64,000 nucleotides of DNA from an uncultured virus (IMG/VR IMGVR_UViG_3300033816_001502). Lineage: Duplodnaviria > Heunggongvirae > Uroviricota > Caudoviricetes. Location of the stretch: the IMG/VR virus record IMGVR_UViG_3300033816_001502; one strand, written 5' to 3'. This document shows, in pieces, positions 1-64,000 of this stretch. Made by a program: the position numbers and the translations under genes. Within the stretch, counting starts at the first letter, position 1, and the number at the start of each line of letters is the position of its first letter. The notes under the pieces were generated by a model. It ran no database searches and was not told where the DNA came from. It was given only the letters and a program-made list of their open reading frames with translations.

Positions 1-159
1 GTCCAACTGCCTTCGGGCCGGGTCCTCGACGTCGGCTCTTGGGAAGCCGCCATGGAACTCAACACCCTCGTCATGTTGCCGCAGAAGAAGATCGGAACAG
101 GCCGAGGTGGTCTGAAGGGTCGCCCGGCCTGGCTGAAAAAAGCGCTCGGCTACTACTGA
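1..159 (+). CDS. 3' end of a hypothetical protein (partial; probably the previous gene of the cassette array)
   Basis: Frame 1 is open from the window edge (VQLPSGRVLDVGSWEAAME...KKALGYY) to TGA at 157-159, immediately before the first repeat unit. Confidence 0.65.
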   Translation, partial: VQLPSGRVLDVGSWEAAMELNTLVMLPQKKIGTGRGGLKGRPAWLKKALGYY

Positions 160-198
160 GCGGTGCAAAGTCAACCTCGAACAGGATAAGGTAGAACC

Positions 199-420
199 AT
201 GGACAACATCAAGATCTTCGTGGTGCAGCAGGGTGCAATGTCCTATTCCAACGTCGACGAGGTCACCTACGTGTTCCTCAACGAGGCGGACGCTCGGGTC
301 AAGTACGCGTACCTCCTCGAGAACCGGGTGGTCGAGTGCGACTCTTACGACAGGACCTGGACTTCCCTCCACGCGGTGACTCCTGGCGACGAGGTGTCGC
401 AGGACAACAAGATCGCCTGA
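199..420 (+). CDS. hypothetical early protein (73 aa), cassette 1
   Basis: ATG follows the unit at 163; the stop abuts the next unit; GC3-rich codons. Confidence 0.8.
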   Translation: MDNIKIFVVQQGAMSYSNVDEVTYVFLNEADARVKYAYLLENRVVECDSYDRTWTSLHAVTPGDEVSQDNKIA

Positions 421-456
421 GTGCAAAGTCAACCTCGAACAGGATAAGGTAGAACC

Positions 457-774
457 ATGAACATCATCGAGTACGTCTCCGGCGGCCGTAGGTACCGGGC
501 CACCCTCGTCCCTGGGAAGCACATCATCGTGGAGTGCTTCCGGGATGATCAGTTCGTCTCCATGCGGAAGTTCGAGGTCGGCGATGTGGCCGAGTACGAC
601 TCCTTCAACCTCCGCTACACCGCGCCCATCGTCTCCATCGGCAAGTCCACGGTCACGTTCAATGTGTACGACAGCAAGAGGCGCCTCAAGGCTGAGAACT
701 TCGCCTGGCGCAATTGGAACTTCAACGCCGAGGAGATCGCCCGTCGGAACGCGGAGACGAGCCAGCACATCTGA
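457..774 (+). CDS. hypothetical early protein (105 aa), cassette 2
   Basis: ATG follows the unit at 421; GC3-rich codons. Confidence 0.8.
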   Translation: MNIIEYVSGGRRYRATLVPGKHIIVECFRDDQFVSMRKFEVGDVAEYDSFNLRYTAPIVSIGKSTVTFNVYDSKRRLKAENFAWRNWNFNAEEIARRNAETSQHI

Positions 775-815
775 ACCCGGTGCAAAGTTCGACCGTGATA
801 GGGTATACTAGGACC

Positions 816-1058
816 ATGAACAAGTTCGATGCTTTCGCGGCCAAGGCGAAGATCCTCGGGGAGATGCTGGAGACCGTCGGCAAGCTGCGGGACTCCGACC
901 TGGAGAAGCTCGTGGCGCCGATGGAAGGCATGACGGTGTGGTCCCACGACGATGTTGAGTCGCTGACTGACTCGATCAACCACCTCTTCGAGGAGCTGAT
1001 GATGCTCCAGGAAGAACTCCAGTCCTTCACCAGCCCGGCTGAGAGGTCGAGTGGCTGA
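816..1058 (+). CDS. hypothetical acidic helical protein (80 aa, MNKFDAFAAK...), cassette 3
   Basis: ATG at 816 follows the unit at 780; the ORF-track start at 714 runs through the promoter unit. Confidence 0.8.
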   Translation: MNKFDAFAAKAKILGEMLETVGKLRDSDLEKLVAPMEGMTVWSHDDVESLTDSINHLFEELMMLQEELQSFTSPAERSSG

Positions 1059-1061
1059 CCC

Positions 1062-1141
1062 AGGATGACCCAGGAGAGGCCCTGAGAATTCCCGGTGGGG
1101 TAACCTCCGCCTCGAACCTCCGGCCTCTCCTGGGTCATCCT
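1062..1141. repeat. perfect 20-bp inverted repeat with 40-nt loop
   Basis: AGGATGACCCAGGAGAGGCC (1062-1081) and GGCCTCTCCTGGGTCATCCT (1122-1141), intergenic. Confidence 0.9.
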
Positions 1142-1197
1142 CGAGGGAGTGCAAGGGGACGGTGCAAAGTTCCACCGGAGAGGGATAAGATGGACCC

Positions 1198-1728
1198 ATG
1201 ACAGTGATATCGTGGATCGCCCTCCTCGTCGCCATAGTGGCCCTTGCTGACTCGCAAGAGACTCGAGCACGCCTCAAGACACTCAGCCGCATCCCCGGTC
1301 CACGAGGGCTCCGAGGTCTACGTGGGGCGCCAGGACCGAGAGGAGAGGCCGGAGAGGTAGGCCCATGTGGCCCACCAGGACCCCAAGGTGAAACAGGTCC
1401 CCAAGGAACCCCAGGCATTCCTGGGCCAAAGGGAGACCCAGGAGACGGTGGGCCAATGGGACCCCAAGGCCCGACAGGGGAAGCAGGACCCAAGGGTGAG
1501 ACCGGTCTAACGGGTGACCAGGGTCCAAGCGGCCCAACAGGTCCCCAGGGTCCTCGAGGTGAGGCAGGACCGACCGGACCCCAAGGTGATATGGGACCAC
1601 CTGGCCCACGGGGAGAAGTGGGACCTAGAGGTCCCCAGGGCTTCAAGGGTGAGTCCAGCGGACCGGCCGAACGGGAACTCCTCGCCCATTGGGCCCACGA
1701 GGCACTGAAGCCCCGAGGCGAAGAATGA
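1198..1728 (+). CDS. membrane-anchored or secreted collagen-like protein, cassette 4
   Basis: Hydrophobic N-terminus ([15 protein letters not shown]) followed by 40 uninterrupted Gly-X-Y triplets. Confidence 0.85.
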
Positions 1729-1774
1729 CACGAGATCGGTGCAAAGTCACCCCTGAATAGGGTATACTGGGACC

Positions 1775-1972
1775 GTGAAGATCATCTACCTGTTGTTCAG
1801 CGACGTGACCTTCGGGACCCACGAGCACGGCTTCATCCCGCGCAAAGTCGTTCAGGATCCGGACGACGAGGACGCCCGCTACGAGCGCCACCTGAAGTCC
1901 AAGGGCATCAATGCCCGTGTGTACGACGGCAAGGTGAAGCTCCTTGAGCCCGGGGAAAAGTTCACGATCTGA
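1775..1972 (+). CDS. hypothetical early protein (65 aa), cassette 5
   Basis: GTG start exactly 36 nt after the unit at 1739. Confidence 0.75.
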   Translation: MKIIYLLFSDVTFGTHEHGFIPRKVVQDPDDEDARYERHLKSKGINARVYDGKVKLLEPGEKFTI

Positions 1973-2008
1973 GTGCAAAGTTCAACCTCGAAAGGATATA
2001 CTAGGATC

Positions 2009-2236
2009 ATGAACAACGCAATCCAACCCGGCGATCGAGTCATCCTCTCCCCCGTCAACGGCCTCGGGTGCAGTGCCTTCCTCGTCCTGGAGGTCGACCC
2101 CAACGTGCATCCGACCCACCGCCTCTACGTCGAAGGCCGGAATGGCCAGCGCTGGTGGGCCCGGATCGAGGGAGCGCGGATCCTCCCGGAGGAACCTGAG
2201 GGGAACTTCACCTCGAGCCGTCACGGCGATTGGTGA
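2009..2236 (+). CDS. hypothetical early protein (75 aa, MNNAIQPGDRV..., possibly SH3/KOW-like), cassette 6
   Basis: ATG follows the unit at 1973; the IQPGDRV pattern is typical of small beta-barrels. Confidence 0.75.
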   Translation: MNNAIQPGDRVILSPVNGLGCSAFLVLEVDPNVHPTHRLYVEGRNGQRWWARIEGARILPEEPEGNFTSSRHGDW

Positions 2237-2290
2237 GAAAAAGCCCTCCATCCGGTGCAAAGTCAACCCCGAACGAGGTAAGGTAGAACC

Positions 2291-2485
2291 ATGGACACCG
2301 CATTCGAAGTCTTCATCTCCGACACCATCCATGGCACCTCCGACCGTCGGGCATACAAGACCCGGGAGCGGGCCGTGGCTCGGTACGAGGAGCTGACGCG
2401 GAACCACAAACGCAATGGCCACTCCGCCGTGATCCTCCGCCAGGGCAAAGCACAGATCTTCCCGGCACCGATCTGCGGCCGCTGA
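2291..2485 (+). CDS. hypothetical early protein (64 aa), cassette 7
   Basis: ATG follows the unit at 2255. Confidence 0.75.
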   Translation: MDTAFEVFISDTIHGTSDRRAYKTRERAVARYEELTRNHKRNGHSAVILRQGKAQIFPAPICGR

Positions 2486-2521
2486 GTGCAAAGTTCACAG
2501 AGGAAAGGATATACTAGGACC

Positions 2522-2737
2522 ATGAAGAACATCATCACCCTCCTCAACGACGGCGAGACCTTCACCTCCGCGGAGGGCACCTCGGTCTGCTTCCTCTCCG
2601 ACGACGACGTGGATCTCCTCGCCTCGGGTGAACGCACCATCGACGAGCTGGTCGGTGCCGTGGGCCGGCGACGGTACGACCTCACCAACCCGGCCCACCT
2701 CCGCCTCCTCGCGGACCGGCTCGAAAAGAACCGCTGA
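2522..2737 (+). CDS. hypothetical early protein (71 aa, MKNIITLL...), cassette 8
   Basis: ATG follows the unit at 2486. Confidence 0.75.
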   Translation: MKNIITLLNDGETFTSAEGTSVCFLSDDDVDLLASGERTIDELVGAVGRRRYDLTNPAHLRLLADRLEKNR

Positions 2738-2776
2738 CCGGTGCAAAGTTCGACTCCGAAAGGATATACTAAGACC

Positions 2777-2959
2777 ATGAAGATCTCCCGCGCCCAAATG
2801 ACCTTCGACCGCAACAAGGACGCCGTGGGCATCCACCTCACCCTCGACGACGCGAAGCGGATCCGGGCAGCCTTGAGCGACCTGGACGGGGAAGACCTGG
2901 ACAACTACGGCGGGATCCTCGAACGCCTGCGGAAGGCCATTCCCCAACAGTGGGGCTGA
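2777..2959 (+). CDS. hypothetical early protein (60 aa, MKISRAQ...), cassette 9
   Basis: ATG follows the unit at 2741. Confidence 0.75.
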   Translation: MKISRAQMTFDRNKDAVGIHLTLDDAKRIRAALSDLDGEDLDNYGGILERLRKAIPQQWG

Positions 2960-3011
2960 AAAAGTTCACCCCTCGGTGCAAAGTTCGACCCCGAAAGGAT
3001 AAGGTAGAACC

Positions 3012-3197
3012 ATGGACGCCAAACACATCGCCCAGCTCATCGCCCAGGTGACCGACCTCCTCACCGCGGGGAAGATCGACCACGAGATGCAGGCCAACCT
3101 CACCGCCTCCCTCTGGGAGCTGGCGGCGCGGAAGGACCTCCGCGAGGAGGTGACGGAAATCCTTCGCCAGGACGCCCTCGAAGAGATGGGGGTGTGA
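3012..3197 (+). CDS. hypothetical early helical protein (61 aa), cassette 10
   Basis: ATG follows the unit at 2976. Confidence 0.75.
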   Translation: MDAKHIAQLIAQVTDLLTAGKIDHEMQANLTASLWELAARKDLREEVTEILRQDALEEMGV

Positions 3198-3265
3198 CGG
3201 GGACCCTCTGAAAAAAAAGCCTCGGGGCGGTGCAAAGTTCCACCGGGAAAAGGTATACTAAGACC

Positions 3266-3544
3266 ATGGAAAACATCTCCAAGGGTTTCAAAAGCTGGCA
3301 AGGCATCGCTCGGATTCCGTCGGCGGACAATGCCGTCCAAATCTGGGATCTCATGGCAGCCGACTGGACCTACCACAAGGACAACTTTCCGGACCGCGTC
3401 CCGGCCGGGTTCGAAAACTGCTCCTTTGAGGACCTCGAGTTCACCTCCCATCCCCGCAAGGACCGTCTCCTGGCTCGGCCGGCCGGCACCAAAATCCCCT
3501 TCCACATCTGGCGGGGAGCCCTCCAAGGCTTCAATACAAAGTGA
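3266..3544 (+). CDS. hypothetical early protein (92 aa, MENISKGF...), cassette 11
   Basis: ATG follows the unit at 3230. Confidence 0.75.
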   Translation: MENISKGFKSWQGIARIPSADNAVQIWDLMAADWTYHKDNFPDRVPAGFENCSFEDLEFTSHPRKDRLLARPAGTKIPFHIWRGALQGFNTK

Positions 3545-3550
3545 CCGGTT

Positions 3551-3580
3551 GGGGGAGGACCTTCGGGTCCTCCCCCTTTC
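3551..3580 (+). terminator. intrinsic terminator-like hairpin with UUCG loop
   Basis: GGGGGAGGACC-TTCG-GGTCCTCCCCC followed by TTTC (short U-tract). Confidence 0.75.
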
Positions 3581-3617
3581 CGTGCAAAGTTCCCACCAGA
3601 AAAGGTACACTGAGACC

Positions 3618-3980
3618 ATGAAGAACCCCGGCAAGGGCGAGTCCACCCTGGCCACCACCATCCAGTCACTCGGCCTCGAGGCACACATGGACAAGGCCAA
3701 CTTCCTCGAACTCCGTGAGGCGGCCTACACGATCGACCGCCTCCGTGCCGACCTCACCGACTGCTCTCGGCTCATGGCGAAACGTCTCACCTCCTTCGCG
3801 GATGACATCGCCGATGGCCGCACTCACATGTCTCCCCCCACGGGCAGCTCCCTCCTCGACGACATCACGGAGAAGACCGCGGTGCTCAATGAGAAGACCT
3901 CGGCCTTCCCCACCCTCCTCCGCCTCGTGCTCGGCCCCGACGGGTCGAAGGAGTTCTTCCGGATCCTCCGCGGAGTGTGA
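3618..3980 (+). CDS. hypothetical early protein (120 aa, MKNPGKGE...), cassette 12
   Basis: ATG follows the unit at 3582. Confidence 0.78.
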   Translation: MKNPGKGESTLATTIQSLGLEAHMDKANFLELREAAYTIDRLRADLTDCSRLMAKRLTSFADDIADGRTHMSPPTGSSLLDDITEKTAVLNEKTSAFPTLLRLVLGPDGSKEFFRILRGV

Positions 3981-4030
3981 AGCTCCACCTCGTCAGCAGC
4001 TGACACGCGGGAGGATGATATATATCCTCC

Positions 4031-4318
4031 ATGAAGCTAACGTCAGAACAACTACGCATCATCATCGACGACGTCATCGCCGAGGACCTCAAGAACGTCC
4101 GCGGCAAACACGAACACACCATCGCAGGCACCACCGCCCTTCGACGAATGCACGATGCGCCCGGCGTACTCGAGGCGCTATCACAGATCACGGACCCCAA
4201 AGAACTGGCGCAGGTCATCGAGGCCATCATCGACGCGGTGCCCATGGTCAAACGCGGCGACGTCCTGGAAACATTGGCGAAGGTGACGCGCCACGAACGA
4301 TCAACGCGGAGGTTCTGA
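4031..4318 (+). CDS. hypothetical protein with MKLT-x-LR-II N-terminal motif (putative head-packaged protein)
   Basis: MKLTSEQLRIIIDDVIAE; preceded by ATATATAT at 4018-4025. Confidence 0.7.
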   Translation: MKLTSEQLRIIIDDVIAEDLKNVRGKHEHTIAGTTALRRMHDAPGVLEALSQITDPKELAQVIEAIIDAVPMVKRGDVLETLAKVTRHERSTRRF

Positions 4319-4319
4319 C

Positions 4320-4418
4320 ATGAACCTCAACAGATCACACCTCATAGCCTTCCTCGAAGGCGCGGCCATCGGCATCATCATCGGCTGGGTGCTGTGGTGG
4401 GGCCTGCTGCAAGGTTGA
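4320..4418 (+). CDS. small single-pass membrane peptide (32 aa)
   Basis: MNLNRSHLIAFLEGAAIGIIIGWVLWWGLLQG; starts 1 nt after the previous stop; too short for the ORF track. Confidence 0.5.
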   Translation: MNLNRSHLIAFLEGAAIGIIIGWVLWWGLLQG

Positions 4419-4423
4419 ACTAC

Positions 4424-4610
4424 AAGGGGCCTGTGGAGAGAGCAAACGGGCCTAGGGGCCGCCCCCTTGCAAGGGCCCCTCAAAGGCCCCTCTTTAGGCC
4501 CCTAAAATGGGGCCCCGGCCCCGCCCCTAAAAGGGGCATTTTCTGTGGGGTTTTTGGGGCCGCCGGGGGGCGCTAAACCCGCGCGCAAATCTCGAGAAAT
4601 TTTGAGATTA
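4424..4610. other. non-coding G/C-tract element at the strand-skew switch; candidate replication origin or genome terminus/packaging site
   Basis: GGCCCC at 4474, 4485, 4497, 4511, 4517; hairpin GCCCCT-AAA-AGGGGC at 4523-4537; G-tracts at 4533, 4547, 4556, 4565; flanking genes change from C/A-rich to G/T-rich on the + strand. Confidence 0.5.
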
Positions 4611-4657
4611 AAGCGGTCCTTACCCACGCTCGTGGGGGCACATGCCTATTTATAAGC

Positions 4658-4840
4658 ATGTTAAAGCTCAGCCCCGGAGATCTGTGCGTCTACGAAGATG
4701 ATGGCGTGGCACCGAGAGAGATCTTGGATCGAGTCTTGGTGTTCCTGTATCATCTCGATGAACAGCCGGATGAGGGAATCTTCCTGTGCAACGACGGGAC
4801 GGTTGACTTCGAGTACATAGCCTTTCTAAAGAGGTTGTGA
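4658..4840 (+). CDS. hypothetical protein (60 aa)
   Basis: ORF MLKLSPGDLC... preceded by CTATTTAT. Confidence 0.55.
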   Translation: MLKLSPGDLCVYEDDGVAPREILDRVLVFLYHLDEQPDEGIFLCNDGTVDFEYIAFLKRL

Positions 4841-5119
4841 ATTGAGTTCCGGCTCCGCGGATTTTCTGGAGCTGTTGTGGTGCTCGAAAATTTCTCGGGA
4901 AATTTTTTGCGTCGAAATGACCGTTGTTCTTCGCGTCTGGAGCGACGTACCATGGTGGCTGAGGTGATGAGATGCGTATGAGGTATGGTAAGATGTTTGA
5001 GAGGATGTTCGTGGCTTCGGTGTTTCGGTTGATCATTGGAGCCTTGTTGGCCCCGTTGCGGCGGCTCTTTCGGTAGATGTCAGGTAGCGTGATATATATG
5101 TGTTGAGACAGGAGACGAC

Positions 5120-5497
5120 ATGAAGCTGACGCTGCCGAGATTGAGACAGATCATCAAAGAAGAACTTGAGACGCTGACGGGAGGAGATGGGCCTGGGGGA
5201 CAGTGGAGGCTCACGGCAGAGCCTGCGATGGACATTTTGGCGGATGAGGCGGCGTCAAATCCTGCTCTCGTGTACGACGCGAATCCTGATGTGGATGAGA
5301 CTCGTGAGGGCGTCCTTTCCAGGTTGAGTGATCCTGAAACGGGCGCGTTCGTGGAGCTCTCTCTAAGAGAGACCGACCAAGTTGTCGTGCGCTGGGCAGC
5401 CTCGAGGGCGCGCCCCAAGGTCAGCGTTTTGAAAGGCGATTCTCGTGACGACCGTACCATGATGGACGTGATGGACGACGCCTTTGGTGGCGTCTGA
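5120..5497 (+). CDS. hypothetical protein with MKLT-x-LR-II-EE N-terminal motif
   Basis: MKLTLPRLRQIIKEELE; SD AGGAG; ATATATAT at 5092-5099. Confidence 0.75.
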   Translation: MKLTLPRLRQIIKEELETLTGGDGPGGQWRLTAEPAMDILADEAASNPALVYDANPDVDETREGVLSRLSDPETGAFVELSLRETDQVVVRWAASRARPKVSVLKGDSRDDRTMMDVMDDAFGGV

Positions 5498-5585
5498 GAA
5501 TCTTTTTAAATTGTCGTGTGTGGAAAACCAATAAATTATCGAAGAATGATTCTTGGGCTTTGTGGTGCATAGAGGCACCGACTTG

Positions 5586-5614
5586 TTGTACAAGTGACCT
5601 TAAGGAATTAAGGT
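5586..5614 (+). promoter_or_regulatory. sigma70-type promoter of uvsE
   Basis: TTGTAC-N17-TAAGGT upstream of the ATG at 5628. Confidence 0.55.
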
Positions 5615-5627
5615 AGTAATCAAGCTT

Positions 5628-6563
5628 ATGGCATTAGGCGTTTGTTGCCATTGGATTCGGCGCGAGACCGCGCCGCGGAGTGGCAAGTTGCAAGTCATTA
5701 ACGAGTTGGATGAGAAGACGCTGCAGTTGGGTCGGTACGAACGAGGAGCGTATTCCGAAGATGCGATTCGTTCGTTGTACCTTCACAACGCTCGAATGTT
5801 ACGCGACGTGTTGCGGAAGGTGGCCGCGAGTGGCGTGCGGTTATTTCGCGTGTCAAGCGCCATGTTTCCGTTGAGCGATCGCGTGCCTCGGAGGTTGTGG
5901 GACAACGATGCCTTGCGGGGCGAGCTGGCGTTGTGTGGCGAGGTGGCTCGGAAGTGTGGTATTCGGTTGACGACGCATCCGGGTCAGTTCTGCGTGTTGT
6001 CGTCGGATTCTGACTCGGTGGTTGAGAAGGCGATCGTCGAGCTCGAGCATCACGCGTGGATGTTTGATTCGATGGGGATGCCGCGGAGTCCGTACGCTGC
6101 GATCAACGTGCATGGTGGTAAGGCGGATCGGCAGACGAGGTTGATCGACGCGATTCGGTCATTGCCGGAGGCTAGTCGATCGCGATTGACGCTGGAGAAT
6201 TGCGAGACGTGTTATTCGTTGGTGGATCTGTTGCCGGTGTCGATGGAGACGGGTGTGCCGATCGTGTGGGATTCGCATCATCATGTTTTCAACGACGGTG
6301 GATTGGACGGCGCAGAGGCTGCGGACGCAGCCGATGAGACGTGGCCTAAGGGTGTGAAACCCCTGCAACACATCAGCAATACCGAGCCAGGCATGGAAGG
6401 TGGATCTTTCACCGAGCGGCGCAAGCACAGCGACATGATCCATTATATTCCTGCGGTGCAGCTCGAGCGCCTGCGGCGCGATGCAGTGGATCTAGAGGTG
6501 GAGGCGAAGATGAAAAATCTCGCTGTCCTCGAGATGCCTAAGAAATTTGATGTGCCCCTTTAA
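5628..6563 (+). CDS. uvsE: UV DNA damage endonuclease (UvsE/UvdE family)
   Basis: Motifs LFRVSS..FP, HPGQF.VL.S, NVHGG, LTLEN, WDSHHH, RKHSD, EVEAKMK. Confidence 0.93.
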   Translation: MALGVCCHWIRRETAPRSGKLQVINELDEKTLQLGRYERGAYSEDAIRSLYLHNARMLRDVLRKVAASGVRLFRVSSAMFPLSDRVPRRLWDNDALRGELALCGEVARKCGIRLTTHPGQFCVLSSDSDSVVEKAIVELEHHAWMFDSMGMPRSPYAAINVHGGKADRQTRLIDAIRSLPEASRSRLTLENCETCYSLVDLLPVSMETGVPIVWDSHHHVFNDGGLDGAEAADAADETWPKGVKPLQHISNTEPGMEGGSFTERRKHSDMIHYIPAVQLERLRRDAVDLEVEAKMKNLAVLEMPKKFDVPL

Positions 6564-6646
6564 TCTTCCAGTGCAATGTTAATGTTGCATGGTATAAAAA
6601 GAATTTGTTCCCTGGATTTGATGAACGCACGAAAGTGAGAAAAAAA

Positions 6647-6928
6647 ATGGCAAAGAAAGCAAAGACAAACAAGATCAACGTTGATTCCCCGATTCCTTTT
6701 CCTCAGGTGCACACGTTCGATGAGTTGGCTGTCATCGATGACGATTCATTGAACAACATGCAGCGATCGCTGACGGATTCCATCTCTAGGGTGAATAGTC
6801 ATGGGTTGAATCCTTCAGCATGGGAGGTTGAGATGTGTTATGTACAGCGAGAGCTGCAGATTCGAACAGCTCGTCGTGAGGCCCACGCAAAGTATGTTTC
6901 GACTGTTTCCGTCACGGAGGAGGATTGA
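6647..6928 (+). CDS. hypothetical protein (93 aa, MAKKAKTNK...)
   Basis: ORF whose stop overlaps the sigma start codon. Confidence 0.7.
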   Translation: MAKKAKTNKINVDSPIPFPQVHTFDELAVIDDDSLNNMQRSLTDSISRVNSHGLNPSAWEVEMCYVQRELQIRTARREAHAKYVSTVSVTEED

Positions 6929-7758
6929 ATTTGAGTTCTCAAGGCACAATTTCTCGAGAAAACTCTCGAGAGTCAGCCTTCGGCGGCGATTCAATGAATC
7001 GCTACTTTTCTTCTCTAAAGAACCATCAACAGCTTTCGCATGAGCAGATGATGGAGCTCTTTAAGGTCCTCGAAGCAGGGGGTCTTGACGCGCCTCTCGC
7101 GAAGAAAAAGTTGATCGAGACCAATCTTCGTTTGGTCGTTTATGTGGCGAAGCAGTACAAGAACCACAGCATGCCTCTCGAAGACATCATTCAAGAAGGC
7201 AACATGGGGTTGATGAGAGCGATTGAGAAGTTTGATTGGAAGAAGGGATTTAGGTTCTCAACCTACGCGACCTGGTGGGTTAGGCAAGCGATTGGTCAAC
7301 ACATCCTGAAGCAGAAGCGGGTCATCAGAATGTCCGCGCATGCCGTGAATACTCAAAAGAAGTTGTTGACAGCCGCCGAAGAATACAGGAACGCGATGGG
7401 ATGTGAGCCAACTCCTGAAGAGTTGAAGGAGTTGACAGGCACTTCAGATGCAATCTTCAACGCGATGAGGATCAGTGGTCGATCGATTATTTCGCTTGAT
7501 CAACCTCTGTCCTCAGATCCAGATGCTGACACGATTGAAGATAAGATTGAGGCGGATCCTACGTCAGATCCACTCGAGATTTTTTCTTCCAAGCAAATGT
7601 TAGAGTTGGCTCAACGAGTCATCGTGGGCCTTTCTCCAAAGGAAGCTGCGATTTTGAGGTTACGGTTCGGGCTGGTCGACGACGTGTTGAGCGATGAATC
7701 TTATAAGATCACTCAAGAGCAAGTTGAGAAGATCTCAATGGGAGAAGGTCTCACGTGA
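6925..7758 (+). CDS. sigma70-family RNA polymerase sigma factor lacking the region 4.2 HTH
   Basis: Region 1.2 (DSMNRYF..L), region 2 (NLRLVVYVAKQY, DIIQEGNMGLMRAIEKFD..KGFRFSTYATWWVRQAI), region 3 (EPTPEEL, ISLDQPL) and region 4.1 (LSPKEAAILRLRFGL), then a divergent tail. Confidence 0.92.
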   Translation: MNLSSQGTISRENSRESAFGGDSMNRYFSSLKNHQQLSHEQMMELFKVLEAGGLDAPLAKKKLIETNLRLVVYVAKQYKNHSMPLEDIIQEGNMGLMRAIEKFDWKKGFRFSTYATWWVRQAIGQHILKQKRVIRMSAHAVNTQKKLLTAAEEYRNAMGCEPTPEELKELTGTSDAIFNAMRISGRSIISLDQPLSSDPDADTIEDKIEADPTSDPLEIFSSKQMLELAQRVIVGLSPKEAAILRLRFGLVDDVLSDESYKITQEQVEKISMGEGLT

Positions 7759-8015
7759 CCAGCGAAAGTCTGATTCTTGTCCTATGTTCGATCAATCTGG
7801 TCACTTCTTTTGTTAGTTTGTACATGTTGATCCGTGACAAGAAATCTGATGAAATTGAGGAGGAAGAAGACGTAAAAGAAGATCTGCTGGTCGAACGGAA
7901 CTTAAATTCAAGATTGCGATACTTGCAGACGACCAGATTTGGTCCATCAATGGTACCTCATTCTAGGGGCGAGACATTTCATAGGAAAAATGACAATGAC
8001 AATGAAAAAAGGTAG
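7755..8015 (+). CDS. hypothetical protein with N-terminal transmembrane helix
   Basis: LILVLCSINLVTSFVSLYMLI followed by an acidic stretch; GTGA overlap with the sigma stop. Confidence 0.65.
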   Translation: MTSESLILVLCSINLVTSFVSLYMLIRDKKSDEIEEEEDVKEDLLVERNLNSRLRYLQTTRFGPSMVPHSRGETFHRKNDNDNEKR

Positions 8016-8304
8016 CAAATTTGTTGGTGGGTACGCAACAATTGACGATAATGGTGTTAATTATCGTGATATTGCGGATACAATGACAGAGCTTGGGTAT
8101 AAAATGAACCATTCCTCAGCGAGGAATTACGTACTTCGAGTCATGCGCAAGTTTGTTGATGCAATAGCAGATCAGCATAACATTCACGTCGATTCTGAAT
8201 CAGCTGAGATGATTTCGAAATCTCCGTTGTTCCAAAGTGGAATCTCTGACTTGTTACAAGATCTAGAGTCTCATAGAAAATTGGTGAAAAATGAAAGCAA
8301 CTAA
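7990..8304 (+). CDS. putative HTH DNA-binding protein (sigma region-4-like)
   Basis: VNYRDIADTMTELGYKMNHSSARNYVLRVMRK resembles an HTH; SD AGGA upstream. Confidence 0.55.
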   Translation: MTMTMKKGSKFVGGYATIDDNGVNYRDIADTMTELGYKMNHSSARNYVLRVMRKFVDAIADQHNIHVDSESAEMISKSPLFQSGISDLLQDLESHRKLVKNESN

Positions 8305-8719
8305 GTATCAAAAGAAGTCTTTGATCAGACTAGAAGATCTTCTTCGTCGCAGAAAGACCACGTTAAAAAAGTTTTTGATTGAGAGAGGTATCACCACCTA
8401 CAGCGTTCTTGAAGAGACTTGCAATAGATTAGGTGTTGTGACTCCTGGTTTCGAAGCATTCAATTTATGCATTCCTTCGTACGTTTCTGATCCAACGGCA
8501 GGCGTCGTTGTTGTTCCTCCGTTAGATGTCGTTGCAGAGGCGACTGGTGAGAAAGAAAATTTGAACGAGGTTTTTGCAGCTATTCCTCCAACTACCGCGT
8601 ATGAAGACGTTCTGTCTCAAGAAAATCTTTCTCTCGTCGAAGATGAAGATGGAGATGCATCCAAGCTAGACCCAACATCAGAAACGAAGAATTACCAGAA
8701 GAAGAAGTTAAAAAAGTAG
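8291..8719 (+). CDS. hypothetical protein (142 aa)
   Basis: Overlapping operonic ORF. Confidence 0.7.
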   Translation: MKATKYQKKSLIRLEDLLRRRKTTLKKFLIERGITTYSVLEETCNRLGVVTPGFEAFNLCIPSYVSDPTAGVVVVPPLDVVAEATGEKENLNEVFAAIPPTTAYEDVLSQENLSLVEDEDGDASKLDPTSETKNYQKKKLKK

Positions 8720-8731
8720 GTGAAAACAAAG

Positions 8732-8986
8732 ATGAGACGAGTCGTATACGAAGTAGAAAAGATCAATAGTAATAAAGTGAGCGAAAAGCAGAATGATTGG
8801 TCGTTCGAAAAGCAAAAAATTGCTTTTAAGTTGATTAACAATGCTTCAATTTTGACCGACGCAGTACAGACGTGTAGGAGCGTTCTAGAAAAGAATCCTG
8901 ATTCTGAACTGAAAGTTGCGATCGCTAAGATCGACGGAGTGATCGAAGAGCTAAAGATAGATTTCAGAAAAAACTACAAGTTTTGA
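8732..8986 (+). CDS. hypothetical protein
   Basis: Operonic ORF; SD-like AGGTG before the ATG at 8732. Confidence 0.6.
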   Translation: MRRVVYEVEKINSNKVSEKQNDWSFEKQKIAFKLINNASILTDAVQTCRSVLEKNPDSELKVAIAKIDGVIEELKIDFRKNYKF

Positions 8987-9067
8987 GAAACTCGAATGAA
9001 TCTAGGTTAGATTCTTGTCAAGAAAACTGTGAAATCTGTGAGTAGGGTTGGTTAATATAACCTCATA

Positions 9068-10405
9068 ATGACAGTCATCGACATTCTTGAATCTCTAGAG
9101 TCTAACAATTCTCGAATCTTTAAAGAAGAGTTGTTGGACACTCATAGTAACAATCAACTCTTGCAAAGGATTTTTGTATCTGTTGGTGATCCTTACACGA
9201 ACTTTTTTGTCAACAAGTTCAAGATGCCTTCTTCTTGTGGTGTTGGAGATGATGATGATGAAGTCATTGATAGTTTTTTGGATTTCGTAAATCATTCGTT
9301 GGCTCAACGCAACATCACAGGAAATGCTGCAAAAGATGCCGTCGTTTCTTTTTTTGCACGTTTGACGGCAAACCAACAGAAGTGGTGTCTCAGAATTTTA
9401 TTGAAAAATTTACGATGTGGTGTGCAGTCCACCACTGTCAATAAGATTTGGCCGAATTCTATCGTCGGGTTTTCAGTGCAGTTAGCTGAGAGCTTGCAGA
9501 CGAGATTCGATCCTAATTCAGGAATCATCATCAACGACAGCATCAGCTATCCTGTCCGCGTTGAGCCTAAGTTGGACGGATTGCGATGCATCATCGTGAA
9601 GAAAGATGGTCTAGCCACCATGTTTACCAGAAGTGGTACGGTTCTAGAGACGCTTCCGAAGATTAAGAAAGCGATCGAAGACGCGCCATGGGACAACTTT
9701 GTCTTGGATGGTGAGGCGATGGGTTCCGATTGGAATGAATCTGCGTCTGTGGTGATGTCTCACAAACGAGGCAAGGATGATTCTAACATCATGTTTCATG
9801 TGTTCGATTCCATGCCTTTTTCTGATTGGCACGATCAAGAAAGTTCGATGGAGCTGCTGACTCGAGTTGAACTGACCGAAGAACTAGTTTCGCAGGTCAA
9901 TAACTCTTCGGTGGCACATGTTAAAGGCATCACCGTTAATGATTCAGGTGAACTATTGGATTTTTATTCAAAAAATCTAGAAAGCGGATTCGAAGGAATC
10001 ATGATCAAGGATCTCTCGGCTCTTTATTCGTTTAAGAGATCTAACTCAGTTAAAAAGATGAAGCCGATTGCCACCTATGAAGGTATGATTGTCGGTCACT
10101 ACATGGGAAACAGAGGTTCAAAGAGAGAAGGTCTGTGGGGTGGATTTGAGGTCATGATGCCAAACGGGATCATCACACGTGTGGGTGGAGGTTTCACCGA
10201 CGCATTAAAAGCTGAGATCGGAATGGATCCTGACTCATGGATTGGAAAAGTGGTTGAGCTAGAAGGTCAACCTGAACCTTCCACGTCGAATGGATTGACG
10301 AAGGACGGAAAAGTCAGATTTCCTGTCTTTATCCGCGAGAGAAGCATCAACGATGTCGATCCTAAAATTGCTGAGGTCGGTCAAAAATTCTTAAACATAG
10401 TTTGA
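9068..10405 (+). CDS. lig: ATP-dependent DNA ligase
   Basis: EPKLDGLRC (motif I, KxDG), LDGE, FHVFD, EGIMIK, KMKP, VGGGF, RFPVF. Confidence 0.95.
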   Translation: MTVIDILESLESNNSRIFKEELLDTHSNNQLLQRIFVSVGDPYTNFFVNKFKMPSSCGVGDDDDEVIDSFLDFVNHSLAQRNITGNAAKDAVVSFFARLTANQQKWCLRILLKNLRCGVQSTTVNKIWPNSIVGFSVQLAESLQTRFDPNSGIIINDSISYPVRVEPKLDGLRCIIVKKDGLATMFTRSGTVLETLPKIKKAIEDAPWDNFVLDGEAMGSDWNESASVVMSHKRGKDDSNIMFHVFDSMPFSDWHDQESSMELLTRVELTEELVSQVNNSSVAHVKGITVNDSGELLDFYSKNLESGFEGIMIKDLSALYSFKRSNSVKKMKPIATYEGMIVGHYMGNRGSKREGLWGGFEVMMPNGIITRVGGGFTDALKAEIGMDPDSWIGKVVELEGQPEPSTSNGLTKDGKVRFPVFIRERSINDVDPKIAEVGQKFLNIV

Positions 10406-10474
10406 ATTTACCTTATAGTTATGTCACGGGTTGTATCACAATTGAACACAGCCTCTTACAGGAGATTATATAAA

Positions 10475-10696
10475 ATGTCAAAGTTTGTATTCGTTATCGC
10501 TTCAGTTTGTCTCGTCGCATGTGCATCAACCGACGCACCAGCACCAGCTGCATCCGCTACAGCCACGGCTGATGTTGCAGTTTCGGCAGAGCCTGCTGCT
10601 TCTGCAGCTCCTGCAACGGCGGCAACTGTTGTCGAGTCAGCTGCACCTGTGGTTGCTCCAAGCGCCGCAGTCAGTGCAACACCAGCTGCAAAGTGA
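10475..10696 (+). CDS. small Ala/Pro-rich lipoprotein
   Basis: MSKFVFVIASVCLVAC: basic residue, hydrophobic core, LVAC lipobox; SD AGGAG; low-complexity Ala/Pro/Thr tail. Confidence 0.7.
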   Translation: MSKFVFVIASVCLVACASTDAPAPAASATATADVAVSAEPAASAAPATAATVVESAAPVVAPSAAVSATPAAK

Positions 10697-10739
10697 TTTG
10701 AACAAATGGGACTGCTTGTATTATAAGTAGTCCCATAAT

Positions 10740-10811
10740 GGTCCCATCGTCTAGAGGTTAGGACAGTGCCCTTTCAAGGCGCTTGCGGGGGTTCAATTCC
10801 CCCTGGGATCG
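10740..10811 (+). tRNA. tRNA-Glu (TTC), CCA not encoded
   Basis: Acceptor GGTCCCA/TGGGATC; anticodon arm GTGCC-CTTTCAA-GGCGC (TTC at 10773-10775); T-arm GGGGG-TTCAATT-CCCCC. Confidence 0.93.
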
Positions 10812-10814
10812 CTG

Positions 10815-10845
10815 AAAGCCATCTTTTATAGATGGCTTTTTTATT
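10815..10845 (+). terminator. intrinsic terminator after the tRNA
   Basis: AAAGCCATCT-TTTAT-AGATGGCTTT followed by TTTATT. Confidence 0.8.
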
Positions 10846-11040
10846 ATGAACTCTTTACCTGAAATTGGCGAAAGAATCGTCGTTTATGGAATGCTACAAG
10901 AAGCAAAGGTAGCATCTGTTTGTTGGGATACTACCTCTTTTGATTGGATCATCAATCTTGATTGGGGATTTCACGGACAATCTAAAGTTAGATTGCACGA
11001 TGAGAACAAGACCTGGTATAGATTTTCAAAGGTCAATTAA
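10846..11040 (+). CDS. hypothetical protein (64 aa)
   Basis: Clean ORF (LPEIGERIV..., small beta-barrel-like). Confidence 0.6.
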   Translation: MNSLPEIGERIVVYGMLQEAKVASVCWDTTSFDWIINLDWGFHGQSKVRLHDENKTWYRFSKVN

Positions 11041-11041
11041 A

Positions 11042-11368
11042 TCAAGAACCTGTTTTAATCTGTTTTATTAACCCAATGATAGACTGGATATCTCCTGGAT
11101 CAGATATTATGATCTTTAAGAAAGCCGTTCCTAACGCTTGTCTTTCCATCTTGTCGATAAGTTTTTCGTCGCTTATAGCAGCAGCTGCATCTTTAGATTT
11201 TGCCACGTCTTTTATTGCCGAAGCTAGTTTTGTTGCATTCGCTTCGGGGGCTAACTTTTGAAGTTTGGTGCGTAATTGATCTATAGGTCCTTCGACTTCT
11301 CCTGCTTCGTGAATGTTCTTTATTTCTTCTAGTATGATCTTGCGTAGCTGACGTTCTGTTAATTTCAT
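11042..11368 (-). CDS. hypothetical protein with MKLT-x-LR-II-EE N-terminal motif
   Basis: MKLTERQLRKIILEEIKNIHE; SD AAGGA. Confidence 0.75.
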   Translation of the reverse strand: MKLTERQLRKIILEEIKNIHEAGEVEGPIDQLRTKLQKLAPEANATKLASAIKDVAKSKDAAAAISDEKLIDKMERQALGTAFLKIIISDPGDIQSIIGLIKQIKTGS

Positions 11369-11442
11369 GTTGGGTCCTTCGGTAATATATCTATGTAATT
11401 AACCACGATAGTTTGCAAAAAAGATTATATTTAAGATTCGAA

Positions 11443-12681
11443 ATGAAGAACAAGAGAACCAATCGTCGTCCGCTCGTAGAAATGAAGAAGGCTTCTGGAC
11501 TAGGGAAGTTATTCGATTCTTTATACGAAGACATCTTAAAAGATTCTGGTGGAGATAAGAAACAAGCTCTTGATAATTTCATAGATCAAGTCATGGCATA
11601 CACTGCTGGTGGATCTCCTGATATGGGTTCTTCTAGATTGGCAGTCATTCACGGAGATGAAGTTATTAAGGTTGCTCTTAATGAAGCAGGCTTCGCGCAG
11701 AATGGAATTGAGGCCACAGCAGGAAATGACTCTGAAGTGAGCGATATAGTCGTTCCTGTGCTTAGTGCTAGCGATTTCACGGATCATGACGGATACTTGT
11801 GGATAGTTTCGCAGAAGGTCAAACCCCTGACAATCCCGGGATTTTCTAAAGAATGGCAGATGGTTAGATCAGCATTGAAGCAAGCAGCAAGCGACGCGGC
11901 TTCAGGAAAAACTCCTAAGGCCCCTCCACCACCAGCAGCCCCCACTTCTGCCGCAACAAAAAAGGCTCCTAATGCGCAGGTTGATCCTGATGCCACAAAG
12001 GTTGCAGTTCCTCAAGGTGCTGCAATGAAGCAAGCAGCTAATGTGACTTCTCAGCTTCAGTCGACTGGATTGGACAAAATGTTGACTGATGAATTCCTTG
12101 GATCCTTTGCAAAACTTGTCACAAGGTATTCTGAGATAAACACAGGAGATCTATACAAGCCTGATTCTTGGGGTGTGGATGGCGATAACATCAAGTTATT
12201 GGACGCTGGATTAACAAAGTCAATCAGCAAGAGCTATTATAAGAGCACAGGTTCTGGTCTAATATTTGCTGGATCAGAGCAGGCCAAGCAAGCCAAAGCC
12301 GAAAAAGAATCTTCTAGAACCTCCTCTATTGAATCTAGACGATCTCAAAATGAGGAGTTTGCCAAGGATGCTTTACAATTATCTTCGTATCCTGAAGAAA
12401 CAGCGTTGCTTCTCTACGTGAGAGGATTGGTTGAACCTCTTCCTCGTTCTATCTTTTCCTACGATCCCGACAAGGGATTGTCAAAGTTTGACATACGTTC
12501 TGCTTCTAAAACGTTGCGAGACCAGTACGACAAGGTCGTCGGACTCATTGAAAAAATCTCAGATTCTTCTTTGAAAGATTCTCTTCTCAACGGGCTGGAC
12601 GGGATCTTGACGTTGCAGGAATCTGTAGGACGATCTCAACTCAGAAGCCTCATCAGGATGCATCTGAAGACTCTGATTTAA
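11443..12681 (+). CDS. protein-kinase-like protein
   Basis: GSSRLAV (Gly loop), VIKVA (VAIK-like), NGIE (alphaC Glu), DLYKPDSWG (catalytic-loop-like), LLDAG (DFG-like). Confidence 0.6.
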   Translation: MKNKRTNRRPLVEMKKASGLGKLFDSLYEDILKDSGGDKKQALDNFIDQVMAYTAGGSPDMGSSRLAVIHGDEVIKVALNEAGFAQNGIEATAGNDSEVSDIVVPVLSASDFTDHDGYLWIVSQKVKPLTIPGFSKEWQMVRSALKQAASDAASGKTPKAPPPPAAPTSAATKKAPNAQVDPDATKVAVPQGAAMKQAANVTSQLQSTGLDKMLTDEFLGSFAKLVTRYSEINTGDLYKPDSWGVDGDNIKLLDAGLTKSISKSYYKSTGSGLIFAGSEQAKQAKAEKESSRTSSIESRRSQNEEFAKDALQLSSYPEETALLLYVRGLVEPLPRSIFSYDPDKGLSKFDIRSASKTLRDQYDKVVGLIEKISDSSLKDSLLNGLDGILTLQESVGRSQLRSLIRMHLKTLI

Positions 12682-13000
12682 TCTTCATAACGACCAACGG
12701 GTTATCTTTTATTTTCCAAAATTGTTTTTCTAACGGTGGTTCTTGTCCTTCCTTGAACCACATCAACTTGCGGCCTTCGGTCGAGTCGTAGACGCCGATG
12801 ATCGTTATTTGCCCTGCATGAATTAAATCGTGACAGACATGACACACGACGCTGAGATTGTAGTTGTTGTTCGTTGATCTAGGATCTCTACGAGGAATTA
12901 TGTGATGAATGTTAAGAGCTGCGGGATTGTTGTACCTGCAAATCTCACACTCATTCTTCTTTAATTTCTCTTGATTTCTAAACCTACGTTGAACCATCAT
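12653..13000 (-). CDS. HNH endonuclease
   Basis: CEIC...IHHIIP...N..NLSVVCHVCHDLIH. Confidence 0.85.
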   Translation of the reverse strand: MMVQRRFRNQEKLKKNECEICRYNNPAALNIHHIIPRRDPRSTNNNYNLSVVCHVCHDLIHAGQITIIGVYDSTEGRKLMWFKEGQEPPLEKQFWKIKDNPLVVMKIKSESSDAS

Positions 13001-13027
13001 AGTATTATACAAACGCGTGCGGAACTC

Positions 13028-13429
13028 TTATCCCGTTCTATCATTCAACGAGTTCTGTGGGTCAGATGTTCGTCTTTGCGATTCGACCGCGGGACCCTTG
13101 TAGGTCTCTAACATCCTGCGCAGAGTCTTAACGATTGCGTCATACCCAACAACAGACACGCCGCCTGAAAGCGTGTAAGCTAGTATCGATCCCGCTAGCG
13201 TCTTTCCAAATGCGATTGGCACGGGCAAACCATATTCGTATCCGATCAATCCGACTCCTGCTCCCACAGCTAGGGCGTGAAGAGGTAAGGTTGCCCAGTA
13301 GATTCTTCTCCATCCGACGTGCCCATCAGATTCTCGCCTCTTGTTTCCAAGGATGATGTTACGAACTACCTGACCACACATCCCTATGATGAAGGGAACC
13401 ACCCCTAGAATAATTATCCAATCTTGCAT
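13028..13429 (-). CDS. three-TM membrane protein, possible holin
   Basis: Three hydrophobic segments and a charged C-terminus; ATAGTTAT late-type motif upstream. Confidence 0.5.
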   Translation of the reverse strand: MQDWIIILGVVPFIIGMCGQVVRNIILGNKRRESDGHVGWRRIYWATLPLHALAVGAGVGLIGYEYGLPVPIAFGKTLAGSILAYTLSGGVSVVGYDAIVKTLRRMLETYKGPAVESQRRTSDPQNSLNDRTG

Positions 13430-13490
13430 GACCAATAACTATAAGAATTATTCATAGATTATCACGCGTCATCCTCACATTATGATATAC

Positions 13491-13518
13491 TTCAAAAGCC
13501 TCTTCCGAGGCTTTTGAA
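13491..13518 (-). terminator. intrinsic terminator-like hairpin
   Basis: TTCAAAAGCCTC-TTCC-GAGGCTTTTGAA, downstream of 13541..14338. Confidence 0.75.
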
Positions 13519-13540
13519 AAGTGCATTTGAATCTTAGGTT

Positions 13541-14338
13541 TTACTTTACGATTCCTGCAAGACGCTGCCAACGCTCAACAATTATATTTCCATCATTGTG
13601 AAGAGATTCTTTTTTTGTCTCTGAATTTAATTTTATGACTACTAATGGCGCGCTTCTTTCACCTCCCGCATATTTCAAGATAGTGCTTGAGGGCTGTTCC
13701 ATGTTCAAAGAGATTTTTTCTTGCATCTTTTCTCCCAATGCTTCTGTCACGCCTTCTCTTTTTTGTTTTTTAGCATGAATTGCTTGAAATGAATCTACAC
13801 ACTCGTTCCAAAAATCAACAAATGTTTTACCAATAGATTGAGCTGCTTCCAACTTCCCAGTTTTTTCATAAAAGTTAGCCCATCCATATACGGTTTTTGG
13901 TTCGTAATTTTTATCATATCCAGAGACAGAAGAAGGCGGATTATCATCCATGAAATTTTTAGGTGCTAACAACCCTTTAAAACTTTCCCCAAACCCAATT
14001 GCGTACACAGCATCACTCTTGGGTAAAACACGCGTCAAAGATACTCTTCCTTGAGGAGTTAAGTCTATTCTTATACCGCTACGGACTTGTGTTGAAAAGT
14101 CCTTAAAATGAGCATTTACAGCTTTTTCGTACTGTTGCTGTCTATCGTTACATATTTTTTCAAACTCTTCAAAAGACTTGACTGCTGGTAAGATTTCTTC
14201 TTTAGGTTCTTCTTTTTTTCCACTAAAAGCGCTTTTTATCGTGTCAAAAAAACCTTCTTTTGTTAACTCGGTTTTTTTAGTTTGTTGTGATATTTCTTCT
14301 ACAACTAGTTCTCTAAGTCTTGATTTCGTTAACTTCAT
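13541..14338 (-). CDS. putative internal head protein (N-terminal MKLT motif; scaffold-like C-terminal ERWQRLAGI)
   Basis: MKLTKSRLRELVVEEI; C-terminus resembles the scaffold C-terminus ERWAKLAGI; lies next to the capsid gene. Confidence 0.65.
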   Translation of the reverse strand: MKLTKSRLRELVVEEISQQTKKTELTKEGFFDTIKSAFSGKKEEPKEEILPAVKSFEEFEKICNDRQQQYEKAVNAHFKDFSTQVRSGIRIDLTPQGRVSLTRVLPKSDAVYAIGFGESFKGLLAPKNFMDDNPPSSVSGYDKNYEPKTVYGWANFYEKTGKLEAAQSIGKTFVDFWNECVDSFQAIHAKKQKREGVTEALGEKMQEKISLNMEQPSSTILKYAGGERSAPLVVIKLNSETKKESLHNDGNIIVERWQRLAGIVK

Positions 14339-14416
14339 GGATAGAGTCTCTTTCTAAAACTTTGATAATTATAGATCTCTCGATCAATCAATTAAAATTT
14401 AAGCAAAATTAAATGT

Positions 14417-14442
14417 CAAAGGCCACCTTTCGGTGGCCTTTG
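14417..14442 (-). terminator. terminator downstream of the major capsid gene
   Basis: Minus strand CAAAGGCCACC-GAAA-GGTGGCCTTTG. Confidence 0.8.
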
Positions 14443-14464
14443 TTACATACATCTAAATTTTACT

Positions 14465-16351
14465 TCAGATGATGTTCATGTCGAGAACCGTGACCGTTCC
14501 GTAGAAGTCCGAACGGACCATCTTCTTACCGTAGCGGGTCATCACGCCCTTACGTGGTGTGAAGTCCTCTGGTGCGAAGATTGTTGGTGTCACGATGAGT
14601 GGAACGTATGGTGCGTATACGTAGCCTGTCTCGAGGTAGCTGCCACCCTTGTAACCGACGAGGATCTTGTTACGTGGGAAGTAAGGATCCTTGTAGACCG
14701 TGAAGCGGTTGCTGACCGTGCCGATTGCCTCTGCACCGATTGTGAAGGGGCTGCCGACCTGACCTTCACCGTCGATCGAGAACTTGGGCTTGTAGAGGAC
14801 CGAGCTCTCGAGGATTGTTGCAACGTCTGGTCCTGTGACCATGAAGTTTGCTGATCCGCGGAGTGTCTTGCGGTGGATCGTGTTGGCAACGTCGATGACT
14901 GTCTCAACGAGCGTCTCATACCACTCGCGAACCGTACCGGTGAATTGTGGTCCGATTGAGAGGCTTGAGGCGAGTGTTACAGGCTGGCCTGTTGTCTTGT
15001 TGACGAACTTACCAGGAGCGCGTGACCAGTAGTAGTTGGCGCCGTTGGCCTGTGTGACGAGGTCGTTGAGGATCTCGCGGTCGATCTCGAGGGCGATCTG
15101 CTCCGAGAGGATCGAGGTGAGCTCAACCTCTGCGTCCATGCTGTGGTAGGCGTTGAGGTCCTGTGCGAGCTCTGGTGACCAGCGAGCACGGAGCTTGCGG
15201 GTTGTTGCTGTGATTGCAATCGACTCGATCTTGATGTCGATCTCTGGGATTGCTGGTGCTGGTGTTGCTCCGAAGTCAGACTCGAATGAAGGTACTGTGA
15301 GAGTTGCACCAGTCGAAGCGACTTCGAGTGAAGCTGCCTTCGAGAAGGTGACTCGTCCAGCGCCTGAAGTGAGAACTGACAATCCATTTGCTCCCTTGAT
15401 AACGAATTGGAGATAGTTACCATTCAATGCATCAGGAGTGAATGTATGTGCTGATGTACCGCCACCCGTGAGAGTGCCGCGCTTCGTGAGTCTACGGAGG
15501 TTGAGTACGCCTGTTCCTCCTTGGAATGTCTCGCCCCATGCTGTTGCGTTTGCTCCGAATCCGCTGAATACCGCGACCTGTTCAGCCGAGAGGAGGTCTG
15601 CTCCTGCTGCGGTGAATGCCGTCGTAGGAACGTAAACGAAGAGCGCATCGAGCTGATTGGCTTCGATAGAATTCTGAACCTGCGAATCAAAATCCATGAG
15701 ACGTGCGTTCGAGCCGCTGAAGTCAGCTAACGTTGCAACGGTTGCACCGTTTGACCAGGTGAGTCCGTCAACTCCCTTGTATGAACCTGAGTAGACCGTG
15801 CCTGCTGAGAAGTCGAATGTCTGAAGTGAACCAGTTACTTTTGAGTAACCTGCTCCGACAAGATCATACATACCACCCGTCGCGAGTGATCCGCTTTGAA
15901 CCCCTCTGCCTGTTGGGTTGTTGTAGATTGATTGACCTCTTGTATAGGTCGACTCTCCTGATGCTCCTACTGCCTGTCCAACGTTCGTACCGTATGTGTA
16001 ATCGAGGTAGAAGATGAGACCTGAGGGGAGGCTCATTGGCTGGATCGAAACGAGCTCGTTTGAAACGAGACCGCCGAATACGCGGCGGACGATTGGGAAT
16101 GCGATGTTTGTGAAGCCCTGGATCTGTCCGCTGGATGTCACGTTGCCGCCGCCTGTTGAGAGGCTGTTGCTCTCCTTGAGGACCTGTGCTGCCTGGTTCT
16201 CAAGAAGCTGTGCCATTACTTCGCGACGTGTGCCATCGAGGCCACGGAGGAGGCCTGTGCGGCTCCACTTCTCTGTAAGACGGGCACGCTCGGCGCCTAC
16301 GTGACGCTCTTTGATGCCCTGTGCAAGCTGATCAATTGTAAAAGATTTCAT
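14465..16351 (-). CDS. major capsid protein (T4 gp23-like)
   Basis: LLENQ, PIVRRVF, VSIQPMSLPSGLIFYL, TRKLRARWSPELAQDLNAYH, EIDREI, YAPYVPL, FTPRKGVMTRYG. Confidence 0.96.
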   Translation of the reverse strand: MKSFTIDQLAQGIKERHVGAERARLTEKWSRTGLLRGLDGTRREVMAQLLENQAAQVLKESNSLSTGGGNVTSSGQIQGFTNIAFPIVRRVFGGLVSNELVSIQPMSLPSGLIFYLDYTYGTNVGQAVGASGESTYTRGQSIYNNPTGRGVQSGSLATGGMYDLVGAGYSKVTGSLQTFDFSAGTVYSGSYKGVDGLTWSNGATVATLADFSGSNARLMDFDSQVQNSIEANQLDALFVYVPTTAFTAAGADLLSAEQVAVFSGFGANATAWGETFQGGTGVLNLRRLTKRGTLTGGGTSAHTFTPDALNGNYLQFVIKGANGLSVLTSGAGRVTFSKAASLEVASTGATLTVPSFESDFGATPAPAIPEIDIKIESIAITATTRKLRARWSPELAQDLNAYHSMDAEVELTSILSEQIALEIDREILNDLVTQANGANYYWSRAPGKFVNKTTGQPVTLASSLSIGPQFTGTVREWYETLVETVIDVANTIHRKTLRGSANFMVTGPDVATILESSVLYKPKFSIDGEGQVGSPFTIGAEAIGTVSNRFTVYKDPYFPRNKILVGYKGGSYLETGYVYAPYVPLIVTPTIFAPEDFTPRKGVMTRYGKKMVRSDFYGTVTVLDMNII

Positions 16352-16404
16352 TCTTATATTCTCCTATAAACAAATTGAAAGATTAATCTACATGCCCTCA
16401 AGCA

Positions 16405-18303
16405 TCACTTAGCTATGCCTGCGAGCTTTGCCCAACGCTCTGCTTCATAACCCTCGTTGAGGGGTTGTGCCGAAGCCGAACGTGTTGCCTGAGAAGAAGA
16501 TCCAAGAACGCGACCTTCTGTTACAGGCTTACGCGGAGCTGCCAATGTCTTGGCGAGGCTCTCATATACAAGCTTCACTTCGCGGAGCGTGGCTGCTTCA
16601 TCGAGCTGCGCAATAACCTGCGATTTCTGGCGCGAGGTTAAGGCTTCTGATTGAAGAAGCTTGTTCGTGAACATGAGCTTGGCGTTGAGCAGATTCGTTT
16701 CTGCCAACTTGTTGCGGAGCTGAACATCGCCTGCGCTCGCACCAGGTTTCACGTTGCTATTAGAGCGAACGTTGCTTGGACGCTTTGCTTCAGCAAGCGC
16801 CTCTGAAAGTTTGTTGAATCGTTTAACAGATTCGTTGTAACGCTTTGCGAATCCCGTGTAGGCTGCCTTGTGAGCATCTCCATGACGAGCAATTTCCTTG
16901 CGTTCAGAAAGTGTGCGGGTCTTGTTGAACTTTGCTTTAGATGCCTCATAAAGGCGTGCTGCGCCGCGAGCTCTTGCACGGAGAGACTCTTGAAGCTTTA
17001 GCTCTGCGACCATCTGACGACGGATTGACTCACACTTAGCTGCTTCGTCGGCAGGGTTTTCAGCTCCCTCTTCATCTTCGTCAGCTTCATTGACTGGAGA
17101 ATCAGACTGGACATTTGGCTGCTCAGCTCCTGAAGGCTTTGTTAATGAATCAGTTCTTTTAGCTGCTTCACCCTCTACGCCATAGGCTTCGTAGGTCTCA
17201 TCCGTCATGCTAGCTTCGTCGACTTCACTCAATGTCATCTCAAGAGGCTCGCCTTCTTCTTCGGCGTCGCCGAAGTCGTCAAACTCATCTGATCCAGGGG
17301 CTTCTCCCTTGGTTGAAGGAACTGCCTCTTCACGAATAGCCTTCATGCGTGCAATTTCACGACGTAACATGCCTTCGTCGATCTCGACAATCAAATTATC
17401 GTTGAGACGACGAGATTCTGTCGTCGGCATATTAGGCATAGACATTTCTTCCATGTCTTCTTCGTCCTCAGCGCCTTCTTCGTCATCTCCGCCGAGGTCT
17501 TCCATGTCATCGCCACCCTCTTCCTCGCCACCGAGGTCTTCCATGTCTTCGCCTGCTTCTTCGTCTTCCTCTTCGCCGCCTCCGGAGACCAAATTGACTC
17601 CAAGGCTCTCGAGGTCGACGTCGTCAGGAACTCCTGTTAATTCAATGCTAATTGTTTCTTCATCCAAACGACCATTTCTCTTCTTCATTTTAATCTCCTG
17701 AAGCTTTTCTAGTTTTTTTAAGCAATTCTGTATTTTAAGGTTACAGCTCAACTTTTGAGTTGAACTTACGATACGCGTGTTTGCATGTTCATAAAGCTCT
17801 GAGATCGTTTCTTCAAGAGAAGAGACTTTGTTTTCAAAGCTTTTTGATTCTTTCATGCTTTGTTCAATTGATGATAACGAATCGATCATCTTTTCGACAT
17901 AGCGTAACTTTTCTTCAAATTCGCGGAGCGTTTCGTTCTTGCTCTTCGACGCGATTATCTCCATGACATCTTCAAGCGTTACCTCGGAAGCGGTTTGGTC
18001 CTCTTCAACTTTTTTCTCATCTTCTTCTGAGGTTAATTCGCCAATTGACATGGACATTTCGTTATTTTTAGCTTCAGGTCCTTTTTTAGTAGGATCATCT
18101 GTCAATATTTTATCATGATTTTTATCATCATGATCATCCTCCGCAGACATGTCTGCGGAGGATTCTTCCAATAACTCTTTTTCTATCAGCTCACGAATTC
18201 GTGGAGCAACTGCCTCGATAACTGCTCTTTTAGCGTTATCTTCAGCTATTTCTTTTAGTTTTTTTACGTCTGCTATTGCTTCTTCGTAGAGCTGTTTAGA
18301 CAT
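16405..18303 (-). CDS. prohead core/scaffolding protein (gp22-like)
   Basis: Acidic coiled-coil protein directly upstream of the capsid gene; many L-x-E sites; LAETNLLNAKL; C-terminal ERWAKLAGI. Confidence 0.8.
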   Translation of the reverse strand: MSKQLYEEAIADVKKLKEIAEDNAKRAVIEAVAPRIRELIEKELLEESSADMSAEDDHDDKNHDKILTDDPTKKGPEAKNNEMSMSIGELTSEEDEKKVEEDQTASEVTLEDVMEIIASKSKNETLREFEEKLRYVEKMIDSLSSIEQSMKESKSFENKVSSLEETISELYEHANTRIVSSTQKLSCNLKIQNCLKKLEKLQEIKMKKRNGRLDEETISIELTGVPDDVDLESLGVNLVSGGGEEEDEEAGEDMEDLGGEEEGGDDMEDLGGDDEEGAEDEEDMEEMSMPNMPTTESRRLNDNLIVEIDEGMLRREIARMKAIREEAVPSTKGEAPGSDEFDDFGDAEEEGEPLEMTLSEVDEASMTDETYEAYGVEGEAAKRTDSLTKPSGAEQPNVQSDSPVNEADEDEEGAENPADEAAKCESIRRQMVAELKLQESLRARARGAARLYEASKAKFNKTRTLSERKEIARHGDAHKAAYTGFAKRYNESVKRFNKLSEALAEAKRPSNVRSNSNVKPGASAGDVQLRNKLAETNLLNAKLMFTNKLLQSEALTSRQKSQVIAQLDEAATLREVKLVYESLAKTLAAPRKPVTEGRVLGSSSQATRSASAQPLNEGYEAERWAKLAGIAK

Positions 18304-18331
18304 TTTCAAAAATTCTCCATTTCAATTATTG

Positions 18332-18826
18332 TCATGTTGATGAATCAGAGGTTCCCATTTTGGTGGCACCATTCAGCATCAAAGATCCAATTTTCTTAGC
18401 GTATTGTGCTGGTGAACGAGTGCCAGTTGCAGGACCTCCAGGGACATAGTTTGGTTTAACATCGACTGCCTTTATTCCAGGATCTGCGGACTTGTCGACG
18501 CCATCCGTCTTTCCAGGTCCAGGTGATGAAAGATCTGGTGTAAAAGAATTAGCAGGGTCTCCAGGATTTTTCCAAGCGCCATCAGCACCTGCTAATATAT
18601 CTGGAGAATTTTCGTAGTTAAGACTTACCTTGGGACCAAAGAATGCGTCGCCTGTCGTTGAAGAAGGAGCTAGATATGCATTGCCTGTGCTAACGACAGC
18701 TGCTCTATACTCATTTTCTTTTCCAACAAAATTTGCTGTCGGGGATTCTGGATACAGCTTGCTCATTAAATTATTTTTTGCGTTCGATTCCGGTGCGTAC
18801 ACCGTGTATTTCCCTTGTCCAGGCAT
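18332..18826 (-). CDS. hypothetical protein in head module (Gly/Pro-rich)
   Basis: SD AAGGAGG; located in the head operon. Confidence 0.7.
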   Translation of the reverse strand: MPGQGKYTVYAPESNAKNNLMSKLYPESPTANFVGKENEYRAAVVSTGNAYLAPSSTTGDAFFGPKVSLNYENSPDILAGADGAWKNPGDPANSFTPDLSSPGPGKTDGVDKSADPGIKAVDVKPNYVPGGPATGTRSPAQYAKKIGSLMLNGATKMGTSDSST

Positions 18827-18853
18827 AATTTCCTCCTTAAAGATTAAGTAAGG

Positions 18854-19090
18854 TCACTTGTTTCGAAGAGCTCTTTTTGCTTCACGAATTTTCTCTAAAC
18901 GTTTCACTAATCTAGCTTCTTCAAGACCAAGTGCCTTGTAATAATTATGAGGATTCTCAATAGTATCTGCAAATTCATCAGCATCTACTTCTTCGGCATC
19001 TTTTGCTGCATCTTCTGTGCTACGTTCTGCCTTAAATTTTGCGACCTCTTGCATGATGATTCTCTTCAACAAATTCGATGTTAGTTTCAT
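18854..19090 (-). CDS. small head-module protein with MKLT motif
   Basis: MKLTSNLLKRIIMQEV; SD AAGGTG; ATACTTAG upstream. Confidence 0.7.
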   Translation of the reverse strand: MKLTSNLLKRIIMQEVAKFKAERSTEDAAKDAEEVDADEFADTIENPHNYYKALGLEEARLVKRLEKIREAKRALRNK

Positions 19091-19147
19091 AAAAAGACAC
19101 CTTTCGTGCAAATATATAGGCTAAGTATTCTAATCTATTTTAAAACA

Positions 19148-19573
19148 TCAAAATTTCTTTGATGTGTCCATAAACGCTAGCGCTGCCCATTTCGACGCTG
19201 CTTCATCCCCAAATAGTTCTTCTGGATTTGTAGAAGCTACGATTCTTTCTACAGAACCAACCGGTTGTGGTGTGTGATTGTGACCTTCATTCATTAACAT
19301 GTTTGGTAGTGTAGTTGAAGCTGTGTCAGCTAAAATTGCAGCAAGAATAGGATCACCTTTAGACTCTGTCTTTATGACTTCGCTTATTCTTTTCTTATCC
19401 ATTATCTGATTTCTTTGGCCATAAGAAATCATATCAGCAGGTTTTTTATGCACTTTTTTTTCTTGAAAAGCGAATGACTCTTTTAATTTTGTGGAATTTC
19501 CCATGCCTTCGGATAAAATTTCCACAAGACATTCTTTCACTAGATCTTTCAGTTCATTACGAGTCATTTTCAT
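19148..19573 (-). CDS. head-module protein with MKMT motif
   Basis: MKMTRNELKDLVKECLVEILSE; SD AAGGA. Confidence 0.72.
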   Translation of the reverse strand: MKMTRNELKDLVKECLVEILSEGMGNSTKLKESFAFQEKKVHKKPADMISYGQRNQIMDKKRISEVIKTESKGDPILAAILADTASTTLPNMLMNEGHNHTPQPVGSVERIVASTNPEELFGDEAASKWAALAFMDTSKKF

Positions 19574-19603
19574 ATGGCTGCTTCCTTTTTGACCCTTACA
19601 ATA

Positions 19604-20212
19604 TTACTTCTTTGTAGATAAAATATCATTAATAATTCTATTGATTCTGTCAGAACGATTAAAAATTCCTCTTACCTCAGAGGGATTTATTGTTTTTCCT
19701 TCTGCCATCATGAACGCACCTGGTGTTGATGGTTCAGAAACATAGTCCCAACAGATCAATTGAAAATCATCTTGAACTATCTGATAATCGCCTTGCTTTT
19801 TTGTAGAACCAACTCCTCTAGATGATATTCCTAATTTTACTCCGCTTTCGACTAAGGATTGTAGTATCTTACCAGAAGGGGTGTCTAGAATTTCCACGCT
19901 TCCATAGACGACATCTCCGTCTAAGTATGCTTCACGAACTATATGAGAAACATTTTTTAAATTTACCACTGAAGAATCAGGATGATCTAACTCTCCTAAA
20001 GCTCTATTTTCAGCTATAAACTTTTGATAGTTTCTTATTTCTCTTTCTAGAATATTTTTCGGGTAGATTCTGCCATTTTGATTCAAGGTATCTGCTTTTT
20101 GCAGAATACCTTTCATCAAGATTTTTCCATCGTTCTTTTCTCTGGACTCTTTTATAGTTTCAGAAGAATAATCAAATATTTCATAAGAATTTAAGAGTTT
20201 CAAGTCAGACAT
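19604..20212 (-). CDS. prohead core protease (T4 gp21-like)
   Basis: GILQKAD..NQNGRIYP, ALGELDHP, ILDTPSG, GISSRGVGS, DYVSEPS. Confidence 0.94.
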   Translation of the reverse strand: MSDLKLLNSYEIFDYSSETIKESREKNDGKILMKGILQKADTLNQNGRIYPKNILEREIRNYQKFIAENRALGELDHPDSSVVNLKNVSHIVREAYLDGDVVYGSVEILDTPSGKILQSLVESGVKLGISSRGVGSTKKQGDYQIVQDDFQLICWDYVSEPSTPGAFMMAEGKTINPSEVRGIFNRSDRINRIINDILSTKK

Positions 20213-21065
20213 TTGACCCTCCTGAAGTTAGTTCATCAACTAACTTTGCGTATAACATGTATTCAGAAATAGTGGAATCGTTAACTTCATTTAACGGTTC
20301 GAACAACTTATTCTTTACTTCTAATAATTTAGTGTTCAAATACTTTGAAGATTCTTTTGACTCCAGATAATCATTGATAGATTCCAATAATCTTTCTCTT
20401 ATTTCACTCAATTTTTTTAAGATCGTAGAGCTGTCGTCATTGGCTGTAGCAAAAGCATAAGCTTTGATAAGAGATTTTTGATCAGACGTAAGAGCTCCAT
20501 CGTATTTTTCGCTTAACTTCTTCATCATGACTTTCATAAGAAGACGATTCGTTCCTACTGAGTTTTCGTTGACCTTTTCTTCTTGCAACTGACTCTTTGG
20601 AGAAACAAGCCACTTCATCAATGCTTCTTCATATTCAGCTGTTTTTTGCAAGTCAGAATTAGGGTTCCTCCAACTGTTGAGCAAATTCTGTATTGTTGCA
20701 AACATCTTGTATTCATTGATATGCTGGTCATAAAAATTATCGTCTTTTAATTGGTGGTTTATACTCCTAATTAAAATTGATTTTTCTCTGTCTAATTCAT
20801 GCATATCATGACTTCTAGCAGCGTTTTTTGCTTCAAAAATTATTGAAGCAGCAATTGATTCTGATCCAACTGTAGTTTTCATTAAAGCATTTATGAGTCT
20901 AAATTCTCTATATAACTCAGTACCAGATTTGAAATTTTGCTTAATGATTTTAAGCGCTTTTGATGATTGAGGTTTGTTATTTTCTACGAGCGCTTTTGAT
21001 ATGGTTTTAATTAGAAACTCGTAAATTAATCCAGTATTTCTTTTTTTATTATGTGAGGATGACAT
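20205..21065 (-). CDS. hypothetical head-module protein between portal and protease
   Basis: Long helical ORF (HNKKRNTGLIYEFL...) overlapping the protease start. Confidence 0.75.
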   Translation of the reverse strand: MSSSHNKKRNTGLIYEFLIKTISKALVENNKPQSSKALKIIKQNFKSGTELYREFRLINALMKTTVGSESIAASIIFEAKNAARSHDMHELDREKSILIRSINHQLKDDNFYDQHINEYKMFATIQNLLNSWRNPNSDLQKTAEYEEALMKWLVSPKSQLQEEKVNENSVGTNRLLMKVMMKKLSEKYDGALTSDQKSLIKAYAFATANDDSSTILKKLSEIRERLLESINDYLESKESSKYLNTKLLEVKNKLFEPLNEVNDSTISEYMLYAKLVDELTSGGSNV

Positions 21066-21116
21066 TCTGGTCAATTCCTTTCAACAGTTGAATTACTCTA
21101 ATGAATAGATATACTT

Positions 21117-23105
21117 TCAGTCTTCGATGTCAAGATCTAAAGCCGCTTCCTCGTTAGATTCTGTTAATAATCCTTCTTTATTTTTTTGAATCTTCAAAGC
21201 TACTGTCATCTTTTTTAGAGAAGACATTACATCAGGAGGAAGACTTGTCACGTGATAAGTTTCGTTTATCGACTCTGATAATCCTAATGGATCTTTAAAT
21301 TGGTTTTTTAACCACTTCGTATCATACGGGTCATTCAACGCTTGATGAGTTGACGTCATTTTTACGAAATCTGGTTCATGTAGTTGCCATTTTTTTCTTC
21401 TAGAACTATCATACTGCGCTTTTTTATTGCTGTATTTAGTCTTATTTGATTTCTTTATGGGTAGCTTGTCTTTTTCGTATAAATTTGGCATTTGTTCGGG
21501 TTCATCTACCGATAATAGCAACTTTGCATCAGGAGATGCATCATCTGAAGGTTTATCTCCTGCAAATAATCCGCCTCCTCCGCCGCCTGCTTCTTCTTCT
21601 TCGCCTCCTGCTTCTTCTCCAGCAGGCGCTTCTTCTTCACCTCCGCCTGCTTCTTCTTCGCCACCAGCAGGCGCTTCTTCTTCACCTTCAGGTTTAGCAG
21701 CTTCTACTTCAGCATCAATGATCTTTTCTTGCTTTCTTTGTTCATTGATTGCAAGAATTTGTTCGTCATTCAATCCCCAAATTTCTTTTTGAATAAATCT
21801 TTTGCTTCCCATTCCTTCAGGTAAAGCACCACCTATTTCAAACTTTGATCTCCAGAGTTCTAGCTTCTGTTGTTGGGCAACAGTCGAAGGGTTAGAAAGA
21901 CGTAAAGTAAAGTTTTGTAAATCTTCGTTGTCAAATCCATTTGCATAAAGATGTATAATCGCCAACTTATTAAGTTCAGAAACAATCGTCTTTTGAACCA
22001 CATTTATCGTTCTAGAAAATCTGATATCTTCTTGAGCTAATGTAGCTTTTGAAGACAACATTTCATCATATCCCAAATAAGCTCTTGGAATTTTTAATGC
22101 GGCAAATAGCTTTTTTTGAATGTAAGCTACATCTTCAACCGAAGCTGCATTTTGACCACCTGCCAAGGTGTCAATCTTTGTTCCGCTTTCTCCGCCTCTC
22201 ACTGGAATGAAATAATCATCTTCTACACTCAAAGGAGAATATCTTAGATCGACCCTACCTGTGTTCCTATCAACAACTTGATTAGTTCTAAGGTTCTTTC
22301 TTTGTTCTTCAACGTACATTGGAACGTTCTCGGCCGGAATATTCGCAACGTCTACGTAAAATACACGACGTTCTGGTGCGCGGACAACTCTATACACAAG
22401 CATAGCGTCTTCAAGAAGAATTAGTTGACGCCAGATTCTTCTGGCGGCTTCTATGACTGAAGATCCATAAGGTAGAAACATGTCATTTCCGATGTACCTA
22501 AAATGAGAAATTTCCCAATTTTCTAATGTTCTATTTCCCATAGTCGTCCAACGATATCTTACTGCAAATGGATCTTCTCTATCGTAATTTTCTTCTCTTT
22601 CAATTTCGTTTACTGGAATTGGGAATGCGTTGATAACTCCTTGCGTGGGAGATACATCATTATAGAGAAAGAAGTCTCCATACTTAACCAAATTTCTAGC
22701 CCATGAACGTAAGTTAAATTCTACATTTAGAGTGTTGTAGAATAGATCTTCTAATATCTGTTTTATTTTTTCGTTATCTGAATAAATGTGAAGTACTCTA
22801 CCCTTTTCATCTTGCGCGCATGTTTCGTCGGCGTAGATATCGAGCGCCGCAGCAATTTCAGGCGTATATTCCATCTCTGCAAAATCTTGATATCTCATCA
22901 AACGTTCTGACAAGTTATAAGAATTTGCAGTTATAGTAGAATAAGTGGGAGACATTGAACGCTGAAACAACAAGGCCGCTGACGATTTAGCTTTGTCAGC
23001 AACCGCTATTGTAGTGTCTAATGTCCGAATCTTTCTCTTGACTACAGGACCGCTTTTAAATAAGCGAGTAAGACGCTGAAATAAATTTTTTTCTTCTTTT
23101 GCCAC
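21117..23105 (-). CDS. portal protein (T4 gp20-like) with acidic Gly/Glu-rich C-terminal extension
   Basis: EDAMLVYRVVRAPERRVFYVDV, EDDYFIPVRGG..GTKIDTLAGGQN, KKLFAALKIP, EDIRFSR. Confidence 0.95.
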   Translation of the reverse strand: MAKEEKNLFQRLTRLFKSGPVVKRKIRTLDTTIAVADKAKSSAALLFQRSMSPTYSTITANSYNLSERLMRYQDFAEMEYTPEIAAALDIYADETCAQDEKGRVLHIYSDNEKIKQILEDLFYNTLNVEFNLRSWARNLVKYGDFFLYNDVSPTQGVINAFPIPVNEIEREENYDREDPFAVRYRWTTMGNRTLENWEISHFRYIGNDMFLPYGSSVIEAARRIWRQLILLEDAMLVYRVVRAPERRVFYVDVANIPAENVPMYVEEQRKNLRTNQVVDRNTGRVDLRYSPLSVEDDYFIPVRGGESGTKIDTLAGGQNAASVEDVAYIQKKLFAALKIPRAYLGYDEMLSSKATLAQEDIRFSRTINVVQKTIVSELNKLAIIHLYANGFDNEDLQNFTLRLSNPSTVAQQQKLELWRSKFEIGGALPEGMGSKRFIQKEIWGLNDEQILAINEQRKQEKIIDAEVEAAKPEGEEEAPAGGEEEAGGGEEEAPAGEEAGGEEEEAGGGGGGLFAGDKPSDDASPDAKLLLSVDEPEQMPNLYEKDKLPIKKSNKTKYSNKKAQYDSSRRKKWQLHEPDFVKMTSTHQALNDPYDTKWLKNQFKDPLGLSESINETYHVTSLPPDVMSSLKKMTVALKIQKNKEGLLTESNEEAALDLDIED

Positions 23106-23163
23106 GTTCTATAACCCTACGTATGAATATATTACTATAGAGTTATCTTGGGTAATAAATTCT

Positions 23164-23472
23164 TCAATCAACATCTTTAGTTGGTTTAAAAGTTACTCTT
23201 TGCTTTTCGGCCATTGTTGTTGATTGTGGCACGTAGCTTGTAGGATTCTCTATCATTTTTTCAAGAGTGTCCTTCACGTTTTTTAAATGAGGAGTCAATG
23301 CATTAATAGCATCGGCGGTTGCATTCTGTTCGAAATCTATGATTTCTTCATATAAATCTGCTGCAGAAGAAATTAAAGATTTTACCCCTGAAGAATCCAC
23401 TCCTTCCATTAGTGCTTCTTTTTGTAGCAAAATTTTTGCATGAAGTTCAACAGAATTTAACTTTTTTGGCAT
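23164..23472 (-). CDS. hypothetical protein
   Basis: Clean ORF between terminase and portal. Confidence 0.65.
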   Translation of the reverse strand: MPKKLNSVELHAKILLQKEALMEGVDSSGVKSLISSAADLYEEIIDFEQNATADAINALTPHLKNVKDTLEKMIENPTSYVPQSTTMAEKQRVTFKPTKDVD

Positions 23473-23518
23473 ATTAGTCTCTTTTATCGTAACAGTAATG
23501 TCAAATATTTATTACGCT

Positions 23519-25162
23519 TCAACGATACAACCAAGATAAATCTGCAATTAGTGGATCAGAATTAGCGTTGACATGTTTAACGTCGGTTGGTTCTCGCAAT
23601 TTATACACATTTTGAGGATTAATTCCAGTTGAAGCTCTTAATGAAGGACTGATGTATGGACTAGCTGAATTAGGGCCATTAGGAATTTCATTTAATTCTC
23701 TTCTAGAGATACCCGTCGCTTTTAGCATAGCATATGCCATAGCCATAGCAGATTCATTAGCACCACTTCCGTCTTCAACTAGCCACGCACCAATAGCAAG
23801 ACTCATGATTAAATCATCATGACTATCTTTAGAAGCCATAGGCTTATTACCATTCCAAATAAAAGCCTGAAGTTGATCGTACAGGCGTTGAGAATGGCAC
23901 CTTAAAACCTTATTTCTTATAAGTTCTTCAAGCTTTGTTAAAACTTGAACTCTCGTTTTTTGATTCGTTGGGAATCCTGGTAGTTCTGAAGGATCTACTG
24001 AAGAGTAAGAAAACGGATCACCTTTATTGTTGTGGTAATACAATCGTGGATATCCGGAGTCTCTAAGCTTAACATTCACGAAATATCCAAATGTGTTATT
24101 CTCTGGACAGATGAAAGCATTATTATATTTTTTACCCCATTCAGCCAATAACTCTGCAAACTTTTCTGGAGGTATTTTACCCATGTATTCTGCTACAATC
24201 TCACAAGCAGATTGATCTATTACATGAAACGCAGAATAATCTGATGCATCGCCTCTAGCAACATCTGCAGAAATTACATATGATTTTTCTGGTGAAGGGT
24301 GATCCCATATCCAAACGTTTCTATCAAATCCTGATTTTTCAATAGGAGGAGATATTTTGGATCTTAAATCTTCTAGATCTTCTGACTGTAAGAACGTATC
24401 TCCAGACGTGATAAAATCGCAAAGATATTCTTGACTAACTTTTCTTTTTGGTAGATTTCTAGTTTCTTTTGTAAACCAAACTTCATCGTGCTCTGGGTGA
24501 ACAGTCCACGGAAGTCTTATCGGATTAAATTCGTTAGCCCCAGCTTCTGCTTCAACCCATAATCTGTAATATAAACCACCTACTCCATTAGGAGAAGAAA
24601 TTAGAATAGCGTTACCACCTGTCGTAAGCGTGGGATAGAGACCTGTCCATATCGTGTCAAAATCTCTAATAAATGCACACTCGTCTACAATTAGCAAAGA
24701 TAGAGCTTCAGAACGGCCTGCATCTTCCGACGTAGGTACAGCCTTTATCTGAGATCCATTGCTAAAAGATATTTGTTGCTTTGATGGCTCAAACTTGGGC
24801 ATCAAAAGCCATTTTGGCAAAGATTGTAGTAAAACAGCTACTTTCTTAATAAAGTTCTGAGCAGTAGCAAGTTTTGTTGCAATAACTAATACGTTTTTAT
24901 CTTTGTAAAAAATAGCTAACCAAGTGGCATATGCAGCTGAAACCGTTGATAAACCCAGCTGTCTGGATTTTAGCACAATGTTAAATCTATGCTTTTGAAA
25001 GTTTTCTAAGCATTCATCTTGAAAAGGATACAACTCAAATGGAATCGTGCCTTTTAATGGATGCTGGATTCTTGCGTAGTGCTTTATAAAATACGACGGA
25101 TCTTTACCACAACGAATTATCTCGTTGACTTGTTGCTGTTTTGTTAACGTTTTTTCAGACAT
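23519..25162 (-). CDS. terminase large subunit (T4 gp17-like)
   Basis: LYPFQ, LKSRQLGLST (Walker A), LLIVDECAF (Walker B), ISSPNG, ISADVARG..DYSA, HDDLIMS. Confidence 0.95.
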   Translation of the reverse strand: MSEKTLTKQQQVNEIIRCGKDPSYFIKHYARIQHPLKGTIPFELYPFQDECLENFQKHRFNIVLKSRQLGLSTVSAAYATWLAIFYKDKNVLVIATKLATAQNFIKKVAVLLQSLPKWLLMPKFEPSKQQISFSNGSQIKAVPTSEDAGRSEALSLLIVDECAFIRDFDTIWTGLYPTLTTGGNAILISSPNGVGGLYYRLWVEAEAGANEFNPIRLPWTVHPEHDEVWFTKETRNLPKRKVSQEYLCDFITSGDTFLQSEDLEDLRSKISPPIEKSGFDRNVWIWDHPSPEKSYVISADVARGDASDYSAFHVIDQSACEIVAEYMGKIPPEKFAELLAEWGKKYNNAFICPENNTFGYFVNVKLRDSGYPRLYYHNNKGDPFSYSSVDPSELPGFPTNQKTRVQVLTKLEELIRNKVLRCHSQRLYDQLQAFIWNGNKPMASKDSHDDLIMSLAIGAWLVEDGSGANESAMAMAYAMLKATGISRRELNEIPNGPNSASPYISPSLRASTGINPQNVYKLREPTDVKHVNANSDPLIADLSWLYR

Positions 25163-25542
25163 TATGCTAGTTCAAATATACACTTTCTTCTGTACAAAGC
25201 AGTTCTTTTTGGATTGTGAACATTAAGACCAATTATTTCAACAGATTCGCCTGAAGAAACTTCTTTAACTTTTAAAGACTGTCCAGACAGATCTTTATAT
25301 TTGCTTTTAACGTTATCAACTATCGATTTCACATTTTTTACAGCTTGCTCAGACTCAAATAATTTTACTCTAAGCATTTCTCGCTCTGAAGCAAAGTTAA
25401 TCACAGTCTGATAAACCAAGTGAAGTTGATTTTGACCAGCAAGCGACATTTTTGCTGAAAAACCTGAAGTCAAAGGCATGGAAGATCTACCCCATGATGT
25501 ATCGATTGCTTCTCCAAGAGAACTAAGATCAATATCAGCCAT
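25162..25542 (-). CDS. hypothetical protein upstream of terminase
   Basis: Its stop overlaps the terminase start; ATAGTTAT upstream. Confidence 0.7.
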   Translation of the reverse strand: MADIDLSSLGEAIDTSWGRSSMPLTSGFSAKMSLAGQNQLHLVYQTVINFASEREMLRVKLFESEQAVKNVKSIVDNVKSKYKDLSGQSLKVKEVSSGESVEIIGLNVHNPKRTALYRRKCIFELA

Positions 25543-25584
25543 TTTTTCCTCTTCAAAAACAAAGATAACTATGTATCATCACAT

Positions 25585-25878
25585 TTAAAATTCTAAATGA
25601 ATATCTAACTTTTTTTGTTCTGCTTTCAAAAGAACAATCTCTTTTTCAGGTCTCCACCCATTTTTCCATTTTTCTTGGTTGGGTCTTGCCCATAACGTCT
25701 CACAGCTTTCACAGCATCCAAAGCTTTTATAAGATTTTTCATCTTCTGAAGATCTAAAAATACATTCGCAGACTGGACAAATCAATGGTACAATTTCTCT
25801 TGCAATTTTTGGTTTGATCACGTAGTAACCTGAACATTCTTTAATCAATCTTTCGTGCGAATAATCTTTCCACGTCAT
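25585..25878 (-). CDS. hypothetical zinc-binding protein
   Basis: CPVC ... CCESC; overlaps the SbcDC stop. Confidence 0.65.
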   Translation of the reverse strand: MTWKDYSHERLIKECSGYYVIKPKIAREIVPLICPVCECIFRSSEDEKSYKSFGCCESCETLWARPNQEKWKNGWRPEKEIVLLKAEQKKLDIHLEF

Positions 25879-28800
25879 GTGACAACCACCTTGGAATCTT
25901 TTTCTTGCTTGGTTATTTCGATAATATGATCTGCCATATCTTTTATTCCATCCACATGGGTAATCATCAAAATTGTCTTAAAATACCTCTTCAGGCTATT
26001 GAGCAATCTACTACATGCTTCCACTCCAGATTCGTCTAACGTTCCAAATCCTTCGTCAATTATAAACATATCCAATTTTGGAAGAGTTGAAATATTAACT
26101 AAGGCTACTCTAATTGCAATTGATGAGATGGTTTTTTCCATTCCTGAACATAACTCAATTATCCTCCTGCTGTCTCCATAGTTGATGTATATTTCCGTAG
26201 AGTCTGTTTCATCATCATTTTCAAGTTCTACTGTAAAATCTACGATACCTTGTAAGATTTTTGAAATCTCTTGATTGATGACAGGAAGCTGAGTTTTCGT
26301 GATCATTAAAGGAAGACCTTTTTTTGAAAAGGCATCGCATATCATTTCCGTCGATTTCATCTCACGAATCAAACTCTCTCTAGAATCTTTTTCAGATTTC
26401 AATTTTTCTAGATCAGATAAAGCTCTTCCATGCTGAGTCGCTAATCGTATCTTTTCATCGTCATGATCTCTAGCAATACTAGATAATTCTTCTAATTTTG
26501 AACGTAAGGCAACAACCTCATAATTTTCATTATTTTTTAAAGCCTTTTGAATGTCAACTAACTTGGTCTTTGCTTCTTTTAAGTTCTCTAAACAAATCTC
26601 GCAGGAAGATTTGCACTTTTCAATTTCTGTTTCTTTCTTAGAGATTTCCAATTTGATGTTAGACAATAAACCAACAGCTTTTTCATATTTAGAGATTTTT
26701 GAAATTATGGAATTTTTATCTAACAAATTTAAAGAGTTGATTGCCTTGTCAAGAGATGCTTTTATATTGGCTTCTTTTTCTTTTTGATTTTGAAATTTTG
26801 ACTTATCTAAGTGAGCATCTTTGATGAATTTGCACGTGGGGTATTCATCACCACAAGGGACTTCATCCAACAACGCAAGAGATTTTTGTTGTTGTTTTAA
26901 AGTAGCAGTTTCTAACTCGTAAGAATGTTTTAGACTTGTGATAGATTTTTCGATAGAATCTATTGCGGTAAGTTTGGTTTTAAGTTCATCAATGTCTTCA
27001 CTTTCAATAAAAGAATTGACAGTTTCAAGTTTTGAAGTTAAAGATGATATTTCTGCTTTTAATGAATCGATATAAGAAGAGCATTCTTGCGCTTGCTTTT
27101 CTAGCGAAGAAACTTTTTTCTCTTGAGCTTCAAGCTGAATTTTTGTTACTGGCTTTAGATCTTTATGCAAAGACAGTTTGTACTTGACGTCCGTTAGCAA
27201 ATTTTGAGTATCAGATATTTTGATCTGCAGATCTTCAATCTTTTTTTGAAGGTCTATACAAAGATCTTCTCCTTGTTTCTTCAAGGCATCCCAATCTTTT
27301 TCTGGGTAATTCTTTAACCTTGCTTTAAATCCATTTAGCTCTTTGTTGCAATTTTCGTACATTTTATCAAAGACATCTAAATCTAGAAATCTAGACAACA
27401 ATGATCTTCTTTTGGCTGATGATAATGCAATGAATGCGTTGGTTTCTCCTTGCGCAGAAAAAGAAGTCAGCAAGAAGTCATCAGGAGATCCTAACAACGA
27501 TCTAATGATCTTTTCAGTGTCTGTTCTTTGCTCGCCGCCTAGATCTTCTGCTTCATCGTCATTAATCTTAAAAAGGTTAAGAGCTGTTGAAGCACTTACT
27601 CCGCCTTTTTTATTCAGCTGTTTTGTCGTTTGCCTTTCTACAACATAAGATTTACCGTTATGTTCAAATATTGCCCTGGATGAACAGTAAGGCTTTCTTA
27701 CGTTACAAACGTAAATGTTCTTCATGGATCCTCTATCGGTCGTGTTGAATAAAGAATACATGATTGTGCCTATAATCGAAGATTTTCCAATCCTGTTGGG
27801 ACCAAAAATTCCTACTATTCCATTCAAGTTTGAAAAATCTATCTCATTGCCTTCGCCATAAGCAAAAATGTTATCCCATTTCAACTGTTTAAGAGACCAT
27901 GAAGATCCTCTAGCTAAATCATCCGTCGTTGTGACCAAAGAAAGATACTTTTTTACATCATTTTCTACCGCTTCCCAGTTTACGTTAGAATACTTGTTTT
28001 CTTTTGCATAAGAACGCAAAAGAGATAAGATCACTTCATTAGATCTAATATCAGATTTCTCTATTACAACATCTGACGTTGAGATTTTTTTCGTCTCTAC
28101 TTTACAGTCTGTTTTAAAAGTAACTTCCGTTGCTTGAAATGTAGTTTTCAGTTGATTAGAAATCGTCTGAATGTCACCTTGTGACATTGGTACGTTAGAT
28201 CTAATACGAAATCTTGACTGCTTTGGATAAAGCAAAGCTTCGTTGATTAACTTTTCATGATTCTCTTGCCAATCAATCGTTACGTAAGGCTTAACATTAG
28301 GAAGTTGACAAAACTTAACATCCCAGTTGGATGCTGAACCAATATCCCAAAGCAAATATCCATGATCTAACTCTTCTGCGTAGTTTTGCTGAATGGGTGT
28401 ACCTGGAAATCCTATCCAAGGCTTTCCATCTCTGTAGGCTAACATTTGTCGTTTGTGTATGTCACCTAGAAATACAAAGTCATATTCATTGAAAAAATCA
28501 GTGCTGATGCCTTCTGTTATGTCCCATCCTGTTTCCGTTACGCATCCTCTTACTGATCCATGGAAACACGCGATGTTGATCATTCCTGGGACTGGTTTTA
28601 CATCTTTCCAACCTTCTTCGTCAAAGAGACTAAAAACACACCAATTGTATCCAGGAGAAAATTCGTAAGTACCACTTTTCTTGTAGAGCTTTATCCGATC
28701 ATTTTTCATTGCATCAACAATCGGAGAAACTGCGTCTTGCCTAGAAAGATTAGTTAGGTTACCATCATGGTTACCCAATATGATGTGCACCACTGCAACT

Positions 28801-29012
28801 TCAGACATGGCATTTAGCCACCACGTTAGTTGGTTGATGTATTCAGGAGAAATTCCTGATGTTTTTGTATGAAAGATATCACCACCAATGAAGATGTGGT
28901 CGACGCGGCTCTTCTTACAGTCATTTATAAAAGCAGAAAATATCTCTCGATATTCATCATGTCGACTAAGCCCACGCCAGTGCACGTCTGCTGTATGCGC
29001 AATTCGTAGCAT
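25875..29012 (-). CDS. fused Mre11/SbcD nuclease - Rad50/SbcC ATPase (T4 gp47-gp46-like)
   Basis: N-terminal DVH, GGDIFH, GNHD, FHG, GDIH; then GPNRIGKSS (Walker A), coiled coil with a central Cys pair, CSGME signature, IDEGFGTLD, ITH. Confidence 0.92.
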   Translation of the reverse strand: MLRIAHTADVHWRGLSRHDEYREIFSAFINDCKKSRVDHIFIGGDIFHTKTSGISPEYINQLTWWLNAMSEVAVVHIILGNHDGNLTNLSRQDAVSPIVDAMKNDRIKLYKKSGTYEFSPGYNWCVFSLFDEEGWKDVKPVPGMINIACFHGSVRGCVTETGWDITEGISTDFFNEYDFVFLGDIHKRQMLAYRDGKPWIGFPGTPIQQNYAEELDHGYLLWDIGSASNWDVKFCQLPNVKPYVTIDWQENHEKLINEALLYPKQSRFRIRSNVPMSQGDIQTISNQLKTTFQATEVTFKTDCKVETKKISTSDVVIEKSDIRSNEVILSLLRSYAKENKYSNVNWEAVENDVKKYLSLVTTTDDLARGSSWSLKQLKWDNIFAYGEGNEIDFSNLNGIVGIFGPNRIGKSSIIGTIMYSLFNTTDRGSMKNIYVCNVRKPYCSSRAIFEHNGKSYVVERQTTKQLNKKGGVSASTALNLFKINDDEAEDLGGEQRTDTEKIIRSLLGSPDDFLLTSFSAQGETNAFIALSSAKRRSLLSRFLDLDVFDKMYENCNKELNGFKARLKNYPEKDWDALKKQGEDLCIDLQKKIEDLQIKISDTQNLLTDVKYKLSLHKDLKPVTKIQLEAQEKKVSSLEKQAQECSSYIDSLKAEISSLTSKLETVNSFIESEDIDELKTKLTAIDSIEKSITSLKHSYELETATLKQQQKSLALLDEVPCGDEYPTCKFIKDAHLDKSKFQNQKEKEANIKASLDKAINSLNLLDKNSIISKISKYEKAVGLLSNIKLEISKKETEIEKCKSSCEICLENLKEAKTKLVDIQKALKNNENYEVVALRSKLEELSSIARDHDDEKIRLATQHGRALSDLEKLKSEKDSRESLIREMKSTEMICDAFSKKGLPLMITKTQLPVINQEISKILQGIVDFTVELENDDETDSTEIYINYGDSRRIIELCSGMEKTISSIAIRVALVNISTLPKLDMFIIDEGFGTLDESGVEACSRLLNSLKRYFKTILMITHVDGIKDMADHIIEITKQEKDSKVVVT

Positions 29013-29050
29013 TATCTAAATGTAACGTAGATAATGCGTATGTTCATATC

Positions 29051-29965
29051 TCATGCTCCGCTGACAATTTTTCGAACGTCAGCAAATCCTTTTGCTAGTT
29101 CGATACCTTTCACTGTTGTTGCAGTTCCCTCAACGAATCCTAACAATGATGCACCAGCTTTAAGCGCGCCTGCTAATCCTTGAAAAGCAAAATATATCAA
29201 TAAAGCCTTATAGATTAATTCTGCTGTTTTTTGTTCTGACTTCGAAGATTTATATCTTTCGTAAGATAAAACTTCTTTTTCGCCAGCCGTGTGAAATCCT
29301 TTTTCAGCTAAAAACTTATATACGAAATACGAAAGTTTGCTAGGGATTACAAATTTTATAAATTTTTGCTCAAAAGCGTGAGTAACATGTTCAGCTTTTT
29401 CAAAGATTGAAGCTAATTTTTCAGCTTTCAAATAGACAGCCAACTTAGTTAAGCCTTTAAATAACAAAGGTAAACCTCCGATGATCGCTAATCCTACTCC
29501 TACGCCAGCTATTATTCCTGCTTCATGTAAGTTTTTTCTTTGTTCGACGTAAGAATTATCGGACAATACAACATACATTTCTTTTAATTCTTTTGCTTTT
29601 GCGTAGATAGGACCAGATAATTCTTCTTCAGCAGAAGCAAGAGGATTTTCTTTACCGAGAGACTGAGCTAGCTTTAATGTTTCATCTAACTCTATTGATT
29701 CTCCTGTCGACTTCATTCCTTCTTTGAGTGCATTGACGATTGTCAATATCTCTGGAGGGATCGTCTGCATCATGTTTATCTTTTCAGAGATAACGTTTGC
29801 CCACTCGTTTGCCGCTTCCTTAAATCTATTAGTAACTGCAACTGACAATTTTTTTATTGCATCTTTAGCAGAATCTAAAAATCCTTCTTCAAGGAGCTGT
29901 TGAATTGCTATTTCTTCTTGGATTATTTCTCTAATCCTAGCTTCTGTAATTACGTACTTTCTCAC
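29051..29965 (-). CDS. hypothetical protein with MKLT-like N-terminus and hydrophobic segments
   Basis: ITEARIREIIQEEI; GIIAGVGVGLAIIGGLPLLF and ALLIYFAFQGLAGAL. Confidence 0.7.
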   Translation of the reverse strand: MRKYVITEARIREIIQEEIAIQQLLEEGFLDSAKDAIKKLSVAVTNRFKEAANEWANVISEKINMMQTIPPEILTIVNALKEGMKSTGESIELDETLKLAQSLGKENPLASAEEELSGPIYAKAKELKEMYVVLSDNSYVEQRKNLHEAGIIAGVGVGLAIIGGLPLLFKGLTKLAVYLKAEKLASIFEKAEHVTHAFEQKFIKFVIPSKLSYFVYKFLAEKGFHTAGEKEVLSYERYKSSKSEQKTAELIYKALLIYFAFQGLAGALKAGASLLGFVEGTATTVKGIELAKGFADVRKIVSGA

Positions 29966-29980
29966 AATAACTAATTATCA

Positions 29981-30964
29981 CTAAAATGCAAAACTTACTG
30001 CAGTAGCTTTTTTTAACTTTCTACTAAAGTTATCATCCCAGCTCATTGGTTTTGCTTCTTTTAATGCTTCTTCAAATTCAATTTTAGACATGCTACCTGG
30101 GTCTCCCCATGGACGAACATCGACTACGATGACGTCTATATTATATTCCTGCAACTTTTTCGCTATTTTAGGAGTCTTTTTGTCCCACATGTCTCCGTCT
30201 AAAGATAATGCAATTGGTGTGTTGTGTAGTAAGATTTTATTAAAGATTTCGTGTCTCTCGTCAAGATCCGATCCTAATATTGCAGTAGAGTTTTCTGGGC
30301 ACTTTACTAGATCGAATGAACCTTCTACTAGCACCAATCTCTTTGACCAATCTATGTTTAGATCGTTAAAGACGATAGGATTTTTATCTACGTCTGGGCT
30401 ATCATACTTTGGCTTTTTGTCCTTATCGATCGCTCTAGCTACAAAAAAATTTAAATTTCCTTGCGCGTCAAATGAAGGCATGATGATTCTTCTCTTCCAT
30501 CTAGGCTCATCAGAAACTCCTAGTTTGAAGTACCAAGCATCTCTGTCAGTAAGTCCTCGAGAGTACACATAGCGCCAGGCGGCCTTTACGTCAGGATCCA
30601 TACTATTTGCTAACGTCAAAAGCCTAAAATCTTTTGGAAGTTCGAGCTTTTGTTTTTCTTCTTTTTCACCAGTCACTAGCTGAAAAGAGTTGTCAAATAG
30701 CCCAAACAACTCTTTGAATTCTGCTAGTTGATTTTGCGTTCCAAATTTTCTTATTAGGGGAATTACGGTACGAGATTTCCACCCACAAACCCAACAATGA
30801 TTTGCGGTGGTGTCAGTGCGAATAGAAAGTTTCTTTTTCGTTGGATCTGCCGAGGCGCATATTGGACAACGAACATCAAAGTTGATGCCGTTGGAAGATA
30901 TACGTCCCTTACCAAAAACAGATTCAAAAAAATTAATGCTATCAGAGACCGAACGAATGGCCAC
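29981..30964 (-). CDS. DNA primase (Zn finger + TOPRIM)
   Basis: CPIC...HCWVC; RIIMP; VEGSFD; SLDGD. Confidence 0.88.
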   Translation of the reverse strand: MAIRSVSDSINFFESVFGKGRISSNGINFDVRCPICASADPTKKKLSIRTDTTANHCWVCGWKSRTVIPLIRKFGTQNQLAEFKELFGLFDNSFQLVTGEKEEKQKLELPKDFRLLTLANSMDPDVKAAWRYVYSRGLTDRDAWYFKLGVSDEPRWKRRIIMPSFDAQGNLNFFVARAIDKDKKPKYDSPDVDKNPIVFNDLNIDWSKRLVLVEGSFDLVKCPENSTAILGSDLDERHEIFNKILLHNTPIALSLDGDMWDKKTPKIAKKLQEYNIDVIVVDVRPWGDPGSMSKIEFEEALKEAKPMSWDDNFSRKLKKATAVSFAF

Positions 30965-31000
30965 GGTTCAACCGTAACACATTCTAGGCGAGTTGTTCAC
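30965..31000 (-). promoter_or_regulatory. leaderless-type promoter of primase
   Basis: Minus strand GTGAAC-N18-TACGGT-TGAACC-GTG, the same 36-nt layout as the cassette units. Confidence 0.7.
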
Positions 31001-31554
31001 ATGAGGCTGGCTGCTCTTGCAATCACATATGCATCCGTCATGTCTCTTGATGCATCAATAGGTTGACCATTTTTTTTCTTTGGCCAATCAACATGCTTCA
31101 AATCATTTTCAGACATGTGTTTGAAGACTTGTTCCTTGCCATTCATTCCGGCGATGGACGTACGCTGCATCTTTATTCCGCATAATTTTCTGGCGTGCGA
31201 GGATGAGATGTAGGTTGGATCGACCTGAAATATTCTTCTACCGATATAAGAAACTATACCGTTAAACCTCATGAGGGTGGTGATGGTTGTTGCTGATGAC
31301 ATTCCTTTTTGAAATCCTAACAACGGTTCCTCAAGAGCGAATACGACTGGTGTTAGTTTCTGTCGATGGAATATGTCTGACAAAACTGATTCAATAACAT
31401 CAGACTTCTCCCAAAACGTTTTACACTTCTTGAACTCTACTTTGTCGAGGAGAAGGATGTGAGAACCTTTGTCATCAGGTTGAACATCTTTATCTATAAC
31501 GCAAACACCTGTTACTGAAGTTGAAACGTCAAGACCTAAAACAATTTTTGACAC
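30997..31554 (-). CDS. RuvC-like Holliday junction resolvase
   Basis: VLGLDVSTSVTG, ALEE, KEQV, DMTDAYVIA (RNase H fold acidic residues). Confidence 0.8.
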   Translation of the reverse strand: MSKIVLGLDVSTSVTGVCVIDKDVQPDDKGSHILLLDKVEFKKCKTFWEKSDVIESVLSDIFHRQKLTPVVFALEEPLLGFQKGMSSATTITTLMRFNGIVSYIGRRIFQVDPTYISSSHARKLCGIKMQRTSIAGMNGKEQVFKHMSENDLKHVDWPKKKNGQPIDASRDMTDAYVIARAASLM

Positions 31555-31594
31555 ATCTGATTATCATCATCAGGTGACATCAGGTAAAATCTTT

Positions 31595-31987
31595 TTATAA
31601 GATTCCCATATCTTTTAATTCTAATTCAGTAAGAATTAAGAAAGAGGCATTGTTGATCATGCACCACTGTTGTGCCGCTGCCGATTTTTTCTTGACGGCC
31701 GAGGAATCTAACTTCCTTTTTTGTTTGATCTCCACGACGAGTAGATCGCCATTTTTCATCTTCACAAAAAAATCAGGATAGTACTTTCGAATTTTTCCTG
31801 AAGACTTATTAGAGATGTATTTGATAACGATCTTTTCGTAAGACCAAGATTCTACGTTTGGGTCAGCATCTAAATACTCCATGTACTTTTGCTCCCATCC
31901 TGAACGAAACTTACACTCGCCAGCTAGAGGAGAATTATGAGTACCTCTATGATACCTTCCTTTTTTCTTTCTCTTTTTTACTGTCAT
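31595..31987 (-). CDS. head completion nuclease (T4 gp4-like; TnsA N-terminal PD-(D/E)xK fold)
   Basis: FRSGWE, WSYE..I.Y, YYPDF, VEIK, AAQQWC, LTE. Confidence 0.8.
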   Translation of the reverse strand: MTVKKRKKKGRYHRGTHNSPLAGECKFRSGWEQKYMEYLDADPNVESWSYEKIVIKYISNKSSGKIRKYYPDFFVKMKNGDLLVVEIKQKRKLDSSAVKKKSAAAQQWCMINNASFLILTELELKDMGIL

Positions 31988-31999
31988 GAACTAGATCTG

Positions 32000-34495
32000 T
32001 TACCAATCGTATTTCACTCTGAAAGCTATCTTGTCAGAGTGTCGTTTCATGATGGGCTGTGCAAGCTGAGTTTTCATGATCACGTTTAGATTATCATCAT
32101 GAAAATTTATGCCTGAAATATACACAAAGTCAGAGTCATATTCATTAGGATTCAGCGTGGATGGAACCTTCACGAATGTGGGATTTGAAGATGAATTTAA
32201 ATGATTGACTGGTGCTGACATGTCTAACTTCAAAACGTGAATGTTTTGTTCACCTTTAAATGAAACTTCAAAGTTTTCCTTACCAAAGAAATACAAATGC
32301 GGACTCTTTATTGCAATGATTCCTTCATTGTAATAAATGGTTCCCACAGTATTCCACTTGCAAGTAGGTGAATCGCTATCTGCTCTATACAATCCTCCGT
32401 TGCCGTTGTCTCTAATGGTAATCTTCATTTCTCCGTTAGAGCCTGAAAGAGAAACATCTTTTATCATGAAACTGCCGGGTAAAATACTCATCCCATAGTA
32501 CAGATTGCTGATATCAAAGAAAGTTACTTGATTAGAGCTAGAATCTCCTGTTCTTTGATATATCGTCAATGGAGCATTTTCTTGAAGACCTTGTCCTGAT
32601 TGTCCTGCATAAATTGCTTTGTTGGTATTTCTCAAATAATTCTTGTAAGCAGGCCCACCAGACGAAGCGGGATTTTCAGGCGTGACGCCGATCGTCTCTT
32701 TTATGAAGAAATCTGGGTCTTTTTCTGCTTTATTAGTAGATTCAGAATCTTCAAAAGAGGTGTTAAACACTAATGAAGATGTCAAAAGCATGTTATTAAG
32801 GCTGATAAATCCAGGAGTGAAGTTATCTAAATCATCTGAATAGAGGTTTTGCAATTCTTCATTTTTAAGCAAATCGTAATCAGGATAGAAATTTCCATCA
32901 TCACACGGCGTGATCAACAAGTTTCTTTTTCTGACCATGGGTTGATCGTAAAGAAATTCATTCGCTGATCTAGCTGTCGTTGTGCTGTTTAATGCTGATG
33001 CTGAAAGGTGATGTTGCCTAGGAAAGTTGTTGGTGGCAAAATCTTTTAAAAAGTTTTCAGTGTTGATGTAATGGCCTGCCACACCAAATGCCATTGCAAT
33101 GTTGAATGGATCAGCCGTGGTTCCATCGACTTCAATAAAAGGAGTTTGTAGTATTCCTCCCCACGTATTTACGAATTTTCTAACAGGCGTTGCTTCGACA
33201 AAGAAAGGAGGAACATAAAAAGCCACTCTAGAATCAATGCTTGAAGGACCTATCGAGCTAGAAACTTGTAAGTCGGCTTCTGACATATAGTAGTTTTTTA
33301 TTGATAAATCATGGACCTCTGCTCTAAGAGGGTGATTAAAAGCATATTTGTCAGGTTCATCTACGCCCGTCGCTGGATCTAGTTCTAACAGACCTTCTCT
33401 GTTAGACGTGTCTCTTGCAAAAAAACTTTTAAGAGTATTAAATCCACTATTACTTCCTTCGTAATAATTTCCGATGCACAAAACATCTGGATTTGTTGGA
33501 TCAGTTCCGTTGTCTGGAAATACCAACGGAGCTATTGTTCCGGAAGGAACTACAAAGTAACCCTTGTCAACTCCGTCAACATTGAACGAACCTGTACCTG
33601 CATTAATTTCGCTTGTACCCCACCTAACGACTACGTGGTGCCATTTATTAAATGTCAATGCATTGTCCTGAGACTCAAATACTAAATTATTTGGGTAAGA
33701 ACCTTGCGTGGCAATTGATGGAGGAATATCGGCACTGTGACTTAGCTGTAACAGCATCTTAAACCCCAGGGGTCGTCCTCGACCATCTTTTAAGCTACCT
33801 GACACCAAAGACAACGCATACGTTGATGACAGATGAAAAATGGTTCCTGCTTTAAATCCTTCATCTATATTGTTATATCTGGGATTTATGTAAAAATCAA
33901 AACTGATGGCTCCACTTGGCATGTAAGCGCCGTAGGAGTAACCTTCATGGATTGTCCCATTGTCATAGTTGGGGTACAACAGGACCGATGAAGATGGGAT
34001 ACCGGAAGAAGAAAAAAAATTTAAAGAATTATAGTTAACATAAGCCCAGTGAGATGATGGGTATGCACCTCTGTAATAAGAAGATAAGTTCTCTTTTATC
34101 ACCATCTTTCGCACTGTGTTCGAAGTGAAGTTAAAAGAAGGTGTGAATCTTATTACGTCAAGAACTTTTTTCTTCTTTGCAGATACGCCCTGATCATTTA
34201 CGAAATTTAAAAAAGATTCGACTGCATTTTTTACATCTATCGAGCCTGTCGTCGAATTCTTTTTACTTTTTATCTGCTGCTTTATTCCTTGTATCGTCGA
34301 AGCGATGTCAACGTCATTGTGCGTCGCTTCAATGAAGGAAGATAAAGGCGCTGTCTCTTTTTCTATTTTCGATCTGCGCGCAAAAACGTGAACGGATCCC
34401 GTGACGCCACTTGAGCTTGAAGAATAATATCTACTAGGATTAGTGGCGACAGTGATGCTTTGAAAGTCGGTCGGGTTTACTTTGTATATTGACAT
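32000..34495 (-). CDS. putative virion structural (baseplate/tail) protein with LamG-like segment
   Basis: NKWHHVVVRW motif; C-terminal VYISGINFHDDNLNVIMKTQLAQP...FRVKYDW domain shared with 34518..35726. Confidence 0.6.
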   Translation of the reverse strand: MSIYKVNPTDFQSITVATNPSRYYSSSSSGVTGSVHVFARRSKIEKETAPLSSFIEATHNDVDIASTIQGIKQQIKSKKNSTTGSIDVKNAVESFLNFVNDQGVSAKKKKVLDVIRFTPSFNFTSNTVRKMVIKENLSSYYRGAYPSSHWAYVNYNSLNFFSSSGIPSSSVLLYPNYDNGTIHEGYSYGAYMPSGAISFDFYINPRYNNIDEGFKAGTIFHLSSTYALSLVSGSLKDGRGRPLGFKMLLQLSHSADIPPSIATQGSYPNNLVFESQDNALTFNKWHHVVVRWGTSEINAGTGSFNVDGVDKGYFVVPSGTIAPLVFPDNGTDPTNPDVLCIGNYYEGSNSGFNTLKSFFARDTSNREGLLELDPATGVDEPDKYAFNHPLRAEVHDLSIKNYYMSEADLQVSSSIGPSSIDSRVAFYVPPFFVEATPVRKFVNTWGGILQTPFIEVDGTTADPFNIAMAFGVAGHYINTENFLKDFATNNFPRQHHLSASALNSTTTARSANEFLYDQPMVRKRNLLITPCDDGNFYPDYDLLKNEELQNLYSDDLDNFTPGFISLNNMLLTSSLVFNTSFEDSESTNKAEKDPDFFIKETIGVTPENPASSGGPAYKNYLRNTNKAIYAGQSGQGLQENAPLTIYQRTGDSSSNQVTFFDISNLYYGMSILPGSFMIKDVSLSGSNGEMKITIRDNGNGGLYRADSDSPTCKWNTVGTIYYNEGIIAIKSPHLYFFGKENFEVSFKGEQNIHVLKLDMSAPVNHLNSSSNPTFVKVPSTLNPNEYDSDFVYISGINFHDDNLNVIMKTQLAQPIMKRHSDKIAFRVKYDW

Positions 34496-34517
34496 TCACG
34501 CTTCAACTCGTTAAGGA

Positions 34518-35726
34518 TCAGAAATCTAGACGTACTCTAAAGGTCAAGTCTCTTTCTGGACTCTTCTCTACTGGTCTACTTAACTTAGCAACTGCGAGCA
34601 AGTTATCATTCGGATCATAAAGTCCAACCGACGTCACGAAAGTGAAAGTCTGTTGCGTGTCTTCTTGCCCCGAATCAATTACAACTATTCTGTTTTGTGA
34701 ATCTGTAAAAGTAGGATTCGAAGAATAGTTGAACTCATCAGCCGCTGCTCTGCAAAAGACTAACGTGCTGTTAATATTTGTCGTGTTTTGAAAAGTAATT
34801 GCCGTCTGCGATCCCGAACTAAACCTGGTGGCACAAATGTGGTCTACTACGTTGTCAATAGAAGCTGAAACTATAAAGTCAGGAATAAACTTAGAGATTC
34901 CTGATGTTTCAGTCCCAGGTCCACCTAACACGGCCAATCCTGTTGGAGACATGGCGTCAATATTTCCAGACACGAATTGGCTAGCTGATGTGATCTTTTC
35001 TAGATCCATCACGGCAATTCCTCTGTCATAGAACAGCAGACCGACAGTTCTATTCGTGTCAGCGGCATCAACTATGTTGCCTAGTTGACCACCAAACTCA
35101 GTTAGTTTGTTGGTAGAAGCTCCGATATCAGTGTAAATTGACATTCCAATCTCTGATGTTTTATAAAGATTAGGGATGTTAGGAGCTCCGTCGTATCTGC
35201 AAAGAGAAGCTGATTGAAAGAATCTCATTGCAAATGATTCTCTCTTTATCGCATCACGAGCGAATAATCTCTTAAATGCTATAAAGAATGCGGCATCAAT
35301 TTTATCATTCGCACTAACTGATCCATACGGAGCAACAAACTGAGAATTAGCATCTCCTAATAGAAGCTGCGCAAACTGACGATAGTTGTCAAGTTTTTCT
35401 CTCATCATCAATGAAGATGAAGGAAAAATTTCTTTTCCTGCGGAGTCTACTGACGACAAAGAAGACGAAGTAATATCAGAGTTGGGATAAATTCCAACAG
35501 TGCAGTCAAAAACAGGGTTAGCCGTTTGTAACGTAAAATCTTGATCATAGACGGTTTGAAATAACGAAGATGTAATTCCAGGACCAACACCTCCAGTTAC
35601 GAAAACTTGATATTTTCTTCTTGAAGTTGATCCGCTGATGTCTTCTTGAATTACGTCAATCAATTGACTTAAAAAAGAACGAGCAGTTTTTACGTCTGAT
35701 GGATCTAAGTTTTTATAGGTGGCCAT
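34518..35726 (-). CDS. putative virion structural (baseplate/tail) protein
   Basis: C-terminal FNYSSNPTF...FVTSVGLYD..DNLLAVAKLSRP...FRVRLDF. Confidence 0.6.
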   Translation of the reverse strand: MATYKNLDPSDVKTARSFLSQLIDVIQEDISGSTSRRKYQVFVTGGVGPGITSSLFQTVYDQDFTLQTANPVFDCTVGIYPNSDITSSSLSSVDSAGKEIFPSSSLMMREKLDNYRQFAQLLLGDANSQFVAPYGSVSANDKIDAAFFIAFKRLFARDAIKRESFAMRFFQSASLCRYDGAPNIPNLYKTSEIGMSIYTDIGASTNKLTEFGGQLGNIVDAADTNRTVGLLFYDRGIAVMDLEKITSASQFVSGNIDAMSPTGLAVLGGPGTETSGISKFIPDFIVSASIDNVVDHICATRFSSGSQTAITFQNTTNINSTLVFCRAAADEFNYSSNPTFTDSQNRIVVIDSGQEDTQQTFTFVTSVGLYDPNDNLLAVAKLSRPVEKSPERDLTFRVRLDF

Positions 35727-35738
35727 ATATTTCTTTTT

Positions 35739-36458
35739 TCAACGTTTGAGTTCAACGGCTATGTCTTTCACAGCGCCTGATTGCATACCTGTCACGCGGA
35801 CATAGGTCTTTATTGTATTTTTTTGCGTGCCTGTTCCATACACGTCAAATACAGTTTGCGTTAAAGATTTTGCATTAACAGTAAACATTAAAGTAGATCC
35901 AGCCGTGCTATTAGTTCCTGATTTGGTAAGAGTGTAATATGCTCTTTGCTGATTGTCTATATTGTTCGGAGATTTGTTACCAGAATCTACCAACAAGAAC
36001 AAGTTTGGTACGTCAACAATAAAAGTTTGATCTCTCAATTCGACGTCAATTAACGTCTCATTCAGCACTGTCTGTTCTAAATTAACCTTAGAAGATGTAG
36101 CTTTTCCAGAAGTAGACACAGTGTATAAAGTTATAACACCCCCAGATGAAGCTGCATCTCCTGTGTATGTGAAGCTAGGTAATCTAACCAAATTAGGATT
36201 AGACACGCTTATGAGCCTATATTTCTGAGAATGAGCTTGATTCGTTAATGCTTCAAAAATAGGAGTGTTTTTTTCGATTTTTTCTCTGCCTACCGTTCTA
36301 CCATATTTTTGTATAATGCTGTAGTTTACTTCATCATCTCCCAGAGCGAACTTAGTTAAAGTAAAATCGCCATTATTTCTTGACAAAAATTGTCGGCCCG
36401 TGTCTGTTAAAACGGCATCAAGGATGATGTTATTGGTCGAATGATCAAGAAAACCCAT
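35739..36458 (-). CDS. putative virion structural protein
   Basis: N-terminus ILDAVLTDTGRQFL...TKFALGDDEVNY resembles tail-collar/fibre N-termini; late-type motifs upstream. Confidence 0.6.
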   Translation of the reverse strand: MGFLDHSTNNIILDAVLTDTGRQFLSRNNGDFTLTKFALGDDEVNYSIIQKYGRTVGREKIEKNTPIFEALTNQAHSQKYRLISVSNPNLVRLPSFTYTGDAASSGGVITLYTVSTSGKATSSKVNLEQTVLNETLIDVELRDQTFIVDVPNLFLLVDSGNKSPNNIDNQQRAYYTLTKSGTNSTAGSTLMFTVNAKSLTQTVFDVYGTGTQKNTIKTYVRVTGMQSGAVKDIAVELKR

Positions 36459-36540
36459 AATTCCTCTACTCTTAAATCTACACGTAAGTATTAGTTAGTT
36501 AAATATTGCTTTCCTTTATTTGCCAAGAATTGATTAACGC

Positions 36541-38370
36541 CTATCGAAAATCTTTCAAGTTAATAGTGAGTTGCGTAGAAGCTTGATTCTCTATGTTTAT
36601 AAAATTTATTTTATATCTTCCATTTTCTGTCACAATGACATCAGTTTTGACGTTATCATTATTGACTGAATAACAGGTTGGTGTGAAATAAACATGCATC
36701 GTATTTTTGTTGCTTGTTTTTACTGAATCCAAAAATAGATCTTTTTCAAGATACATGTTAGGATAACTCTTAGGCGCATTTTGAGTAGAAACTAATCTTA
36801 TTATTAGCTTATTTGCATATTGATCAAATTTCACTTGAAACTGTTCAGAATAATTAGAACTAATTCCATGAGCATCTACAGATGCGACTGCGTAAATGTA
36901 CTCCGAATTTTTGAAGAAATCATCATCGTAATAAGAAGATTCTGGATTTGGTGTGACTACTTCTACTAACTTTTGATCAATCTTTTTTTCATCATCTGGA
37001 AATTTGATGGACGCATCGTTAAAGTCAAAAACTTTTAATAACTCAAATGGGTGTTCTAAACTTTTTCGTCTAAATACTTGAAATTTTTTGATGTCCATCT
37101 GCGAATTTACTGGAAATGACCAATAAATTAACAAACTTCCTCTAATACCAGTTCCGGGTATGGTACCGTTTGAGATATGATCAAATTCTGCGGTCACAGG
37201 ATTTATCCTATCAAAATCCCAAACAAACTTTAATCCCGTAGGCGGAGGGGGAGCTATATCCTCTGTCGTTTCTACATAAGAAATCACGGGTTTTGAACTG
37301 ATCAAAGAGCTGATCATCGATATGCCTAGTCCGACATTATCGACAGCGGCAAAGGTTGCTTCCATTATTGATTTAACTTGATAAATGTAGACAGTACCAT
37401 ACCGTACATCAAAATCTGCATAGCTAGTTGATCTTGGATCCTCTATAATAATTGGATTAAAATCTCTTTGGGTTCCATCGGGGAAGATTTCTGTTTTTTC
37501 TATAACATAACCAACAAGCTTGTATGTCGTTGGAACATTCGCATCATCTGCTGAGGATACTACGTTGATATATTGTACGTTCGTCTTAAATTCATCTTCG
37601 GTCAGGTCAAAATTACTGTTGTTATTCCTTTTATTACCAACCGAATTTTTTAATTTTTTAAAAGAGTCCTTGTTTAAATTCAATGAATCATTGGATGCTC
37701 TTTGAACCAAGTCGTATAACAAATTATTACTAATCTGCATGTTGGTCGAAACATTCTTTAAACTATTCAAGTAGTTGTTTATTGTTTTTTTACCATCATT
37801 TTTTTTATAGATAGTGTTGGAAATGTATTCTTGCTGGCTTAGCACATTTCCTACTACTTTTTCATTAGAACTTCCCACCAAATTTTTTACAGATTGTACA
37901 GACTTTGAAGAATCAATTTCTTCAGTATCATGAAGCAGCATTGAAGCATTTTTAAAAATCGAAGCAGTCTGTTTGTCTATTTCATTATTTTTTAAATTTA
38001 CAGCAGTGTAATAGCTGGTAGCAAACTGACTTTCTGACACAATCTTGTCAAAATTTTGAGCAATTATGTCATTCTCTTCTCCAGATTCTATGTAAGGTAT
38101 CTTTTTAGGACCTTTGAATGTAATTTTTACGTACCTTGGGAATTTTCTGCTACCATAATCCAAATAAGATTCTGCTAACTCAGTACGTGGTTTAGAGATG
38201 ATATTTTGCGATAAATTCATATTTTTTATCGCGTCATCGGTTAAGATATCTTTGTCTCTGACAGCTTCATTAGGAACATAATAATTGTAAACAAATTCTG
38301 TCTTCAACTCAGTGACTTCAGGTACGTCTACTGAATAGATGATTCTTGTCGGTATTGATTTTATTCCCAT
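36541..38370 (-). CDS. putative virion protein with FN3/Ig-like repeats
   Basis: GYVIEK...YADFDV.YG.VY.YQV; APPPPTGL; FQVFRR...YIYAVASVD..G.SS. Confidence 0.55.
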   Translation of the reverse strand: MGIKSIPTRIIYSVDVPEVTELKTEFVYNYYVPNEAVRDKDILTDDAIKNMNLSQNIISKPRTELAESYLDYGSRKFPRYVKITFKGPKKIPYIESGEENDIIAQNFDKIVSESQFATSYYTAVNLKNNEIDKQTASIFKNASMLLHDTEEIDSSKSVQSVKNLVGSSNEKVVGNVLSQQEYISNTIYKKNDGKKTINNYLNSLKNVSTNMQISNNLLYDLVQRASNDSLNLNKDSFKKLKNSVGNKRNNNSNFDLTEDEFKTNVQYINVVSSADDANVPTTYKLVGYVIEKTEIFPDGTQRDFNPIIIEDPRSTSYADFDVRYGTVYIYQVKSIMEATFAAVDNVGLGISMISSLISSKPVISYVETTEDIAPPPPTGLKFVWDFDRINPVTAEFDHISNGTIPGTGIRGSLLIYWSFPVNSQMDIKKFQVFRRKSLEHPFELLKVFDFNDASIKFPDDEKKIDQKLVEVVTPNPESSYYDDDFFKNSEYIYAVASVDAHGISSNYSEQFQVKFDQYANKLIIRLVSTQNAPKSYPNMYLEKDLFLDSVKTSNKNTMHVYFTPTCYSVNNDNVKTDVIVTENGRYKINFINIENQASTQLTINLKDFR

Positions 38371-38382
38371 GTTCGTTTCTCT

Positions 38383-41300
38383 TTATAGCTTACCAACGCT
38401 TTTTTTCGTTATGGATTTTTTGTCTTGTTGCTTTCTTGCTGATTCCTGCGCATTTTCGCTCTTTTGAATTGAAGTTAACAATTTTGGATCCGCAACAAAA
38501 GGCTCTGCATGAGTTTCTACGACCGCAAAAAAAGCGTCTAGGGATGGATTTTCAAAAGATTTATCTACATCAACATAGACATTGGGATTACTTTTTTGTT
38601 TAATAGATTTTGCAGTTTTTATTAAAAATTCTAATTTAGAAGAACTACTTTGGGTTGATGTTGATTTTTCATAATCTATTTCAAACTCAGGATCAAATAT
38701 AATGTTAAAGACTCTATCAAATTTTTTAGGCTGAACCAAGTTCTTAATATACAAATCTTGTCTTGGAATCAAAACATCTGCAACTATCAAATTTTTTAAA
38801 GCTTCATTCTTTATCTTCGGTATCTTATTGAGACCAGAAGAATTTAAAACAGATTTTCCTGCATTTCCTAATCCTTTAGATAAAGAGTTAGAAGATTTAG
38901 AATCTTTAGTGGTCGAAGTAGAACTTTGCAAATTCTTAGTTACATCATCGTTAGTTGAATTACCAGCTTCAGCAAGAGCATCTGCTTCTGTATTCGATAG
39001 ATTAAATTGAACATCACCAACGTCAAACCCGGTCAAGATTTTTATGTAATTTTCTAGAAGAAAACTAGTTATATGATTTTCTATAATTTCATTTTTTTCT
39101 CTTGCTGTTAGAAAATTATATTCTTCTCCAAAAGAGCTGGTTTTATCGTCCCAATACGTAGATGCTCCTGTGTCTATCAAGTTCAAGCTTGTAAATAAAG
39201 AATAATTTCTAGTTGGAATTGCATTAGCTATGTCGCTAATTCCTCTCACATTTGTATTGATTGGCTTTACTGATGAATAAACTCGTGTCGGGAATCTAGA
39301 TGCTTCGAACAAAAATTCTTTTGGTTTATACACAATATCACTGTTAAAGATGTCTATCTTATAGATTAAGATCTTTATAATATCATTATGCTTATTGCTA
39401 TCAGCCATTAAAGGATTTTTTAACAACCCTTTAAGCAACCCTTGAGGAATTCCGATTGTGGCAATTTTTTTGTTATATCCTTTTGTCTCAGTGAATTCTG
39501 CGTCTGAAAAGAATCTTTGTAAAACTGATACCATTTGTGGAGAATAATGCAAGCTTTTAAGATACTTGGTCGCCAAGATCATATCAGGATCTGTTTCTTC
39601 TGTCGAAAAGTTTTCAGTAAAAGTTTGAAAGTTCTGGTAGACGTCTTCCACTGATGATAGCAACATCATAAGTTGTTGTTCTCTCATCAAAATTGACAAC
39701 TTTTCAGTCGTTTCCAGATATCCTAACAAATAAGCTATTGCTTCTTTATTGAATTTGTTAATCGTGTTGTATATAGTTTGAATTTTTCCATTCAGCGTAT
39801 CCAAAAAATTGGCCACGGAAAACATCATTGAAGTTAAAGTTTTCATTTCATCTTCAATTATAGAGATGATTTCTTGCTGGCCTATAGAATGATTTGTTGG
39901 TGCAGAATCAACGTACACAACAAGTTCGTAGAAAGAAGCTCCTATGCTTGTAAAGTATTTTCTATTTTCAGGAGTTAATGAAAAAAAGCCATTTAATTCA
40001 ACTGATTCAAATCCAAGAGCTGATCCTATTATTCCGCCGCTTGAGGTTTTTACAGGATTTATAGTCTTTGAATATGGCGTTAAAAAATCTTGAAATGCAT
40101 TTGTCGCAACTAAATTGTTGTCGGAAAATTTCTTAACTAAAGAGCAGATAACAGTAAAAGCCAACACAATTATAGTGTTAATGTTTAATTCAGAAAAAAT
40201 AGTACTGTTAGTAGAACTTGAAGTTGCATAGTTAGAGAATGCATCCTTAATATCTTTTATTATGTTAACGATTGAAAGAAAAAGTTTGTTATTTCTTAGA
40301 GAATTTCCCAAATCTGCTGAGTTATCATATTTGCAAGGAATTCTGTTGATTATATTTTTGCTTTCGTAATTTGCTACCAACGATATTTTAAGAGTTTTTT
40401 CTGTAAGATTTTTAAAGATATCATTGTAATCATTCAAGTTCACGTTAAAAAGAGACGAAAATGCGATGCGGTCTGCTATTATTTGAGACAATAATTCCGG
40501 AGGAACGTTTTTTGATTCATTAATTAAGAGCAACTGTAGATTTTCATCATTATTACCTGCGTTAACAGAATCTTCCACTAATTCAATCAAAGAAATTAAT
40601 AGAGAAGCTCTTAGTTCTCTACCAAAATTGCTGTTCTCTCCAGCTTTTGCTAAAATAGCAACTATTCCCCTGTCTTTTTGAGCAAATATCTCAAGATCTG
40701 ATTCTCTATCGGCAAAATCATATGTTTTAGAGTTTCCTTCTCCATCGACAAGAACATTAAGAATATTTTTAGCAAAAGTTGCTGGATTGAAGGATGTAAA
40801 TGAAGGTTTTTGAGAACTGTCATTTTTCATGGTCTCAAACATGCTGTCATCTATCGGCAAAAATCCAAAATTTGAAATAATTTCAAAAAAGCCAGAATCT
40901 AATCTTTCAATTTCTCTAGAAATTTCAAACATTCTAGATAAATTTATGCTATTTTGAGATATGTTATTGAATAGCGCTTGTGAATCAAAAAAATAACGAC
41001 CTCCAGGAACCAATGTTGTAGACATGTTAGAAGATTCATTCTCTTCAAGAGTTAACACTATTTTAGAGCTATCTTCTACATGTCTAGAGTAAGTAAGATC
41101 AAATAAAGAAAATGAATTTACGTTAACGTTTTTGCTGGGTGCTTGAAAAACTTCAAAACCTGATTGATCTTGTCCAAATATTTTTTCAATGTAATTCGTG
41201 GAATTAATGACCCCTGTCCCAGTTGAACGAAAATTTCTTAAAAACTGAAAGTTTTGATCAAAACAAGCAGAATGTCTCAACTCTTTTGATAACAGATGAA

Positions 41301-42423
41301 TCAATACAGGAGCTATATAATTTTCGCTTTTTAAGTTATTATCAAGAGACGTATCTATCTCTAACATAGACATTTTCAAATCAAAAACAAGAGTCTTTAA
41401 ATCGGCATTCAACTTTGATTTATCTAATTTTTGATCTTTTACGCTTGTTGGAATCTCTAAAGAAATTCCAATATTTTTTAAGTCTTTTTGCGCTTTTTCT
41501 AAATTTGATTGCTCCGATTCAGAAAGAGAATTTTGAAAAGTGGGAGCAACCACTAAATTTGAAGGTATATTAGCGTTTTTTTGAATGTTTTTTAATGATA
41601 TTCTGTTTTTTCCGCCGTCAATTATAGGAATTTGTCCTTTGATAGATGCTTGCTTTTCTTCAAGCGAATTTACATTCAAAGACTTCTTTGAATGAGTTTG
41701 TATTAATTTTGATAATTCACTTACGCACGTCAACCATAGCTTTGTAGAAGAATAATTCTTTACAGTAGAAGGTGTAGAGATGATAGCATCCGCCAGAGAT
41801 GTTTCTAAGGTCAATGTTTCAGGTAGCTTTTCTGCTATGGCGTCTAAATCTTCTTTTTTAGTTTTTCTTTGTGAGCCTTCAAACATTCTAGAAACAAACT
41901 CAGTTGGAGAAAATCTGTATATTGAGTTGTGAGAATTAATGTTCTTGTTGGCTGTTGCTAACATCTTAAGAATGTTATTGAGTTCGCTCAATCTGTTTCT
42001 TAAAATGGAAATTTGCTGTTTAAACTGTTTGTTGTTATCTTTTATTAACTTCTTATTTTTTTCTGAGCTCATGGCAGATTGAGTTGAAGCATCAATCTGC
42101 CTTAATGTTTCTACGTATAGATCGAATAATTCTCCATATGCAGTCTTTGTTTGAGAATCAGTCAAGATAGGAGAAAAATTAGTTAGCGCAATCATTTCAG
42201 GTCTGTCTTCTGAAAGATTTGCTAGTTCTTCATATTTTGTTAACTTACGTTTATGAGAATTTGTAGAAGTTGCAGACGGATCAGAAGACGGATCTAGGTC
42301 TTTTTTTGGTATATAAACGGTAGATGTTTTTCTAGAGTTGTTTGAATCAGAACTAACAACTCTTGTTTGCATGTTTCCTGACTTAAGAAACGTTCCATTG
42401 CTTGACTTAGGGAATCTAAACAT
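38383..42423 (-). CDS. large hypothetical protein (1346 aa), probably virion-associated
   Basis: Long uninterrupted ORF inside the structural operon; no motif recognised. Confidence 0.7.
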   Translation of the reverse strand: MFRFPKSSNGTFLKSGNMQTRVVSSDSNNSRKTSTVYIPKKDLDPSSDPSATSTNSHKRKLTKYEELANLSEDRPEMIALTNFSPILTDSQTKTAYGELFDLYVETLRQIDASTQSAMSSEKNKKLIKDNNKQFKQQISILRNRLSELNNILKMLATANKNINSHNSIYRFSPTEFVSRMFEGSQRKTKKEDLDAIAEKLPETLTLETSLADAIISTPSTVKNYSSTKLWLTCVSELSKLIQTHSKKSLNVNSLEEKQASIKGQIPIIDGGKNRISLKNIQKNANIPSNLVVAPTFQNSLSESEQSNLEKAQKDLKNIGISLEIPTSVKDQKLDKSKLNADLKTLVFDLKMSMLEIDTSLDNNLKSENYIAPVLIHLLSKELRHSACFDQNFQFLRNFRSTGTGVINSTNYIEKIFGQDQSGFEVFQAPSKNVNVNSFSLFDLTYSRHVEDSSKIVLTLEENESSNMSTTLVPGGRYFFDSQALFNNISQNSINLSRMFEISREIERLDSGFFEIISNFGFLPIDDSMFETMKNDSSQKPSFTSFNPATFAKNILNVLVDGEGNSKTYDFADRESDLEIFAQKDRGIVAILAKAGENSNFGRELRASLLISLIELVEDSVNAGNNDENLQLLLINESKNVPPELLSQIIADRIAFSSLFNVNLNDYNDIFKNLTEKTLKISLVANYESKNIINRIPCKYDNSADLGNSLRNNKLFLSIVNIIKDIKDAFSNYATSSSTNSTIFSELNINTIIVLAFTVICSLVKKFSDNNLVATNAFQDFLTPYSKTINPVKTSSGGIIGSALGFESVELNGFFSLTPENRKYFTSIGASFYELVVYVDSAPTNHSIGQQEIISIIEDEMKTLTSMMFSVANFLDTLNGKIQTIYNTINKFNKEAIAYLLGYLETTEKLSILMREQQLMMLLSSVEDVYQNFQTFTENFSTEETDPDMILATKYLKSLHYSPQMVSVLQRFFSDAEFTETKGYNKKIATIGIPQGLLKGLLKNPLMADSNKHNDIIKILIYKIDIFNSDIVYKPKEFLFEASRFPTRVYSSVKPINTNVRGISDIANAIPTRNYSLFTSLNLIDTGASTYWDDKTSSFGEEYNFLTAREKNEIIENHITSFLLENYIKILTGFDVGDVQFNLSNTEADALAEAGNSTNDDVTKNLQSSTSTTKDSKSSNSLSKGLGNAGKSVLNSSGLNKIPKIKNEALKNLIVADVLIPRQDLYIKNLVQPKKFDRVFNIIFDPEFEIDYEKSTSTQSSSSKLEFLIKTAKSIKQKSNPNVYVDVDKSFENPSLDAFFAVVETHAEPFVADPKLLTSIQKSENAQESARKQQDKKSITKKSVGKL

Positions 42424-42452
42424 CTTTGATCCTTCTTTAATTTATTGCGCTT

Positions 42453-44942
42453 TTAATTTGCCTGTTCTATTAAAATCTTAGAAGATTCTACAGTATTACC
42501 TGAAGTGTAATCTAAATAAACGGGCGTCAAAAGGTAAGAAACAAGTCCTATATCATCTTTTGTTAAGTTATGAATAAAATTATGCAAATCAGAAAAGCTA
42601 GCCGACTTGCCCACCAAGGTTCTAACGTCATCAGTTGTTTTCATTACAAGTATATGATCAATTAAATTAGGATCTCCATCAATTTTCCAAGTTAGATAAT
42701 TTTTGCTATTCGTTTGTCTAATTGAAAGACCATTTATCCGCGGATTTTTATTGGCAAATGAGATAGGAACTTCATAACTAGTTCCAAGCATACCTTTCAT
42801 CATCTCTGGTCTTGGGTCGTTTTTTATAAAGTGATCTGATACAACATTTCCTTTTAACAAGGTCGCTGGATGGTGATGTTTTTGTGGGGTTATTTTGTAA
42901 CTTTTCTTTGTTTCAGTATCAACCATGTCTATGACTTTGTCAACGACAGTATTTGGATCTCTGACCAACGGATATATCACATACTTGTAAGATTGGCCGA
43001 TTTCTACTGTCTTTATTCCTCTTTTACCTGATTCTATAGAATCAGAAAAAGTAGAATCATTGGAAATGATTCCCATGTCATCGACGTCACCCGTTAACGT
43101 GTTGTATCTGGTTATGCTGAATGCTATTAATTCAGAAAGTGTGCTTCTACCTACAGGATCTGAAATCTGCAATTGATCCAACATAGTCCTCAACATCTTG
43201 GTTTGATCATCAACTACGCTAGCAGCCACAGAAAATTGAACATCTATGGTATTTCCTCTGTTAGAAACAGTTAATGGTTTAGATATAACAACGTTTAGCG
43301 GAGTTCCGACGGGCGGAATATACTCTAGACAAGCAGAATAATTTGATGGTATTTCATCTCCCATTTCGGTAATTAAAATCGTCTTAAATTCGTAAAGGTT
43401 ATATGGGATTAAATTTTTTACAATTAATCTAGAACTGTTTTGTTTATCAGAAAAATTGAAATTATTTACAACTTCAAAGTTTTTCTTACCGGTCGTCGCA
43501 TTTCTTACTAAGAGTTTAGCGGCGACGACGTCTGGCAAATAATCGTTATATGCTGTTATCTCTATTCCTTCTCCTCCTTGTTTCGATAAGGAAGGAATAA
43601 TGATTAATTTTCTTTCATTTACTCTAGGATTATCTCTTATCACCACATCAGTAAATTCATAAGATTGAATTTTTGTTATCCCGTTAAAAGGCACAAATCG
43701 AAAAATCGCTATGTTGTCTTTTAAATTAATAATGTTGAAACTAGCTTCTCCTTCTTTCGTTGTAACAGGAACAGAAGCTAGTTTTACATATTTCTCTCTT
43801 AAATTTCCATTGTTTATTGTTCGTTTATACACCGAAACAAAATTAGCGTTTGCATCCAATTGTTTTATTTTGAAAGTGATGTTTTGATTTGTCTTTGAAA
43901 ATCTAACAAGAGGCGGAGTCGTAGGACGAAAAAGATTCGAAATGTAAGACTGTATGTTTAGATCTTTTTCTATTTTTTCAATGACCTTAACTTCTTTAAC
44001 ACCAGATTTTTTTGCTGTTGACTTCAAAAGTTCAAAGCTGACCAAAACCGTAGACTGATCTTTTGCAACTGATTCTTTTATATTAATTTCAGTATCTATC
44101 GAAATCTTATCATCAAAGATATCTTGAATAGACGCAAAAAAATCTTTTTTTGTTTCAAGACTTCTTTGACCTTCAAAAAGATGAGCATTAAGTAATTTTG
44201 TTTTTATATCTCCTACATATTCTTCTGTTTTTTGTTTTCTAGAAGTTCCTGAAGATGCATTATGAATTGATAAAGATCTATCTGAGAGTTGCGTTATTTG
44301 AGATGGCGAATTTTCTTTATTGAATATTAGCTTTAATCTTTCATTTTTGACATTAACGAATGTAGAAAGATTGTTTTTCAGCAGTGTATCATTGTCTTTT
44401 ATTTCTACAGTGTTGTGACCTACTTGAGCTTCTAAAATAGAGTTCTTTGAAAAATTATTTATTTCGTTCTTTGCTAAGAACACTAGTTTGGATTTTTTTA
44501 ATCCTTTAAGCTCACTTATGTCATCACCATTTTTTAGAGCATTTAAGATTTGGTTGTTTACTCTTGAACCAATATCAGATTCTTTGATTAGTATTATAGA
44601 ATCTTTTTCTTCTTTGTTTGAATTGACAATGTTTATCTTTTGCATTAAGATATTTTCTACTAATTTTTTAGTATCAACTGATCCTACTTTAGTAGATTGA
44701 GTAATGCTATTTTTTGTTTTGTTTTTCTTTTTTACTGTGATTCTAACTGACAACGCATTCTCTTGCGTGACTTTTATTTGAGAAACCTTGTAAGTAAATT
44801 TGAACTTTAAACATGAATCAATGCGTTGGCTTTTAAAATCAGAACTAGAAGAAGCTGGTGGTCCTGTAATTTCTACCAACTCGGCAAAATTATCATCTAT
44901 TTCTAATAATCCTTTTACGTTATTTGCTGGATTAAAGTACAT
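42453..44942 (-). CDS. putative virion protein (829 aa), beta-rich with FN3-like segments
   Basis: VKNLIPYNLYEFK and YKYVIYP patterns; structural operon context. Confidence 0.6.
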   Translation of the reverse strand: MYFNPANNVKGLLEIDDNFAELVEITGPPASSSSDFKSQRIDSCLKFKFTYKVSQIKVTQENALSVRITVKKKNKTKNSITQSTKVGSVDTKKLVENILMQKINIVNSNKEEKDSIILIKESDIGSRVNNQILNALKNGDDISELKGLKKSKLVFLAKNEINNFSKNSILEAQVGHNTVEIKDNDTLLKNNLSTFVNVKNERLKLIFNKENSPSQITQLSDRSLSIHNASSGTSRKQKTEEYVGDIKTKLLNAHLFEGQRSLETKKDFFASIQDIFDDKISIDTEINIKESVAKDQSTVLVSFELLKSTAKKSGVKEVKVIEKIEKDLNIQSYISNLFRPTTPPLVRFSKTNQNITFKIKQLDANANFVSVYKRTINNGNLREKYVKLASVPVTTKEGEASFNIINLKDNIAIFRFVPFNGITKIQSYEFTDVVIRDNPRVNERKLIIIPSLSKQGGEGIEITAYNDYLPDVVAAKLLVRNATTGKKNFEVVNNFNFSDKQNSSRLIVKNLIPYNLYEFKTILITEMGDEIPSNYSACLEYIPPVGTPLNVVISKPLTVSNRGNTIDVQFSVAASVVDDQTKMLRTMLDQLQISDPVGRSTLSELIAFSITRYNTLTGDVDDMGIISNDSTFSDSIESGKRGIKTVEIGQSYKYVIYPLVRDPNTVVDKVIDMVDTETKKSYKITPQKHHHPATLLKGNVVSDHFIKNDPRPEMMKGMLGTSYEVPISFANKNPRINGLSIRQTNSKNYLTWKIDGDPNLIDHILVMKTTDDVRTLVGKSASFSDLHNFIHNLTKDDIGLVSYLLTPVYLDYTSGNTVESSKILIEQAN

Positions 44943-44960
44943 AACAGTTATTTACCTTTG

Positions 44961-45944
44961 CTATTCAAAAACCACTGTAAAAAGTCTAACGAACGTGTTA
45001 GTACCATTATCATCCAACAACACTTTTCCAACGAAAAATGCTTGTTTCATCTTATTTTTGTAACGATAAGATCCATAATCTATAACGTCTAGCTTTTTCA
45101 TTTCTTCTTCATTTACTTCAAAGAATTGAGAAACTAATTTATTATTTAAAGATGTCGGATCAAAGACTATCGTTTTTTTGTATCCTAATTTTTCAAAGTT
45201 TGCTAAATCATCTTCTAACTTAACAAAATCATACTTTTCAGCTTGATTTAAAGGCTGGTAATCGCCTATCTTGTTAGATTCAATTATTTCTTTTGAAGAT
45301 TTATCCACCAAGTCGTTTTGCACCTTATTTATTGGCGGCAAAAATTTGAAATTTAATACGTTGCTAAGCAACTTATCATTGAATAAACTTGGTATATCAT
45401 TCAAGTTTTTTTCATAAAATTGGGGGCTAGAAATTGGATTATCTTTCAATATCTTAAATTCTATCTCACTATTTCCAATACCAAATCCATCATCTTCAAA
45501 CAAATAATCTCTAGTCCCTAAGACATAAAGCTTTTTGTAGTTATCTATTGAAGAGTTCAACAGGCTCTCTGCTGTTGAAGCAAACTGAGAGCCTGTCAAA
45601 TAAACAGTCTCTTCTCTAGAAGAACCTTCAAAGACTTGATTAATGACTTTTTTGGATAATTTTCCATTCAATACATCAATTTCATTAGCATTTTTGAATG
45701 GTTTTAATTTTCCTGAATCATCTGCTTCAAAAGTGATTTGATCTTGAGGTAAATGACATTGCTCAAAATACAACCTTTTAGTTACATCAGCAGATCCGCT
45801 AACGACATCCGCGCTATAAAAAGTGGAACTATCAGTAAAGCTGATGTATTCTATCTTTAATTTTCCATCAGCAATTTGCTTCCTGCCTTCCAACGTAACG
45901 ATGGTATCCATGATACGTTTTCGGCTGTCTAATATACCACTCAT
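44961..45944 (-). CDS. putative virion protein; N-terminus paralogous to 35739..36458
   Basis: MSGILD...IMDTIVTLEGRKQIA...IEYISFTD versus MGFLD...ILDAVLTDTGRQFL...LTKFALGD. Confidence 0.6.
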   Translation of the reverse strand: MSGILDSRKRIMDTIVTLEGRKQIADGKLKIEYISFTDSSTFYSADVVSGSADVTKRLYFEQCHLPQDQITFEADDSGKLKPFKNANEIDVLNGKLSKKVINQVFEGSSREETVYLTGSQFASTAESLLNSSIDNYKKLYVLGTRDYLFEDDGFGIGNSEIEFKILKDNPISSPQFYEKNLNDIPSLFNDKLLSNVLNFKFLPPINKVQNDLVDKSSKEIIESNKIGDYQPLNQAEKYDFVKLEDDLANFEKLGYKKTIVFDPTSLNNKLVSQFFEVNEEEMKKLDVIDYGSYRYKNKMKQAFFVGKVLLDDNGTNTFVRLFTVVFE

Positions 45945-45987
45945 AGCAATAAATTATGTTTGATGTCATTATATGCAACCAAACAAT

Positions 45988-47379
45988 TTACAATATTTGA
46001 GAAGCCAATGTAGCAAGTTCGCTTCTTTCTCCTTTTAGCATAGTAACGTGTCCAGCTATATCATACTCTTTAAATTTTTCAATTGCGTATGTTAAACCGC
46101 ATGTGTATGCATCAACATGCACATTGTCGATCTGTTCAATATCTCCAGTAAGAACTATCTTTGTTCCGTCTCCTACTCTGGTTATGATCGTCTTTAATTC
46201 ATGCATTGAAAGGTTTTGAGCCTCATCAATGACTATAAAAGAATTAGGTATAGATCTTCCTCTGATGAAGGTAATCGCTTCAATCTCAATTAACCCTTTT
46301 TCTTGCATTAAAGACAAATACGCATTGCTATCGGTCTTGTTCCACCCGCTGTCTGCTTTTGTTCCGCCTCTGACTTTTGCTGCGTTACCTCTCTTACTTC
46401 CCATTAAGAAATTTAAATTGTCTTTGATGGGAGATATCCAAGGTTCCATTTTTTCTTGTAAAGTTCCAGGTAAAAATCCGATGTCTTTTCCTACAGGCTG
46501 AACTGGCTTTGTTACTATTAATTTTGAATACCTGGCTACTTCTGGACTTCCTATTCCTTTTAGCTGTTCTAGTGCTGCGGCTAACGCTAACAGGGTTTTT
46601 CCGCTTCCGCTTAATCCGACCAAGGTTAAAAGCTTAACGTCAGGATCAAAAAGCAAATCTAAAGAAAATGCTTGTTCTTTGTTCCTAGGTTTTAACCCAA
46701 AGACATTTTCAAACTTCTCGATTGGAACAAGCGTTTTAACTCCGTCAACAACTTTTAACTTTGTTATTGCTGATTTTACTGTCTTTTCGTTCTCTACGTG
46801 CTTGATTATGACGACTTGGTTTGGATATCTGACTTGAGGAACATCGATTACTAATTTTTCCTGATGATAAAAATTGTCTATTTCATCTTCAGATAGCTCT
46901 ACAACTTCTACTCCTTTGTAAAAAGTTTTTGGATCATTAGTAATTCTTAATTTCAAATAATCTTCAGATACTATTCCTAAAGCATCACACTTAATTCTTA
47001 CGTTAATATCTTTAGAAACCAGTATGTAATCTCTTGGTAATCCTAACATTAAGCTTATGATTACGTTGTCTGCCTTCGTTGGATCTAGTTCTACTGGTAG
47101 TTTTTCTTTTACAACTGTAGAATCAACTGATACTACTCGTAAAATTCCGCCTTCAGGCAATGCAACTCCGTCTATCAAACTATCATTAGATGATCTCATA
47201 CCATCCAATGTTCTGCTCACGCTTCTGGCGTTGTGTCCTACTTCATCCATTCTGCTTTTATGGTGGTCTAATTCCTCTAAAACCACCATTGGAATAATGA
47301 CATCATTATCTTGAAATGAAAATATAGCATTAGGATCGCTTAAAAGAACGTTCGTGTCAAGGACGTATGTTTTTTTCAT
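45988..47379 (-). CDS. phoH: PIN-PhoH protein (PhoH2/YlaK-like)
   Basis: YVLDTNV..., VLEELD, ADNVI, VSKDIN (PIN); PRNKEQ, GLSGSGKT, FIRGRS, IDEAQN, TRVG..TKIVLTGD. Confidence 0.92.
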   Translation of the reverse strand: MKKTYVLDTNVLLSDPNAIFSFQDNDVIIPMVVLEELDHHKSRMDEVGHNARSVSRTLDGMRSSNDSLIDGVALPEGGILRVVSVDSTVVKEKLPVELDPTKADNVIISLMLGLPRDYILVSKDINVRIKCDALGIVSEDYLKLRITNDPKTFYKGVEVVELSEDEIDNFYHQEKLVIDVPQVRYPNQVVIIKHVENEKTVKSAITKLKVVDGVKTLVPIEKFENVFGLKPRNKEQAFSLDLLFDPDVKLLTLVGLSGSGKTLLALAAALEQLKGIGSPEVARYSKLIVTKPVQPVGKDIGFLPGTLQEKMEPWISPIKDNLNFLMGSKRGNAAKVRGGTKADSGWNKTDSNAYLSLMQEKGLIEIEAITFIRGRSIPNSFIVIDEAQNLSMHELKTIITRVGDGTKIVLTGDIEQIDNVHVDAYTCGLTYAIEKFKEYDIAGHVTMLKGERSELATLASQIL

Positions 47380-47441
47380 GTTGATTTCAATATCTTCTTT
47401 GAACAATGTACCTTTTTTGCCTAAAGTATAAACAAATTCTA

Positions 47442-47720
47442 ATGACAAAAAGCAAAAGTTTACCAATACTAAAACAATCAGCTACTTGCTTTGAGACGCA
47501 TGCTAAATACAACGTCAACTGCAATAAAGACAGCTGCAAAAATTACATGAATGATAAAAATAATCAAAACTGTGTAATCGTTGCAGCTCAAAAAGGACCA
47601 TATACCCTACAAAATATAGGAAAAATATATGGATTGACAAGAATGAGAATTTGTCAAATAGAAAAAAACATCATTCAAAAGTTAAAGTTTCAGCTGTTGT
47701 TTGATAATGATTTCTTTTGA
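47442..47720 (+). CDS. small Cys-rich protein with a sigma70 region-4 HTH
   Basis: YTLQNIGKIYGLTRMRICQIEK matches the region 4.2 consensus TLEEIG..FGVTRERIRQIE; four N-terminal Cys; promoter TTGAAC-N17-TAAAGT at 47399-47427. Confidence 0.8.
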   Translation: MTKSKSLPILKQSATCFETHAKYNVNCNKDSCKNYMNDKNNQNCVIVAAQKGPYTLQNIGKIYGLTRMRICQIEKNIIQKLKFQLLFDNDFF

Positions 47721-48109
47721 AATAATTGCTTTTTCTTTTGCTTTTCTGACTGTTCATCAACACTTTTATCAGTTGAAAAATTAACTTCCACTTTTTCTTC
47801 AAGAATTGCGGATTCAGCGTCAGCTTCTTTTTCTTTTAAGGAAGCATTAGTAGTAATGGTAGCTTTTTCGTTTTCAACTCTAGGACTAACGTCCACAATT
47901 TCGGTAAGCTTTTCTTGCTTTAAAGTTTCTACCTTAGTGGATTCTTCTTGCGCCGGTACAAAAACGAAACCTGGTTTAAGATTAAGATCTTTCTTCTTTT
48001 TTGAAGAAACATTCTTAAGCTTTCCATCTTTAGACAAAGATCTATGGGATTTTTTTGGATCTAATCCCAAGTTTAAGATATCTGCTAGGACTGCTCTAGG
48101 TGCTGGCAT
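47690..48109 (-). CDS. hypothetical Lys/Glu-rich protein
   Basis: SD GAGG; charged low-complexity ORF. Confidence 0.6.
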   Translation of the reverse strand: MPAPRAVLADILNLGLDPKKSHRSLSKDGKLKNVSSKKKKDLNLKPGFVFVPAQEESTKVETLKQEKLTEIVDVSPRVENEKATITTNASLKEKEADAESAILEEKVEVNFSTDKSVDEQSEKQKKKQLFQKKSLSNNS

Positions 48110-48147
48110 TTTTTCCTCTTATTCAATTTAAATTTGAATATTAATTC

Positions 48148-48171
48148 AAACGGGTGCTGAAGCACCCGTTT
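48148..48171 (-). terminator. terminator-like hairpin after the Hc1-like gene
   Basis: AAACGGGTGCT-GA-AGCACCCGTTT. Confidence 0.65.
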
Positions 48172-48180
48172 AATAATTAT

Positions 48181-48384
48181 TCACTTTGAATCTTTTGAAC
48201 TTTTTTCAAAAGCAATCGTTGTTTTCACCATGTCGGATGCTTTTGTTTTTAATTCTCTCAAACCTTTTCTGACTCTGACGCCAGCCGCAGCAACTCCTCT
48301 AGCTGATTTTGCAACGTCATGTTCAAGAGATTCAACTAAAGATTTAACTTCATTCCATTTTGCTAAAACTTCATTATCGGACAT
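48181..48384 (-). CDS. histone H1-like (Hc1-family) DNA-binding protein
   Basis: DVAKSARGVAAAGVRVRKGLRELK matches the Hc1-type G.KAAG.R.RK motif; SD GGAGG. Confidence 0.7.
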   Translation of the reverse strand: MSDNEVLAKWNEVKSLVESLEHDVAKSARGVAAAGVRVRKGLRELKTKASDMVKTTIAFEKSSKDSK

Positions 48385-48437
48385 TTGATTGTTACCTCCA
48401 GAATTAATATACGGAATCACGTTTGCAGGTAAATATC

Positions 48438-50093
48438 TTAAAAAATTTTAAATGTTTCGTCAAACAATGTTCGATTCATTCTAAAAAACTTTTCCCAATC
48501 AGAATCTAATATGTAAGAGATTGCATGGTCACTTTCATTCCTAATTGATCTACCTAAAGATTGGATTATAGATTTGGCTGTCATATAAGGATACCAAAAC
48601 TTGTTTTTTTCCATTCTCTTTTTTACGACCAAGTCTCCTAGATAAGGAAAAGGAATCTTACATATAATTTGAAAACGACTTAAATCGTCATGTAAGTCTA
48701 CTCCTTCCATCATAGAAGGGCTGACTAGCACAGTTGGATCCTTGCTGTTGACATGAAACTTTAGCATTTCTTCTCTATTGCTTGAATCATGAAGTACTAA
48801 CCTGTGAGAATCTACGTTCTCTTTGATGTATTTTGCTACTTTGAAATTGGTACAATGAATGATTCCTTTTTCTTGAGGATGCTTTTCTAGCAACAATTTT
48901 ACAACCTCTACCATTTTTGGAAGTGTAGAATCAATTGTCGATTTTGACATAGATCCTACAGGCAAAAAATGAACAGGCCTGTTTTCTACAGGAAATGGCG
49001 AAGGTATAGAAAGATAAGAAACATCTTTCTCTTCAATGCCGATAGATCGAGAAAAAATTTCTTTGTTGACAATTGTTGCAGACATTAGCAACACTCTATT
49101 TCCTAATCTAAAAAAACTTGAATATGCGTAAGGTGAAACATCAATTGGTTTAAATTCGAATTTTTTACCTGCCTTCTTGTTATCGTATGAAGGTAATGCT
49201 ACGTTCATGATCCAATTTTCAGGTTTATAGACTTCTATAAATCGATTGATCTTACACACATGTTTATCTAAAATCTCATATTGCTTTGAAAAATTGCCAT
49301 ATCCTTCAATATCATTGCTAAGTTTTTCTAGAGCCTTTTCTACTTCTTTGATGTGCTTCAACAAGGCTTTTTTGTAAGTCGAATTGATCCATTCAAAAAT
49401 AGCAGATTGAGATTCTGATTTTGGAGACTTACACTTTAGAATGTCTCTAGCAAATTTTTCTGAAAAAGTAATCTCAATGAATTTTCCGAGCTCAGTTTCA
49501 GCATTGTGAGCTTCGTCTACGATAAGCATAGCTCTAGGTTCTAATTTCCCTGCGTAAGTAGATTCTGCAAGAAGATAAGGAAAATTAGTAACAGCGATAG
49601 AAGAATCTATAAATTCTTGCTTTTCTATAGAATACTTGCAATTAGTTTTACAGTTTTTTTGAAAATCAGTTCCATTTAACTGTTTTCCTAAATTCATCAA
49701 GATTCTTTTAGATTCAGCGCACGTTTGATCTGAATAAAAAGAACACATATAATTGCTGGAAGATTTTATAGATTTGACAAGATTCTTCCCACAGCTTGGA
49801 CCGAAGTCTCTTAGATACTGCTCTTGAAGAATTTTTTGCGTTGTAACCACATAAGAACCAACCAAACGATCACCATTCTCTCCAATTGAAATTGGAGCAT
49901 GATTTTCCATGTATCTAGCAATTGTAATTCCTGTTGCGGATTTACCCACGCCAGTACCTAGCTCTAAGATTACATACTTCTTATTTTCGTTTAAGAAAGA
50001 GTTTAAAGCAAAGTTAATTGCTACTTCTTGCTCTTTGCGAATCTTATCGAATGGAAAATACATTTTCCAATCTTCAATAGAGATTTTTTTCAT
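48438..50093 (-). CDS. DinG/YoaA-family SF2 helicase
   Basis: R.EQ Q-motif, ELGTGVGKS, Cys residues in the Fe-S region, IVDEAH, MSAT, SPF, EGVDL, KIPFP, QSLGRSIR..D. Confidence 0.88.
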   Translation of the reverse strand: MKKISIEDWKMYFPFDKIRKEQEVAINFALNSFLNENKKYVILELGTGVGKSATGITIARYMENHAPISIGENGDRLVGSYVVTTQKILQEQYLRDFGPSCGKNLVKSIKSSSNYMCSFYSDQTCAESKRILMNLGKQLNGTDFQKNCKTNCKYSIEKQEFIDSSIAVTNFPYLLAESTYAGKLEPRAMLIVDEAHNAETELGKFIEITFSEKFARDILKCKSPKSESQSAIFEWINSTYKKALLKHIKEVEKALEKLSNDIEGYGNFSKQYEILDKHVCKINRFIEVYKPENWIMNVALPSYDNKKAGKKFEFKPIDVSPYAYSSFFRLGNRVLLMSATIVNKEIFSRSIGIEEKDVSYLSIPSPFPVENRPVHFLPVGSMSKSTIDSTLPKMVEVVKLLLEKHPQEKGIIHCTNFKVAKYIKENVDSHRLVLHDSSNREEMLKFHVNSKDPTVLVSPSMMEGVDLHDDLSRFQIICKIPFPYLGDLVVKKRMEKNKFWYPYMTAKSIIQSLGRSIRNESDHAISYILDSDWEKFFRMNRTLFDETFKIF

Positions 50094-50161
50094 AAATGAT
50101 AATCGTCTGAGGATTTACTCCCCAGACGATCATAAAGCAAACTATCGATCAATTACAAAGT

Positions 50162-50779
50162 TTATGCACCAATAATTTTATCCACGATGCCTAATTTGAT
50201 TGCTTCTTCAGGAGTCACATAAAAATCATGTCCAGATTTCATGATTTTTTCGACTTGCTCTTTTGTCATGTTGGATTCTTTTTGAAGAGATGAAACCATC
50301 AATTCTTGTAGCCTTTTGAATTCGTTGGTTTCACTCATGGATTCAAAAACGTTTCCGTAAAAACCTCCTGATATAGGATGCATCATAAGTCTTGCTGATG
50401 ATCCAATTAAGCGTTTGCCTTTCACGCCAGAAGCTAGCAGTAGCACACCTGCTGACATTACTTTACCCAACGCTATTGTATGGACAGGACATGGCAAAAA
50501 TCTGATGGTATCATAAAGCGAAAACATTTCATCTACAGACCCTCCATAAGTAGAAACCACTAGATGAATTGGTTTGTGGTTTTGATTTGCTAAATACAAG
50601 AGCTGATAGATTACTGCGGAAATTGATTGTTCGCTGACCCCTCCGTATAATACTACGATTCTAGAATCTTCTCCATGTTTTGGATGAGGGAGCAAAGCTG
50701 CTAACTCAGCTTCATCATGATCGCCGGTTTTATTTTTTGTTGTAAACGGAGTTTTTACGTTAATTGATCTTCCCATCAT
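50162..50779 (-). CDS. clpP: ClpP-family serine protease
   Basis: VSTYGGSV, TIALGKVMSAG (catalytic Ser), KGKR, LMMHP (His), EEAIKLGIVDKI. Confidence 0.9.
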   Translation of the reverse strand: MMGRSINVKTPFTTKNKTGDHDEAELAALLPHPKHGEDSRIVVLYGGVSEQSISAVIYQLLYLANQNHKPIHLVVSTYGGSVDEMFSLYDTIRFLPCPVHTIALGKVMSAGVLLLASGVKGKRLIGSSARLMMHPISGGFYGNVFESMSETNEFKRLQELMVSSLQKESNMTKEQVEKIMKSGHDFYVTPEEAIKLGIVDKIIGA

Positions 50780-50999
50780 CGCTCCTTGAGACAAAAATAT
50801 CGTCTCCTGCAATTTCTTTAATCACTTCTGTTAGGTCTTTTACATATTCTATATTCTCTAATTCAAGAGAAAGTAAATAAATAAGGAACATTTGTTGCCT
50901 TTGCGTAAGACCTACATTCAAAATTTCTTTTACGATCTTTCGACATTCTTCATTTTCTTCTGCTAATTTTTCAGAAGAAAGCTTACCAAAAGTTTGCAT
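50760..50999 (-). CDS. hypothetical protein
   Basis: Operonic ORF overlapping clpP. Confidence 0.65.
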   Translation of the reverse strand: MQTFGKLSSEKLAEENEECRKIVKEILNVGLTQRQQMFLIYLLSLELENIEYVKDLTEVIKEIAGDDIFVSRSDDGKIN

Positions 51000-51000
51000 A

Positions 51001-51516
51001 TTACTCACCTAATGTTTCTTTTCTTATGTGAGAATCTACTTTGAATAATGAATCGCCTAAAATTCTGACGTATTTTATAACTTTATCTTCTTTTTCTACG
51101 TCAGTAGACAATATGACAATTTCTCCCCACTTTTTATTCTCAAGAATGTATTGAGCAAACTCCCAAGTAGGTAAATCACAATTGTGTCTATCTAATATCG
51201 AAGATAAGCTTTTGTTCATGGAAGATCTAATGTCTTCTATAGTCATAATAGAACTCATTGCATCTTTTCCACTCATTATTTCCGAAGAACATATGTCAAC
51301 AACCTTGTGAACCACACCACAGTTATTACATTGAGAAAATTTCGGTTTTATTTGACCTTCAAATACTTCAGAAAAAACCACAAAACAATGAGGAGCAGGA
51401 TTTGCAGTATTTTTCATTTGTGGCAAAATGCATCTACATTTTATTAGATGCTTTTGTCCAAAAGATTCTTTTAAGCTTGTTCCAGAATCCTGGATTTGGG
51501 CTTTTCTTTTCTTCAT
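51001..51516 (-). CDS. hypothetical Cys/His protein (possible zinc ribbon)
   Basis: HLIKCRC...QCNNCGVVH. Confidence 0.65.
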   Translation of the reverse strand: MKKRKAQIQDSGTSLKESFGQKHLIKCRCILPQMKNTANPAPHCFVVFSEVFEGQIKPKFSQCNNCGVVHKVVDICSSEIMSGKDAMSSIMTIEDIRSSMNKSLSSILDRHNCDLPTWEFAQYILENKKWGEIVILSTDVEKEDKVIKYVRILGDSLFKVDSHIRKETLGE

Positions 51517-51522
51517 GATCTA

Positions 51523-51765
51523 CTATTTTTTTTTCTTTGGCTGTTCTTCAGTCATGTTTGATAAAGCGTTTAAGAAATTATTGTGGCCCTTATTGAATCC
51601 TTCATTAACTGACACATCAATAAGCCCTAAAATAGCAGGTAGTAAGCTTTCATTTACGTTAATTTGCTTCGTGTTGACAGCCGTGACTAAATTTCTCTTG
51701 GCGATTTCTTTTGTAACTTCAAAAAAATCCCAAGTTAATTTGCTTACTTTATTCTTGTTTAACAT
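51523..51765 (-). CDS. hypothetical protein
   Basis: Operonic ORF. Confidence 0.6.
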   Translation of the reverse strand: MLNKNKVSKLTWDFFEVTKEIAKRNLVTAVNTKQINVNESLLPAILGLIDVSVNEGFNKGHNNFLNALSNMTEEQPKKKK

Positions 51766-51786
51766 AAGTAAGATATAATTTATTAC

Positions 51787-52611
51787 ATGAGTGAAGTAAA
51801 CAAAGTTAATGAAGATATCGTAGCGTTAAAAATCGCTTTATTAGAATCTAAGGTTCTAAAAGAGATATCTGAGAAGCAGCAAGAAGAATTGGAAAATTTT
51901 GTTGAAAAATCACAAAAAGCAGTAGAGTTGTTTTTAGACGCAATTACTAGCGAGAACATAAGTTCTACTGCTATTAAGGGATTTTTAGAAAAAGCAGAAG
52001 AAAAACAACGAGAATATCTAGAAAAGATTCAATCTGGTTCTTTAAAACCTAAAGACGAACAAAAAGCAATAGAGAACATAAAAAAAATAAATGGAGCTTT
52101 TGCAGGATTTGCCGTGGCAATGAAAAATATTCCAAAAGCAGGAATAGCAATAAAAGACTTCAAGAAAATATTAAAAAAAGAATTAGAAGACAGTAGAAAT
52201 GATAATAGAACTTCTAAAAAAATGTCAGAGCTATTTCCAAATGATTATCAGAAATTTTCAGCAGCTTTAAGTTCTTCTTTTAAAACTAAGATTAGCGTTT
52301 ATGATCCTGTAAAATTGGGAATTCCTTGGGATACAAATGCTGTAGTTTCTGAATTCGTGAACATGCCTGTAAAAGCTTTAAATAGATTTACTGGTAAAGT
52401 TCAAGACAGCGAACCGCCTCCAACTCCTCCTGCACCGACACCACCAGGGTCTCCACCGACACCTGCCGCACCTGATGTGAAAATTAAAGATATTTTCAAA
52501 GGTGCAAATGAACAAGACATTAGAAAGTTTAATGAAAAGTTTAAAGAAAAATTTGGATTTGAACTTTCTGATAAAGATGACCTAGCTGCAATACTTGCTA
52601 GTATGACATAA
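51787..52611 (+). CDS. hypothetical Lys-rich protein with a Pro-rich linker
   Basis: Clean 274-aa ORF; N-terminal LLE/LKE sites; PPPTPPAPTPPGSPPTP. Confidence 0.7.
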   Translation: MSEVNKVNEDIVALKIALLESKVLKEISEKQQEELENFVEKSQKAVELFLDAITSENISSTAIKGFLEKAEEKQREYLEKIQSGSLKPKDEQKAIENIKKINGAFAGFAVAMKNIPKAGIAIKDFKKILKKELEDSRNDNRTSKKMSELFPNDYQKFSAALSSSFKTKISVYDPVKLGIPWDTNAVVSEFVNMPVKALNRFTGKVQDSEPPPTPPAPTPPGSPPTPAAPDVKIKDIFKGANEQDIRKFNEKFKEKFGFELSDKDDLAAILASMT

Positions 52612-53791
52612 TGACAGAGTTATGTATTACTGCACCTAATGAATTTAATTTTTCAAAAAACAATTTAGAATATAAGTTAGAAGAGACATAAGATCCGTAA
52701 AGCTTAGAATCATTTATCACTCCAAATTCTATCATAGATTTTATTGATCTAAGACAATAATCAACAGATTGTCTTTTTACGACAAAATCGCTGGTATCTG
52801 GAAGTCTAATAATGACATTATTTGCTGACAAAGATCTTATTCTATCTTCATAGATTTCTTCTACATTTTTTGATTCTTCTCTTTTAGATAATAGAAATTT
52901 AATATGAGAATTGACATCAGATTTTGATGATTGATTTTTTATGCAAATTGAATTAACGTAAATAGAGATTTCATCTACTTTTCTTGCATCATCTATAGAA
53001 ATATTAGAAATCAGTTGGCCTAAATTGCTAGAAAACAAAGATGCAGAACAAGCTATTGAGATATCATTAAGTTTGTTTATTCCTTCCAGATTAAACTCAA
53101 CTACAATAGGATAAACTTCAATAGCTCCTCTAATTCTATTGACTTTCAGTGTATTTAAAACTTCGTCATGAAGTCCTCTAGCTATTAGAATTACAGGGTG
53201 TTTTGTTGAACTTGCTCCTTCAAGCAATAAATTAATCTCAGAAACAGATTCAACAAATCCATCAATAACGATGACTCTAGGATTTACTATTTTTATTGGT
53301 TTTTCTTCAAAAGTTTTTACTTTAAAGGTAAAACCATCAATAGCTTCAATTGAAGTAAAGTTATTGCTAGACTTTTCTACAGATATTCTGCCACCAAACC
53401 CAGCTAAAAGCACAGCGTCAAATAATAAGTTGCTTAACGTGTTATCGTCTTTTGTTTGAGAAAAAATGATTTTTTTTAGATCATTCAAAGTAGCCTTGTT
53501 TGAAGATCTGGTTTTATCATCAAGATTAGAGTTTAATATCCTGTGTAACGTAAAGTCAAACCCACCAGGAGATATTTTTTCTGATAAAATACAATGTTCT
53601 ATAATCAACCTATGAATAGCTAATTTCAGTTGATTAGAATATTTTAAATTAAAAATTCCTTGAAATGAAGTTTTTAACAAAACTTGATCTTTTTCAAGGA
53701 ATAATACTTTTTCTGTATTTAAAAAATTTCTTAAATCATCGCATACTTCTTTAAATGATTCAAGTATTTCTTTTTTTAGAAAAATTGTCAC
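52598..53791 (-). CDS. degenerate GroEL/Cpn60-like chaperonin
   Basis: AG.GGRISVE.S, IDGF, NPRVIVIDG.VES, PVILIARG, EVLNTLKVN..RG, LNDISI, EDRIRSL; the GDGTTT ATP motif is not seen. Confidence 0.7.
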   Translation of the reverse strand: MTIFLKKEILESFKEVCDDLRNFLNTEKVLFLEKDQVLLKTSFQGIFNLKYSNQLKLAIHRLIIEHCILSEKISPGGFDFTLHRILNSNLDDKTRSSNKATLNDLKKIIFSQTKDDNTLSNLLFDAVLLAGFGGRISVEKSSNNFTSIEAIDGFTFKVKTFEEKPIKIVNPRVIVIDGFVESVSEINLLLEGASSTKHPVILIARGLHDEVLNTLKVNRIRGAIEVYPIVVEFNLEGINKLNDISIACSASLFSSNLGQLISNISIDDARKVDEISIYVNSICIKNQSSKSDVNSHIKFLLSKREESKNVEEIYEDRIRSLSANNVIIRLPDTSDFVVKRQSVDYCLRSIKSMIEFGVINDSKLYGSYVSSNLYSKLFFEKLNSLGAVIHNSVIMSY

Positions 53792-53826
53792 AAAATCATT
53801 GTAGCTTATTTTTGGCTAATGTTCAA
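53792..53826 (-). promoter_or_regulatory. leaderless-type promoter of the GroEL-like gene
   Basis: Minus strand TTGAAC-N17-TACAAT-GATTTT-GTG. Confidence 0.65.
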
Positions 53827-54425
53827 ATAATTTGAATATGCGAATTAATGTAAGCATGTATTATCTTACCAATAGCACCTAAAATTGCTGTACCTACTGC
53901 AATTGAAAGCCATCTAGTAAAAGCTGCTTGTTTTTGATACCAAGATTGTAATTCTTTAATTACTTCAGAATGTTGATTTATAATCTTTGCAAGATTTTCA
54001 TCATTTAGTTCTTCTTTTTGAGCTAGTTTTTCTTCATGAATTTTCCAGCTTTGTATCGAATGCAACTGTTCTTCTAACTCTTCAACTCTTTCAATTTCAG
54101 CTGTACTATTTTCAACATTCTTTATTCTTGCATATAATCCATTATCAGGATTATACAAAACTTCTCTTATTTCGTCAACTTTAAAAACTAATTGAGTCTG
54201 TGATTGTTCTATTTTTTCAATTTTGTACATTAGATTTGAGAATCCACCATTCATTGCGGGAGCTGATAGGATTCTTTTTTGCATCTCTAAAATTTGTTGT
54301 CGATTGCTTTCAATAGCATCCAAAGTTTTTTTTGTTTCAACGTTATCAAGAGGATCTTTTTTGTCAATTTTTGCATCCGAAAAGTTCGGAGAACTTACTT
54401 GCGTATTAGTTTTTTTTCTTGACAT
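53823..54425 (-). CDS. coiled-coil protein with C-terminal transmembrane helix
   Basis: Heptad-rich body; WLSIAVGTAILGAIG near the C-terminus. Confidence 0.65.
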   Translation of the reverse strand: MSRKKTNTQVSSPNFSDAKIDKKDPLDNVETKKTLDAIESNRQQILEMQKRILSAPAMNGGFSNLMYKIEKIEQSQTQLVFKVDEIREVLYNPDNGLYARIKNVENSTAEIERVEELEEQLHSIQSWKIHEEKLAQKEELNDENLAKIINQHSEVIKELQSWYQKQAAFTRWLSIAVGTAILGAIGKIIHAYINSHIQII

Positions 54426-54564
54426 ATACATCCTCCTAGACAATGTTATTTTTTCTAAGATTAAGATTTATAATTTACTAAATCTTATTTCTAAATCTAT
54501 AAATTTAGATCAATTTACTTATAGAATTAATTATAATTCTTCAGAGAATTTAAAGAGGTAAATC

Positions 54565-56493
54565 TTGCAAACATTCAATAAAAGCATATTCGAAAATAGT
54601 TCTAGACCTCTCATCATTCCTGATGAAGTTAAGGTTATTTTTGTAGCTGATCTCTTTTCAGAGGATTATGTCGGTGGAGCAGAACTAACCACGCAGGCTT
54701 TGATTGATGAGTGCCCTTTGCCTTACATGAAAATTCGTTCAAAAGAGCTGACCATGCACTTATTAGCTCAAGGAACTAATAAGTTTTGGATCTTTGGCAA
54801 TTTTGCTCAAATGAACATGGAACTAGTTCCAAGCATAATTGGAAATTTGAACTATTCTATCCTAGAATATGATTACAAATATTGCAAGTACAGATCTCCT
54901 GAAAAACATTCTGAAAAAACCGGATCTCCGTGCGATTGTCATAATCAATTCAACGGAAAATTAATCTCTGCTTTTTACTACGGAGCAAAAGTTTTGTGGT
55001 GGATGTCAGAGGCGCAGAAAGATCGTTATCACAGAATGTTCCCATTTTTATCTGAAAAAGATAATGTTGTCTTATCAAGCGTATTTTCGAAAAAAACCCT
55101 AGGTACCATCAAGTGGCTTAGAGAAGTTGTTTCTTCATCAGGATCAGATCGAAAAGGATGGGTAGTCTTAGGTTCAGAATCTTGGGTAAAAGGAGCTCAA
55201 GCTGCAGAAAAATGGTGCCTGGACAACAAAGTAGAATATGAAGTTGTCTGGAATGTAGCTTACGAAGTCATGTTGGAAAAGCTAGCTAATGCAGAAGGGT
55301 TTGTATACCTTCCAGCAGGTGCTGATACCTGCCCAAGAATGGTCATAGAAGCGAAGCTTTTGGGTTGCAAACTTCATTTGAACGAAAACGTACAACATAA
55401 AAATGAAGATTGGTTCTCTACAAATAACATTGAAGAGATTGAAGAGTACTTGTTTGGAGCACCAACTCTATTTTGGAATTACATAAAAAAGATGATGGAA
55501 TATCGTCCTAACATCAGCGGATACATGACGGTTTATAACGCATTGTCTCAAGAATATCCATTTATACAGTGCGTTAAGTCTATGCTTCCTTTTTGCGAGG
55601 AGGTTTGTATTGTTGATGGAGGTTCTACAGACGGCACTTGGGAGAAGCTTCAAGAATTGTCATCTACGGAAACAAAGATCAAACTGAAGCAAGTGACAAG
55701 AGATTGGAGCCATCCTAGATTTGCTGTTTTTGACGGAATGCAAAAAGCAGAAGCCCGTTCCATGTGCACAGGAGATTTTTGTTGGCAAATGGATTCAGAT
55801 GAAATAGTGCACGAAGACGATTATGAAAAAATATTAAACTTATGTGCAAAATTTCCAGCTAACGTAGATCTTATATCATTACCAGTTGTTGAATATTGGG
55901 GAGGTCCTAAGAAAGTTAGAGCCGACGTTCTTCCTTGGAAGTGGAGATTAAGTAAAAATAAGAAAAATATCACTCACGGAATACCTTCAGATGCTCGTCG
56001 AACTGATGAAAATGGAAATCTTTATGCGGCTTATGGAGATGGATGTGACATGATAGATTCATCATCTTACGAAAGAATACCTCACGTAACTTTTTACACT
56101 TCTGAAGTTGACAGTGCAAGAAAGCAAGCAGTTTCCGGTGACGCTGAAGCAATAAAGAATTATCAAGAATGGTTCAACAAAGTCGTCGATAATTTGCCTG
56201 GAGTATTTCATTATAGCTGGTTTGATCTGCCCAGAAAGATTAAACTGTATAAGAAATATTGGACCAAACACTGGGAATCGTTGTCTGGAAAATCTTATGA
56301 AGATACTTCAGAATCAAATATGATGTTTGATGTTCCTTGGTCACAAGTGACAGATGAAATGATAGAAGCTAGAGCTTCTGAACTCTCGGAAAAATTAGGC
56401 GGGTGGATTTGGCATCAAAAATGGGATGGTAAGACGAAAACTCATCATATAACGATAAGCAAATCTCAACCTAAAATTATGTTAGATAAATGA
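54565..56493 (+). CDS. two-domain glycosyltransferase (GT-B/GT4-like + GT-A/GT2-like)
   Basis: VGGAE, DTCPRMVIEAKLLGC; then ISGYMTVYN, IVDGGSTDGT, WQMDSDE. Confidence 0.82.
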   Translation: MQTFNKSIFENSSRPLIIPDEVKVIFVADLFSEDYVGGAELTTQALIDECPLPYMKIRSKELTMHLLAQGTNKFWIFGNFAQMNMELVPSIIGNLNYSILEYDYKYCKYRSPEKHSEKTGSPCDCHNQFNGKLISAFYYGAKVLWWMSEAQKDRYHRMFPFLSEKDNVVLSSVFSKKTLGTIKWLREVVSSSGSDRKGWVVLGSESWVKGAQAAEKWCLDNKVEYEVVWNVAYEVMLEKLANAEGFVYLPAGADTCPRMVIEAKLLGCKLHLNENVQHKNEDWFSTNNIEEIEEYLFGAPTLFWNYIKKMMEYRPNISGYMTVYNALSQEYPFIQCVKSMLPFCEEVCIVDGGSTDGTWEKLQELSSTETKIKLKQVTRDWSHPRFAVFDGMQKAEARSMCTGDFCWQMDSDEIVHEDDYEKILNLCAKFPANVDLISLPVVEYWGGPKKVRADVLPWKWRLSKNKKNITHGIPSDARRTDENGNLYAAYGDGCDMIDSSSYERIPHVTFYTSEVDSARKQAVSGDAEAIKNYQEWFNKVVDNLPGVFHYSWFDLPRKIKLYKKYWTKHWESLSGKSYEDTSESNMMFDVPWSQVTDEMIEARASELSEKLGGWIWHQKWDGKTKTHHITISKSQPKIMLDK

Positions 56494-57212
56494 AAGGCGT
56501 AATATTAGCAGGTGGTACTGGAAGTCGTTTATATCCTTTAACAAAATCGACCAACAAATGTTTGCTTCCAATTGCAACCAAGCCGATGGTTTATCATGTT
56601 TTAGAATTGATGACTTCTTCAGGAATTGATGACATCATGTTGATCACAGGTCCTGAAAATGCAGGACAAGTCATGAATTTGTTGGGGTCAGGACTTGATT
56701 ATTCCTGCTCTTTGACTTATAGAATTCAAGATAAAGCTAACGGCATAGCAGCAGCAGTAAATCTTTGCAAGAGTTTTGTTGGAAACTCTAAATTTACCGT
56801 GTTATTAGGAGACAATATTTTTAGCGATTTTTCTAAACTAGCATCGCAAATTCGTGAGTTTTATTCATCGAAGGATGAATTTAGACTTTTCTTAAAAGAA
56901 GTAATAGACCCTCAAAGGTTCGGAGTACCAGTTTATCTTAATGATGAAGTTGTAGATATAATCGAAAAACCAAAATCTCCTCCTAGCAATAAAGCAATAG
57001 TGGGATTATACTGTTATTCTTCAAACGTCTTTGATGTGATTGAAGGTTTAAAGCCTTCTTCTCGCGGAGAATATGAGATATCGGAGTTAAATTCTTATCT
57101 AGTGAAAAATTGTAGTGGTAGCTTTTTTGATGTTGAATGTGAATGGGTAGACGCAGGAACTCATGAATCTTACAAAAAAGCTAATGAAATGATTTGGGAA
57201 ACTTTAAAATGA
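56490..57212 (+). CDS. rmlA: glucose-1-phosphate thymidylyltransferase (RmlA/SpsI-like)
   Basis: GVILAGGTGSRLYPLT..NK.LLP, LGDN, RFGV, IEKP, KPSSRGEYEI, WVDAGT. Confidence 0.92.
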   Translation: MKGVILAGGTGSRLYPLTKSTNKCLLPIATKPMVYHVLELMTSSGIDDIMLITGPENAGQVMNLLGSGLDYSCSLTYRIQDKANGIAAAVNLCKSFVGNSKFTVLLGDNIFSDFSKLASQIREFYSSKDEFRLFLKEVIDPQRFGVPVYLNDEVVDIIEKPKSPPSNKAIVGLYCYSSNVFDVIEGLKPSSRGEYEISELNSYLVKNCSGSFFDVECEWVDAGTHESYKKANEMIWETLK

Positions 57213-58030
57213 AAGTAATCATCGGATCAGGGAAAGTAGCTAACATTATAAAAGATAAAGAAGACATTGTCTTGTCTCATTCGCAAATAGAGATTAAAGA
57301 TGAAATGTCGATTGACTCGATTCTTTCTACATTTCCTGAAAAAACAGTAGTTGTAAACACTGCCGCTAAGATTAATCTAGAATGGTGCGAAGAGAACAAA
57401 AAAGAATCTGAACTAGTCAACGTAGTTGGTGCAGTAAACGTTGCAAAAATTTGCAAAAAATATCATCATCATCTATTACACGTTAGCAGCGGTTGCATTT
57501 TTGATGGAATGGAAACAGAAAAAGAGTATACTGAATTAGATGATCCATCACCAGCTTCTTGGTACGCACAAACTAAAGCAAATGCTGATATTTCGATCTT
57601 ATCTTTGGGATATCAAAATATTACGATAGTTCGACCTAGGCAGTTAATATCAGCTGTTCCTAATCCCACAAATATGTTAACTAAGTTTATGAATTTGCAA
57701 AAAGGCAATTTTATTGATTCAAAAAATTCTATTACTTGTATAGAAGATATGAAACTAATGATTGATCACCTGATTAGTAACAAATGTTATGGAGTCTATA
57801 ATCTTGCAAACGTTGGTTGGATGAGCCCGTACCAAATAGCCAACAAAATAAAAGCTAAAATTTTTAGTGATTTTATCATCGATAAGATAAGCTACGATGA
57901 TTATATAAAGAGTATAAAAGTAAAAAGAGTTAACACTTTACTAAGCGTAGACAAATTAATATCTACGGGATTTGTTCCCAGAAGTGCAGAGGAAGCTTTA
58001 GAATGGTGTTTAGAAAATTACGGGAATTAA
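57209..58030 (+). CDS. NDP-4-keto-6-deoxyglucose reductase of the RmlD superfamily, resembling bifunctional 3,5-epimerase/4-reductase (NRS/ER type)
   Basis: NTAAK.NLEWCE..K...VNVVG, SSGCIF, YAQTK (YxxxK), PNPTNMLTK, NSITCIED, GVYNLAN.G. Confidence 0.75.
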   Translation: MKVIIGSGKVANIIKDKEDIVLSHSQIEIKDEMSIDSILSTFPEKTVVVNTAAKINLEWCEENKKESELVNVVGAVNVAKICKKYHHHLLHVSSGCIFDGMETEKEYTELDDPSPASWYAQTKANADISILSLGYQNITIVRPRQLISAVPNPTNMLTKFMNLQKGNFIDSKNSITCIEDMKLMIDHLISNKCYGVYNLANVGWMSPYQIANKIKAKIFSDFIIDKISYDDYIKSIKVKRVNTLLSVDKLISTGFVPRSAEEALEWCLENYGN

Positions 58031-58031
58031 A

Positions 58032-58970
58032 ATGAAGGTAATCATTACAGGAGGAGCAGGATTTATTGGAGGTCATGCTGTTAGACATTTCTTAAGCTTA
58101 GGAGATTCTGTTCTTAACATAGATAAACTTACTTACGCAAGCAAAAAAACTAACTTTGAAAATTCAAATTTTCTTCAGTTGGATATTTGCGAAACAGAGA
58201 TTTTGATAGAACAAATCAAAAAATACAATCCTGACTTTTTAATTCATTTTGCAGCAGAAACCCATGTAGATAATTCCATATTAGATTGTAATGATTTTAT
58301 TCACTCCAACGTTAAAGGTGTTGCCTCAGTCTTAAATGCATGTAAAGCAACCGGTACAAAATTGTGTCACATTTCCACTGACGAAGTATATGGTCCAGCA
58401 TATGATAGATCTTTTGTAGAAAGTGATCCATTAAATCCTTTAAATCCTTATTCAGCTACAAAAGCTTCAGGAGATTTGTTGATAAAATCTTATAAAAATA
58501 CTTACGGGTCAGATTACATCATTGTTAGACCTTCTAACAACTACGGTCCAAATCAACATTCTGAAAAATTTATACCAAAGTTGATTGATTGCTTGAAAAA
58601 AGGTATTCAATTCCCTCTTTATGGAGATGGACGACAAGAAAGAGAATGGACATACGTAGAAGACACGGTAAAGTTAATAAGGATTTTGTTAACTTCTGAA
58701 TCTGCAGAATGGAATTCTTGTTATAATTTAAGTTCTGGAATGACATTCACAAATATAGAGACAGCTTCTCATGTGATAAAGACCTACAATCTTATTACAA
58801 ATAACAATTTTGATATTTTTGATGTGTTAAAAACATCAAAAGATAGACCCGGACATGACAAAAAGTATTGGATTTCTACAAAAAAGCTAAATTCTGTTGT
58901 AGATTTCAAATATATTGGATTTCAATCTGGGATAGAAAAGACAGTTTCTTCTTATGTCCAAGAACAATAG
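58032..58970 (+). CDS. rmlB: dTDP-glucose 4,6-dehydratase
   Basis: ITGGAGFIG, DKLTYA, HFAAETHVDNSI, HISTDEVYG, PYSATKA, NNYGPNQH.EK.IP, DRPGHD. Confidence 0.93.
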   Translation: MKVIITGGAGFIGGHAVRHFLSLGDSVLNIDKLTYASKKTNFENSNFLQLDICETEILIEQIKKYNPDFLIHFAAETHVDNSILDCNDFIHSNVKGVASVLNACKATGTKLCHISTDEVYGPAYDRSFVESDPLNPLNPYSATKASGDLLIKSYKNTYGSDYIIVRPSNNYGPNQHSEKFIPKLIDCLKKGIQFPLYGDGRQEREWTYVEDTVKLIRILLTSESAEWNSCYNLSSGMTFTNIETASHVIKTYNLITNNNFDIFDVLKTSKDRPGHDKKYWISTKKLNSVVDFKYIGFQSGIEKTVSSYVQEQ

Positions 58971-59694
58971 ATTCGTTTTTGTATCACCCATGTATAATGC
59001 ATCCGAAACCTTGCCTCGGATGCTTCATTCTATTTGTGGTCAATCTTATGATAATTGGCGAGTTATTTTGATCGATGATCTTTCTTCTGAAGAGCACGTC
59101 AAGAACTGCAAAAAAATACAAGATGACTTTTCTTCAATGTTGGATCAATCCTACAAAAATAAAATTGAAGTTATATGGAACGTTGAAAAAAAATGGGAAG
59201 TTGCAAATGTCTTAATGGGAATCTCTAAATGCAATGATGATGACATTGTTTGTCGGATAGATGCTGACGATTGGTTAACAGATCTTGATGCATTAACGAT
59301 TATCAATCATGCATATACTGAGACAAATTGCGATGCATTGTGGACAGCGCATAGATGGAGTTTTTCTGATAAAAATATCAGCAGACCAATGCCAGATGAT
59401 GCTGATGTATACGCTTATCCTTGGGTTTCAAGTCATTTAAAAACCTTTAGAAAAACTTTGATAAATGAAGTTAAAGATGAAAACTTTAGAGGTGAAGATG
59501 GAAACTATATTAGAAGAGCAGGTGATCAAGCGATATATCTACCAGTTCTTCACAAGTCTAAAAAGAGATTGTTTTTACCAAGAGTAATGTATCATTATAC
59601 CATCAAAGATGTCCCTGAAACGTATCAAACTGATGATGCTAGATTTCAAAAAGACGAAGCTATCTTTTTAAGAAAACGTGGGTTTGTAAAATGA
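58954..59694 (+). CDS. GT2-family glycosyltransferase
   Basis: VSPMYN, LIDDLS, RIDADDWL. Confidence 0.85.
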   Translation: MSKNNRFVFVSPMYNASETLPRMLHSICGQSYDNWRVILIDDLSSEEHVKNCKKIQDDFSSMLDQSYKNKIEVIWNVEKKWEVANVLMGISKCNDDDIVCRIDADDWLTDLDALTIINHAYTETNCDALWTAHRWSFSDKNISRPMPDDADVYAYPWVSSHLKTFRKTLINEVKDENFRGEDGNYIRRAGDQAIYLPVLHKSKKRLFLPRVMYHYTIKDVPETYQTDDARFQKDEAIFLRKRGFVK

Positions 59695-60053
59695 AACAGC
59701 AAAATTTTCATGATTCTATCTCTAAACTATTGGTCGAAAGACTTTCAAAAAGAAAAAATCAAATTTTGAATAAAGCAACTTGCGTTGAGATTTATAATGA
59801 TATATTTTTCACATTGTCTGAAGTGATAAAAACAGCTTCGACGCCTTTGTCAAATGAATCCGTGAATTTTTTAGCTCAAATGTACTATGACTCTATAAAC
59901 ATAAACGAGACTCAAGAATTAGATCCTAACATCTTTACTCAAAGAGCTAGTTTAAAAAATATTGAAACTAAAGAAATCGCTTTAATGGCTGTCATGCTAA
60001 ATGGCACTGAATTCGCTACGCCTTTCATTTCAGAGGTAAAACGAAGATCGTGA
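59691..60053 (+). CDS. hypothetical protein
   Basis: Translationally coupled ORF within the glycosyltransferase operon. Confidence 0.65.
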   Translation: MKQQNFHDSISKLLVERLSKRKNQILNKATCVEIYNDIFFTLSEVIKTASTPLSNESVNFLAQMYYDSININETQELDPNIFTQRASLKNIETKEIALMAVMLNGTEFATPFISEVKRRS

Positions 60054-60979
60054 AAATACATTTAGACAACGTGAATATGGGATCTAATTCAGGTCCAAAT
60101 TCTTTTGCAAAGAGACTTGCAAAAGGCCTTATAGAATCCGGGCATGAGGTAGAAATTTATGATGGAAGAAATTCAGATGTTTCTTTGGTTTTTATTGAAC
60201 CTAGTGGTAGACCCTTGGCAAAGAAAGTCATTCAAAGACTTGATGGAATTTGGTTTTCTCCATCTGAATTTCATGTAAAAAATGTTAACATAAAATCATT
60301 GTATCAAAAAGCCGATGGTGTGATCTGGCAATCAGAATTTGATAAGAATATGGCATCAAAATGGTGGGGAATTCCAAAAAATGGAAAAATCATATTGAAT
60401 GGCATAAATGCTGAACCCGTTAAACAGTTTAAAATTTCTTCATTAGAACAAATTAGACAAAAGTATGAAATGCTTTTTGTCTGTTCAGCAAATTGGCACT
60501 CACAAAAAAGACTTGAATCTAACGTTGAGTTATTCAAGCATTTACAAAGTTTTTATGGTTCAGCCGCGCTCATAGTGATGGGTTCAAATCCAAAAATGAT
60601 TCCTGACGTAGACATATTCTACACAGGACCTCAACCTCATGAAGTTTGTCTAGAAGTATTCTCTGCTTCAAATTGGATGATTCACCTTGCTTGGTTAGAT
60701 CATTGTCCTAATACGGTGGTAGAATCTTTATCTCAATTTACTCCTGTTATTTGTTCGGAGCAAGGAGGCACAAAAGAACTAGTTAAGAATTTTGGAGTGA
60801 TTTTAAAAGAGAATCAACCATATGATTACGAACTAGTCAACTATGATAATCCTCCAAAAATAGACGTGAGCCAAATAAAAGAAAAACTTCCAGACCTAAA
60901 AGACAAAAAGCCTGACACAGACGTCTCAATGAATAGAGTCATAAATGATTATCTAACATTTTTTAAAGAACTATTATGA
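60050..60979 (+). CDS. GT4-like glycosyltransferase
   Basis: GPNSF, ADGVIWQS, ILNG, DHCPNTVVESL..PVI.S..GG..E. Confidence 0.8.
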   Translation: MKIHLDNVNMGSNSGPNSFAKRLAKGLIESGHEVEIYDGRNSDVSLVFIEPSGRPLAKKVIQRLDGIWFSPSEFHVKNVNIKSLYQKADGVIWQSEFDKNMASKWWGIPKNGKIILNGINAEPVKQFKISSLEQIRQKYEMLFVCSANWHSQKRLESNVELFKHLQSFYGSAALIVMGSNPKMIPDVDIFYTGPQPHEVCLEVFSASNWMIHLAWLDHCPNTVVESLSQFTPVICSEQGGTKELVKNFGVILKENQPYDYELVNYDNPPKIDVSQIKEKLPDLKDKKPDTDVSMNRVINDYLTFFKELL

Positions 60980-61875
60980 AAATAGCCATAAATAGAAAGC
61001 CGATAGACGGACCTTGGGGCGGCGGAAACAATTTTGTTAGAGCAGTATATGCAACTGTTCCTTCTGGCATAACCATTACTAATAATCTGTCAGAAGATGT
61101 TGATTCCATATTTCTAATGGATCCTAGAAAAGAAAATGGAATGTTTGACGCAAATGACGTCTACAAATTTGTATCTTCTGTTAAAAAAATTCCAGTTGTT
61201 CAAAGAATCAATGAATGTGATGCTAGAAAAGGTACTGAACACATGGATAGTTTGCTCTTACAATGTAGCATCTTAAATACAAAAACAATTTTTGTTAGTA
61301 ACTGGATGAAAGATTACTTCAATAAAAAAGGGTGGAATTGTAAGAAACAATACGTTATGCACAACGGAGTAGATGACACTTTCATTGAAAATAGAAAGAA
61401 CAACTCATATACTCGTTCAGATAATAAACTCAAAGTAGTAACTCATCATTGGTCTAACAATTCTTTAAAGGGATTTGACGTATACGAGTTTATTGATTAT
61501 TTGACCACGAAAGAAAGAAATATTGAATTTACTTACATCGGAAGAGAAAGAGGTACCTTTAACAATACAAAAATAATTCCTCCAATTCACGGAGAAGAGT
61601 TAGCAAAAGAGTTAGCAAAACATGATGTTTATATAAGTGGATCAAGACATGACCCAGGACCTAATCATGTTTTAGAATCTATTGCTGTAGGTTTGCCAAC
61701 ATACGTTCATGTTGAAGGTGGCGGATCTGTAGAATTCGCAGGCATAGATCATGTCTATAAGAATTTTTTTGAAATTGAAAAGTTGTTGCTTAGCAGAGAT
61801 TTGAAGAATAATTCTTATGATATTTTAAGATGGTCTGATTCAATGAAACATTTTTGGAATATAATTTTTCAATGA
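60976..61875 (+). CDS. GT4-like glycosyltransferase
   Basis: PWGGGNNF, IFVS.W, HNGVD, KGFD, DPGPNHVLESIAVGLP. Confidence 0.8.
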   Translation: MKIAINRKPIDGPWGGGNNFVRAVYATVPSGITITNNLSEDVDSIFLMDPRKENGMFDANDVYKFVSSVKKIPVVQRINECDARKGTEHMDSLLLQCSILNTKTIFVSNWMKDYFNKKGWNCKKQYVMHNGVDDTFIENRKNNSYTRSDNKLKVVTHHWSNNSLKGFDVYEFIDYLTTKERNIEFTYIGRERGTFNNTKIIPPIHGEELAKELAKHDVYISGSRHDPGPNHVLESIAVGLPTYVHVEGGGSVEFAGIDHVYKNFFEIEKLLLSRDLKNNSYDILRWSDSMKHFWNIIFQ

Positions 61876-62774
61876 ATAAGGTGTTTGTCTTACCTCCATC
61901 TGAGGATTGGATAGTCGATAGATTTGTCAAAGAATGGAATGAAGATAATTCAGACATAAGTGTTAACCACCCAAAAGACGCAAATGTAGTTTGGTTATTA
62001 GCTGATTGGGCTTGGCAAAATCTGTATCAATCAGGTTGGTTAAACGGGAAAAAAGTTTTGACCACCGTTCACCACATTGTTCCTGAAAAATTTAATTCTT
62101 TAGCTTATCAAGAATTTATGTTTAGAGATAAGTTAACGACAGCATATCACGTTTACAACGAACAGACTAAAGACTTTATAAGTAGATTAACAAAAAAAGA
62201 AGTATTCGTGGTACCATATTGGGCAAATCAAAAGATATGGAAAGCAACTGGAAGTAAAAACGATTTAAGAAAAAAATATAATTTGCCGTTGAATTCATAC
62301 TTGGTAGGATCTTTTCAAAGAGACACGGAAGGATCTGATTTGATAAGTCCTAAATTAGAAAAAGGTCCAGATTTGCTGGCCGATTATCTAGAAAAAGTTG
62401 TTAAAAAGAATCCTGACTTGCATGTTGTTTTGGCTGGATGGAGAAGACAGTATATAATCTCTAGACTAAAAAAATCTGGAATACCATTCACATACGTCGA
62501 GAGACCTCCTCATGATGTAATAAACGAGTTGTATCAAACTCTTGATTTATATCCTGTGACAGCAAGATGTGAAGGAGGCCCTCAATCTTTGATAGAATGT
62601 GGACTATTAAATGTTCCAGTAATTTCAAGAAACATAGGAATAGCTACGCAGGTTCTTCCTCTTCATTCTATTCATGACGATGTTAGTTTAGCTATTCCTT
62701 CAATTCCTGATGTTGAATCTTGGAAATTGCCACAAGGATATCAAGGATATCGAAATCTAATATCTGCCATGTAG
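61872..62774 (+). CDS. GT4-like glycosyltransferase
   Basis: EKGPD, LYQTLDLY.V.AR.EGGPQSLIEC...PVIS..IG. Confidence 0.82.
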   Translation: MNKVFVLPPSEDWIVDRFVKEWNEDNSDISVNHPKDANVVWLLADWAWQNLYQSGWLNGKKVLTTVHHIVPEKFNSLAYQEFMFRDKLTTAYHVYNEQTKDFISRLTKKEVFVVPYWANQKIWKATGSKNDLRKKYNLPLNSYLVGSFQRDTEGSDLISPKLEKGPDLLADYLEKVVKKNPDLHVVLAGWRRQYIISRLKKSGIPFTYVERPPHDVINELYQTLDLYPVTARCEGGPQSLIECGLLNVPVISRNIGIATQVLPLHSIHDDVSLAIPSIPDVESWKLPQGYQGYRNLISAM

Positions 62775-62788
62775 ATAAGGAGACAAAT

Positions 62789-63703
62789 ATGTCGATTACA
62801 ATTGCAGTTACAACTTTTAATAGACTAAAGTACGCTAAGTCTCTTTTTAAATCTTTAGAAAATGTAAAAAGCAATAATCAACTTATTGTTGTTGATAATT
62901 GTAGCACTGAAAAAGGTTTGCAAGATTATCTCTTTGATCTCAAGAAATCTAACTTGATAGACGATCTATTTTTGAGAGATCCTAAAGAAAGAAATTGGGT
63001 AAATGATGAATATGTTGCTAAGAACATGATCATCGAGACTGCAAAAAATGACGTGATTTTATTTTTGCAAGATGATTTGCAGCTGATTGTTAATAATGAA
63101 GTTTTTGAAAAAACAGTTCAAGATTTTATTAGCTTTGATGAGGCGAAAGCATTAGAAGTAAATGCTGTTAGAAACTCGACCGTATCTAACAGGTATGATG
63201 CCGATAACTGCGAAGTTTTTAAGCTCGAAAATTACAAATATTACAAACCGATAGACAATCATTTTCCCACAATGGGATTCTTCAAAAAAGAAGTTTTTGA
63301 CTTAATTGGGAAATACCCAGTAGATTGGCCTCAGACTCAAGATTATTGGGGAAGATCAGAAGACTGGTACGATAACGAAGTAAAATTAAAATTAAAAGAT
63401 CAGATGAACTATTCTAGTTGGGTCCCTCTATTTGCTCCTGTGTGGAATGACCCTAGAGGAGGATATGCTTTCATTAGAGGTAATAAGAGGTATGGTTATT
63501 ATTTAGACGCTCCATCTACTTCTGGTATGTACTATGAAAAATTGTCTGATGAACAGTATCAACAAAAACAAAATTCTAGGATTCCATTGGGGTTTACTGA
63601 CGTTTGTAAATCAGATGGTTGGGAATACAAGGTGGTTAATAAAGACCAGGTAAAATATCCACAAAACAAAATTCTTTTAGAAGGACCTGAAGAGGAATTT
63701 TGA
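62789..63703 (+). CDS. GT2-family glycosyltransferase
   Basis: IAVTTFNR, IVVDNCS, LFLQDD; SD AAGGAG. Confidence 0.82.
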   Translation: MSITIAVTTFNRLKYAKSLFKSLENVKSNNQLIVVDNCSTEKGLQDYLFDLKKSNLIDDLFLRDPKERNWVNDEYVAKNMIIETAKNDVILFLQDDLQLIVNNEVFEKTVQDFISFDEAKALEVNAVRNSTVSNRYDADNCEVFKLENYKYYKPIDNHFPTMGFFKKEVFDLIGKYPVDWPQTQDYWGRSEDWYDNEVKLKLKDQMNYSSWVPLFAPVWNDPRGGYAFIRGNKRYGYYLDAPSTSGMYYEKLSDEQYQQKQNSRIPLGFTDVCKSDGWEYKVVNKDQVKYPQNKILLEGPEEEF

Positions 63704-64000
63704 TGAACGTTTTAATATTTCCTACAGATGATAGAAGTGGACTAGCTTCTATGATCTACCACTATTCAAAATTGGGACATAAAGTTTTTGTTCCTAAAAA
63801 AGGAACGCTTGGTCTAAACTGGCAAAGAATAGCAACTTGGCCTGCTATGCTTTGTAAATCTTTTGAAGACAAAACAAAAAGAAATTTAGAAATTTATCCA
63901 TTTGAAGAAAATCTTTCTTTTTTTGGAGAAGATTACTTTTTGAAAGATTTTAAATCTCATAATCTTTATGAAGAAGACATCTATTGTCAAATCATAGATT
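63703..64000 (+). CDS. partial ORF continuing the glycosylation operon (MNVLIFPTDD...LGHKVFV)
   Basis: ATG overlaps the previous stop (TGATG); open to the window end; N-terminus resembles GT-B Rossmann starts. Confidence 0.6.
   Translation, partial: MNVLIFPTDDRSGLASMIYHYSKLGHKVFVPKKGTLGLNWQRIATWPAMLCKSFEDKTKRNLEIYPFEENLSFFGEDYFLKDFKSHNLYEEDIYCQIID

What the first reader, a model, noticed from the sequence alone, without database searches (positions are those of the whole stretch)
4424..4910. Strand-skew inversion centred on a G/C-tract element with G-quadruplex potential on both strands
Seen: + strand genes to the left (e.g. 4031-4318) are visibly C/A-rich and + strand genes to the right (e.g. 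uvsE) are G/T-rich, so gene orientation does not explain the change. At the switch, GGCCCC repeats (4474, 4485, 4497, 4511, 4517) alternate with short A/T tracts. They are followed by the hairpin GCCCCT-AAA-AGGGGC (4523-4537) and four G-runs (4533, 4547, 4556, 4565). The left half could form a G4 on the minus strand and the right half on the plus strand. A CTCG-R-(G)-AAATTT motif recurs at 4591, 4883 and 4894. Inference: a bidirectional replication origin, or the joined ends or packaging site of the genome.
Basis: partly seen in the sequence, partly recalled or inferred. Interest (0 to 1): 0.7.

Follow-up and report, generated by a model that had tools for sequence, protein, structure and literature searches.

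The report
Phased G/C-tract element, phage gene-array boundary
A one-of-a-kind, conserved stretch of alternating G/C and A/T tracts sits where a lake phage's long array of tiny self-promoted genes ends and a differently composed operon begins; it most likely stops and restarts transcription, and a role as a replication start site is possible but unproven.

Summary
The window lies in a 278-kb T4-like phage genome from lake metagenomes. The skew flip is real: it is the second-largest keto-skew step in the genome. The G/C-tract cluster occurs only here. Independent assemblies bridge it, so it is not a chimeric junction.

The skew argument for an origin is weak. The C-rich left arm reflects a codon habit (C3>G3) of GC-rich cassette genes, seen in both gene orientations. 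Genome-wide skew follows gene orientation, and the global extrema lie elsewhere. Only the G/T-rich right arm remains anomalous.

The element closes an array of 25 plus-strand promoter cassettes that has no terminator-like site before it. It holds GC hairpins followed by a T tract, kept in all variants folded. Conserved palindromic motifs and a promoter-like block for the next operon follow.

It also shows an 11.75-12-nt G/C versus A/T phasing, by far the strongest in the genome and present in all five variants analysed. The G4 pattern on both strands occurs in only 2 of 6 variants.

Best reading: terminator/insulator plus regulated promoter (0.45). Rival: a T4 oriE/oriF-like origin (0.25). Genome ends are unsupported.

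The parts
3583..3620 (+). Last copy of the repeated cassette promoter (TGCAAAGT-N17-TAcACT-N6-ATG). It closes a run of 25 plus-strand copies.
   Evidence: Alignment of 11 copies in the window. 31 composite matches in the genome; 30 of them lie at 51.3-75.6 kb, 5 on the - strand and 25 on the + strand.
4031..4318 (+). P0001, 95 aa, a member of the MKLTxxQLRxII paralog family. It has its own GATATATAT motif upstream (4017-4025).
   Evidence: 83-96% aa identity in relatives. Family members listed.
4320..4418 (+). 32-aa hydrophobic ORF (MNLNRSHLIAFLEGAAIGIIIGWVLWWGLLQG), the last gene before the element.
   Evidence: Translation and tblastn: 67-97% aa identity in L001-L005.
4424..4580 (.). Single-copy, non-coding G/C-tract element with alternating G/C and A/T tracts.
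   Evidence: W/S period 11.75 nt with power 5.72, against 2.74 for the next best locus in the genome. Conserved in 6 sequence variants. No frame is conserved: indels of 12 and 10 columns.
4462..4527 (-). C-run half: seven runs of >=4 C on the + strand. It is the only minus-strand G4-type pattern in the genome.
   Evidence: Not kept in L004, L005, L040 or L041.
4497..4514 (+). Hairpin GGCCCC-TAAAAT-GGGGCC. The block GGCCCCTAAAAT is invariant in all variants.
   Evidence: folds.
4523..4546 (+). Terminator-like hairpin GCCCCT-AAA-AGGGGC followed by ATTTTCTGT. The tail block GCATTTTCTGTGGG is invariant in all variants.
   Evidence: Terminator scan. It is the first + strand terminator-like site after window position 1. 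A GC hairpin plus U-rich tail is kept in all 5 variants folded.
4533..4570 (+). G-run half: four runs of >=4 G. It is the only plus-strand pattern of that kind in the genome.
   Evidence: G4Hunter 1.96 for a 25-nt window, third highest in the genome. Weakened in relatives.
4587..4604 (.). Palindrome-like motif AAATCTCGAGAAATTTTG. The block CTCGAGAAATTTTG is invariant in all variants.
4627..4657 (+). Conserved promoter-like block: CGCTCGTGGGGGCACAT, then CCTATTTA 5 nt before the start codon.
   Evidence: Alignment. A 15/15 inverted match lies at genome 49,232-49,246. The promoter role is inferred.
4658..4840 (+). P0003, 60 aa, of unknown function; first gene of the right-hand block.
   Evidence: 58-60% aa identity with 34 invariant columns in L004 and L005. 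No Pfam or PHROG hit.
4883..4909 (.). Near-palindrome AAAATTTCTCGGGAAATTTT with a weak hairpin and a T run, conserved in relatives.
   Evidence: (repeats D8 and I9).
4978..5076 (+). 32-aa hydrophobic ORF (MRYGKMFERMFVASVFRLIIGALLAPLRRLFR), rich in G/T codons.
   Evidence: Read. The differences from L005 look synonymous by eye; not computed.
5120..5497 (+). P0002, 125 aa, a second MKLT-family paralog, with GATATATAT upstream at 5091.
   Evidence: (repeats D6 and D9).
5628..6563 (+). UV damage endonuclease UvdE, with G3/T3-rich codons.
   Evidence: Pfam PF03851, 6e-49. G3 0.47 against C3 0.22. Third-position GC skew is +0.24 to +0.40 in the 3 fetched relatives that carry the element, and -0.61 to +0.02 in 12 others.

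Best explanation
The element is a transcription-unit boundary. It closes a hyperplastic array of small genes, each of which has its own promoter and none of which has a terminator. It also forms the upstream region of the next, separately regulated operon.

Proposed mechanism (steps 1-3 are inferred from sequence, not shown):
1. Read-through RNA from the 25 plus-strand cassette promoters meets GC-rich hairpins followed by a T tract (4497-4546) and terminates there.
2. The ~120-bp run of G/C tracts and A/T tracts phased at about 12 nt gives a stiff or curved upstream region, or a protein-binding one.
3. Next come a palindromic operator-like motif (4587-4604) and a promoter-like block (4627-4657). 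These start the operon P0003, a small membrane ORF, P0002, uvdE and sigma. A second copy of the palindrome lies at 4883-4909.

The skew inversion is then the meeting of two gene classes. On the left are GC-rich cassette genes with C-ending codons. On the right is an operon whose coding strand is G/T-rich. That bias could come from transcription-linked deamination of the non-template strand; this last point is inference.
For: - Array. 31 composite promoter motifs in the genome; 30 lie at 51.3-75.6 kb, 5 on the - strand and 25 on the + strand, the last at window 3583.
- Terminator position. No + strand terminator-like site is listed in 1-4522; the first is 4523-4537 with the tail ATTTTCTGT.
- Conserved hairpin. 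A GC hairpin plus U-rich tail is present in all 5 variants folded, although the stem sequences differ. The tail GCATTTTCTGTGGG is invariant.
- Conserved motifs. CTCGAGAAATTTTG and GGCACAT..CCTATTTA are invariant while the flanking genes have diverged to 58-83% aa identity.
- Operator-like motif. Matches with <=2 mismatches lie at 4587, 4890 and 6949 (near the sigma gene start) and at one further site, 40910.
- Left-arm skew is a codon habit. C3>G3 holds on the coding strand in 10 of 11 minus-strand and 18 of 20 plus-strand cassette-region genes, by my heuristic gene calls. GC3 against third-position GC skew gives r = -0.48 over 243 genes.
- Mosaic boundary. The element sits where variable and conserved DNA meet: L003 matches the window only from 4347 rightwards, and L040 switches lineage inside the element.
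- Known precedent. PeSL-type promoter/terminator cassettes in hyperplastic regions are described for T4-type phages (abstracts of PMC2839356 and PMC4122927).
Against: - A plain terminator needs neither 12-nt phasing over ~120 bp nor uniqueness. Other terminator-like sites in the window are simple single hairpins.
- The folds are not more stable than shuffles: z = -1.6 and -1.9 for the whole element, -1.1 to +0.3 for the hairpin segments.
- No covariation was found: the covariation term is +0.59 with 6 sequences.
- The T tract is interrupted (ATTTTCTGT).
- No -35-like hexamer was found for the proposed promoter.
- At <=3 mismatches the palindrome is not enriched in the window: 13 matches against 10.0 expected.
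- The G3/T3-rich right arm is seen only in the 3 fetched relatives that carry the element. This reading explains it only by an untested mutational argument.
Confidence: 0.45

Rival explanations
1. A phage replication origin of the T4 kind. Either a protein binds the ~12-nt phased repeats, as proposed for the oriE iterons. Or transcription into the G-run half leaves a persistent RNA-DNA hybrid that primes leading-strand synthesis, as at oriF/oriG. In the second case, repeated single-strandedness of the + strand would make the right arm G/T-rich.
For: - The W/S period of 11.75-12 nt is the strongest in the genome (5.72 against 2.74). It is present in 5 of 5 variants analysed, with 0 of 300 shuffles reaching it.
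- One indel between lineages is exactly 12 columns long.
- The cumulative keto skew has a local minimum at 4532, after a drop of about 800 in a range of about 3,040.
- The right arm is G3/T3-rich against the genome's trend: orientation against keto skew gives r = -0.45. It is so only in the 3 fetched relatives that carry the element.
[quoted passage not shown] It says that oriE, oriF and oriG lie at shifts in compositional bias. It says that oriF and oriG consist of a promoter plus a downstream unwinding element that forms R-loops.
Against: - The left arm's skew is a codon habit seen in both orientations.
- No global skew extremum lies here.
- Tandem Repeats Finder sees only 2.1 copies of an 11-nt unit.
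- The element is GC-rich, whereas the T4 unwinding element is A+T-rich.
- It is not at a transcriptional divergence; that lies at about genome 59.8 kb.
- The adjacent small proteins have no Pfam or PHROG family.
- There is no cluster of DnaA-box-like words: none in 4000-5200, and 6 in the window against 8 expected.
Confidence: 0.25
2. A wrapping or landing site for another DNA-binding protein. Candidates are a small-terminase ring starting headful packaging, a nucleoid-type or insulator protein, or a recombination hotspot that sets the edge of the variable region.
For: - It is unique in the genome and has about ten phased units over ~120-160 bp.
- The repeated words GGCCCCT/AGGGGC occur in both orientations.
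- Two mosaic breakpoints lie at or inside it: L003 from 4347, and L040 inside the element.
- That packaging sites of some pac phages carry phased repeats and bent DNA is recalled knowledge, not from any call.
Against: - It lies about 19 kb from the terminase genes at 23519-25542.
- T4 is described as circularly permuted with no defined ends.
- No binding protein is identified.
- The ~11.75-nt period is longer than the helical repeat of B-DNA, so sites would not share one face (inference).
Confidence: 0.12
3. No dedicated function. A slippage-grown GC-rich repeat has persisted at the seam between two blocks of different ancestry, and the skew flip merely reflects their different histories.
For: - The genome is a compositional mosaic, with GC from 30% to 62%.
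- The 12-column indel fits repeat slippage.
- No Rfam family matches.
- There is no covariation.
Against: - Several blocks of 12-14 nt are invariant across variants whose neighbouring proteins are only 58-71% identical.
- The phasing and the skew flip are kept in all lineages, even where the left flank differs.
Confidence: 0.12
4. The physical ends of the genome joined in assembly, or a chimeric assembly junction.
For: - Sharp changes in GC and skew occur at one point.
- The contigs behind L001 and L002 end 670-1,300 nt to the left, inside the repeat-rich cassette array.
Against: - Contigs from independent runs bridge it: X3, 37,856 nt, covering 3604-7500; X5, 1,440 nt, covering 3392-4831.
- 16 runs hold at least half of the sampled words.
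- Three further lineages carry it internally.
- The contig breaks fall at the repeated promoters, not at the element.
Confidence: 0.02

Closest known systems
PeSL cassettes and hyperplastic regions of T4-type phages (Arbiol et al. 2010, PMC2839356; Comeau et al. 2014, PMC4122927; abstracts and outlines read)
   Same: - Arrays of small non-essential genes separated by a short conserved promoter-bearing repeat.
- Indels and swaps at the repeats: joints that skip 197-852 nt between repeats in metagenome contigs, and different cassette sets in L003.
   Different: - The repeats here show no stem-loop terminator of their own.
- The -10-like hexamer lies 6 nt from the ATG, so the mRNAs would be leaderless (inference).
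- The array is 55-62% GC in a genome that falls to 30%.
- A single large phased element closes the array.
Intrinsic (Rho-independent) terminators
   Same: A GC-rich stem-loop followed by a T-rich tract, downstream of genes on the same strand and kept in relatives.
   Different: - Several overlapping hairpins.
- An interrupted T tract.
- Embedded in about ten phased G/C-A/T units.
- The sequence class is unique in the genome.
[quoted passage not shown]
   Same: - About 12-nt spacing.
- Conservation at a syntenic place in related phages.
- Location at a shift in compositional bias.
- Dependence on nearby early-type promoters is conceivable.
   Different: - Here the periodicity is mainly one of G/C against A/T tracts, with only 2-3 good direct copies.
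- No repEA/repEB-like genes were recognised.
- The site is not at a transcriptional divergence.
- The function of the T4 iterons is itself unproven, according to the review.
T4 oriF/oriG R-loop origins, and the G-run element CSB II of human mitochondrial DNA (PMC3016281, passages; PMC3488243, only the start of the abstract seen in the listing)
   Same: - A promoter-fed region where G runs on the non-template strand follow a termination point.
- G/T enrichment of the non-template strand downstream.
   Different: - T4 uses an A+T-rich unwinding element, not G runs.
- The G-run pattern is not conserved in 4 of 6 variants.
- No RNA-DNA hybrid data exist.
Skew-defined bacterial replication origins
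   Same: A local V-shaped minimum of cumulative keto skew lies exactly at the element.
   Different: - It is not the global extremum.
- Genome-wide skews follow gene orientation: r = 0.74 for purine skew and -0.45 for keto skew.
- There is no DnaA-box cluster.

Membership tests
Intrinsic terminator | GC-rich stem-loop directly followed by a U/T-rich tract on the transcribed strand | tested here: met
   Site 4523-4537 has 6 pairs (5 G-C) and the tail ATTTTCTGTG. The T tract is interrupted.
Intrinsic terminator | Placed downstream of co-oriented genes, with the structure kept in relatives | tested here: met
   It follows the + strand ORF ending at 4418. A GC hairpin plus U-rich tail is present in 5 of 5 variants folded, with differing stems. 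No covariation statistics are possible with 6 sequences.
Intrinsic terminator | Transcripts end there | not testable with these tools
   Only assembled contigs of RNA runs were served.
Replication origin defined by strand skew | Global extremum of cumulative GC or keto skew | tested here: not met
   The global minima are at genome 3,058 (GC) and 49,114 (keto). Here there is only a local minimum, at window 4382 (GC) and 4532 (keto).
Replication origin defined by strand skew | Skew on both arms independent of gene orientation and codon habit | tested here: not met
   Left arm: C3>G3 on the coding strand in both orientations. Right arm: anomalous, so this half is met.
T4 oriE-type origin | Cluster of evenly spaced ~12-nt repeats conserved in related phages | tested here: inconclusive
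   The W/S period of 11.75-12 nt is the top of the genome and is found in 5 of 5 variants. Tandem Repeats Finder finds only 2.1 copies of an 11-nt unit.
T4 oriE-type origin | Origin activity; associated repE-like genes | not testable with these tools
   There is no replication assay here. The neighbouring small proteins have no Pfam or PHROG hit, which is a weak test.
T4 oriF/oriG-type origin | Promoter followed by an A+T-rich unwinding element that holds a persistent R-loop | tested here: inconclusive
   Promoter-like blocks are present. The element itself is GC-rich. R-loops are not testable.
G-quadruplex-forming element | Four G runs with short loops, conserved if functional | tested here: inconclusive
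   Present on both strands in the window and L003. Present on the + strand only in L004 and L040. Absent in L005 and L041. No match with loops <=7 in the window. Folding was not tested.
Genome terminus or pac/cos site | Reads or molecules that begin or end at a fixed place | not testable with these tools
   Only contigs were served, and they bridge the site. The contig has no terminal direct repeat.
PeSL cassette array (left flank) | Repeated sigma-70-like early promoter together with a stem-loop terminator between small ORFs | tested here: not met
   The promoter-like repeat is present 30 times. No + strand terminator-like stem-loop is listed in 1-4522. So the array works like a PeSL array but is not a strict member.
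Known RNA family (Rfam 15) | Match at or above the gathering score | tested here: not met
   The two best matches in 3500-5700 score 20.8 and 18.6 bits against thresholds of 45. Neither lies in the element.

The most novel reading that the evidence does not exclude
The element is a new kind of phage replication origin that doubles as a transcription stop. RNA from the cassette array terminates at the GC hairpins. Its G-rich 3' part stays hybridised over the G-run half, or a protein array assembles on the ~12-nt phased tracts. Rightward leading-strand synthesis is primed from there.

Repeated single-strandedness of the + strand would then have driven C-to-T and A-to-G changes. That would explain why uvdE and its neighbours are G3/T3-rich only in the fetched relatives that carry the element.

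A second skew minimum of the same sign lies at genome 49.1 kb. It carries inverted copies of the CTCGAGA and CGCTCGTGGGGGCA motifs and would be the leftward partner. The 27-kb GC-rich cassette region would then sit between two outward-firing origins.
Probability: 0.2. Interest if true: 0.75.

Novelty: new variant of a known kind. Interest (0 to 1): 0.45.

Why it matters
- It warns that a sharp skew inversion with unchanged gene orientation need not mark an origin. Here one arm is a codon habit of a gene class.
- It also yields a well-defined, conserved, single-copy cis element with the strongest sequence periodicity in a 278-kb phage genome. The element sits exactly where a fast-evolving array of self-promoted genes meets a conserved operon encoding a sigma factor and DNA-repair enzymes.
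- If it is an insulator, it shows how such arrays are kept from disturbing timed gene expression.
- If it is an origin, it would be the first sequence-defined one outside the T4/coliphage circle, and one linked to a measurable local mutation bias.
- Either way it is a compact, testable fragment of about 240 bp.

Tried and rejected
- Rfam scan of 3500-5700 at E<=1: two sub-threshold chance matches, none in the element.
- Single-sequence RNA folds of both strands: z = -1.6 and -1.9, not distinctive for this composition.
- Consensus fold of 6 variants: no covariation support; the covariation term is +0.59.
- Polarised substitution spectrum right of the element (window and L003 against L004/L005). 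It gave C>T 13 against G>A 14, and T>C 14 against A>G 14, from 75 changes. The L004/L005 pair gave mixed asymmetries from 428 changes. This is inconclusive for a strand-specific mutation bias.
- RNA-library contigs. In run X17 one contig covers 4223-4507 and nothing covers 4508-5095. Contigs cannot show transcript ends and only one study is involved, so I draw nothing from it.
- Terminal direct repeat of the 278-kb contig: none found, so completeness and permutation remain open.
- DNA search of 3000-7000 against 50,697 phage records: no match. The major capsid protein has only 32-52% identical relatives there.
- T4 late-promoter word TATAAATA. There are 7 in the genome; one lies on the minus strand at 4647-4654, but it is not kept in L004 or L005. 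Dropped.
- DNA and translated comparison of 4300-7000 with the other skew step at 45-50 kb: only short motif matches, no homologous block.
- PHROGs and Pfam for the small flanking proteins, and an Atlas look-up of P0001: no family.
- Earlier findings of this scan, by place and by sequence: nothing on record.
- Literature searches for this phage group or element returned nothing specific in their listings.
- The metagenome scan with the P0003 alignment added only two new variants, L040 and L041.
Full report
CONTEXT. The window is bases 71,978-135,977 of a single 278,435-bp contig. Pfam finds a T4-type major capsid protein, portal and large terminase. It also finds UvdE, a sigma-70-type factor, an ATP-dependent DNA ligase and a PIN-PhoH protein. 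This is therefore a large T4-like phage. No DNA relative exists among 50,697 phage records, and capsid relatives there are only 32-52% identical. The stretch is held by at least 16 lake-water metagenome runs from many studies. GC content varies from about 62% at the start of the window to about 30% further on. The whole genome has a GC-rich region at 46-78 kb.

CHECK OF THE OBSERVATION.
- The words GGCCCC/GGGGCC occur 36 times in the genome, and 10 of these lie in 4399-4561.
- The only places in the genome with four runs of >=4 G and loops of <=12 nt are 4462-4527 on the minus strand and 4533-4570 on the plus strand. Shuffles of the GC-rich region give 0.04 on average.
- GC skew turns from about -0.2 to +0.3/+0.39, and AT skew from about +0.3 to -0.3, within 600 nt.
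- Measured as a keto-skew step, this is the second-largest discontinuity in the genome at three window sizes.
- Genes on both sides are on the + strand.
- The junction is not an assembly artefact. A 37.9-kb contig of run X3 and a 1.44-kb contig of run X5 bridge it. It is internal in three further lineages.

WHAT LIES TO THE LEFT.
- The left flank is an array of cassettes of about 250 bp. Each is a small ORF preceded by the conserved TGCAAAGT-N17-TAtACT-N6-ATG.
- The composite motif occurs 31 times in the genome, 30 of them at 51.3-75.6 kb. Five are on the minus strand up to 59,764 and 25 on the plus strand from 59,969 to window 3583.
- Relatives carry different cassette sets. Metagenome contigs show joints that skip 197-852 nt between the repeats.
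- This behaves like the promoter/terminator (PeSL) cassettes of hyperplastic regions in T4-type phages (abstracts of PMC2839356 and PMC4122927). The difference is that no + strand terminator-like site is listed anywhere in 1-4522.
- The -10-like hexamer sits 6 nt before the ATG, which suggests leaderless mRNAs (inference).

WHY THE LEFT ARM IS C-RICH.
- By my own heuristic gene calls, cassette-region genes prefer C-ending over G-ending codons on their own coding strand. This holds in 10 of 11 minus-strand genes and 18 of 20 plus-strand genes.
- Across 243 called genes, GC3 and third-position GC skew correlate at r = -0.48. GC-rich genes elsewhere in the genome show the same habit.
- Genome-wide, purine skew follows gene orientation (r = 0.74), and keto skew does so too (r = -0.45).
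- The left half of the inversion is therefore a property of a gene class, not of replication.
- The cumulative GC-skew minimum here is a dip of about 190 in a range of about 3,700. The global extrema lie elsewhere.

WHAT REMAINS ODD ON THE RIGHT.
- From P0002 to about 9 kb, the + strand genes are G3- and T3-rich. For uvdE, G3 is 0.47 against C3 0.22. This runs against the genome's own trend.
- uvdE has third-position GC skew of +0.24 to +0.40 in the three fetched relatives that carry the element. In 12 other relatives it is -0.61 to +0.02. For two of those 12, L006 and L007, too little upstream DNA is held to know whether the element is present.
- The flip is kept in every lineage with the element, even where the left flank differs.
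- An attempt to see the responsible mutation bias in polarised substitutions was inconclusive.

ANATOMY OF THE ELEMENT.
- Six sequence variants are known: window/L001/L002, L003, L004, L005/L008, L040 and L041. They share invariant blocks: AAGGGCCCCT, GGCCCCTAAAAT, GCATTTTCTGTGGG, GCGCTAA, CTCGAGAAATTTTG and GGCACAT..CCTATTTA. Meanwhile the neighbouring proteins have diverged to 58-83% identity.
- In all five variants folded, a strong GC hairpin precedes the U-rich block. The stems differ between lineages.
- The element is non-coding: indels of 12 and 10 columns break every frame.
- It matches no Rfam family. It shows no covariation.
- The most striking property is an alternation of G/C and A/T tracts with a period of 11.75-12 nt. 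It was found in all five variants analysed, and none of 300 shuffles reached it.
- In a genome-wide scan this is by far the strongest such signal: 5.72 against 2.74 for the next locus. It is the top window in every fetched locus that has the element. The 17 loci without it reach at most 2.61.
- By contrast, the G4-type pattern on both strands exists in only 2 of the 6 variants. G-quadruplex formation is therefore unlikely to be the conserved function.

DOWNSTREAM PART OF THE FINDING.
- The CTCG-R-G-AAATTT motifs are halves of a near-palindrome (ATTTCTCGAGAAAT-like). Matches with <=2 mismatches lie at 4587, 4890 and 6949, near the start of the sigma gene, and at one further site, 40910. At <=3 mismatches the word is not enriched.
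- The first two copies lie about 50 nt upstream of -10-like words: CCTATTTA before P0003 and GTACCAT before a conserved 32-aa ORF at 4978-5076. I read them as operator-like sites of two promoters. This is inference.

INTERPRETATION. The best-supported reading (0.45) is a transcription boundary. It would be the one terminator of a terminator-less promoter array, followed by a phased, probably curved, upstream region. Operator-bearing promoters of a conserved operon that includes a sigma factor come next.

This reading does not explain why so elaborate and unique a phasing is needed. It explains the right-arm bias only by an untested appeal to transcription-linked deamination. That idea is recalled from the general literature on strand asymmetry, not from a call.

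The main rival (0.25) is a T4-type origin. The T4 review (PMC3016281; passages from its sections 5-7 read) makes four relevant points:
- oriE contains evenly spaced 12-nt repeats conserved in related phages;
- three origins lie at shifts of compositional bias;
- oriF and oriG are promoters followed by an unwinding element that holds an R-loop;
- T4 has no defined ends.

The same text cautions that the iterons have not been tied to origin activity. The two readings are not exclusive, since T4 origins are built on promoters. Other protein-landing roles (0.12), a functionless repeat at a mosaic seam (0.12) and genome ends or chimera (0.02) follow.

A WIDER PATTERN. I could not resolve the following.
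- The largest keto-skew step of the genome lies at 49.1 kb, at the other edge of the GC-rich cassette region, and has the same sign.
- To its left (44-49 kb), third positions are A/C-rich on the + strand in genes of both orientations.
- Next to it lie CTCGAGA and a 15/15 copy of ACGCTCGTGGGGGCA, inverted relative to window 4591-4641.
- The cassette region is therefore bracketed by two minima of origin-like sign. This keeps the origin reading alive and is the basis of the novel case.

VERDICT. The inference of an origin cannot be decided with sequence alone, and its skew argument is half explained away. Genome ends and chimera are not supported. The element is a new variant of known boundary elements, and its ~12-nt phasing is unexplained.

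Noticed in passing
whole genome; window 1-9000 against 19000-64000: GC content ranges from about 30% to 62% within one phage genome. A 46-78 kb region is GC-rich (50-62%), and several smaller GC-rich islands lie at about 180-204 kb and 258-274 kb. This is unusual for a phage and is confirmed as real DNA by independent contigs at the one junction examined.
   Followed up: partly
genome 51.3-75.6 kb (window up to 3620): There are 30 copies of the promoter-like repeat TGCAAAGT-N17-TAnnnT-N6-ATG. They diverge from about 59.8 kb, with 5 on the minus strand and 25 on the plus strand. The spacing implies leaderless mRNAs.
   Followed up: partly
genome 33.2, 39.5, 45.0-48.9, 71.8, 76.0, 77.1, 83.3, 218.4 and 224.1 kb (window 4031-4318, 5120-5497 and 11042-11368 on the minus strand): An expanded family of at least 14 proteins of 59-245 aa shares the N-terminus MK(L/I)(T/R)xxQLRxII(R/K)EE. 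Members lie on both flanks of the cassette region. The family has no Pfam, PHROG or Atlas assignment.
   Followed up: partly
genome 48,920-49,250 (outside the window, 22.9 kb to the left): This is the largest keto-skew step of the genome. It has a roughly 150-nt C/A-rich non-coding tract, two CTCGTGGGG motifs and a CTCGAGA on the minus strand. To its left, the third-position bias is independent of gene orientation.
   Followed up: partly
L040:2225-2503: This is a recombinant variant of the element. It is window-like up to about the equivalent of 4458 and L004/L005-like beyond, so lineages have exchanged DNA inside the element.
   Followed up: yes
window 2500-3600: Metagenome contigs show forms that skip 197, 235, 446 or 852 nt between copies of the cassette repeat. 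Many contigs also end at the repeats. Both point to cassette gain and loss in natural populations.
   Followed up: no
window 6949-6970: Two overlapping CTCGAGA-type palindromes (ATTTCTCGAGAAAACTCTCGAGAG) lie at the annotated start of the sigma-factor ORF. They are possibly a regulatory site, and the true start codon may lie downstream.
   Followed up: no
window 1198-1728: An ORF within the cassette array has collagen triple-helix repeats (Pfam PF01391, 5.5e-20).
   Followed up: no
window 45988-47466 (minus strand): A fusion of a PIN domain and a PhoH-like ATPase in one 492-aa protein.
   Followed up: no
window 4017-4029 and 5091-5099: GATATATAT precedes both MKLT-family genes that flank the element. 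Only 4 matches exist in the genome, counting both strands. At 4011-4029 it sits in the loop and arm of the hairpin GGAGGAT...ATCCTCC, which abuts the start codon.
   Followed up: no

Follow-up and report, generated by a model that had tools for sequence, protein, structure and literature searches.

The gene at the centre of this analysis occupies positions 47442..47720 on the + strand of the window, by which we mean the whole 64,000-nucleotide stretch of DNA analysed (bases 1-64000 of a 73,370-base virus record). It encodes an AsgB-like protein of 92 aa in which four cysteines precede a helix-turn-helix (HTH) of the sigma region 4.2 type; translation, Pfam matches, homologues and their conservation all agree with the initial annotation on this architecture. 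A PIN-PhoH gene (45988..47379, − strand) is its conserved divergent neighbour in 73/80 loci and a gene for an Hc1-like small basic protein (48181..48384, − strand) its conserved convergent neighbour in 77/80, and the gene order agrees with the earlier description, in which the gene points away from PIN-PhoH and is the only + strand gene of its block. A conserved block of host-like genes adjoins the small gene, comprising the Hc1-like histone, ClpP and a GroEL-like fragment (48181-48384, 50162-50812 and 52598-53791); some relatives have beside it what we take to be a PrkA-like gene. A strong hairpin at 48146-48173 of the window, called as a terminator on both strands, lies between the Hc1-like gene and an ORF at 48109. 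Genes for a T4-like capsid, portal, terminase and prohead protease are present in the window's record, and complete relatives reach 369 kb.

Within the small protein, Pfam Sigma70_r4 matches residues 45-82 (E 1.6e-9), and the HTH lies at codons 55-82 (47604..47687, + strand), with the recognition helix TRMRICQIEK. Ahead of it, codons 16-44 (47487..47573, + strand) form a C-x10-C-x4-C-x11-C module, a zinc site predicted from conservation. A protein search returned 244 candidates of 50-161 aa, all 244 of them relatives, and a profile search gave 108 clusters at E <=1e-10. Across 132 diverse relatives, Cys16, Cys27, Cys32 and Cys44 are kept in 129, 131, 130 and 131, respectively. Judged by this near-invariance, the four cysteines are likely a zinc site, and a structural site is a simpler inference than the metal or redox regulation that had been suggested. 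The histidine listed with the cysteines in the initial annotation fares less well, since position 20 is His in just 53/132 relatives and Cys in 25/132. An AlphaFold model built from the 132 sequences has a mean pLDDT of 87.7 and a pTM of 0.65, with pLDDT ~95 over residues 21-80, a formed HTH and helices at 16-23, 45-51, 56-63 and 67-88. A first model from 73 close sequences (pTM 0.37) left the HTH unformed, gave only coiled-coil fold matches and was discarded. Fold searches with the better model gave no match for the Cys module (best Z 2.9, with matches confined to the HTH), which does not show that the module is a new fold.

The HTH is most readily compared with region 4.2 of the group 1 sigmas RpoD/SigA. 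The sequence matches SigA region 4 at E 2.9e-7, and the model and SigA region 4.2 align structurally to 0.3-0.9 A for about 30-33 residues, although the Foldseek E-value is weak (>0.4). In contrast to RpoD/SigA, the small protein has no regions 1-4.1, and its recognition helix differs: TRMRICQ is found in 79/80 small-gene loci, whereas RpoD (L160) reads TRERIRQ. In E. coli numbering, which we take to apply here, R584 is kept while E585 is replaced by Met and R588 by Cys. The available part of PMC2613000 has R584 governing position -31 and E585 and R588 governing -33. The helix is thus not simply consensus, because two of the three base-reading residues have changed relative to RpoD; the earlier remark that the protein lies close to the region 4.2 consensus is corrected on this point.

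The initial annotation had further proposed that the small protein supplies the element missing from the sigma factor at 6925..7758 (+ strand). This RpoD-like sigma has regions 2, 3 and 4.1 followed by a conserved, clade-specific tail, and lacks the region 4.2 recognition helix. Of the 80 best viral sigma loci, 79 end in this way, after region 4.1 and the clade-specific tail, and the remaining one is a whole RpoD; the truncation is natural and clade-wide. Frameshifting or recoding of the sigma was considered and rejected, as region 4.2 is not recovered in any frame beyond 7758 and the end of the gene is conserved. Aligned to the RpoD C-terminal model TIGR02393, the sigma covers positions 1-195 and the small protein 193-226, so that the two are complementary on paper. 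This complementary break is one of the arguments for an alternative in which the small protein is the second subunit of the RpoD-like sigma and reads a -35 box, TG[ACT]A[AC]A, in trans; we think this unlikely, though it deserves to be taken seriously. Against it, the sigma tail stands in the sequence where the first HTH helix would be, and a different protein keeps closer company with the sigma. Just downstream, at 7990..8304 (+ strand), lies a gene for a highly conserved helical protein of ~100 aa (NYREIA...M...G..MNHSSARNY), which is found beside the shortened sigma in 79/79 loci and so tracks it better than the small gene does; the latter is at least 40 kb from the sigma in 8/8 records measured. 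A chimera between the sigma and the small gene is unlikely, because the near-identical record G001 holds both. The 7990-8304 protein appears HTH-like by eye; it has no convincing family, structure or region-4 profile match, and searches of three sister genomes did not find it. It is the best candidate for the shortened sigma's partner.

A predicted promoter faces the small gene at 47399..47427 (+ strand) and reads (T)TGAACA-N16-TAAAGT, with TTGAAC at 47399-47404 and TAAAGT at 47422-47427. It is present where the initial annotation had put a TTGAAC-N17-TAAAGT promoter belonging to this gene, is missing from the list given by a generic sigma-70 scan of the window, and proves to be a member of a conserved phage class. 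This class faces the small gene in 30/56 distinct intergenic stretches (shuffle mean 3.1) and PhoH in three, and it occurs within 560 bases upstream of the shortened sigma in 44/63 (shuffle mean 7.7). By eye, the small gene's -10 box overlaps in many relatives a TATAAT-like box on the reverse strand that could serve PhoH (47399-47433). Genome-wide counts were made with crudely called genes and with shuffles that keep only base composition; on that footing TG[ACT]A[AC]-N17/18-TAnnnT lies upstream of 34/239 genes in G050 (shuffle mean 1.9), 29/113 in G002 (4.2), 20/147 in G067 (5.1), 36/158 in G066 (4.1) and 15/219 in G013 (1.5), with a sharp spacing peak at 17-18, while the host-type TTGAC is counted 0, 0, 3, 0 and 1 times in the same five genomes. 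In the sister genomes G151, G154 and G165 the class is at chance (5/74, 1/80 and 4/78) and TTGAC is found in 3/74, 12/80 and 14/78 (shuffles about 0.5), a clear use in two of the three; the pattern was derived from the same data as it was counted in, and the two clades amount to one evolutionary contrast. What is new here is that five genomes with the shortened sigma use the TG[ACT]A[AC]-N17/18-TAnnnT class, which none of the three sister genomes uses. This non-canonical -35 class, which includes the GTGCAA and TTGAAC variants of the initial annotation, is confined to genomes with the shortened sigma; judged from these sequences, the whole clade has exchanged TTGAC for TG[ACT]A[AC] as its -35 box, and the exchange accompanies the operon of the shortened sigma. 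Within the window, promoters of the class stand before UvdE, ligase, SbcCD, primase, helicase, a GroEL-like gene and the small gene, and before none of the capsid, portal, terminase and protease genes checked; this distribution suggests a middle-phase class.

As the -35 box is strong but altered and the sigma has no -35 helix, some other element must read the box, and the candidates are the small protein, the protein beside the sigma and the sigma's own tail. The box bears on the two-subunit alternative in opposite ways. Written as TGHAMA with a 16/17-bp spacing, its differences from TTGACA fall at -34 and -33, and G at -33 is avoided (TGGAM 1.5 on-spacing versus 1.2 off); this departure fits the residues changed in the TRMRICQ helix, given that E585 and R588 govern -33. 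The register is ambiguous, however: if the box is read one base upstream, G-33 is kept and C-31 is lost, the opposite of what the helix would lead one to expect. Moreover, the sister proteins also lack the E585 and R588 residues, and yet two of the three sisters clearly use TTGAC.

Co-occurrence is similarly divided. All four large relatives at least 90% complete (G013, G015, G050 and G066) have both the small gene and the shortened sigma, and no near-complete record of the large clade breaks the association of the TRMRICQ helix with the shortened sigma and the TGHAM promoter class. Both genes are also present on the MAG contig G088:C5 (306 kb), which looks like a mis-binned near-complete phage. 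Among the small-gene contigs of at least 40 kb (49 of 80), nine have a sigma match (one partial; near-complete, 2/2), and 10 of 41 sigma contigs have the small gene (near-complete, 3/3). In G067 (87% complete) the sigma occurs together with the promoter class, with no match for the small gene, PhoH or the gp55-like gene, which fits a missing block. The small-protein family exists without the shortened sigma, however. It is present in 7/8 sister phages of ~185 kb and at least 90% completeness, three of which (G151, G154 and G165) were picked for the small gene and five by their gp55-like sigma, 4/5 of the latter carrying it; none of the eight has the shortened sigma. The recognition helix is retained in the other sigmas of G179, G180 and G166, and some sister phages (L488, L606 and L607) encode a complete RpoH/RpoD-like sigma whose helix is SKQR[VI][GA]Q. 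The small protein of the sister phages itself has the helix S[FL]VR[VI][CK]Q in seven loci, with three further loci unmatched by the pattern; this difference counts against a purely stand-alone reading, as the large-clade protein may have been recruited to the sigma.

Sigma factors of two subunits are already described: the accessible text of bioRxiv 10.64898/2026.10.01.756105 names SigO-RsoA, Sig7-Sig8, SPO1 gp33-gp34 and T4 gp55-gp33, and in the first three (of B. subtilis, Tn916 and SPO1), as far as it goes, has the functions of regions 2 and 4 on separate proteins. The phage pair differs from these in that its sigma keeps regions 2, 3 and 4.1, in that the small gene is at least 40 kb away, and in that the small protein bears a Cys module and is also found where the sigma is missing.

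A distant match, P0381, led to a chromosomal family of Myxococcota, which is matched at E <=1e-8 in 39/61 genomes; a protein with four cysteines and TRER[IV]RQ is encoded at 21/21 Myxococcota loci read, and 118/120 homologues among the matches listed fit that pattern. The published asgB reverse primer (PMC3986340, supplement 2) translates to ETGSIKL, a motif in this family's loop that is exact in 15/120 of the listed homologues and present in variant form in 91/120; from this correspondence we take the Myxococcota family to be AsgB. HHalign of the phage and AsgB-type profiles gives a probability of 98.1 (E 8.7e-14, 66 columns); for the N-terminal Cys parts alone, with the HTH removed, it falls short of significance (probability 2.5, E 0.018). 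AsgB (MXAN_2913 of Myxococcus xanthus) and its orthologues share with the phage protein a stand-alone architecture of four cysteines followed by a region 4.2 HTH, as well as the C-x4-C and C-x10-TL spacings, here defined from the Myxococcota family, and intermediates between the two forms exist (e.g., P0381). The phage protein differs in its size (92 aa versus about 160), in its Cys1-Cys2 gap (10 residues versus 6), in its Cys3-Cys4 gap (11 residues versus 30) and in its helix, TRMRICQ against the canonical TRER[IV]RQ. Because it has neither the extended N-terminus nor the 19-residue insert, with an xTxSIK motif, in the loop, we regard it as a relative of AsgB and not as a member of the family. 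The portions available to us of PMC3986340, where AsgB is said to bind DNA and to comprise 163 aa with a C-terminus resembling region 4, and of bioRxiv 10.64898/2026.08.28.747804, where its action is given only as "likely a transcription factor", mention neither cysteines nor phage relatives.

The reading we prefer is that the small protein is a free-standing, zinc-stabilised AsgB-like regulator and not a fragment that completes sigma region 4, a preference that is nonetheless tentative and somewhat more liable to be wrong than right. A free-standing promoter regulator is likely because relatives occur in phages and myxobacteria without the shortened sigma. These same relatives, together with the better-tracking neighbour of the sigma, weaken the earlier proposal of a missing sigma element; what stands of it is the sigma truncation with its complementary break, the co-occurrence in the large clade and the -35 class. 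The outcome named in advance as contrary to that proposal, a family without co-occurring truncated sigmas that behaves as an ordinary operator-binding repressor, was found in its first half; a search for an operator or binding site of the small protein's own found none. As a free-standing regulator, the protein would bind -35-like promoter boxes on its own, and in the model the four-Cys module and helix 45-51 would replace region 4.1, giving the HTH its own scaffold. The shortened sigma might transcribe the small gene in the middle phase together with the replication genes, after which the product could re-tune promoter use, either by shutting off earlier promoters or by handing over to a gp55-like late sigma. 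We think a combined history unlikely, in which an AsgB-like regulator with a zinc module and region 4.2 was acquired by the large phages, its helix was changed to TRMRICQ, and the protein, from a gene of its own, now reads the -35 box for a sigma cut inside region 4.

The gp55-like sigma raises another alternative, namely that the small protein replaces T4 gp33 as a sigma-4 mimic that co-activates this late sigma. The T4 late system of gp55 and gp33, itself counted as a two-subunit sigma in the accessible text of bioRxiv 10.64898/2026.10.01.756105, shares with these phages a T4-like capsid, portal and terminase, a gp55-like sigma and a small HTH protein encoded elsewhere. The gp55-like sigma (phrog_234, E about 2.5e-6) accompanies the small gene in 11/12 near-complete genomes from both clades, although this would be expected of any two core genes, and G067 is without both. 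It is absent from the 73-kb record; G002, in which the small protein and the sigma share 97-98% identity with those of the window, does have it. A search without a positive control did not find gp33 (PF16805) in 5/5 complete genomes; the small protein itself has no match to PF16805, and its HTH, unlike gp33, is a true RpoD 4.2 derivative. In sigma-70, region 4.1 and the C-terminal tail form the flap-tip pocket, and the small protein has neither region 4.1 nor a conserved C-terminal tail. The gp55-like sigma, moreover, is itself prolonged by a long C-terminal extension, and efforts to define a late promoter motif yielded none. We hold a gp33 substitute to be distinctly unlikely. In the two loci read (L385:1138-1866 and L205:17815-18597, both − strand) the gp55-like sigma is about 245 aa long, and its conserved C-terminal extension is HTH-like by eye, with no profile match.

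The loss of two base-reading residues from a helix that is otherwise strictly conserved could also point to a decoy or appropriator, which would not read DNA and would instead vie with region 4 of the host sigma for access to the flap or to host activators; the available text of PMC7824862 offers AsiA in group 2 jumbo phages as a precedent. This is very improbable, as the AsgB-type relatives keep the full TRER[IV]RQ helix in 118/120 of those listed, AsgB is described as DNA-binding in the accessible part of PMC3986340, and no sequence likeness to an anti-sigma was seen.

Our literature search, outside which lay subscription papers and bioRxiv supplements, found no paper on this phage family. 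The part of PMC7824862 available reports that group 2 jumbo phages have gp33 and also "minimal" single-HTH sigmas, and the latter may bear on novelty. A widespread group of uncultured T4-like phages carries a sigma without a -35 helix, and a predicted promoter set is now available for testing the candidate -35 readers. If the combined history were true, it would mean a two- or three-part sigma with a new code, TGHAMA-N16/17-TAnnnT, and a -35 specificity that can be switched in trans; if the protein is merely a stand-alone regulator, it is a modest extension of a known kind. The link to AsgB also offers a small and experimentally accessible model of a regulator of myxobacterial development, the mechanism of which is left open in the literature, so far as the available texts go.

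The small protein has no match among cultured phages, and its matches in MAGs sit in phage-type gene order. The MAG contigs L254, L255, L256 and L257 carry this phage block and are filed under different bacterial names. Compact relatives (P0328, P0343, P0359, P0383 and P0387) keep the canonical TRER[IV]RQ helix and an RpoD C-terminal tail; the genomic contexts of the phage-like P0359 and P0328 were looked for and not found. GC content drops along the window, from about 61% over its first 4 kb to 30-35% once past 36 kb.
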